NCBI GenBank assembly: GCA_028702025.1
Contig: JAQVPR010000035.1
Span: 1 to 20,081, forward strand
Direction of reading: 5' to 3'
Length of the DNA: 20,081 bases
Source of the DNA: Candidatus Cloacimonadota bacterium
GTDB lineage: Bacteria; Cloacimonadota; Cloacimonadia; Cloacimonadales; WRIO01
The notes beneath the pieces were generated by a model. That model saw only the letters and a program-made list of their open reading frames with translations, had not been told where the DNA came from and did no database searches. Shown piece after piece: positions 1 to 20,081 of the stretch. A program made the translations under genes and the position numbers. Each line of letters begins with the position of its first letter. Position 1 is the stretch's first letter.

Positions 1-1
1 T

Positions 2-928
2 GAAACTGAGGATATGACCTTGAAACAAAATAATCAAACTGTAGAAATTTTAGTCCTCTCTGATTATTTAATATCTTCTGAATATATCTCCATTATTCAA
101 AATAAATACTGTCCTTTGTTTGCTACCATACAGCTTGAATGGTTGGGATATAATTTGTCCTTAGCAGGTAAAAAATATTTTCAAAAAAAGGTAAGTTATT
201 TTGAAACCAGATTATTATATATTTCTTTAGATCAATTGCTATATCAATCTTTATTAATGGCTTTAGGCTATTCAAGAAATACTGAAATCTTTGAAGAATA
301 TGCTCAAGTTTATAATTGGGAATACTATAAACAGAAAATTGATAAAGGCTTATCTTTGCAAGACTTTCAAAGTTGCCTTATTGCCAATATGAATAATTTC
401 AGATGGAACAATTTTAGAATTAGACCTTGTAATTTACCTCAAAACCGATTATTACAGATAAGTGTATTTCTTTTTCAAGCTTTACAGACTTCAATTTCTT
501 CTGAGATATTCAAAATATTTTCTTTTATTTCTGACTATAATAGTGAAGAAAATGATGATATAGATGTTTTTTTAACTACATTAAGACAAAGAGTCTATCA
601 GAAATTATGTCAGGATAAAGAAAATAAACCGGGTAAAAGTAAGATTAATTTGATTATTGTTAATGTATTCCTCCCTATAATGATGCTTTATGCAAAGAAA
701 ATTAATAATCATAATTTACAACAATTATGCTTGGATCTTTTAATTTCATATCCTGCTCTTGATGAAAATCATAACTGTAAGAACTTGTATCACTTTATGA
801 CTGACATTCAGATAAAAATTGCAAATAATAAAGCTATCACTCAATTTGGTATGCTCTTTATTTATAAGTCATATTGTAAATCACATAATTGTTCTTTATG
901 TACACACAATAATAATATTTTTAAATAA
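2..928 (+). CDS. DUF2851 family protein, 5'-truncated by the window edge
   Basis: The frame of the 14..928 ORF stays open back to position 2, so the real start is probably upstream of the window. Recalled DUF2851 signatures are present: W-x-x-F-R-I-R-P-x-N-L-P-x-x-R-L (WNNFRIRPCNLPQNRLLQIS), NLIIVNVFLPIMMLYAKK, and a C-terminal Cys cluster (YCKSHNCSLC). Family members are about 400+ aa, which fits a missing N-terminus. Confidence 0.6.
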   Translation, partial: ETEDMTLKQNNQTVEILVLSDYLISSEYISIIQNKYCPLFATIQLEWLGYNLSLAGKKYFQKKVSYFETRLLYISLDQLLYQSLLMALGYSRNTEIFEEYAQVYNWEYYKQKIDKGLSLQDFQSCLIANMNNFRWNNFRIRPCNLPQNRLLQISVFLFQALQTSISSEIFKIFSFISDYNSEENDDIDVFLTTLRQRVYQKLCQDKENKPGKSKINLIIVNVFLPIMMLYAKKINNHNLQQLCLDLLISYPALDENHNCKNLYHFMTDIQIKIANNKAITQFGMLFIYKSYCKSHNCSLCTHNNNIFK

Positions 929-948
929 GTCATATAAGTCGGGGTATA

Positions 949-3900
949 ATGTTATCAAGAGATTACAATAAAAGATTAAAAGAAACAACAGAAGAAAGAA
1001 AAAAGATTATCGATAACGTAACGAGATTGTATGTTTCGTTGTTAAAAAATGATAATACCATAACAACTAACGAAATCAATGTGTTGTATAGCTTGTTGAC
1101 AAATATTTTTAGAAAAGAATCTATTTCTTGGGAAGTTTATATCCGACAGATAATAGATAGCGAGATAAATCAAAATAAACAGAAATTAAAAAATAAAGAC
1201 ATTAAATCTGTTAATAACTCAATTTTGAATATTTGTGATCCGGCTATTATAGCTTTTTTAAATGAAAAATTAAGTGTTCTTGATAAAATAAGGATATTGT
1301 TAAGTTTGATTATTATGTCTTATTCTGACAATGATTTCACTATACAGGAAATTACCTTGATTATTGAGCTGGCGAAAAAACTTGATTTAGAAACAGATAG
1401 TTTTATGGAGATTATAAATGCTATAGAATATAAAACTTCTGATGCTGTTTCAATAAAGGGGTTTAGGCATCTTAATACAATCGATGATTCCATTTTTAGT
1501 GATTTCTTAGTATTTGGTAGAAGTGAAGAGTGTCAAATCCAGTTTAAAGATAGGTCTCTTAATCATATAGAACTTGTGATGTTTATGATAGATAAGTATA
1601 TTTTCATTGGTACAAATAATCGAGTAAATTCAAGGTTATATAATCAGGATAATAATTCCGAGATGCAGCTTGAACCTTTTGAATTATATTTAGTATCTAA
1701 AGCAAGTTCAATAAAAATAAGTGGACAGATATTTAATTATGATATACTTTGCAAAATATATAATAATCAAGAGATTTATGATGTAATTGATTTTAAAAAG
1801 GTTGATTATGATTTTAAGATAATTAACAATAAGAACCGGCATACAATATTGTTAAGTAGAGGGACTTTTTATAAAAATGGTCAATCTATTCCAAAAAACA
1901 AATATGTTGATTTATTTTATGATGATTTGTTACAGATAAAGAGCTATGCTAATTTTTCTTTGATTGACGTAATAAGGGAAAGAAGTGAGATTGGAGTAGA
2001 AAATATTAATCCAAAAGAGCTATTTATAGAATATTATGATGGTTTTTTTTCGATTAGTAAGATAGAATCTGTTTCGACTATAGTATATATAGAAATAAAT
2101 AATAACAAATTTACTATTTATCCACCCAAAAAGAATTGGGATATATTTTTAAATAATAATAAAATCTCTGAACCTTCTCAATTTTATTTAAATACAGATA
2201 TTATAACAATTAATAAAAAGAATTTCCGAATTAATAATTTCTTTGATTTGGTTGAGATACCGTTTGAAATTGAGCATATAAATGTCTTAGATATTAAGCA
2301 TTATTTTTCTGATGGTAATATTGGTTTAGACAGCATTTCTTTTGATATTCAAAAGGGTGAGATTATTGGAGTAATGGGTCAATCGGGATGTGGAAAGTCA
2401 AGTCTTTTAAAGGCAATTTGTGGAGAAGTTTTCCCTACTTATGGTTCTGTATTATATGATGGTAAAGATTATTTTGAAAATATTAATTTTTATTCTCAGT
2501 TTGTTGGTTATGTCCCTCAGGATGACTTATTATTTTCTAATTTAACTGTGTATGAAAACTTGTATTATCGTGGTAAATTAAGAATACCTAAAATAACTAA
2601 TAGCTATTTAAAGCAGAAGATAGATAATATTTTGCTTAAAACTAATTTAATCCATAGAAAGAATACCAAAGTTGGAGATTTAAAAAATAAATTACTTAGC
2701 GGTGGCGAAAGAAAAAGATTAAATTTAGCACTTGAGTTATTATTTGACCCTACCATAATTATTTGTGATGAACCTACTTCCGGCTTAAGTTATTCTGATG
2801 CAGAACAAATCATTGATATACTTAGAAGTTTTTCTGAACAAGGTAAATTTGTTATTTTAACAATACACCAACCTAATACAAATGTTTTTCATAAGTTTGA
2901 TAAAATCTTATTAATGGATAAAGGTGGTAAGCAAGTTTTTTATGGTCAGCCTTCAGAAGTCTGGACCTATTTTGATGTTGAATATGAGCAGATCAGTTTT
3001 AACAAAGAATTAATAACGCAAAAGAAAGAAGAACGTTTGCCTGAGTATGTAAATATAATTATTGAATATCCCGAATATAGAGAAAATGGTGAGATTGTTT
3101 ATGAGCAACAAGCTCAAAATCTTATGGTTAAAAGAAAGTTTCCTCCTGAATATTGGCGAGATAAGTATAAAAGAAAGATGCTTTTTGATTTAATACAATT
3201 TGACTCTATGCGGGCAAAATCTAATAAACCTCCGGTTAAGCAAAGAAAGAAGATAGATTTTAATGCTAAGTTAACTCAGTTTTGGACATTTTTTAAGCGT
3301 AATCTAATAATGAAACTTAGAAATAAATTAAATCTTTTAATTACGTTCGGAGAGGCACCGTTATTAGGAATAATTATTGCCTTTATCTTAAGATTAGCAC
3401 CTTCAGGCGAGTCATATTCTTTTAATCAAAATATAAACATAGGTATATATATTTTTATCTCGGTAATTGTCTTTATTTTTTTAGGAATGTCTAACAGTAT
3501 GGAAGAAATTTTATCCGAAAGAAAAAGTATATTAAGAGAGAAAATGCTTAATCTGAGAATGACATATTTTTTAGGTTCCAAGATAGGTGTTTTGTGCTTA
3601 TTTTCTTTTATGCAGGTATTCTTGTATCTTTCGGTTTCAAGTGTAATCTTGTCAGTAAAAGGTGTTTTCTTAATTTATTTTGTTTATTTATTTATTGCTT
3701 CGCTTATTGGGTCTTCTCTTGGCGTATTGATTTCTTCGTTTTTAAGTGATGTTAAGTCAGTGATAAACATATTACCTTTGATTTTAATACCGCAAATTAT
3801 ATTTGGTGGTGCGATAGTTGAGTATGAGAAGATGAATCGTCAATTGAAGTTAATAGATAACAATCCTATTCCTGAAATCGTGCAAATTATGCCTTCAAGA

Positions 3901-4335
3901 TGGATTTTTGAGGGGCTTTATACAGCTCAAGCAAAGTTAAATCCATACGATAAAAAAATAAATAAAATTGATAAGCTAAGAAAAAATCTAGTGAGTACAT
4001 CTAACAATTATTCAAAAGATTTAAGTGATTTATATAAGCAAATAAATGTTGTTAATACAAGGTATCCTAAATCAAAATATAACAATGAATACATAAATCT
4101 TTCTGTAAATATAATGGATGGAAGATTTCTTAATAGTGGTTCAATTTCACCGGATAATAACAGTAAGCGACCTGTGAATGTATTTCTATCTTCTATGAAA
4201 ATTATTAAAGGGATTCCATTACTTAAAGATAAGATTATCCCTACATATATTTATAATATTATAATTATAATGTTTTTTACTCTTGTAATAAATACTGCAA
4301 CCCTATTAAAAATTAAGTATTTTTACAAGGAGTAA
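949..4335 (+). CDS. Fused ABC transporter, ATPase plus ABC-2/ABCG-type permease, with an N-terminal TerB-like region and FHA-like domain(s)
   Basis: Walker A is GQSGCGKS (nt 2377-2400). The ABC signature is LSGGERKR (from nt 2695), followed by Walker B IIICDEPTSGLS and an H-loop (LTIHQP). The C-terminal half is hydrophobic with multiple TM helices (NBD-then-TMD order, ABC-2/ABCG-like), with a long hydrophilic loop before the last helix. At the N-terminus, LLSLIIMSYSDNDFTIQEITLIIELAKKLDLETDSF resembles the TerB-like repeat pattern. FGRSEECQIQFKDRSLNHIEL carries the FHA G-R...S-x-x-H signature. Confidence 0.85.
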   Translation: MLSRDYNKRLKETTEERKKIIDNVTRLYVSLLKNDNTITTNEINVLYSLLTNIFRKESISWEVYIRQIIDSEINQNKQKLKNKDIKSVNNSILNICDPAIIAFLNEKLSVLDKIRILLSLIIMSYSDNDFTIQEITLIIELAKKLDLETDSFMEIINAIEYKTSDAVSIKGFRHLNTIDDSIFSDFLVFGRSEECQIQFKDRSLNHIELVMFMIDKYIFIGTNNRVNSRLYNQDNNSEMQLEPFELYLVSKASSIKISGQIFNYDILCKIYNNQEIYDVIDFKKVDYDFKIINNKNRHTILLSRGTFYKNGQSIPKNKYVDLFYDDLLQIKSYANFSLIDVIRERSEIGVENINPKELFIEYYDGFFSISKIESVSTIVYIEINNNKFTIYPPKKNWDIFLNNNKISEPSQFYLNTDIITINKKNFRINNFFDLVEIPFEIEHINVLDIKHYFSDGNIGLDSISFDIQKGEIIGVMGQSGCGKSSLLKAICGEVFPTYGSVLYDGKDYFENINFYSQFVGYVPQDDLLFSNLTVYENLYYRGKLRIPKITNSYLKQKIDNILLKTNLIHRKNTKVGDLKNKLLSGGERKRLNLALELLFDPTIIICDEPTSGLSYSDAEQIIDILRSFSEQGKFVILTIHQPNTNVFHKFDKILLMDKGGKQVFYGQPSEVWTYFDVEYEQISFNKELITQKKEERLPEYVNIIIEYPEYRENGEIVYEQQAQNLMVKRKFPPEYWRDKYKRKMLFDLIQFDSMRAKSNKPPVKQRKKIDFNAKLTQFWTFFKRNLIMKLRNKLNLLITFGEAPLLGIIIAFILRLAPSGESYSFNQNINIGIYIFISVIVFIFLGMSNSMEEILSERKSILREKMLNLRMTYFLGSKIGVLCLFSFMQVFLYLSVSSVILSVKGVFLIYFVYLFIASLIGSSLGVLISSFLSDVKSVINILPLILIPQIIFGGAIVEYEKMNRQLKLIDNNPIPEIVQIMPSRWIFEGLYTAQAKLNPYDKKINKIDKLRKNLVSTSNNYSKDLSDLYKQINVVNTRYPKSKYNNEYINLSVNIMDGRFLNSGSISPDNNSKRPVNVFLSSMKIIKGIPLLKDKIIPTYIYNIIIIMFFTLVINTATLLKIKYFYKE

Positions 4336-4336
4336 A

Positions 4337-5452
4337 ATGAATCCAACTATATATTTGAGTGTAGTACTTATATTTTTTACTTTGTGTATGAGTAGGTTAT
4401 TATTTAAAAAAAGATTTAAGTTTCAAAATAAGAATTTGTCGGTAAATAAGTTTTCTATAGTTATTTCGTGTAGAAATGAGGCACATAATTTAGTTCATTT
4501 GTTTGATTCTTTACAAAAACTTCATTATTCTCAATCATTATATGAAATAATGTTTATAGATGATCATTCTACAGATGAAACGTTTGATTTATTGACTAAA
4601 TTTTGTGTAAAATCAGTTAATTATCATGCTTATAGGTTGTCAGGTATAAGTCAGGGCAAAAAGTTTGCTTTGCAAAAAGGGATTTCTTATGCTCAAAATG
4701 ATTGGATTGTGTTTACAGATGCTGATTGTATTGTGCATTGTGATTGGTTAGATTCGATAGATTTTATGATACAAAAAGATAAGTTAAATTTAATCTCAAT
4801 GTATATTGGATATTCTCCGGAAGAGAGATTAAAGAATATATCATATTTAGTAGCTTCATTTAGATATTTTAAGCAATTAGTTTCAGCATTTATTTATGCT
4901 TCAAGTACTATGGCAGGTTATCCATTTAGTTGTACTGCACGAAATTTAATTTTTAAAAAGAGTGCATTTAATACTGTTGGAGGATATAGTGAATTCCTTA
5001 ATGCTGATGACAATTTATTAAATAAATTTTCCGGTGATGACAAACTTCTTTTAAAGAAATTTCTTGGTCATAAACAGAAGATATCTTATCTGCCATATCC
5101 ACCGATTTATACAAAGGCAGTTAATGATAACTCTGTAAAAAATCAAGATTTGAGACGGTACGGAAAATTTTCAATGTCATCATTATTATGGCAGATAATT
5201 ATGTTAATTATCGGCTTATGCTTAGTTTATATCCCAATAGAAATAGTGTTTATTAAACAGTCTTATCCGGAATTAGGACTTTTTCTTTTTAGTTTAGTTT
5301 TTTTTTCTTTTATAGGATGTTTAGTTCACAGGGAAAAATTTTATTTAGAATATATTATCTTTAGTATCTTTTTCCCTTATTATTTGATTTATAAAATGAT
5401 TAAAGCAAGGTTTTGCAAATGGACTTGGAAAAACAGAAGACTCACTATATAA
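4337..5452 (+). CDS. Family 2 glycosyltransferase (GT-A fold) with N- and C-terminal TM segments
   Basis: FSIVISCRNEAHNL...IMFIDDHSTDET is a typical GT2 N-terminal nucleotide-sugar binding region. A DxD-type motif follows (FTDADC), then a hydrophobic C-terminus. AAGGAG lies just upstream of the ATG, inside the end of the ABC gene, and the ATG is 1 nt after the ABC stop. Confidence 0.8.
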   Translation: MNPTIYLSVVLIFFTLCMSRLLFKKRFKFQNKNLSVNKFSIVISCRNEAHNLVHLFDSLQKLHYSQSLYEIMFIDDHSTDETFDLLTKFCVKSVNYHAYRLSGISQGKKFALQKGISYAQNDWIVFTDADCIVHCDWLDSIDFMIQKDKLNLISMYIGYSPEERLKNISYLVASFRYFKQLVSAFIYASSTMAGYPFSCTARNLIFKKSAFNTVGGYSEFLNADDNLLNKFSGDDKLLLKKFLGHKQKISYLPYPPIYTKAVNDNSVKNQDLRRYGKFSMSSLLWQIIMLIIGLCLVYIPIEIVFIKQSYPELGLFLFSLVFFSFIGCLVHREKFYLEYIIFSIFFPYYLIYKMIKARFCKWTWKNRRLTI

Positions 5453-6342
5453 AAAGATTATACCTTTATATAAAGGATAACCCTTATAAAAATTATTTCA
5501 AGATTTTACTATCTGTTATTATATTAGTAATTATTTTCTTTAAGATTAAAAATACCTCAGATATCGGCAATGTCTTTTTACCTATTATCAAAACCACTTC
5601 AGTGAAATCATTAGTAATGCTATTATTAATATCCGTAATGAAGTTTTTTACTCAGGTATTTAATTGGTATTATGTTTTAAAAATTAATCAAGACTATGAT
5701 TGTACTTTCAGGCAAGTGATTAAAACGCATACTATTGGATTAGCTTTAAGGTTTTTTATGCCGGGAGGGCATGCAACTTTTGGTAAAGTCTTTTATATTA
5801 ATCCTGATAAAAAAAAGGAAACATTCTTTTCAATAATTGCAGAAAAGTTTTTTCAGTCTTGGATTATATGGTTTTTTGCAATATGGTCATTTTTGTTTTA
5901 TTATGATAAGAACTATTTATTGGTTTTATTCATAGCTCTTTTGATAACTTTTGTTCCATTTATAATTCCGAAAATATTTAAAAGACATATACCGTATATG
6001 ACAATTTTTAATTATTATAAGATTTTACCTAAGGTTATTTTATCACAGATTTTATTTGTGTTTATGACCTTTATTCAGTATTATTTAATTCTTTCTCAAC
6101 TTACTCAAATAAGGTTTTTTAATACAGCAATATCGGTATCATTAATACTTGTGGCAAATACGATACCGATTACATTTAGTGGGCTTGGTTTAAGAGAAAC
6201 AGCTGCAACGATTGTATTGCCAAAGTATGGTATTCCAATAGAATTAGCTGTTGGTACTTCACTTTGTATTTTTGTATTAAATTCTGTTATTCCTGCTTTA
6301 CCGGGAGTATTTTTAATAAGTTCTAAGAATAAAGGAAAGTAA
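5413..6342 (+). CDS. LPG-synthase-TM / UPF0104 'flippase-like' integral membrane protein (paralog 1)
   Basis: The protein is polytopic and about 300 aa. It carries the family-typical late motif P-x-T-x-S-G-L-G-L-R-E (IPITFSGLGLRETAATIVL) and a mid-protein LALRFFMPGG segment. It overlaps the GT2 gene by 40 nt if the first ATG is used, or 34 nt from the second. The exact start is uncertain. Confidence 0.6.
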   Translation: MQMDLEKQKTHYIKRLYLYIKDNPYKNYFKILLSVIILVIIFFKIKNTSDIGNVFLPIIKTTSVKSLVMLLLISVMKFFTQVFNWYYVLKINQDYDCTFRQVIKTHTIGLALRFFMPGGHATFGKVFYINPDKKKETFFSIIAEKFFQSWIIWFFAIWSFLFYYDKNYLLVLFIALLITFVPFIIPKIFKRHIPYMTIFNYYKILPKVILSQILFVFMTFIQYYLILSQLTQIRFFNTAISVSLILVANTIPITFSGLGLRETAATIVLPKYGIPIELAVGTSLCIFVLNSVIPALPGVFLISSKNKGK

Positions 6343-7113
6343 ATGGAATTCATTATAACCCCATACACTTATCTGATAATATTACCGCTTATCTTCATTG
6401 CCGGTTTGGTTGATGCCATTGCCGGTGGAGGTGGATTAATTTCTGTCCCTGCTTATTTAGTAGCCGGTTTACCTCCACATATTGCTTTAGGTAATAATAA
6501 GATGTCTTCTTTTTTTGGAACATTGTTTAGTACTTTTAGGTATTTTAAACATAATATGATTGATTTGCCTGTAGCTGTAAGTAGTGCTGTATTTGCATTG
6601 ATTGGTTCTAATCTCGGGACAAGAAGTGTTTTAAGCCTAAATCCTGACTTTTTAAATTATATCTTAATTTTTTTACTCCCTGTAATTACTATTTTTACAT
6701 TGATAAATAAAAATATGGGTATTAATAATCATTCACATCTGATAGTTTTAAAGAAAAGAATTTTTTATGCTATTATTGCCGGTTTGGTGATTGGTTTTTA
6801 TGACGGCTTTTTTGGACCGGGAACAGGTTCTTTTTTGATATTAATCTTTACTGTCTTAATGAAATATGATTTTAGAGTAGCTAATGGAAATACTAAGGTT
6901 ATTAATCTTGCTTCTAATGCTGCTGCATTAATAACTTTTATTATAAACGGGAAAATATTGTTTGCTATTGGAATTCCTGCTGCCATATTTGGTATAGCCG
7001 GTAATTTAGTAGGTTCTCAACACGTCATAAAAAAAGGTAATAAATTGATTAGGCCAATCTTTATTGCTATTTTTATCTTGCTATTTATAAAGATTGCTTG
7101 GGAGCATATTTAA
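6343..7113 (+). CDS. TSUP family (TauE/SafE-like) anion permease
   Basis: The N-terminal signature GLVDAIAGGGGLISVPAYL is present, with an internal duplication (second half GFYDGFFGPGTGSFLIL) typical of TSUP/TauE 4+4 TM proteins. The ATG directly abuts the upstream stop codon (6340-6342 TAA, 6343 ATG). Confidence 0.85.
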   Translation: MEFIITPYTYLIILPLIFIAGLVDAIAGGGGLISVPAYLVAGLPPHIALGNNKMSSFFGTLFSTFRYFKHNMIDLPVAVSSAVFALIGSNLGTRSVLSLNPDFLNYILIFLLPVITIFTLINKNMGINNHSHLIVLKKRIFYAIIAGLVIGFYDGFFGPGTGSFLILIFTVLMKYDFRVANGNTKVINLASNAAALITFIINGKILFAIGIPAAIFGIAGNLVGSQHVIKKGNKLIRPIFIAIFILLFIKIAWEHI

Positions 7114-7241
7114 AAGTTTATCTACGTTAAATAATCGTTATTTTGAACTGATTTTGAAGAATAAATCTATTATGATAACTTTTTAACTAACTAATTGAAG
7201 TATAGTTAGTTATATATAATTTACTTATAACCAAATTATAA

Positions 7242-7279
7242 GGGACCTCCAAGATGCTTTTGACCATCTTGGAGGTCCC
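7242..7279. other. Perfect 15-bp GC-rich inverted repeat (hairpin) with an 8-nt loop; possible operon-end terminator or structured RNA/REP-like element
   Basis: GGGACCTCCAAGATG (7242-7256), loop CTTTTGAC, CATCTTGGAGGTCCC (7265-7279). It stands out strongly against the AT-rich background. The T-run (7300-7305) begins about 20 nt after the stem rather than immediately, so it is not a canonical intrinsic terminator. Confidence 0.35.
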
Positions 7280-7455
7280 CGGTATCTCGATGGATGATGT
7301 TTTTTAACTAATTTTATCAATCACACTAAAATAATTGTATATAATAATTGATATTTCGGGATAAATCTAAAGTAATTATTTTGAAATAAGAAAATGAAAA
7401 AGGAGTGGTTTTTAATATTTTCAACTACAGGATTTTAACATTTAAAAAAAATATA

Positions 7456-7485
7456 TTGACTAAAAAGTATGTTTTTTTAACTTTA
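7456..7485 (+). promoter_or_regulatory. Candidate promoter for the SBP-thrS... transcription unit
   Basis: TTGACT (7456-7461), a 16-nt spacer, then TAACTT (7478-7483), which fits TAnnnT. The extended TAACTTTA also nearly matches the Bacteroidetes-type TAnnTTTG -7 element. It sits about 25 nt upstream of the AAGGAG RBS (7494-7499) and the ATG at 7509. This is sequence pattern only. Confidence 0.3.
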
Positions 7486-7508
7486 GTTTACAAAAGGAGT
7501 ATAGTTTA

Positions 7509-8771
7509 ATGATAAGAAAAATCATTGTAATCATAATAGTAATGTGTTCACTTTTATCGTGTTCCAAAAAAGCAGAGCAAGAAATTATTTTTTGGCATGC
7601 TTTAGGTGGACCTTTAGGAGATGCATTAAATATAATGATTTATGATTTTAATAGAGAACATCCTGATATCAGAATTAAAGCAATTTCTATGGGTAATTAT
7701 CAGGCTTTATCTCAAAAGATTATGGCATCTATTCAAGCAGGTAATCAACCGGACATTGCACAAGTGTTTGAATCTTGGACAGCAAATTTAGTAAAAGGTG
7801 AAGCTCTTCAGTCTTTAAATGAATATATTTATAATGACAGCTTATATGTTCAAGAATTAGATGATTTTTATCCGGTTTTTTTGAAAAGTTGTACTATTGA
7901 TGATGAACTGTGGTCATTTCCTTTTAATAAATCTGTAAGAGTTATGTATTATAATAAAGATATTTTTTATCGTAATGGATTAGATTATCGTAAAGCTCCT
8001 GATAATTGGGCAGATTTTCTTTCTACATCAAAACTTTTAACACAAGATTTGGACGATAACGGGAGAAATGACGTTTGGGGAACTACCTTTACCACAGATA
8101 TGTGGAGATTTGAAAATTTGCTACTGCAAGCCGGTGGAAGTCTGATGAATAAGGATTATACCATTCCGACTTTCAATAGTCAAGAAGGAATAGCAGCCCT
8201 TGAGTTTTTTGATCAAGCCCTTAATGTTGATAAATCAGCTTATGTCTCTACAGGTTATGATGGTCAAAATCATTTTCTTGCAGGAAATGTTGCTATGATA
8301 GAAGGTTCAAGTGTTTCTTATGTCTTTATGAAAAATGCTGAAATTACTTTTAATCTCGGTATAGCTGCTGTACCGGTGGATAAAACTAAAAAAAATATTA
8401 TTTCAGGAACTAATATAGCCATCTTTAATAAAAATAATAAACAGAAAAGTCAAGCCGCATGGGAATTTATAAAATGGTTTACAGCTCCTGAACAAACAGC
8501 TAAATTTTCAGCTTTAACATATTATATGCCGGTCAGAAGAAGTGCTTTTACACAATCTCATATACAAGCAATGTTAGAAGAACATCCCGGTTTAACGGAA
8601 GTATATCAACAATTAGAATTTGCAGAGTTTGAACCACAAATATCTGCGTGGTTTGAATTTAGAAAAAATTTTGAAGAAATTGTATTGGAAAAGGTTTATA
8701 CAAGAACCCTTAGTCCTCAAGAAGCATTGCAAAATGCTGAAAATAGATTAATAAGTGAATTAAAGAAATAA
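7509..8771 (+). CDS. ABC transporter substrate-binding lipoprotein, CUT1 family, UgpB-like (glycerol-3-phosphate/glycerophosphodiester or sugar)
   Basis: A signal peptide with a lipobox is present (IVMCSLLSC-SKK). Along its length it aligns by eye with my recollection of E. coli UgpB: IIFWHALGGPLG vs IPFWHSMEGELG, GNYQ, AGNQPDIAQVFE vs TGNAPAILQVYE, FPFNKSVRVMYYNKDIF vs QPFNSSTPVLYYNKDAF, and the C-terminal PQEALQNAE. The substrate cannot be assigned from this alone. Confidence 0.8.
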   Translation: MIRKIIVIIIVMCSLLSCSKKAEQEIIFWHALGGPLGDALNIMIYDFNREHPDIRIKAISMGNYQALSQKIMASIQAGNQPDIAQVFESWTANLVKGEALQSLNEYIYNDSLYVQELDDFYPVFLKSCTIDDELWSFPFNKSVRVMYYNKDIFYRNGLDYRKAPDNWADFLSTSKLLTQDLDDNGRNDVWGTTFTTDMWRFENLLLQAGGSLMNKDYTIPTFNSQEGIAALEFFDQALNVDKSAYVSTGYDGQNHFLAGNVAMIEGSSVSYVFMKNAEITFNLGIAAVPVDKTKKNIISGTNIAIFNKNNKQKSQAAWEFIKWFTAPEQTAKFSALTYYMPVRRSAFTQSHIQAMLEEHPGLTEVYQQLEFAEFEPQISAWFEFRKNFEEIVLEKVYTRTLSPQEALQNAENRLISELKK

Positions 8772-8787
8772 ATAAACAGGAGTTGTT

Positions 8788-10728
8788 ATGGCAGTTATTA
8801 TTACTTTTCCGGATAAAAGCAAAAAGTCTTTTGACAGCGGTGTAACTCCATATCAGATAGCTGAATCTATTAGTCATAATTTAGCTCTCAGATTGGTTGC
8901 TGCTGAAGTAAACGGGAAAATGTGTGATACAGATTATCAAATAAATGAAGATGCAAGCTTACTCTTGCATACTTTTGATTCAGAGAAAGGGAAGGAAGTT
9001 TTTTGGCATAGTTCATCACATTTAATGGCTGAAGCTGTTAAGTTGCTTTTCCCGGAAGTAAAAGTTACAATTGGTCCGGCTATTGAAAACGGATTTTATT
9101 ATGATTTTGACAGGGATGCTTCTTTTACCGATGAAGAACTTTTACTTATCGAAGAAAAGATGATGGAACTTGCTAAAGAGGGAGCAGAATATACACGTAA
9201 AGAAATTAGTCGCAATGAGGCTTTAGCTTTATTTACTAAACAAAATGAAACTTATAAAATTGAAATTCTTAATGAAATCCCCGAAGATCAAACAATTTCA
9301 ATTTATACTCAAGGCGTCTTTACAGATTTATGTCGAGGTCCGCATTTAAAAAATTCTAATAAAATAAAAGCTGTTAAATTACTCAAAACTTCCGGTGCTT
9401 ATTGGCGCGGAGATGAAAAAAATAAGATGCTTAAACGTATCTACGGTATTAGCTTCCCATCTAAAAAAGAGTTAAAAGATTATCTTGAAAGACTTGAAGA
9501 AGCAAAAAAAAGAGACCATAGAAAAATTGGTAAAGATTTAGACTTATATTCAGTCTCAGAAGAAGTTGGAGCAGGCTTGATCTTATGGCATCCACGTGGT
9601 GCGATGATGAGACACATCATTGAATCTTACTGGAAAGAACAACATATTAAATCAGATTATAATCTTGTCTATACTCCTCACATCGGTAAAGCGGATTTAT
9701 GGCATACAAGTGGTCACTTAGGATTTTATAATGAAAGTATGTATGCTCCAATTAGTGTCGATGAACAAGATTATTATATTAAACCTATGAATTGCCCCTT
9801 CCATATAAATATTTATAAATCAGCTAAAAGAAGTTATCGTGAATTACCTATAAAGTATGCTGAACTTGGAACTGTTTATAGATATGAAAGATCCGGTACT
9901 TTACACGGTCTTATGCGTGTAAGAGGTTTTACTCAAGATGATGCACACATTATTTGTACTGAAGAACAAATGATGGAAGAAGTCGAAAAAATTATTGAGT
10001 TCTCCATTAGTATGCTAAAAGATTTTGGTTTTACAGATTTTCAAATATATCTTTCTACTATGCCTGAAAAGTCTGTTGGTGAACCTGAAGACTGGGAAAA
10101 AGCCACTATTGCATTGAAAAATGCCTTAGAAAAATTAAATCTTAATTATGATATTGACGAAGGTGGAGGAGCATTCTACGGTCCAAAGATTGACATCAAA
10201 ATTAAAGATGCTTTAAATAGAGCTTGGCAATGTAGCACTATTCAATTTGATTTCAACTTACCAACAAGATTTAATATGGAATATGTCGGTGCTGATAATC
10301 AAGCACACAAACCTTATATGATTCATAGAGCATTACTTGGTTCGATTGAAAGATTTTTTGGTACCTTAATAGAGTATTACGGTGGGAATTTTCCAACATG
10401 GTTATGCCCTGTTCAAGCTACTATCTTAACGGTTTCAGAGTCAACTATTCATTACGCTGAAAGAGTTAAAAAACGTTTTATTTCTCATGGAATTCGCACT
10501 ACATTAGATAGCCGAGGTGAAAAGATTGGCTACAAGATAAGAGAAGCTGAAATGTCTAAAACTCCATTCATTATTATTATAGGTGAAAAAGAAGAAGATA
10601 CTAATACTCTTTCAATTAGAAGACATACCAAAGGTGACCTTGGCACTCACGATATTGATCAAGTCTTAAACCTTATAAAAGAAAATATTAAATCAGTTAA
10701 TCCTATGGATATAAATTTAGTCTTTTAA
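8788..10728 (+). CDS. thrS: Threonine--tRNA ligase (bacterial type)
   Basis: The protein is 646 aa. It has an N-terminal TGS-like domain, an editing-domain His motif (WHSSSHLMAEA), HRKIGKDLDLY, a class II core (YRYERSGTLHGLMRVRGFTQDDAHI; GGGAFYGPKID) and a C-terminal anticodon-binding domain (PVQATILTVSE...). AGGAG lies 7 nt upstream of the ATG. Confidence 0.97.
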   Translation: MAVIITFPDKSKKSFDSGVTPYQIAESISHNLALRLVAAEVNGKMCDTDYQINEDASLLLHTFDSEKGKEVFWHSSSHLMAEAVKLLFPEVKVTIGPAIENGFYYDFDRDASFTDEELLLIEEKMMELAKEGAEYTRKEISRNEALALFTKQNETYKIEILNEIPEDQTISIYTQGVFTDLCRGPHLKNSNKIKAVKLLKTSGAYWRGDEKNKMLKRIYGISFPSKKELKDYLERLEEAKKRDHRKIGKDLDLYSVSEEVGAGLILWHPRGAMMRHIIESYWKEQHIKSDYNLVYTPHIGKADLWHTSGHLGFYNESMYAPISVDEQDYYIKPMNCPFHINIYKSAKRSYRELPIKYAELGTVYRYERSGTLHGLMRVRGFTQDDAHIICTEEQMMEEVEKIIEFSISMLKDFGFTDFQIYLSTMPEKSVGEPEDWEKATIALKNALEKLNLNYDIDEGGGAFYGPKIDIKIKDALNRAWQCSTIQFDFNLPTRFNMEYVGADNQAHKPYMIHRALLGSIERFFGTLIEYYGGNFPTWLCPVQATILTVSESTIHYAERVKKRFISHGIRTTLDSRGEKIGYKIREAEMSKTPFIIIIGEKEEDTNTLSIRRHTKGDLGTHDIDQVLNLIKENIKSVNPMDINLVF

Positions 10729-10732
10729 AGTA

Positions 10733-10751
10733 AGGAGGCTAAACGCCTCCT
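10733..10751 (+). terminator. Short stem-loop just after the thrS stop; weak terminator or attenuating structure
   Basis: AGGAGGC (10733-10739), loop TAAAC, GCCTCCT (10745-10751). No U-tract follows it (CACTTGTTC), so it is at best a partial terminator or an RNA-stability element. Confidence 0.25.
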
Positions 10752-10769
10752 CACTTGTTCTAAACAAAT

Positions 10770-11735
10770 ATGAATATTATTGATATTATAAAAAAAGAAA
10801 TGCACACCGAAGCTGAAGCAATCAAAATTGCTTCTGAAAAGATTGATGTTTCAATAGAAAAAGCTGTACATTATATTTTACAATGTAAAGGTAAGGTAGT
10901 AACTACAGGAATGGGCAAATCCGGACTTATAGCAAGAAAGATTTCTGCTACTTTTGCCTCTACCGGAACAACCTCAATATTTTTACATCCTGCTGAAGGT
11001 ATTCATGGTGATCTGGGAATGCTTCAAAAAGGAGATGTAGTCCTTGCTTTGTCTCATAGTGGGAATACTCAGGAATTAATCTCAATTATTCCTTATATAA
11101 AGTTTAATAAAATACCTTTAATTTCAATTACCGGCAATGTGACTTCTAATTTAGCAAAGAATTCAGATGTTGTGATTGATTCTTTTGTAGATAAGGAATG
11201 TGAACCCTTTGGATTAGTTCCAACCGCAAGTACAACAGTTCAACTTTCAATTGGAGATGCTTTAGCTGTATCAGTTTTGAAAATGAAAGATTTTAAGGTA
11301 ACAGATTTTGCTCTCTTTCATCCCGGAGGAACTATTGGGAAGAAATTATTACTTAAAGTAGCTGATTTAATGCATACAGGAAAGGCAAATCCCATCGTTA
11401 CTGATAAAGAAAATATGCAGAATGTGATTTTAGAGATGACTTCTAAAGGACTCGGTTGTACGAATGTTATTGATGATGACGGAAAGCTTGTCGGTATTGT
11501 AACTGATGGGGATTTAAGAAGATTTTTGTCCTTGGGTTTAACAGATTTAAATATCAATGTAAAAGATGCAATGACTGTTTCACCTAAAAGAATGACTGCT
11601 GAAACCCTTGCTGTGGAAGCTTTAAATCTAATGGAAGAATGTAAAATTACAATGTTACCGATAATTGATCAAGAAGATAAACCTATTGGCATTTTACATA
11701 TGCACGATTTAATAAAATCAGGTGTTGTTTCTTGA
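10770..11735 (+). CDS. kdsD: KpsF/GutQ-family arabinose-5-phosphate isomerase (SIS domain plus tandem CBS)
   Basis: The SIS domain motif is VVTTGMGKSGLIARKISATFASTGTTSIFLHPAEGIHGDLGM, followed by SHSGNT. The C-terminus has two CBS modules (…VGIVTDGDLRR…, …PIGILHMHDLIK). Length and architecture are as in KdsD. Confidence 0.9.
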   Translation: MNIIDIIKKEMHTEAEAIKIASEKIDVSIEKAVHYILQCKGKVVTTGMGKSGLIARKISATFASTGTTSIFLHPAEGIHGDLGMLQKGDVVLALSHSGNTQELISIIPYIKFNKIPLISITGNVTSNLAKNSDVVIDSFVDKECEPFGLVPTASTTVQLSIGDALAVSVLKMKDFKVTDFALFHPGGTIGKKLLLKVADLMHTGKANPIVTDKENMQNVILEMTSKGLGCTNVIDDDGKLVGIVTDGDLRRFLSLGLTDLNINVKDAMTVSPKRMTAETLAVEALNLMEECKITMLPIIDQEDKPIGILHMHDLIKSGVVS

Positions 11736-11758
11736 GTATGAGTTATTGGAGATAAGAA

Positions 11759-12793
11759 ATGAATAAGATTAATTTTTGTTTGATTGGGTGTGGAAGAATT
11801 TCTTCAAGGCATCTTGATGCCCTTAAATTGATTGATTCCGCTAATGTTTTAGCCTGTTGTGATATAGTTACTGAATTAGCCGAAGATACTGCTAAAAAGT
11901 ATAATATAAAGAATTTCTATACAAATTATAAAGAGATGCTGGAAATTGAACAGCCCAACGCAGTAATAATCTGTACTCCAAGCGGATTACACTCGGAAAT
12001 GGGTATATTCGCTGCAGAACATCATATAAATGTAATAACTGAAAAACCTGTTAGTATAAGCTTAAAACAAGCTGATTCTTTGATTAAAGCCTGTGATAAT
12101 AATAAAGTAAAGTTATTCGTTGTTAAACAAAATAGGCTTAATCAACCGATTCAATTACTTAAAAATGCTATAGATAAGGGAAGATTCGGAAAGATATTCA
12201 GTGTGAATTCTACTGTTAGATGGACAAGACCTCAGTCTTATTATGATTTATCAAAATGGAGAGGCACTTGGGAGTTTGATGGAGGTGCTTTTCTAAATCA
12301 GGCTTCACACTACTTTGACCTTTTATATTGGCTAATTGGACCGGTTGATTATGTTATGGCTACTACTGCAACTCTAAATCATAATATTGAAGTTGAAGAT
12401 TTAGGTGCAGGCATAATAAGATTTCGTAACGGAGTGATTGGTGTTATCGAAGTGACTATGAATATATTCCCAAGAAATCTTGAAGGATCTATAACTGTAA
12501 TGGGTGAGTATGGTACTGCTAAGATTGGTGGGATTGCTGTGAATAAAGTAGAACACTGGGAATTTAAAGATTATGATGATGATGATAGATTTATTGATAA
12601 TTTAAATACAAAGCCTCTCGATGTATATGGTTATGGGCATTTAGGCTTTTTAAGTAATGTCGTTGAGGTATTATTAGGTAAAGCAGAACCTAAAACTGAT
12701 GGAAGAGATGGACGAAAATCTCTTGAAATAATACTTGCAATGTATGAATCTGCTAAGATTGGCAAGAGAGTTTCTTTGCCGTTTAACCCTTAA
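11759..12793 (+). CDS. Gfo/Idh/MocA family NAD(P)-dependent oxidoreductase
   Basis: An N-terminal Rossmann motif is present (INFCLIGCGRISSRH), along with the family EKP motif (VITEKPVSISLKQA) and a C-terminal alpha/beta dimerisation-type domain. The substrate is not inferable. Confidence 0.85.
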   Translation: MNKINFCLIGCGRISSRHLDALKLIDSANVLACCDIVTELAEDTAKKYNIKNFYTNYKEMLEIEQPNAVIICTPSGLHSEMGIFAAEHHINVITEKPVSISLKQADSLIKACDNNKVKLFVVKQNRLNQPIQLLKNAIDKGRFGKIFSVNSTVRWTRPQSYYDLSKWRGTWEFDGGAFLNQASHYFDLLYWLIGPVDYVMATTATLNHNIEVEDLGAGIIRFRNGVIGVIEVTMNIFPRNLEGSITVMGEYGTAKIGGIAVNKVEHWEFKDYDDDDRFIDNLNTKPLDVYGYGHLGFLSNVVEVLLGKAEPKTDGRDGRKSLEIILAMYESAKIGKRVSLPFNP

Positions 12794-12815
12794 TTTATTA
12801 TTAGAAAGGTAGTAT

Positions 12816-13703
12816 ATGTTACGTAATTATTTTGATACAAGAACTAAATTATTAGACGAAGCTTTGAAAAATTACTTAAACTATGATAAAGAGCAACCGG
12901 CTCAATTATATCAAGCTATGAAATACTCGATGTTTAGTGGGGGGAAAAGACTTAGACCTATATTGTTTTTTGCAACTTATGAAATGCTAATGCAAAAAGA
13001 TGATATTGAACTCATAAAACCATTTTTATCTGTTGGGTGTGCATTAGAGATGGTTCATAGTGCATCATTAATTCATGATGATTTGCCTTCTTTGGATAAT
13101 TCAAATGAACGACGTGGGTTACCAAGTTGTCATAAAAAATTTAATCCGGCTATAGCAATTCTTGCCGGTGATGCTCTTTTAACTAAAGCCTTTGAAATGA
13201 TGACTTTAGTAGAAGATAAAGAATTAGCAGTACATTTGGTATCAATACTTTGTAATGCTGTTTCAACACGAGGTATGTTAGGTGGACAAACTGTTGATGT
13301 TCTTTCCGCAGATAAGCAAGTATTACAGATAAATGTTTTAAAATATGTTCATTCAAAGAAAACAGGAGCTTTACTTGAAGCAGCAGTCAAGTGTGCTTGT
13401 GCATGTGCTTTTGTTGACCCTTCAGTTACGAACACCTTATCAACTTATGCGATGAATTTAGGCTTAGCATATCAAATAATTGATGATATCTTAGATGATG
13501 TTGGTGATTTTGAAACTTTAGGGAAAGAACCTTTTGAGGATGTTAAAAATCATAAGAAGACTTATCCTACTATTTTAGGGCTTGATAAAGCAAGAAAACT
13601 TGCAGATAAGTTATTAGAGGATTCATATAAACTTGTTAAAAATATGAAGAATAATGGAGTATTAGTAGAATTTGTTACAATGATAAAGGATAGGTTGCCA
13701 TAA
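12816..13703 (+). CDS. Short-chain trans-polyprenyl diphosphate synthase, probably geranylgeranyl-diphosphate synthase
   Basis: GGKRLRP is present. The first Asp-rich motif has the bacterial 2-residue insertion, DDLPSLDNSNERRG. It is followed by AILAGDAL, KTGAL, and the second Asp-rich motif IIDDILDD. A small residue (Ala83) sits at position -5 before the first motif, where FPP synthases have an aromatic residue. Confidence 0.9.
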   Translation: MLRNYFDTRTKLLDEALKNYLNYDKEQPAQLYQAMKYSMFSGGKRLRPILFFATYEMLMQKDDIELIKPFLSVGCALEMVHSASLIHDDLPSLDNSNERRGLPSCHKKFNPAIAILAGDALLTKAFEMMTLVEDKELAVHLVSILCNAVSTRGMLGGQTVDVLSADKQVLQINVLKYVHSKKTGALLEAAVKCACACAFVDPSVTNTLSTYAMNLGLAYQIIDDILDDVGDFETLGKEPFEDVKNHKKTYPTILGLDKARKLADKLLEDSYKLVKNMKNNGVLVEFVTMIKDRLP

Positions 13704-13704
13704 T

Positions 13705-14580
13705 TTGATAAATCTTTTCAAATTTATTAAAGCCGGAATAAAAATAATAAGATTGTATAATTGTTTATTTGTTTTATTTACTGTATTCTTAGGTGCTTTT
13801 TTTTTAAGTTTTGATACGAGTATGTCAATTTTATCTAAAATTCTTTTTGTAGGTGTATCAGCTTTTTTTATTGCTGCAGGGGGATATGTTATTAATGATG
13901 TTTATGATTATGAGATTGATAAGATAAATAAACCTAATAGAGTTTTACCGAGTAGAAAAATGAAGCTTAATACAGCTTATGTTTTTAGTATTTGTTTGTT
14001 TTTGATAGGTATAGTCTTTGCTATATTAACATATAATATATGGTGTATATTGATAGCATTGATAAATAGTATTTTACTTTATAATTATGCTAAACATTTT
14101 AAAAAGATTTTTTTAATCGGTAATCTTGTTGTAGCATGGAATGCGTCGTCAACGTTTATATTTGGAGCTTTAATAACCTTAAATCTCAAGAATATAATTT
14201 CTTTAGTATTGATTTCATTTTTTTATACTTTATTGCGAGAATTTATTAAGTGCATTGAGGATTACGAGGGAGATAAAGCAGATTCAGCAAAGACAATAAC
14301 TGTTCTATTAGGTTTGAGAAAGACATTATATTTAAGTTATATTCCTGCAATGATAACAGTGTTATCATTTAATCTTATGTATATTTTAAATCAAATTAGT
14401 ATTGAGCTTTTTTATATATTGAATATAATTATTGTTATACCGTTTATTGTATTTTATTATATTATGCATAAATCATTACATAGAGTAATTGTTGCAAATG
14501 TTCAGAAATATATGAAACTTAATATGTTGAGTGTTGTATTATTATATGTAGTATATGATTTTTTTAAAGTTCGAATATAA
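13705..14580 (+). CDS. UbiA-family membrane prenyltransferase, digeranylgeranylglyceryl-phosphate synthase (DGGGPS)-like
   Basis: The first Asp-rich motif, NDVYDYEIDKINKPNRVLPS, matches the ND-x-x-D-x-E-I-D-x-I-N-x-P-x-R-P-x-P-S pattern of archaeal DGGGPS and chlorophyll synthases. The second motif is IEDYEGDKADSAKTITV. About 8 TM segments are predicted. The start is TTG, 1 nt after the upstream stop. The conserved first helix (IRLYNCLFVLFTVFLGAF) lies upstream of the first in-frame ATG, which supports the TTG start. Confidence 0.8.
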   Translation: MINLFKFIKAGIKIIRLYNCLFVLFTVFLGAFFLSFDTSMSILSKILFVGVSAFFIAAGGYVINDVYDYEIDKINKPNRVLPSRKMKLNTAYVFSICLFLIGIVFAILTYNIWCILIALINSILLYNYAKHFKKIFLIGNLVVAWNASSTFIFGALITLNLKNIISLVLISFFYTLLREFIKCIEDYEGDKADSAKTITVLLGLRKTLYLSYIPAMITVLSFNLMYILNQISIELFYILNIIIVIPFIVFYYIMHKSLHRVIVANVQKYMKLNMLSVVLLYVVYDFFKVRI

Positions 14581-14603
14581 ATATTAGAAAGTATTGAGGA
14601 AAA

Positions 14604-15377
14604 ATGAAGAATAAAACCTATAAATATTTATTAGAATCCATAAAGGATAATCCGTCATATTTTTGTCTAATTGATCCTGATAAAGTAGAAGTCAATCAAG
14701 CACAAGAATTAGCTTGTTTATATGAAGAAAATGGTGCTGATTGTATTTTGATTGGTGGAAGTATGATGCTTAATGACAGGTTTTGTGAAGCAATAAAAGA
14801 GATTAAGATAAAATGTACAATACCTGTGATAATTTTCCCGGGAATATTTAATTTTGTTTCGCCTGATGCAGATGCTTTATTGTTATTAAATATGGTTAGT
14901 AGTAGAAATCCTCAGGTATTAATTAATGAGCAAGTTAGATCTGCACCTTTAATCTATAAATCTAAGTTAGAGACAATACCGACGGCTTATATGTTGATAG
15001 AATCCGGATGTATGTCTTCAGTTCAGTATATGAGTCATAGTTTGCCAATACCGAGAAAGAAAGCTGATATAGCTATAGTGCATGCTTTAGCTGCTCAGTA
15101 TCTTGTGATGAAGATTGTCTATTTGGAAGCAGGGAGTGGTGCAGAAAAGCAAGTTCCGAGTGAAATGATAATGAAAGTTCGAGAGCATATAGATATTCCG
15201 ATTATAGTGGGTGGAGGAATAAGGAAACCGGAATGTGCTGAAGAAAAAGCAAGAGCCGGTGCTGACTTTATAGTAACAGGTACTGTTTTGGAAGATTTAA
15301 AAAATCCTTGTTTAGTAAAAGAGTTTGCTCAAGCAGTACATAATGTAAAAAGGAATACAGATGATAGATATTCATAA
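14604..15377 (+). CDS. Geranylgeranylglyceryl-phosphate synthase (GGGPS/PcrB family TIM barrel)
   Basis: It aligns by eye with B. subtilis PcrB and archaeal GGGPS motifs: LIDPDK (vs KLDPNK), ILIGGS, YLEAGSGA (vs YLEYSG), IVGGGIR (vs YGGGIK) and ADFIVTGTVLED. At 257 aa it fits the longer 'group II' GGGPS type rather than the roughly 230-aa PcrB type. Confidence 0.9.
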   Translation: MKNKTYKYLLESIKDNPSYFCLIDPDKVEVNQAQELACLYEENGADCILIGGSMMLNDRFCEAIKEIKIKCTIPVIIFPGIFNFVSPDADALLLLNMVSSRNPQVLINEQVRSAPLIYKSKLETIPTAYMLIESGCMSSVQYMSHSLPIPRKKADIAIVHALAAQYLVMKIVYLEAGSGAEKQVPSEMIMKVREHIDIPIIVGGGIRKPECAEEKARAGADFIVTGTVLEDLKNPCLVKEFAQAVHNVKRNTDDRYS

Positions 15378-16143
15378 TCACATTTTACCGGGTATAGATG
15401 ATGGTTCTAGTGATGTTGAAACAACATATTCTTATTTAGATTTAATTGCTGAAGCAAAAATGAAAGCTGTAGTTTTTACACCACATTATATGAGAGGGTT
15501 TTATGATAATACTAAAGATGTAGTCTTAAAAAGTTTTAGATATGTTGAGGATTATGTCAAAGAAAAAGGGTATAATTATAATATTTATTGTTCTGCAGAG
15601 GTTTATCTGATGGGGGAGGAAGCGGTTAAGGATATACAGACTAATGCTTTTATGATAAATGGGACTCGTTATGTATTAGTGGAAAACAGTTTGACAGGTT
15701 TTTCAGATGATTTATTTGAAAATTTATATAAGATGACTAAATTGGGTTTGAAGCCGATATTAGCTCATCCGGAAAGATATATTGAGATACAAAGAAATCC
15801 TTCAATGGCTGAAGATTTTATGCATCGAGATGTTTATTTACAAATTAATAGCGGAAGTATTTTGGGTAGTTATGGAGAAAAAGTTAAGAATGTTGCTTTT
15901 GAGCTTATAGATAGAGGTTTTGCTCATTTCTTGGGTTCGGATTGTCATTGTCATTCCGGGGTTTATGATTACCCTCAGGCGGTGGAAGCATTAAGGCAAG
16001 AGTTTGATGAAGATACAGCAGAAGTTCTTTCTGAAGATCATCCTGAACGAATGTTGAACAATGAAAATATCCCGTATTTTTATGTTTTTCATCAACCCAA
16101 ACCACCTAAAAAGAACTTTATACAAAAGTTGTTTGGCTTATGA
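15361..16143 (+). CDS. PHP-domain metal-dependent phosphatase, CpsB/CapC/YwqE-like
   Basis: The N-terminus MIDIHNHILPGIDDGS is the hallmark of the CpsB/YwqE family. Later HPERY and GSDCH metal-ligand motifs are also present. The gene overlaps the 3' end of the GGGPS gene by 17 nt. Confidence 0.85.
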   Translation: MIDIHNHILPGIDDGSSDVETTYSYLDLIAEAKMKAVVFTPHYMRGFYDNTKDVVLKSFRYVEDYVKEKGYNYNIYCSAEVYLMGEEAVKDIQTNAFMINGTRYVLVENSLTGFSDDLFENLYKMTKLGLKPILAHPERYIEIQRNPSMAEDFMHRDVYLQINSGSILGSYGEKVKNVAFELIDRGFAHFLGSDCHCHSGVYDYPQAVEALRQEFDEDTAEVLSEDHPERMLNNENIPYFYVFHQPKPPKKNFIQKLFGL

Positions 16144-16177
16144 TAGGGGTTTGTGAAATTTATTTAAGGAAATTTTT

Positions 16178-17248
16178 ATGAATATAGAAAATGATACAGC
16201 ATTTAATTTTGTTCAAGATTTACCTTCTGTGTTAATGACAGGAATTACGGGGTTTATTGGGAAACATACAGCATTAAAGATTATGAAGAAATATAATATA
16301 ACTGCATTAATCAGGCCGAATACTAAGAAAAAAAGATATACAGAATTTGAAAATGAGGTTAGATTAATTGAGCTTGATTTATCTGATAAGATGAAACTAC
16401 AAGAGTTTTTAGAAAAAAATAAATTTGATTTTATTTTGCACATTGGAGCTTTAAGAGGTGGTAGAGCTTTTAGTGCTGATGAATTTTTAAAAACAAATGT
16501 TGTAGCTACGGAAACCCTGTTAAATTATGCTGTAATAAATAATAGTAAGTTTATATTTTGTTCATCTGTAGGTGTGTTTGGTGCTATTCCGGTTGAATTA
16601 CCTGCTAATAATAACACTCCTTTTAAAGAGGATAATCTTTATCATAAAACCAAGATTATATGTGAAAAAATGATTCAAAAGGCTGTTTTGGATAAATCTT
16701 TAAAAGCCTATATTGTAAGACCTGCAATTACTTATGGTAAAGATGATTATGGATTTCCTTATACTTTAACAAAGTTAGTAGATAAGAGATTACTGTTTAT
16801 TCCTGATAAGAAAATATATATACATTTAACTAATGTTGACGCTCTTGCAGAGGCATTTAGTAAAATCTTAGAAAATGATTATCCTATTGGTAAAATCTGG
16901 ACTGTGGCAGATTACGAAAGAGTAAACTTTAATGACCTGATAGATTTTATTTATGAACGAATTGGTGATTATAAGAAATCAAAAATAAATCAAAAAAATG
17001 ATGATAATAATAAAACAGTAAATGATTTTAATAAGTATCCAAAATCTAGAGTTATAAGAAAAGAAGTCTTTGTTTTATTTACTAAATTAGCAAAGTTTTT
17101 TAAAAATGAGTTATGGACTTCAAGATTTGAATTAATATCAAATAGCTGGTATTATGATGTTAAACAGACATATGTTGATTTAAAACTTAAACAATACAAG
17201 ACGATTCCTGAATTTAAGGTTGTAGTTGATTGGTATTGTAAAAAATAA
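16178..17248 (+). CDS. NAD-dependent epimerase/dehydratase (extended SDR)
   Basis: The glycine-rich motif MTGITGFIGKH is present, with a catalytic Ser region (FCSSVGVFG) and Y-x-x-x-K (YHKTK). The C-terminal region contains an N/K-rich insertion. Confidence 0.85.
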   Translation: MNIENDTAFNFVQDLPSVLMTGITGFIGKHTALKIMKKYNITALIRPNTKKKRYTEFENEVRLIELDLSDKMKLQEFLEKNKFDFILHIGALRGGRAFSADEFLKTNVVATETLLNYAVINNSKFIFCSSVGVFGAIPVELPANNNTPFKEDNLYHKTKIICEKMIQKAVLDKSLKAYIVRPAITYGKDDYGFPYTLTKLVDKRLLFIPDKKIYIHLTNVDALAEAFSKILENDYPIGKIWTVADYERVNFNDLIDFIYERIGDYKKSKINQKNDDNNKTVNDFNKYPKSRVIRKEVFVLFTKLAKFFKNELWTSRFELISNSWYYDVKQTYVDLKLKQYKTIPEFKVVVDWYCKK

Positions 17249-17294
17249 CATTTGTGTGATTAAGATACTTGATTATTGTAAGCGGAGAAAGTAA

Positions 17295-18170
17295 ATGGCG
17301 ATACCGATTTTAGATTTTTGGAAAAAATATTATAGTAATCCTGATGAAGGTTTGGGCTCTACTTATGAAAGATTTATTATAAATGATATACTTGATAGAG
17401 TTGTTAAAGATTATGACATAAAATCTGTTTTAGAAGTTCCTTCATTTGGTTTTACCGGTTTATCGGGTATCAATAGTTTATGGCTTTCCTTAAATGGAAT
17501 GCAAGTAAATGTAGTTGATTCTGATAAGGAAAGATTAAACCTTGTTTCAGAGGTTTGGAATAAGATTGAATCAAAGTTGCATAATAAAATGTTAGCTGTA
17601 GATTTTACGTATTTAGAAAATTTTGATAAATTACCTTTTGATGATAATAGCTTTGATATGATATGGAATTTTTCTGCTATGTGGTTTGTACAAGATTTGG
17701 AGTTATTTTTATCTCAATTAGCTAATGTGTCTAAAAAAATAATCTTGATAATGGTTCCTAACAGAACAGGTTTAGGTTATTTACATCAGAAATATACAGG
17801 GAAAAAAGATTTATCTAAATATTTGATTGAAAACAATATAAAGAGTTCTGTTTTTATCCCGATACTCAAAAAATATGGATGGAATTTAATAGAAGATAAT
17901 TACTTAGATTGTCCGTTATGGCCAGATATTGGTATGAGTAAAGAAGATTTTTTAAGTAAACTTTTTTTGCGTAAAAAACCTGTCCCGAAATATAAAAAAA
18001 CAAAAGATGGAATAAGTATTATTGATTATTATATTGGAGCAAAACCTGAAATGAAATTATCATTAAACAAATATAAACTATTTGAAAATTTTGCTCCCGG
18101 TATCTTTAAAAAGATTTGGGCTCATCATCATTATTATCTTTTTGTTCCTGAGAAAAATAATAAAATATGA
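17295..18170 (+). CDS. Putative class I SAM-dependent methyltransferase (divergent)
   Basis: It has a Rossmann-like pattern: VLEVPSFGFTGLSG (a degenerate motif I), an acidic residue at the end of the next strand (VNVVDSD), FDMIWNFSAMWFV (motif II-like) and KKIILIMVPN. The motif I glycines are not canonical, so the call is tentative. Confidence 0.45.
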   Translation: MAIPILDFWKKYYSNPDEGLGSTYERFIINDILDRVVKDYDIKSVLEVPSFGFTGLSGINSLWLSLNGMQVNVVDSDKERLNLVSEVWNKIESKLHNKMLAVDFTYLENFDKLPFDDNSFDMIWNFSAMWFVQDLELFLSQLANVSKKIILIMVPNRTGLGYLHQKYTGKKDLSKYLIENNIKSSVFIPILKKYGWNLIEDNYLDCPLWPDIGMSKEDFLSKLFLRKKPVPKYKKTKDGISIIDYYIGAKPEMKLSLNKYKLFENFAPGIFKKIWAHHHYYLFVPEKNNKI

Positions 18171-19213
18171 AAATTATACAGAAAATTGTAATTAGTTTAA
18201 TTATAGGTACTTTATTAATTATTTTATGGTTAAGGTATATAGATTTTGCAGAATTATTATTTTATTTGAAACAGATAAATATCTTGCCTGTTATTCCTTC
18301 AATATTTTTTTATCTTATGTCATATTTTATTCGTTCCCAGAGGTTAAGAGCATTATTGTCGCACAAAACTATAATCCCTGTATTTAGAAATTACACTTAT
18401 GTTTTATCAGGAAATTTTGTTAATTATTTGATTCCTATTAGAGCGGGTGAAGTTATTAAGGCTTATTTTTATAAAAAAAATCATAACATAAAATGGGCAG
18501 AGTCTTTACCGTCAATCTTTATAGATAAATTTTTTGATACCTTTGCGATTTTTGTAGTTTTATTGTTAATTCCTTTTATTGGGATTACTCTTTCTGTGTA
18601 TTTAAAGCTATTGTTAGTAGTTTTAGTTTTGATTTTTATTTTAGGCTTTTTTATTTTATTTATGGCCTCTTTGAGAGAAAATAATAGGCTCGTTTTAGTT
18701 GATAAGAGTAAATTGAGTAGAGTTTATTTGATTATGAAAAGAATTTTTCATAAGTTACTTCTTTTATTGCCAATCAAATATAAAGATAAATTTTATGATT
18801 TTATTAAGCTTTTTTTGGAAGGTTTAGCTATTTTTAAAAATCATAAAAGGCTTTTTCCTGCTTGTTTGGTTTTAACACTTTTAGCGACTTTATCCGATAG
18901 TTTATTCTTTTTTTTAATGTTTAGAGCATTTAATGTACAAATAAATTTTGCATATATATTATTTGGTTATACACTGATATTTTTATCTTATATATTGCCT
19001 CATCCACCGGCACAAATTGGCAGTAATGAGGTTATAATGATTTTAATCTTTGCTATTGGATTTGGACTTGACGAAAACTTAGTTAGTGCAGTAATGTCAT
19101 TTTCTCATGTAATAACTGCTTTAGTGATTTTTATTACAGGGTCCTTGAGTTTAGCTTATGCCGGTATAAAATTAATAGACTTTATAAAAAATAAGGAGAT
19201 AGATAATGAATGA
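18167..19213 (+). CDS. LPG-synthase-TM / UPF0104 'flippase-like' integral membrane protein (paralog 2)
   Basis: The protein is polytopic and 348 aa. It carries the family-typical R-x-G-E motif after TM3 (IPIRAGEVIKAYF) and a late P-x-x-x-G-x-x-E motif (PHPPAQIGSNEVIMILI). It shares an ATGA start/stop overlap with the upstream gene. Confidence 0.65.
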   Translation: MKIIQKIVISLIIGTLLIILWLRYIDFAELLFYLKQINILPVIPSIFFYLMSYFIRSQRLRALLSHKTIIPVFRNYTYVLSGNFVNYLIPIRAGEVIKAYFYKKNHNIKWAESLPSIFIDKFFDTFAIFVVLLLIPFIGITLSVYLKLLLVVLVLIFILGFFILFMASLRENNRLVLVDKSKLSRVYLIMKRIFHKLLLLLPIKYKDKFYDFIKLFLEGLAIFKNHKRLFPACLVLTLLATLSDSLFFFLMFRAFNVQINFAYILFGYTLIFLSYILPHPPAQIGSNEVIMILIFAIGFGLDENLVSAVMSFSHVITALVIFITGSLSLAYAGIKLIDFIKNKEIDNE

Positions 19214-20081
19214 TGATAAGAAAAATTTAGAATTGTTGCAGTCACTGAAATCTGTAAAAGAATCAATTTTAATTCAGTTACATAAAGTTATAGTTGGACA
19301 AGATGAAGTAATCGAGCAAATTTTGATAGCTTTGTTTTCTAATGGTCATTGTTTAATTGAGGGAGTGCCCGGTCTTGCAAAGACTTTGATGATATCTTCT
19401 TTGTCAAAAATTTTAGATTTAAAATTTAGTAGGATACAGTTTACTCCGGACTTAATGCCCTCTGATATAACGGGTACTGAAATCTTGGTTGAAAATAAAG
19501 AAACCGGTCAAAGAGAATTTAAATACATTAAAGGACCTGTATTTTCAAATTTTATACTCGCTGATGAAATCAATAGAACCCCTCCTAAAACTCAATCTGC
19601 ATTACTACAAGCTATGCAGGAGTATGAGGTTACTGCCGGTAATGATACTTTTAAATTAGAACCTCCTTTCTTGGTCTTGGCAACTCAAAATCCTATTGAA
19701 CAAGAGGGTACATATCCTTTGCCCGAAGCACAACTTGATAGATTTATGTTTCATATCGTTATTGATTATCCTGACTTTGAACAAGAAAAAGATATTGTTA
19801 AACAAAGTTTTATTAGAAATAACACCATAAAAAATAAAGATAATACTATCCAATCTGTAATATCTAAAGAGCAAATTATTTCTATCCAACAAGCTATTAA
19901 TGATATCCCTGTTAATGATCACGTTATAGATTTTGCTGTTAAGTTGGTTAGAGCTAGTAGACCTAAAGCTAATGATGGGGATAGTCATATTTCTCCGGTA
20001 TTAAAAAGTATCAAAGAAAAAATTAACTGGGGTGCCGGTCCGAGAGCTTCACAGTTTTTAGTTATTGCTGCAAAAACAAGA
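19206..20081 (+). CDS. MoxR-family AAA+ ATPase, 3'-truncated by the window edge
   Basis: This ORF is absent from the supplied track because no stop codon is reached. Frame 3 from the ATG at 19206 reads MNDDKKNLELLQSLKSVKESILIQLHKVIVGQDEVIEQILIALFSNGHCLIEGVPGLAKTLMISSLSKILDLKFSRIQFTPDLMPSDITGTEI...ILADEINRTPPKTQSALLQAMQE...FLVLATQNPIEQEGTYPLPEAQLDRFMF...WGAGPRASQ. This is the classic MoxR (AAA_3) signature set. It overlaps the upstream stop by 8 nt. Confidence 0.9.
   Translation, partial: MNDDKKNLELLQSLKSVKESILIQLHKVIVGQDEVIEQILIALFSNGHCLIEGVPGLAKTLMISSLSKILDLKFSRIQFTPDLMPSDITGTEILVENKETGQREFKYIKGPVFSNFILADEINRTPPKTQSALLQAMQEYEVTAGNDTFKLEPPFLVLATQNPIEQEGTYPLPEAQLDRFMFHIVIDYPDFEQEKDIVKQSFIRNNTIKNKDNTIQSVISKEQIISIQQAINDIPVNDHVIDFAVKLVRASRPKANDGDSHISPVLKSIKEKINWGAGPRASQFLVIAAKTR

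Follow-up and report, generated by a model that had tools for sequence, protein, structure and literature searches.

A probable archaeal-type diether-lipid gene module and its conserved neighbours in Candidatus Cloacimonadota

Isoprenoid glycerol ethers are the textbook feature by which archaeal membranes are told apart from bacterial ones, a boundary called the 'lipid divide'. A first-pass annotation of the DNA studied here, a stretch of 20,081 nucleotides (hereafter the window), described a complete archaeal-type module for the core of such lipids among bacterial genes. This raises the question of whether a bacterium indeed carries this pathway and which genes accompany it. We find that the region probably encodes the archaeal-type pathway to a diether-lipid core in its Cloacimonadota form, and that it lies within one tightly packed co-directional gene run (Table 1).

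Host and organisation of the gene run

The window is an NCBI MAG contig that carries MDD4155772.1 and MDD4155773.1, and its host is a Candidatus Cloacimonadota (Cloacimonetes) bacterium and not an archaeon, as the first-pass annotation had argued. The best matches to the window geranylgeranylglyceryl phosphate synthase (GGGPS), and 77 of 80 genome loci, bear a Cloacimonadota or equivalent label. The nearest species representative (L004) has 12 syntenic genes whose products are 62-94% identical to those of the window, and a near-identical contig of 74 kb (L001) comes from another study. The flanking genes are of the bacterial types claimed: a KdsD-like gene, MoxR, a CpsB-type phosphatase, a DUF2851 gene found by profile search, and a bacterial-type ThrRS with TGS and tRNA_SAD domains (TIGR00418, 725 bits, over its cut-off). 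The idea of an assembly or binning artefact, or of an archaeal contig, arises solely because the two ether-bond enzymes have archaeal affinity; we found nothing in its favour and regard it as refuted for practical purposes. The same gene order with bacterial ThrRS, KpsF/KdsD and MoxR flanks occurs in dozens of independent assemblies, including contigs of 1.8-3.9 Mb and the near-identical 74 kb contig, GC content is uniformly low across the window (~28%, a very AT-rich lineage), and Villanueva et al. re-amplified their own scaffold from the original water sample (PMC7852524).

The three core genes are as near-contiguous as first described, with gaps of 1 nt and then 23 nt in the ORF listing, in the plus-strand order polyprenyl synthase, UbiA, GGGPS (IPPS-UbiA-GGGPS). 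Spacing within the whole co-directional run is -17 to +46 nt, and no terminator-like sites were found from a hairpin at 10733-10751 to the window end, so that the run may well be co-transcribed. This terminator-like hairpin lies 5' of the KdsD-like gene, which is probably the first gene of the run and which is adjacent only in the closest relatives (L002, L004 and L005). Between it and the module lies a sugar dehydrogenase gene that adjoins the module in 44 of 67 loci. Its product matched the PDB entries 3q2i (E 4.8e-106) and 3q2k (E 1.4e-102), which we take to be WlbA UDP-GlcNAcA 3-dehydrogenases.

Table 1. Genes of the co-directional run, with positions counted from the first letter of the window
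Feature	Position	Strand	Protein length, start codon	Basis
KpsF/GutQ-family arabinose-5-phosphate isomerase (KdsD-like)	10770..11735	+		TIGR00393, 312.7 bits (cut-off 203.7)
GFO/IDH/MocA NAD-dependent sugar dehydrogenase, upstream neighbour of the module	11759..12793	+		PF01408/PF02894
Short-chain (E)-polyprenyl diphosphate synthase, predicted GGPP synthase, type II bacterial/plant-like	12816..13703	+	295 aa, ATG	PF00348
UbiA-family membrane prenyltransferase, DGGGP synthase-like	13705..14580	+	291 aa, TTG	PF01040
Group II geranylgeranylglyceryl phosphate synthase (PcrB/GGGPS TIM barrel)	14604..15377	+	257 aa, ATG	PF01884
CpsB/YwqE-like PHP-family metal phosphatase	15361..16143	+		PF19567 CpsB_CapC, E 1.1e-47, 162.9 bits (cut-off 27)
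Extended SDR, NAD-dependent epimerase/dehydratase fold	16178..17248	+		PF01370, E 4.2e-29
Class I SAM-dependent methyltransferase (Methyltransf_11)	17295..18170	+		PF08241, E 6.6e-8
LPG_synthase_TM / flippase-like polytopic membrane protein	18167..19213	+		PF03706, E 5.7e-35; TIGR00374, 91.1 bits (cut-off 43.2)
MoxR-type AAA+ ATPase, 5' part, runs off the window	19206..20081	+		translation

Core enzymes of the module

Profile searches agreed with the families first proposed for the three core proteins (PF00348, E 1.4e-54, 185.4 bits; PF01040, E 8.9e-33, 114.1 bits, cut-off 34.2; PF01884, E 1.6e-40, 139.4 bits, cut-off 23.9). Both the FARM (DDLPSLD) and the SARM (DDILD) are present in the polyprenyl synthase. 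The residue at -5 before the FARM governs chain length, and FPP synthases carry Tyr or Phe there. Residues -5 and -4 of the window protein are Ala and Ser, small and non-aromatic at -5, whereas the aligned structures have Tyr at -5 in the FPP synthases 3uca and 4f62 and Met in 7mxz, deposited as a GGPP synthase. All 62 Cloacimonadota orthologues with a located FARM pattern carry the Ala/Ser pair, as do three more read by eye. Small residues in place of an aromatic one bear out the earlier view that the chain-length positions favour C20, and by such residue rules, the sole basis for the chain length, the product is predicted to be GGPP.

The UbiA-family protein contains the two motifs quoted earlier, INDVYDYEIDKINKPNRVLPS and IEDYEGD, and its Asp-rich motifs NDVYDYEID and EDYEGD (patterns NDxxDxxxD and [E/D]DxxxD) are kept in 65 and 62 of 67 orthologues, respectively. 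It aligned over its full length with the M. jannaschii DGGGPS structure 6m31 (7-283 to 7-278, E 2.2e-39), compared with E-values of 6.3e-7 for a chlorophyll synthase structure and 3.6e-3 for an A. fulgidus UbiA homologue. Its best NCBIfam models were all DGGGPS or archaeal prenyltransferase models; the best of these (PRK12882, 190.7 bits) led any non-DGGGPS model by ~130 bits, and models for other UbiA proteins, ChlG and heme-o synthase gave ~60 bits or less. NCBI annotates the identical protein, MDD4155772.1, as DGGGPS, and the PGAP annotation of the contig already names both GGGPS and DGGGPS. These results set the protein far nearer to DGGGPS than to other UbiA clades: judged by sequence comparison, the closest characterised relative is DGGGPS, not MenA, UbiA, ChlG or heme-o synthase.

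The third protein has the motifs LIDPDK, YLEAGSGA and VGGGIR quoted for it, and the DPD, E/D-x-GSG and GGGI motifs of the (beta-alpha)8 barrel are present in it and in 83 of 83 related loci. It exceeded the curated cut-offs of NF003198 (280.7 bits, cut-off 247) and of the TIGR01769 GGGP model (209 bits, cut-off 161.55). Matches to group II structures were strong (4jej from F. johnsoniae, E 1.2e-48; 4mm1 from M. thermautotrophicus, E 1.9e-44; 6jo3, E 1.2e-43), whereas the HepGP synthases 3vzx and 1viz gave E ~1e-6 (29 bits with the HepGPS model) and the A. fulgidus group I structure 2f6u gave E 1e-4. The TIM barrel is thus a member of the GGGPS/PcrB family as proposed and, by the published definition of the groups (PMC7888582), its sequence is that of a group II GGGPS, closer to group II than to the group I enzymes of Firmicutes (PcrB), A. 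fulgidus and Halobacteria, and not of a heptaprenyl PcrB. The closest solved structure, the Bacteroidetes group II enzyme of F. johnsoniae, represents a C20-specific family from bacteria of the FCB group (PMC7888582). The window GGGPS has Tyr at the 'aromatic anchor' position, where the aligned residue of the hexameric M. thermautotrophicus enzyme is Trp, whereas dimeric Flavobacteriales enzymes have charged residues (PMC7888582).

It is distinctly unlikely that the synthase is a housekeeping FPP synthase (IspA) merely lying beside the ether-lipid genes, with GGPP supplied by another enzyme. The protein passes the NCBIfam FPPsyn subfamily model (286.6 bits, cut-off 275) and fails the CrtE GGPPS equivalog model (254.7 bits, cut-off 460), and several top PDB matches were deposited as FPP synthases or geranyltranstransferases, but Ala at -5 is phylum-wide where the aligned FPPS structures are aromatic, and the gene stops 1 nt before the DGGGPS gene, with the two adjacent in 61 of 70 loci. 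We hold it to be very unlikely that the UbiA protein uses some other acceptor in vivo and that GGGPS makes a mono-ether only, the product suggested for Bacteroidetes and Bacillales. Of all genes in the cluster, UbiA shows the lowest conservation (36-62% identity between loci), 10 Cloacimonadota loci have GGGPS without an adjoining UbiA gene, and the protein scores under every DGGGPS equivalog cut-off (PRK12882, cut-off 296; PRK12883, 132.2 bits versus 353; PRK12872.1-1, 76.3 versus 278). Against this stand the ~130-bit margin, an E-value for DGGGPS over 30 orders of magnitude lower than for the chlorophyll synthase or other UbiA structures, and the full-length alignment to the M. jannaschii enzyme with both Asp-rich motifs. 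Furthermore, a Cloacimonetes GGGPS/DGGGPS pair with the same gene arrangement gave PG-archaeol in E. coli only with both enzymes (PMC7852524).

This gene set and its activity were already published in 2020. In Cloacimonetes, Villanueva et al. (ISME J 2020/21) found the GGGPS and DGGGPS genes lying together, and a polyprenyl synthase gene on that stretch of the scaffold; their amplicon spans all three genes (PMC7852524). The Black Sea Cloacimonetes GGGPS orthologue made GGGP in vitro, accepting G1P and also G3P, and the Cloacimonetes enzymes yielded PG-archaeol in E. coli (PMC7852524). The first-pass annotation cited this literature correctly, and each refuting condition that it named came out in favour of its reading, with expression judged on the orthologues. 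The core finding is not new; the window adds one more lineage, and this particular GGGPS/UbiA pair is presumably active as well. Among bacteria, co-localisation of GGGPS with DGGGPS has been reported only for Cloacimonetes, and an ether lipid has been measured in none of the cultured Cloacimonadota (PMC7852524). The Black Sea MAGs NIOZ-UU1-4 are of the same phylum and have the same enzyme families, with G1P dehydrogenase and CarS likewise absent from the neighbourhood; both were reported missing from Cloacimonetes MAGs altogether (PMC7852524). NIOZ-UU4 has the same order, IPPS-UbiA-GGGPS-CpsB-SDR-MT-flippase-like-MoxR, but the window belongs to a different lineage (GGGPS 55% and UbiA only 42% identical to the syntenic NIOZ-UU4 genes, although NIOZ-UU4 has the nearest published Cloacimonetes homologue of the UbiA protein) and its run, unlike the Black Sea cluster, is preceded by thrS, the KdsD-like gene and the WlbA-like dehydrogenase.

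With the archaeal archaeol pathway (GGPPS, group II GGGPS 4mm1, DGGGPS 6m31) the window has in common the two ether-bond enzyme families and their conserved motifs. It differs in its bacterial host, in a gene context of LPS type and in having a type II synthase of the bacterial/plant kind where archaea have their own type. Family profile searches of the window also found no G1P dehydrogenase, geranylgeranyl reductase or CarS (CDP-archaeol synthase), so that, with the three core genes in place, the word 'complete' was still too strong for the module.

Conserved partner genes downstream

To place the module in its wider context, we surveyed 73 species-level (species-representative) Cloacimonadota loci, with denominators that vary per gene. 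The order IPPS-UbiA-GGGPS was found in 61 of 70 and 63 of 73 independent species-level assemblies, among them a 1.84 Mb contig and the published NIOZ-UU4; as the order recurs across independent assemblies, the adjacency is not due to chance. The Cloacimonadota operon then runs on through the CpsB-like PHP phosphatase, the extended SDR, the methyltransferase, the flippase-like protein and MoxR. The phosphatase gene lies directly 3' of GGGPS in 72 of 73 loci, a tighter link than that of GGGPS with DGGGPS (63 of 73), and the pair is kept even at loci that lack adjacent IPPS and UbiA genes. From the end of the GGGPS alignment to the start of the phosphatase alignment the median distance is 3 nt, and the called genes overlap by 17 nt here, across the GGGPS stop, by 1 nt in L002 and by 4 nt in L003 and L086. 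The link recurs in other FCB-type lineages, with the pair present in ~14 loci that are Caldithrix-labelled, Latescibacterota-labelled or from unlabelled metagenomes. Poribacteria-like loci have an unrelated His_Phos_1 phosphatase at the same position, and outside Cloacimonadota GGGPS is most often followed by a gene for a GmhA-like heptose-phosphate isomerase (32 of 70 loci).

The phosphatase matched YwqE (E 7.8e-30) and CpsB (E 5e-24) in the PDB and did not reach the Cps4B equivalog cut-off (117 versus 400). Its motifs DxHxH, PH, HPER and SDxH recur in 71-76 of the 76 orthologues, and no BY-kinase or Wzz-type gene was found in the window or in L001-L003. The SDR, present in 64 of 66 loci, reached the cut-off of no NCBIfam model and belongs to a mainly Cloacimonadota subfamily (nearly every named match among 120 listed); its AF2 model (pLDDT 91.7) resembles NDP-sugar 4,6-dehydratases and 4-epimerases in Foldseek (TM ~0.7, 14-21% identity). 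A PDB search gave no informative relative for the methyltransferase, which is present in 57 of 60 loci. The flippase-like gene was found by tblastn in 35 of 55 loci, probably an undercount for a divergent membrane protein, and MoxR in 49 of 51; the full MoxR gene in L001 has bpMoxR, AAA_3 and AAA_lid_2 matches. The downstream phosphatase, SDR and methyltransferase are not discussed in the text or supplementary information of Villanueva et al. (PMC7852524). The phosphatase and the few other genes that almost always travel with the GGGPS module are the only fresh lead here. Of the earlier description of these genes as 'candidate tailoring genes', the conserved partnership stands; the tailoring role is unproven, and the families resemble protein-phosphatase and sugar-nucleotide enzymes.

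Possible fates of the product

In the proposed pathway, the polyprenyl synthase would elongate to geranylgeranyl diphosphate, the group II GGGPS would make the first ether bond between GGPP and glycerol phosphate, and the DGGGPS-like UbiA protein would add the second geranylgeranyl chain to give DGGGP (unsaturated archaetidic acid). According to the published view, head groups would then be added by the usual bacterial enzymes of CdsA/Pgs type, whose genes lie at other sites. What becomes of the product in its native host, and with what stereochemistry, is a matter that we infer. The operon neighbours are sugar-nucleotide or phosphatase-type enzymes, and the product could therefore be a specialised glycoconjugate lipid and not a bulk membrane lipid.

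It is possible, if somewhat unlikely, that the core enzymes work as described but that they lead, in the native host, to a neutral lipid or glycolipid of minor abundance and specialised role, not to a CDP-activated phospholipid. By analogy with B. subtilis, the PHP phosphatase, translationally coupled to GGGPS, would dephosphorylate GGGP or DGGGP, and the SDR, methyltransferase and flippase-like protein would modify and export the product. The B. subtilis PcrB pathway likewise makes an archaeal-type G1P ether lipid in a bacterium, with heptaprenylglyceryl phosphate dephosphorylated and then acetylated by YvoF (PMC9179154), and its dephosphorylation step is a functional analogy for GGGPS-phosphatase coupling. 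However, B. subtilis PcrB is a group I, C35-specific enzyme making a mono-ether, whereas the window GGGPS matches HepGPS weakly, and no YvoF-like acetyltransferase was found in the window. Besides this Bacillus precedent, a neutral product would fit the tight, overlapping GGGPS-phosphatase arrangement, its persistence apart from IPPS and UbiA and in other lineages, the His_Phos_1 enzyme of Poribacteria-like loci, and conserved phosphatase catalytic motifs with no BY-kinase partner visible nearby. It fits less well with the protein-tyrosine phosphatases YwqE and CpsB as closest characterised relatives, the generic NDP-sugar epimerase/dehydratase fold of the SDR, or a conserved core without a glycosyltransferase, and the GmhA-like neighbour outside Cloacimonadota suggests common neighbourhoods of envelope-sugar genes more than it does lipid tailoring.

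A broader and less probable proposal is that bacterial group II GGGPS forms an obligate pair with a phosphatase and that the Cloacimonadota neighbours supply the steps left open by published models. In this scheme, the PHP enzyme would remove the phosphate from GGGP or DGGGP, or else regulate the pool of glycerol phosphate. The GalE-like SDR, with NAD bound, would determine backbone stereochemistry in place of the missing G1P dehydrogenase (for example by G3P/G1P 2-epimerisation or by reduction of a DHAP-level intermediate), and the last modifications and the export of the lipid would fall to the methyltransferase and the flippase-like protein. If this were true, the operon would by itself give a bacterium a full route to an archaeol-like lipid, with enzymes unused by archaea.

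Bacteria with both pathways bear on the origin of the lipid divide, a significance set by the 2020 paper, and also on which organisms produce 'archaeal' lipid biomarkers in anoxic waters and digesters. To the diether-lipid core pathway that this region probably encodes, the survey adds the names of phylum-wide conserved GGGPS partners, the PHP phosphatase foremost, then the SDR, methyltransferase and flippase-like protein. These partners bear on two questions: where the glycerol phosphate comes from and with what stereochemistry, and which form the lipid finally takes.

Core genes and family assignments

The first-pass annotation, a model's reading of the sequence, had proposed an archaeal-type ether-lipid module in a bacterium. 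An ORF listing returned its three core genes, encoding a polyprenyl synthase, a UbiA prenyltransferase and a GGGPS-type TIM barrel, at the positions it had named, and all of the motifs it quoted were found in the translations. The flanking genes were likewise as described: a bacterial-type ThrRS, a KpsF/GutQ-family arabinose-5-phosphate isomerase, a CpsB_CapC PHP phosphatase, DUF2851 and MoxR. GC content along the 20,081 nt is about 24-35%, large ORFs lie almost all on the + strand, and the core genes are separated by 1 nt (synthase-UbiA) and 23 nt (UbiA-GGGPS). Scanning the window for Rfam families and tRNAs gave no matches. The short ORF antisense to the MoxR gene has no family match and is most likely spurious.

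Features of the window and their occurrence beside GGGPS in Cloacimonadota (tblastn of window proteins against species-level loci with enough flanking sequence)
Feature	Position	Strand	Description	Cloacimonadota loci
ABC protein	949-4335		1128 aa; ABC ATPase domain, residues 460-611; ABC-2 membrane domain, residues 776-990	
Family 2 glycosyltransferase	4337-5452		overlaps next gene by 40 nt	
Second LPG_synthase_TM flippase-like gene	5413-6342			
GC-rich perfect hairpin	7241-7280		16 bp; AGGGACCTCCAAGATG...CATCTTGGAGGTCCC	
Terminator-like hairpin	10733-10751		just after thrS	
GFO/IDH/MocA oxidoreductase	11759-12793		just upstream of synthase	adjoining, 44/67
Polyprenyl synthase	12816-13703	+	295 aa; Pfam polyprenyl_synt, E 1.4e-54	adjoining, 61/70
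UbiA protein	13705-14580	+	291 aa; TTG start; Pfam UbiA, E 8.9e-33	adjoining, 63/73
GGGPS TIM barrel	14604-15377	+	257 aa; Pfam PcrB, E 1.6e-40	
CpsB-like PHP phosphatase	15361-16143			adjoining, 72/73
SDR	16178-17248		extended SDR subfamily	near, 64/66
Methyltransferase	17295-18170		Methyltransf_11	near, 57/60
Flippase-like LPG_synthase_TM protein	18167-19213			near, 35/55 (probably an undercount)
MoxR ATPase	19206 on		continues past window end	near, 49/51
Antisense ORF	19656-19988	-	110 aa	

The TIM barrel passed the NCBIfam models NF003198 (280.7, cut-off 247) and TIGR01769 'GGGP' (209, cut-off 161.55), whereas the heptaprenylglyceryl-phosphate synthase model gave it just 29 bits. It matched PDB chains deposited as GGGPS at E 1.2e-48 (4jej), 1.9e-44 (4mm1) and 1.2e-43 (6jo3), which we take to be the F. 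johnsoniae, M. thermautotrophicus and Thermoplasma enzymes, against about 1e-6 for PcrB-type HepGP synthase structures and 1e-4 for the A. fulgidus group I enzyme. These scores rule out a heptaprenyl PcrB and identify the barrel as a predicted group II GGGP synthase; in the group I/II split, group II has bacterial (Bacteroidetes) members (PMC7888582). At the 'aromatic anchor' position, Trp in the hexameric M. thermautotrophicus enzyme, the window protein has Tyr, which suggests that it may be hexameric; its relatives have Tyr or Phe wherever the residue could be located.

The UbiA protein aligned end to end with the M. jannaschii DGGGP synthase 6m31 (E 2.2e-39); the structures next in rank were a chlorophyll synthase, at 6.3e-7, and a further UbiA homologue, at 3.6e-3. 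Its top five NCBIfam hits were DGGGPS models or models for archaeal prenyltransferases, the best at 190.7 bits, with other UbiA subfamily models at 60 bits or less; it reached none of the NCBIfam DGGGPS equivalog cut-offs. By sequence it is closest to DGGGP synthase, its best-supported family, and the score margins exclude a chlorophyll synthase, MenA, UbiA or heme-o synthase. The first-pass reading of a GGGPS and a DGGGPS-like UbiA protein is upheld by these structure and model scores and, with the host and literature comparisons below, by each test that it put forward.

The polyprenyl synthase carries FARM (DDLPSLD) and SARM (DDILD) motifs, passed the NCBIfam FPP-synthase 'subfamily' model and failed the CrtE GGPPS equivalog. 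In type II short-chain synthases, the residue at position -5 before the FARM sets product length. This residue is Ala in the window synthase, Tyr in the aligned FPP synthases 3uca and 4f62, and Met in 7mxz, a chain deposited as a GGPP synthase; Ala(-5)/Ser(-4) was found in 62/62 Cloacimonadota orthologues located by pattern. Under the chain-length rule, Ala at -5 should give a product beyond C15, GGPP being the simplest prediction.

Host and published Cloacimonetes system

A protein 99% identical to the window GGGPS lies on a 74 kb ENA contig, and further matches grade from 84% to 57% under the source labels Candidatus Cloacimonetes or Cloacimonadota, an FCB-group phylum. Scanning one genome per GTDB species gave at least 80 loci, with titles nearly all Cloacimonadota. 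Window proteins are present in NCBI as exact entries (MDD4155772.1, MDD4155773.1 and MDD4155775.1) from a 20,082-nt contig of a 'Candidatus Cloacimonetes bacterium' MAG. PGAP function names already stand on two of the three core genes, MDD4155772.1 being named 'geranylgeranylglycerol-phosphate geranylgeranyltransferase' and MDD4155773.1 GGGPS/HepGPS. The labels of the matches and the MAG record show that the contig is bacterial, as first claimed. Synteny across dozens of separate assemblies, and on long contigs, rules out an archaeal origin or a chimeric assembly.

Villanueva et al. (ISME J 2020/21, PMC7852524) reported GGGPS and DGGGPS co-localised in four Black Sea Cloacimonetes MAGs, confirmed the assembly by a PCR amplicon across GGGPS, DGGGPS, polyprenyl synthase and PriA, and recorded in situ transcription of all three genes. 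Their purified GGGPS converted GGPP and the glycerol phosphate G1P to GGGP, also working with G3P, and the GGGPS/DGGGPS pair was active in E. coli (PMC7852524). The MAGs were without G1P dehydrogenase (egsA/araM) and CDP-archaeol synthase (CarS), and among bacteria the co-localisation was seemingly confined to Cloacimonetes (PMC7852524). A later preprint restated the trait for the phylum. NIOZ-UU4, one of these Black Sea MAGs and among the loci surveyed here (L077), has the same gene order as the window, with GGGPS 55% and UbiA 42% identical. This is the literature to which the first-pass annotation had referred, and since the published system bears out its reading, the finding is not new. The module exists and was rightly interpreted, but it is published and already annotated on the same contig. 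The downstream neighbours of GGGPS (phosphatase, SDR and methyltransferase) are absent from the main text and supplement of PMC7852524. A 2026 study of how bacterial PlsY/PlsC use G1P offers no other source of G1P and makes no reference to Cloacimonadota.

Operon layout and conserved neighbours

A scan found no terminator-like sites from the hairpin after thrS to the window end. From the KdsD-like gene to MoxR, the gaps between genes are 23, 22, 1, 23, -17, 34, 46, -4 and -8 nt, and we infer that this run is co-transcribed. A promoter scan gave 63 sites against 72.5 expected in AT-rich window DNA.

Elsewhere in the window, the glycosyltransferase and second flippase-like gene form an overlapping pair, presumably resembling the hopanoid genes HpnI/HpnL; the near-identical 74 kb contig (L001) also has it, and the tblastn survey detected it in no other Cloacimonadota locus. 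The N-terminal ~440 residues of the ABC protein, before its ATPase domain, have no Pfam match. The 16-bp hairpin, in the AT-rich 395-nt TauE/solute-binding-protein spacer, scanned as a terminator on the - strand only, where no gene ends, and has no Rfam match.

In Cloacimonadota, the phosphatase adjoins GGGPS more commonly than DGGGPS does (72/73 against 63/73 loci). With the loci of other lineages included, the pairing recurs in the window and in various loci of L004-L080, L082, L086 and L088-L155. The end of GGGPS and the beginning of the phosphatase gene overlap or abut, with overlaps of 17 nt in the window, 1 nt in L002 and 4 nt in L003. Ten loci, several on contigs of 1.3-3.9 Mb, have GGGPS without an adjoining UbiA gene; where downstream sequence is available, these loci retain the phosphatase, the SDR and MoxR, and in most cases the methyltransferase. 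In a Cloacimonadales subset, GGGPS lies beside neither UbiA nor polyprenyl synthase (L010, L013, L014, L017, L019, L047 and L056, and L040, L055 and L060). The SDR, methyltransferase and LPG_synthase_TM protein are kept 3' of the phosphatase across the phylum.

All four PHP metal-binding motifs are retained in the phosphatase. Among characterised proteins it stands closest to the protein-tyrosine phosphatases YwqE and CpsB, yet neither a BY-kinase nor a Wzz partner was found near it in the window or L001-L003. The SDR, whose named homologues are almost all Cloacimonadota among the 120 matches listed, contains GxxGxxG and YxxxK motifs, and its active-site string, 'CSS', is GalE-like. Its AF2 model (pLDDT 91.7) matched NDP-sugar 4,6-dehydratases and 4-epimerases in Foldseek (TM ~0.7, 14-21% identity), which suggests a generic NDP-sugar extended-SDR fold compatible with a sugar-nucleotide or a glycerol-phosphate/lipid substrate. 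For the methyltransferase, even the best match of a PDB sequence search (E 1.5e-3) was uninformative.

The GFO/IDH/MocA protein is the neighbourhood's most conserved (56-84% identity between loci) and matched 3q2i and 3q2k at E ~1e-106 to 1e-102. We take these to be WlbA UDP-GlcNAcA 3-dehydrogenases, a match that makes it most likely a sugar-nucleotide enzyme, not a glycerol-phosphate dehydrogenase, and a substitute G1P-forming role unlikely. No other di-N-acetyl-mannosaminuronic acid pathway enzymes adjoin its gene.

Our sample of GGGPS contexts outside Cloacimonadota comprised four look-ups together with 80 metagenome loci; GGGPS of Latescibacterota, Poribacteria and Caldithrix type served as seeds. 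The commonest gene directly 3' of GGGPS was a GmhA-like phosphoheptose isomerase (~195 aa; NCBIfam gmhA 175-197 bits, just below the cut-off of 209), present in 32 of the 70 loci where the downstream gene could be assigned (L093, L094, L098, L100, L102, L106 and about 26 other metagenome loci). A CpsB_CapC phosphatase took this position in about 14/70, including Caldithrix- and Latescibacterota-labelled loci, with a 4-nt overlap in the latter. At two Poribacteria-like loci it was a His_Phos_1 (PGAM-type) phosphatase (L083, 10769-11380; L118, 846-1259), which may be a non-orthologous replacement of the unrelated PHP enzyme. AlaS was the commonest upstream gene, and other arrangements were UbiA-GGR-GGGPS (GGR, geranylgeranyl reductase) and LpxD-x-UbiA-SpoU-GGGPS. 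The GmhA-like and AlaS neighbours place GGGPS repeatedly among LPS/sugar-phosphate genes. SDR and methyltransferase were not found beside GGGPS in this sample; the phosphatase link alone reaches beyond the phylum.

Possible roles of the downstream partners

Judging from its residues, the synthase would convert IPP/DMAPP to GGPP. GGGPS, a family member by sequence whose orthologue others have shown to be active, would join GGPP to glycerol phosphate to give GGGP, and the UbiA enzyme, with its best-supported family and the Black Sea pair active in E. coli, would add a second GGPP to give DGGGP. Head groups may be added by bacterial CdsA/Pgs-type enzymes encoded elsewhere, as proposed in PMC7852524. 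A GGR gene for saturation is absent from the window.

Speculatively, the downstream partners might process the ether lipid by dephosphorylation, then modification and flipping for export, by analogy with B. subtilis, in which HepGP is dephosphorylated and then acetylated (PMC9179154). Three things favour this reading: the GGGPS-phosphatase junction is near-universal and overlapping, it is retained where DGGGPS does not adjoin, and a non-homologous phosphatase takes the place of the PHP enzyme in another lineage. The alternative that remains is that the ether-lipid genes are merely set within an envelope-sugar/LPS neighbourhood of KdsD-like, WlbA-like and GmhA-like genes and LpxD; the family assignments of the partners, the lack of a conserved glycosyltransferase and the GmhA pattern outside the phylum speak for it. 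With the core module already published, the conserved extended operon, above all the coupling of GGGPS to the phosphatase, is a modest new lead.

Follow-up and report, generated by a model that had tools for sequence, protein, structure and literature searches.

A PHP-family phosphoesterase gene overlapping that of geranylgeranylglyceryl phosphate synthase in Cloacimonadota: a candidate phosphatase of isoprenoid ether-lipid synthesis

Introduction

CpsB (Cps4B) of Streptococcus pneumoniae and YwqE (PtpZ) of Bacillus subtilis are Mn-dependent phosphotyrosine phosphatases of the PHP family. The chemistry of the CpsB/YwqE family is phosphomonoester hydrolysis, and relatives among the PHP proteins hydrolyse small alkyl phosphates, histidinol-phosphate phosphatase being an example. 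To our knowledge, no dedicated enzyme has been assigned in any organism to the dephosphorylation of geranylgeranylglyceryl phosphate (GGGP), digeranylgeranylglyceryl phosphate (DGGGP) or HepGP, a step needed for archaeal glycolipids, the acetylated diethers of Halobacteria and the acetyl-carrier lipid of Bacillus. The first-pass annotation of the DNA described here took the Bacillus phosphatase to be unassigned, which holds as regards a dedicated enzyme, but dephosphorylation of HepGP before its acetylation has been attributed to a 'non-specific phosphatase' (PMC12345273). For Halobacteria, dephosphorylation of DGGGP by an unidentified enzyme has been proposed (PMC9179154).

FCB-group bacteria with genes for GGGP synthase (GGGPS) and DGGGP synthase (DGGGPS) stand at the centre of debate about the bacterial-archaeal 'lipid divide'. 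The Cloacimonetes enzymes make PG-archaeol in Escherichia coli (Villanueva et al. 2021, PMC7852524) and, since these two alone suffice there, phospholipids can form without a phosphatase, a point against one acting in this pathway. Cloacimonetes lack CarS, which CdsA has been argued to bypass, and CdsA-dependent phospholipid formation is the only route that this study proposes (PMC7852524).

Organization of the operon

The window, meaning the whole 20,081-nt stretch of Cloacimonadota DNA that was analysed, carries in succession KpsF-like, WlbA-like, GGPP synthase, DGGGPS-like UbiA, GGGPS, PHP, SDR, methyltransferase, flippase-like and MoxR genes:

10770..11735, + strand: KpsF/KdsD-family arabinose-5-phosphate isomerase with SIS and CBS domains (Pfam SIS 3.9e-27 and CBS; TIGR00393 kpsF, 312.7 bits against a cut-off of 203.7)
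11759..12793, + strand: GFO/IDH/MocA oxidoreductase, WlbA-like sugar-nucleotide 3-dehydrogenase (Pfam; PDB 3q2i 4.8e-106, 3q2k 1.4e-102)
12816..13703, + strand: short-chain polyprenyl diphosphate synthase of GGPP-synthase type (Pfam polyprenyl_synt 1.4e-54; best NCBIfam matches are FPP/GGPP synthase models)
13705..14580, + strand: UbiA-family prenyltransferase, DGGGP-synthase-like (Pfam UbiA 8.9e-33; best NCBIfam matches are DGGGPS models)
14604..15377, + strand: GGGPS of the PcrB family, 257 aa (Pfam PcrB 1.6e-40; TIGR01769, 209 bits against 161.55; NF003198, 280.7 bits against 247)
15361..16143, + strand: CpsB/YwqE-family PHP metal-dependent phosphoesterase, 260 aa (Pfam CpsB_CapC 1.1e-47)
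15361..15377, + strand: 17-nt overlap of the GGGPS end and the PHP start (ORF coordinates)
16178..17248, + strand: extended SDR of the NAD-dependent epimerase/dehydratase family (Pfam Epimerase 4.2e-29)
17295..18170, + strand: class I SAM methyltransferase (Methyltransf_11; Pfam 6.6e-08)
18167..19213, + strand: LPG_synthase_TM/flippase-like membrane protein (Pfam 5.7e-35; TIGR00374, 91 bits against 43.2)
19206..20081, + strand: MoxR-type AAA+ ATPase gene, an open frame running to the window end (annotated bpMoxR/AAA_3 in loci L169 and L003-L005)

The KpsF gene is the first after the terminator-like hairpin of ThrRS, placed at 10733-10751 by a terminator scan of the window. The scan found no further such site between 10751 and 19213, where intergenic gaps do not exceed 46 nt. 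A promoter scan returned 63 sites in the window against 72.5 expected, and an Rfam search of the window gave no matches. The GGPP synthase, UbiA and GGGPS genes are colocalised on one strand (12816-15377), separated by 1 and 23 nt, in an order found identically in 12 further Cloacimonadota loci, and would be expressed with PHP from one transcript. The GGPP synthase has DDLPSLD as its first aspartate-rich motif and an Ala at position -5, which we take to be as in CrtE-type GGPP synthases for the reading of chain length. Every NCBIfam DGGGPS model scores the UbiA protein below its cut-off (190.7 against 296). The SDR resembles GalE, HpnA and heptose epimerases weakly, and in the PDB the methyltransferase matches only a sterol C-methyltransferase, weakly (0.0015).

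Genes on the 3' side of PHP recur among Cloacimonadota: the SDR follows it directly in most loci (L003-L019), the methyltransferase is kept in most, and the flippase-like gene, which shares 4 nt with the methyltransferase gene and 8 nt with the MoxR gene, is conserved. On the 5' side, the WlbA-like gene often precedes isoprenoid genes, standing upstream of IPPS in L003, L005-L007, L009-L011 and L014, and KpsF is a neighbour of the cluster in just 3 of 20 Cloacimonadota loci, namely the window, L001 and L003, and is not conserved with PHP. Sugar-pathway genes occur near PHP in both lineages described below (KpsF-like, WlbA-like and gmhA), an observation that counts against a lipid phosphatase. 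No glycosyltransferase gene lies within the conserved operon, which likewise counts against it, and the window holds no hexapeptide or maltose-acetyltransferase-like ORF of the YvoF O-acetyltransferase type. Nor did Pfam searches of ORFs of at least 100 aa in the window match the CarS family; the first-pass annotation was right on this absence, which had already been published for Cloacimonetes (PMC7852524).

The PHP protein

Against Pfam CpsB_CapC (PF19567) the PHP protein scores 162.9 bits (cut-off 27), residues 1-232 matching profile positions 1-233 of 234, and its PDB matches are YwqE (3qy6, 7.8e-30) and CpsB (5.7e-24). The N-terminus, MIDIHNH, is canonical for the CpsB/YwqE family; given this motif and a Pfam alignment that begins at residue 1, the start codon is secure. 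Residues H5, H7, D14, H42, E80, E108, H136, R139, D194 and H196 do not vary among 46 homologs or across the three context groups, and pairwise alignment shows identity to YwqE at all nine metal-ligand positions and at R139; we assign these metal-ligand and phosphate-binding Arg roles from published CpsB/YwqE structures, which have a trinuclear metal site. The AF2 model (pLDDT 94.6, pTM 0.90) has the distorted TIM-barrel PHP fold and matches 3qy6, 3qy8 and 2wjd in Foldseek (E 1e-21 to 1e-18, TM 0.84-0.90). The gene thus encodes an intact CpsB/YwqE-type phosphoesterase with all catalytic residues kept, and the family assignment made in the first-pass annotation stands.

The NCBIfam Cps4B equivalog model NF041488 gives 117.1 bits against a cut-off of 400, and other PHPs also score low (lineage 2, 147 bits; the IPPS variant, 111 bits). 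Membership of the histidinol-phosphatase type was rejected: Pfam PHP (PF02811) gave no match, and TM to HisK-type structures is about 0.5, though 2yxo and 4gyf, which we take to be PHP relatives of the histidinol-phosphate phosphatase type, are among the Foldseek matches. Comparison of 22 Cloacimonadota, 13 lineage-2 and 39 kinase-linked PHPs found no positions common to both GGGPS-linked groups yet rare in kinase-linked proteins; the differences are specific to Cloacimonadota (E151, Y159, L222 and a C-terminal FY). With no distinguishing residues shared by the two GGGPS-linked groups, the sequence offers no separate argument for a new substrate.

Conservation of the GGGPS-PHP pair

Adjacent GGGPS and PHP genes occur at about 40 loci in two deep lineages, the Cloacimonadota and a KSB1/Calditrichota-labelled group (lineage 2), part of whose loci are named KSB1 or Calditrichaeota. 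All 19 Cloacimonadota PHP loci lie within an isoprenoid/ether-lipid cluster; GGGPS is immediately 5' of PHP in 15 of them, as in the window, and every Cloacimonadota-type GGGPS locus of the metagenome scan (L089-L092) has PHP downstream. In the other four (L013, L016, L017 and L019), GGPP synthase is followed directly by PHP, and neither GGGPS nor UbiA was found within 10 kb, so PHP may serve the isoprenoid operon more broadly; L016 and L019 come from the complete genomes OY782831.1 and OY782781.1. The lineage-2 loci (L031, L039, L086-L088, L094, L096, L098-L100, L103, L104, L113, L114, L127, L144, L160 and L171-L173) have surroundings wholly unlike those of Cloacimonadota: every locus examined reads alaS-GGGPS-PHP-(gmhA)-batA, with GC from 0.34 to 0.63, and no prenyl synthase was found near the pair. 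Since GGGPS is missing from the flanks (up to 10 kb) of all 64 other CpsB-family loci of the same scan, while about 40 pairs occur in two lineages, the adjacency is not a matter of chance.

The two reading frames are also closely packed. In the window, ORFs 14604-15377 and 15361-16143 place the PHP ATG 17 nt inside the end of the GGGPS gene, just as the first-pass annotation had it, with AAGGA about 8 nt 5' of the ATG. Spacing in 37 measured pairs has a median of -1 nt, with overlap in 20 and a distance within 25 nt in 30; L089 has the same overlap as the window (-17). This arrangement indicates that PHP is translationally coupled to GGGPS.

PHP identity is about 31% between the lineages and 36-58% inside lineage 2, and at such a low inter-lineage value the pair must have survived long divergence. 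The two PHP clades are sisters in 0 of 100 NJ bootstraps, a result that would fit two independent recruitments of PHP; the two GGGPS groups are sisters in 0 of 60. The Cloacimonadota-type GGGPS clade is recovered in 59 of 60 bootstraps, and lineage-2 GGGPS is unresolved as a group (0 of 60).

PHP next to GGGPS is nonetheless clade-specific. Among 73 sampled bacterial GGGPS loci, PHP is adjacent in 15 (16 with the truncated L089) and absent in 58, so the PHP step is not generally required; gmhA takes its place beside GGGPS in 33 of the 73. The linkage that the first-pass annotation read from one locus therefore recurs in two deeply diverged lineages, with frames usually overlapping or abutting, but does not extend to most of the bacterial GGGPS loci sampled. 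Within lineage 2, gmhA (TIGR00441, 215 bits; cut-off 209) is the gene after PHP in roughly 10 of 15 loci, at gaps of 3-380 nt without frame overlap; it does not follow PHP in L087, L096, L171, L173 or any of the Cloacimonadota.

Kinase neighbours

Neither Wzz nor a BY-kinase is encoded in the window according to Pfam searches of all ORFs of at least 100 aa and tblastn with five BY-kinase/Wzz queries, themselves verified by Pfam, which for the kinase agrees with the first-pass annotation. Another 6 kb of the source contig likewise yielded neither, the sole match being a ParA adjoining ParB. Across 43 isoprenoid-linked PHP loci, 566 kb in all with flanks of up to 10 kb, a credible BY-kinase was found in one and Wzz in none, versus a kinase in 39 of 64 other CpsB-family loci. 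The exception is L019, from a related Cloacimonadales genome, in which a Wzc-like kinase (AAA_31 with a weak GNVR match) lies 8.5 kb from PHP, beside Poly_export and LytR_cpsA_psr genes 4-10 kb 3' of the PHP cluster. Apparent BY-kinases at two loci were dismissed on Pfam analysis, that of L008 being a Mrp/NUBPL-type ParA and that of L169 a ParA adjoining ParB.

Proposed function and alternatives

The gene context suggests that PHP is a (di)geranylgeranylglyceryl-phosphate phosphatase of the isoprenoid ether-lipid pathway and not the partner of a capsule kinase, a reading that the first-pass annotation had also proposed, that the results support in part and to which we give a probability of roughly 45%. 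As a cytoplasmic CpsB/YwqE-type trinuclear-metal phosphoesterase, the enzyme would cleave the phosphomonoester of GGGP and/or DGGGP, leaving a free-hydroxyl ether core (GGG or unsaturated archaeol). In ether-lipid synthesis such a step would correspond to the reaction of phosphatidate phosphatase and to the removal of phosphate in the PcrB pathway of Bacillus, and it would draw flux away from the CDP-activated route to phospholipids. The neutral core could then, in Cloacimonadota, pass to the SDR, the methyltransferase, the flippase-like protein or a glycosyltransferase encoded elsewhere. Removal of phosphate from GGGP would compete with DGGGPS, itself a user of GGGP, and this speaks against a lipid phosphatase.

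PHP might instead be an ordinary phosphotyrosine-protein phosphatase whose BY-kinase or phosphotyrosine substrate is encoded elsewhere, its place beside GGGPS reflecting envelope co-regulation or plain synteny. The protein is a full CpsB/YwqE member by sequence and fold, without distinguishing residues, L019 does have a Wzc-like kinase with export genes downstream, and about 40% of the control CpsB loci lack a kinase in flanks of up to 10 kb as well. We nevertheless consider this unlikely, given that 61% of controls have a kinase and 42 of the 43 isoprenoid-linked loci have no credible one, that the Cps4B score (117 bits) is well short of 400, and that GGGPS is the invariant neighbour, as a rule overlapping PHP, in two lineages that otherwise differ in their neighbours. 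Proximity to gmhA in lineage 2, together with a KpsF/KdsD-type isomerase and a WlbA-like dehydrogenase at the start of the run in the window and a GalE-like SDR later in it, could alternatively point to an envelope-glycan sugar-phosphate phosphatase that replaces HAD-type GmhB (on heptose bisphosphate) or KdsC (on KDO-8-P), both sugar pathways being known to require a phosphatase, with GGGPS nearby through inherited synteny. However, gmhA also adjoins GGGPS in the 33 loci devoid of PHP and is for that reason best regarded as background synteny; it is missing after PHP from all Cloacimonadota and four lineage-2 loci, KpsF accompanies few Cloacimonadota loci, and it is with GGGPS that PHP shares a frame overlap, its gaps to gmhA being ordinary. 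A sugar-phosphate substrate is thus quite improbable.

The neighbouring enzymes all make or use prenyl diphosphates and release PPi, as is established, and PHP could act on a diphosphate of the prenyl branch, either converting GGPP to the monophosphate or alcohol or removing PPi and so pulling GGPP synthase, GGGPS and DGGGPS forward. This explanation alone covers the arrangements IPPS-UbiA-GGGPS-PHP, GGGPS-PHP and IPPS-PHP without GGGPS by one substrate class. PPi hydrolysis is reported for the PHP domains of some polymerases, and the IPPS-PHP-SDR-methyltransferase order is, by analogy, like that of prenol-oxidation/methylation routes. Against it, characterised CpsB/YwqE enzymes are monoesterases, hydrolysis of GGPP would be wasteful beside GGPP-consuming enzymes, cells have dedicated pyrophosphatases and lineage 2 has no prenyl synthase nearby, all of which make a diphosphate substrate rather unlikely.

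Implications

If PHP is indeed a GGGP/DGGGP phosphatase, 'archaeal' ether cores in these bacteria would be channelled into neutral, methylated or glycosylated lipids, instead of or alongside phospholipids. The presence of a phosphatase in the operon would predict free-hydroxyl ether cores and possibly their methylated or glycosylated derivatives, changing the biomarkers to seek in anoxic waters and digesters, and would name a candidate for GGGP, DGGGP and HepGP dephosphorylation. It would also make the annotation 'capsule tyrosine phosphatase' unsafe for PF19567 proteins outside kinase loci. More tentatively, PHP may prove to be the first phosphatase dedicated to lipid phosphates in the archaeal-type ether-lipid pathway, and also the first CpsB/YwqE PHP to act on a lipid instead of a protein, seemingly recruited beside GGGPS twice (Cloacimonadota; KSB1/Calditrichota-like). 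A literature search found no paper linking PHP or a tyrosine phosphatase to GGGPS.

Comparison with known systems

The window PHP shares with CpsB and YwqE the family PF19567, equal length, fold (TM 0.85-0.90), metal ligands, R139 and a basic, hydrophobic C-terminal tail, which in the window PHP spans residues 236-260 and is also aromatic. It differs from them in being only 26-28% identical and under the NCBIfam Cps4B cut-off, and in overlapping GGGPS in an isoprenoid ether-lipid operon instead of lying beside Wzz/CpsC-CpsD. The surrounding cluster resembles the Cloacimonetes lipid cluster described previously in phylum and in its colocalised GGGPS, DGGGPS and polyprenyl synthase genes; that paper's main text and available supplements do not mention phosphatase, SDR, methyltransferase or flippase-like genes (PMC7852524). 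As proposed here, the pathway would parallel the PcrB pathway of B. subtilis (HepGP to HepG to acetyl-HepG, with YvoF), in which the product of a GGGPS-family enzyme is likewise dephosphorylated to a neutral prenylglycerol; B. subtilis differs in its phosphatase, described as non-specific and unlinked to pcrB, in its C35 chain and in its group I PcrB, and no acetyltransferase of the YvoF type is encoded in the window. In its proposed action, conversion of an alkyl or glycerol phosphomonoester to the free alcohol, PHP would also be like phosphatidate phosphatases (PAP/LPP) and HisK, the latter sharing the PHP fold, though unlike in having no sequence relationship to PAP2/lipin enzymes and in matching HisK-type structures only distantly, without PF02811.

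The phosphatase and its gene run

The PHP gene (15361-16143, + strand) encodes a CpsB/YwqE-type metal-dependent phosphoesterase. The first-pass annotation had placed its start inside the gene for geranylgeranylglyceryl phosphate synthase (GGGPS, PcrB family), and the ORF coordinates confirm that this 17-nt overlap is real; the start codon is fixed by the family N-terminus MIDIHxH, the Pfam alignment beginning at residue 1. The protein is identical to an NCBI entry from a Candidatus Cloacimonetes MAG. Its family assignment likewise holds for a complete enzyme, as shown by Pfam (162.9 bits to the CpsB/YwqE family), PDB alignment (YwqE, 7.8e-30; CpsB, 5.7e-24) and an AlphaFold model (pLDDT 94.6) that superposes on 3qy6, 3qy8 and 2wjd with TM 0.84-0.90, the folds ranking next reaching only about 0.5. 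Residues H5, H7, D14, H42, E80, E108, H136, R139, D194 and H196 are identical in the YwqE/CpsB alignment, and this catalytic-site set is unchanged across 46 homologs.

The window is AT-rich (GC 0.29), and from 10770 to its end ten + strand genes follow one another at spacings of -17 to +46 nt, with no terminator-like site in the window downstream of the hairpin at 10733-10751, which follows ThrRS.

Genes of the run, in order
From 10770, +, KpsF/KdsD-type arabinose-5-phosphate isomerase (TIGR00393 above cut-off)
To 12793, +, WlbA-like GFO oxidoreductase, a sugar-nucleotide 3-dehydrogenase (PDB 3q2i, 4.8e-106)
Third, +, polyprenyl synthase of GGPP type (IPPS), first aspartate-rich motif CrtE-like
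Fourth, +, UbiA prenyltransferase, DGGGPS-like by profile searches
Fifth, 14604-15377, +, GGGPS (TIGR01769 above cut-off)
Sixth, 15361-16143, +, PHP, between GGGPS and SDR
Seventh, +, extended SDR
Eighth, +, Methyltransf_11 protein
Ninth, 18167-19213, +, LPG_synthase_TM flippase-like protein
Tenth, 19206-20081, +, MoxR-type AAA+ ATPase, open at the window end, 8-nt overlap with the flippase-like gene

The first two genes (10770-12793) run codirectionally into the isoprenoid genes with gaps of 22-23 nt, and the WlbA-like oxidoreductase lies upstream of GGPP synthase in at least eight further Cloacimonadota loci. A 110-aa minus-strand ORF (19656-19988), antisense within the MoxR gene, is probably spurious.

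Elsewhere in the window, a complete 304-aa ORF (14-928) aligns only with the last third of the DUF2851 profile (positions 251-371 of 375). An ABC transporter of 1128 aa (949-4335) has an ABCG-like architecture (ABC_tran and ABC2_membrane), its N-terminal region of ~440 residues having no Pfam match. A perfect, GC-rich 16-bp hairpin (7241-7280; GGGACCTCCAAGATG...CATCTTGGAGGTCCC) sits in a 396-nt AT-rich gap between a TauE gene and a solute-binding-protein gene and matches no Rfam family.

Distribution of the GGGPS-PHP pair

A scan with a PHP alignment, taking one genome per GTDB species, returned 80 loci, which were annotated by tblastn with the window proteins. PHP lies within the isoprenoid cluster in all 14 Cloacimonadota loci of the scan and in five more from exact-protein look-ups; GGGPS is its immediate upstream gene in 15 of these 19. 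The linkage is thus kept across related genomes, and it recurs in a KSB1/Calditrichota-labelled group, termed here lineage 2. Outside Cloacimonadota, the scan found GGGPS upstream of PHP in two loci, L039 (GC 0.59, 4-nt overlap) and L031 (GGGPS partial, at a contig edge). The remaining 64 loci carry no GGGPS in the flanks fetched (up to 10 kb).

The Cloacimonadota clusters vary around this pair. Locus L004 (L004:7830-10004; GC 0.51, on a 3.9-Mb contig) is missing GGPP synthase and UbiA and keeps GGGPS-PHP-SDR-methyltransferase-MoxR. Upstream, the place of the two missing genes is taken by a Y1 transposase of the IS200/IS605 type and a GNAT acetyltransferase, an arrangement suggesting that the GGGPS-PHP module was rearranged or transferred as a unit. 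Two others (L001, L002) keep GGGPS-PHP but have no SDR, methyltransferase or flippase-like gene after it. In four loci PHP directly follows GGPP synthase, with no UbiA or GGGPS within 10 kb, and their PHPs take a basal position in the Cloacimonadota PHP clade. Gene order in L016 and L019 is gyrB-gyrA-IPPS-PHP-SDR-flippase-like-MoxR, the methyltransferase being absent.

IPPS-PHP variant clusters
L013:9113-13624
L016:9108-13742
L017:776-5302
L019:9111-13730

Searching with the L039 GGGPS revealed a large family at 60-70% identity, with GC of 0.34-0.63 across lineage 2. All three long contigs carry the order recA-recX-alaS-GGGPS-PHP-(SIS_2)-batA, the SIS_2 gene being gmhA (TIGR00441 above cut-off). 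PHP homologs here include proteins named candidate division KSB1 and Calditrichaeota by NCBI; three of this type, at 39-49% identity to the query PHP, directly follow alaS-GGGPS, and a 'Poribacteria'-labelled homolog does not. Aerotolerance (Bat/MoxR) operon genes come after the cluster in both PHP-bearing lineages. Across 37 pairs the median distance from GGGPS stop to PHP start is -1 nt, with frames overlapping in 20 and spacing within 25 nt in 30. PHPs from different lineages are about 31% identical, those of lineage 2 among themselves 36-58%. In a bootstrapped neighbour-joining tree of PHPs, a weak method at such depth, the two groups (Cloacimonadota 61/100, lineage 2 84/100) are sisters in 0/100 replicates, which is compatible with two separate recruitments.

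Scanning metagenomes with a GGGPS alignment yielded 80 loci (41-71% identity). In 73 of them the sequence extends 300 nt or more past GGGPS; here the next gene is PHP in 15 (16 with the incomplete L089), gmhA in 33 and another gene in 25. In the GGGPS neighbour-joining tree, PHP-positive loci form a Cloacimonadota clade (59/60 bootstraps) and an alaS-linked group, itself not resolved. Being the next gene in only 15/73 loci, confined to two groups, PHP is therefore a clade-specific addition and does not accompany bacterial GGGPS in general. In many PHP-less loci gmhA (sedoheptulose-7-phosphate isomerase) stands directly next, often a few nt away; alaS-GGGPS-gmhA-batA is their usual synteny, pairing ether-lipid and LPS-heptose enzymes.

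Loci with gmhA
GGGPS-gmhA: 33 among L089-L168 (L097, L101, L102, L106, L109-L112, L116-L120 and others)
L088:9557-10141, gmhA

Candidate substrates

The best-supported reading, from gene context and chemistry, is that PHP hydrolyses a phosphomonoester made by its upstream partner: geranylgeranylglyceryl phosphate (GGGP), or the digeranylgeranyl form (DGGGP) after a second prenylation. The family chemistry fits: CpsB/YwqE-type enzymes hydrolyse monoesters, and alkyl phosphates are substrates of PHP relatives. GGGPS is the invariant neighbour with an overlapping frame throughout lineage 2 and for the majority of Cloacimonadota loci. Dephosphorylation of such lipids also has precedent: in Bacillus a non-dedicated phosphatase dephosphorylates HepGP before YvoF acts (PMC12345273), and for Halobacteria it has been suggested that some unknown enzyme dephosphorylates DGGGP (PMC9179154). 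PHP would thereby free a lipid core on which the cotranscribed SDR, methyltransferase and flippase-like protein might act in Cloacimonadota. A further candidate is the following pair, which is not conserved beside the cluster in other genomes:

4337-6342, GT2 glycosyltransferase and second LPG_synthase_TM flippase-like protein, frames overlapping at 5413-5452

Its flippase-like gene is a paralogous counterpart of 18167-19213, possibly forming a glycosylation/flipping pair.

PHP may instead be a classical phosphotyrosine phosphatase with an unlinked kinase, which is credible: its catalytic core is identical in GGGPS-linked and kinase-linked PHPs, and the alignment holds no column common to both GGGPS-linked clades yet rare in kinase-linked CpsBs. 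The lipid-substrate case accordingly rests on gene context and chemistry, with no recognisable enzyme change. Pfam-verified BY-kinase and Wzz queries drawn from control loci, searched over flanks of up to 10 kb, detected a kinase in 39/64 control CpsB-family loci, usually with Wzz. The 43 PHP loci linked to isoprenoid genes (566 kb) gave three matches. Two are Mrp- or ParA-type ATPases, not BY-kinases. The one credible BY-kinase (AAA_31 and a weak GNVR match) lies in L019 on the opposite strand, 4-10 kb off, and adjoins Poly_export and LytR_cpsA_psr genes:

L019:14659-20641, -, EPS-export-like locus (Wzc-like, LytR_cpsA_psr, Poly_export/SLBB and a 922-aa protein without Pfam match)

Some Cloacimonadales thus encode BY-kinase-like proteins. 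At 1/43 against 39/64, local absence of the kinase is therefore clear for the fetched flanks. The window itself contains no Wzz, BY-kinase or CarS (Pfam over ORFs; tblastn for kinase and Wzz), in agreement with the annotation, which had reported neither a tyrosine-kinase partner nor CarS there.

Hydrolysis of a prenyl diphosphate or PPi is also credible, and only this activity would cover the four IPPS-PHP loci without an assumed GGGPS elsewhere. The third credible rival, a sugar-phosphate phosphatase linked to the gmhA, KpsF and WlbA-type neighbours, is weakened on three counts: gmhA adjoins GGGPS in the 33 PHP-less loci as well, several lineage-2 loci have no gmhA following PHP, and KpsF accompanies only 3/20 Cloacimonadota loci. 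The observation behind the (D)GGGP-phosphatase proposal was confirmed and extended; the proposal itself is supported in part, with (D)GGGP as the candidate substrate.

Relation to described systems

Villanueva et al. (PMC7852524) described co-localised GGGPS, DGGGPS and polyprenyl-synthase genes in Cloacimonetes, whose GGGPS and DGGGPS led to PG-archaeol in E. coli, and proposed CdsA as a substitute for CarS, which these bacteria lack along with G1P dehydrogenase. Neither its text nor its accessible supplements mention the PHP phosphatase, and full-text literature searches turned up no publication that connects GGGPS with a PHP or tyrosine phosphatase. The lipid-phosphatase hypothesis is clear and cheaply testable, and the GGGPS linkage places a known enzyme family in a new functional context.
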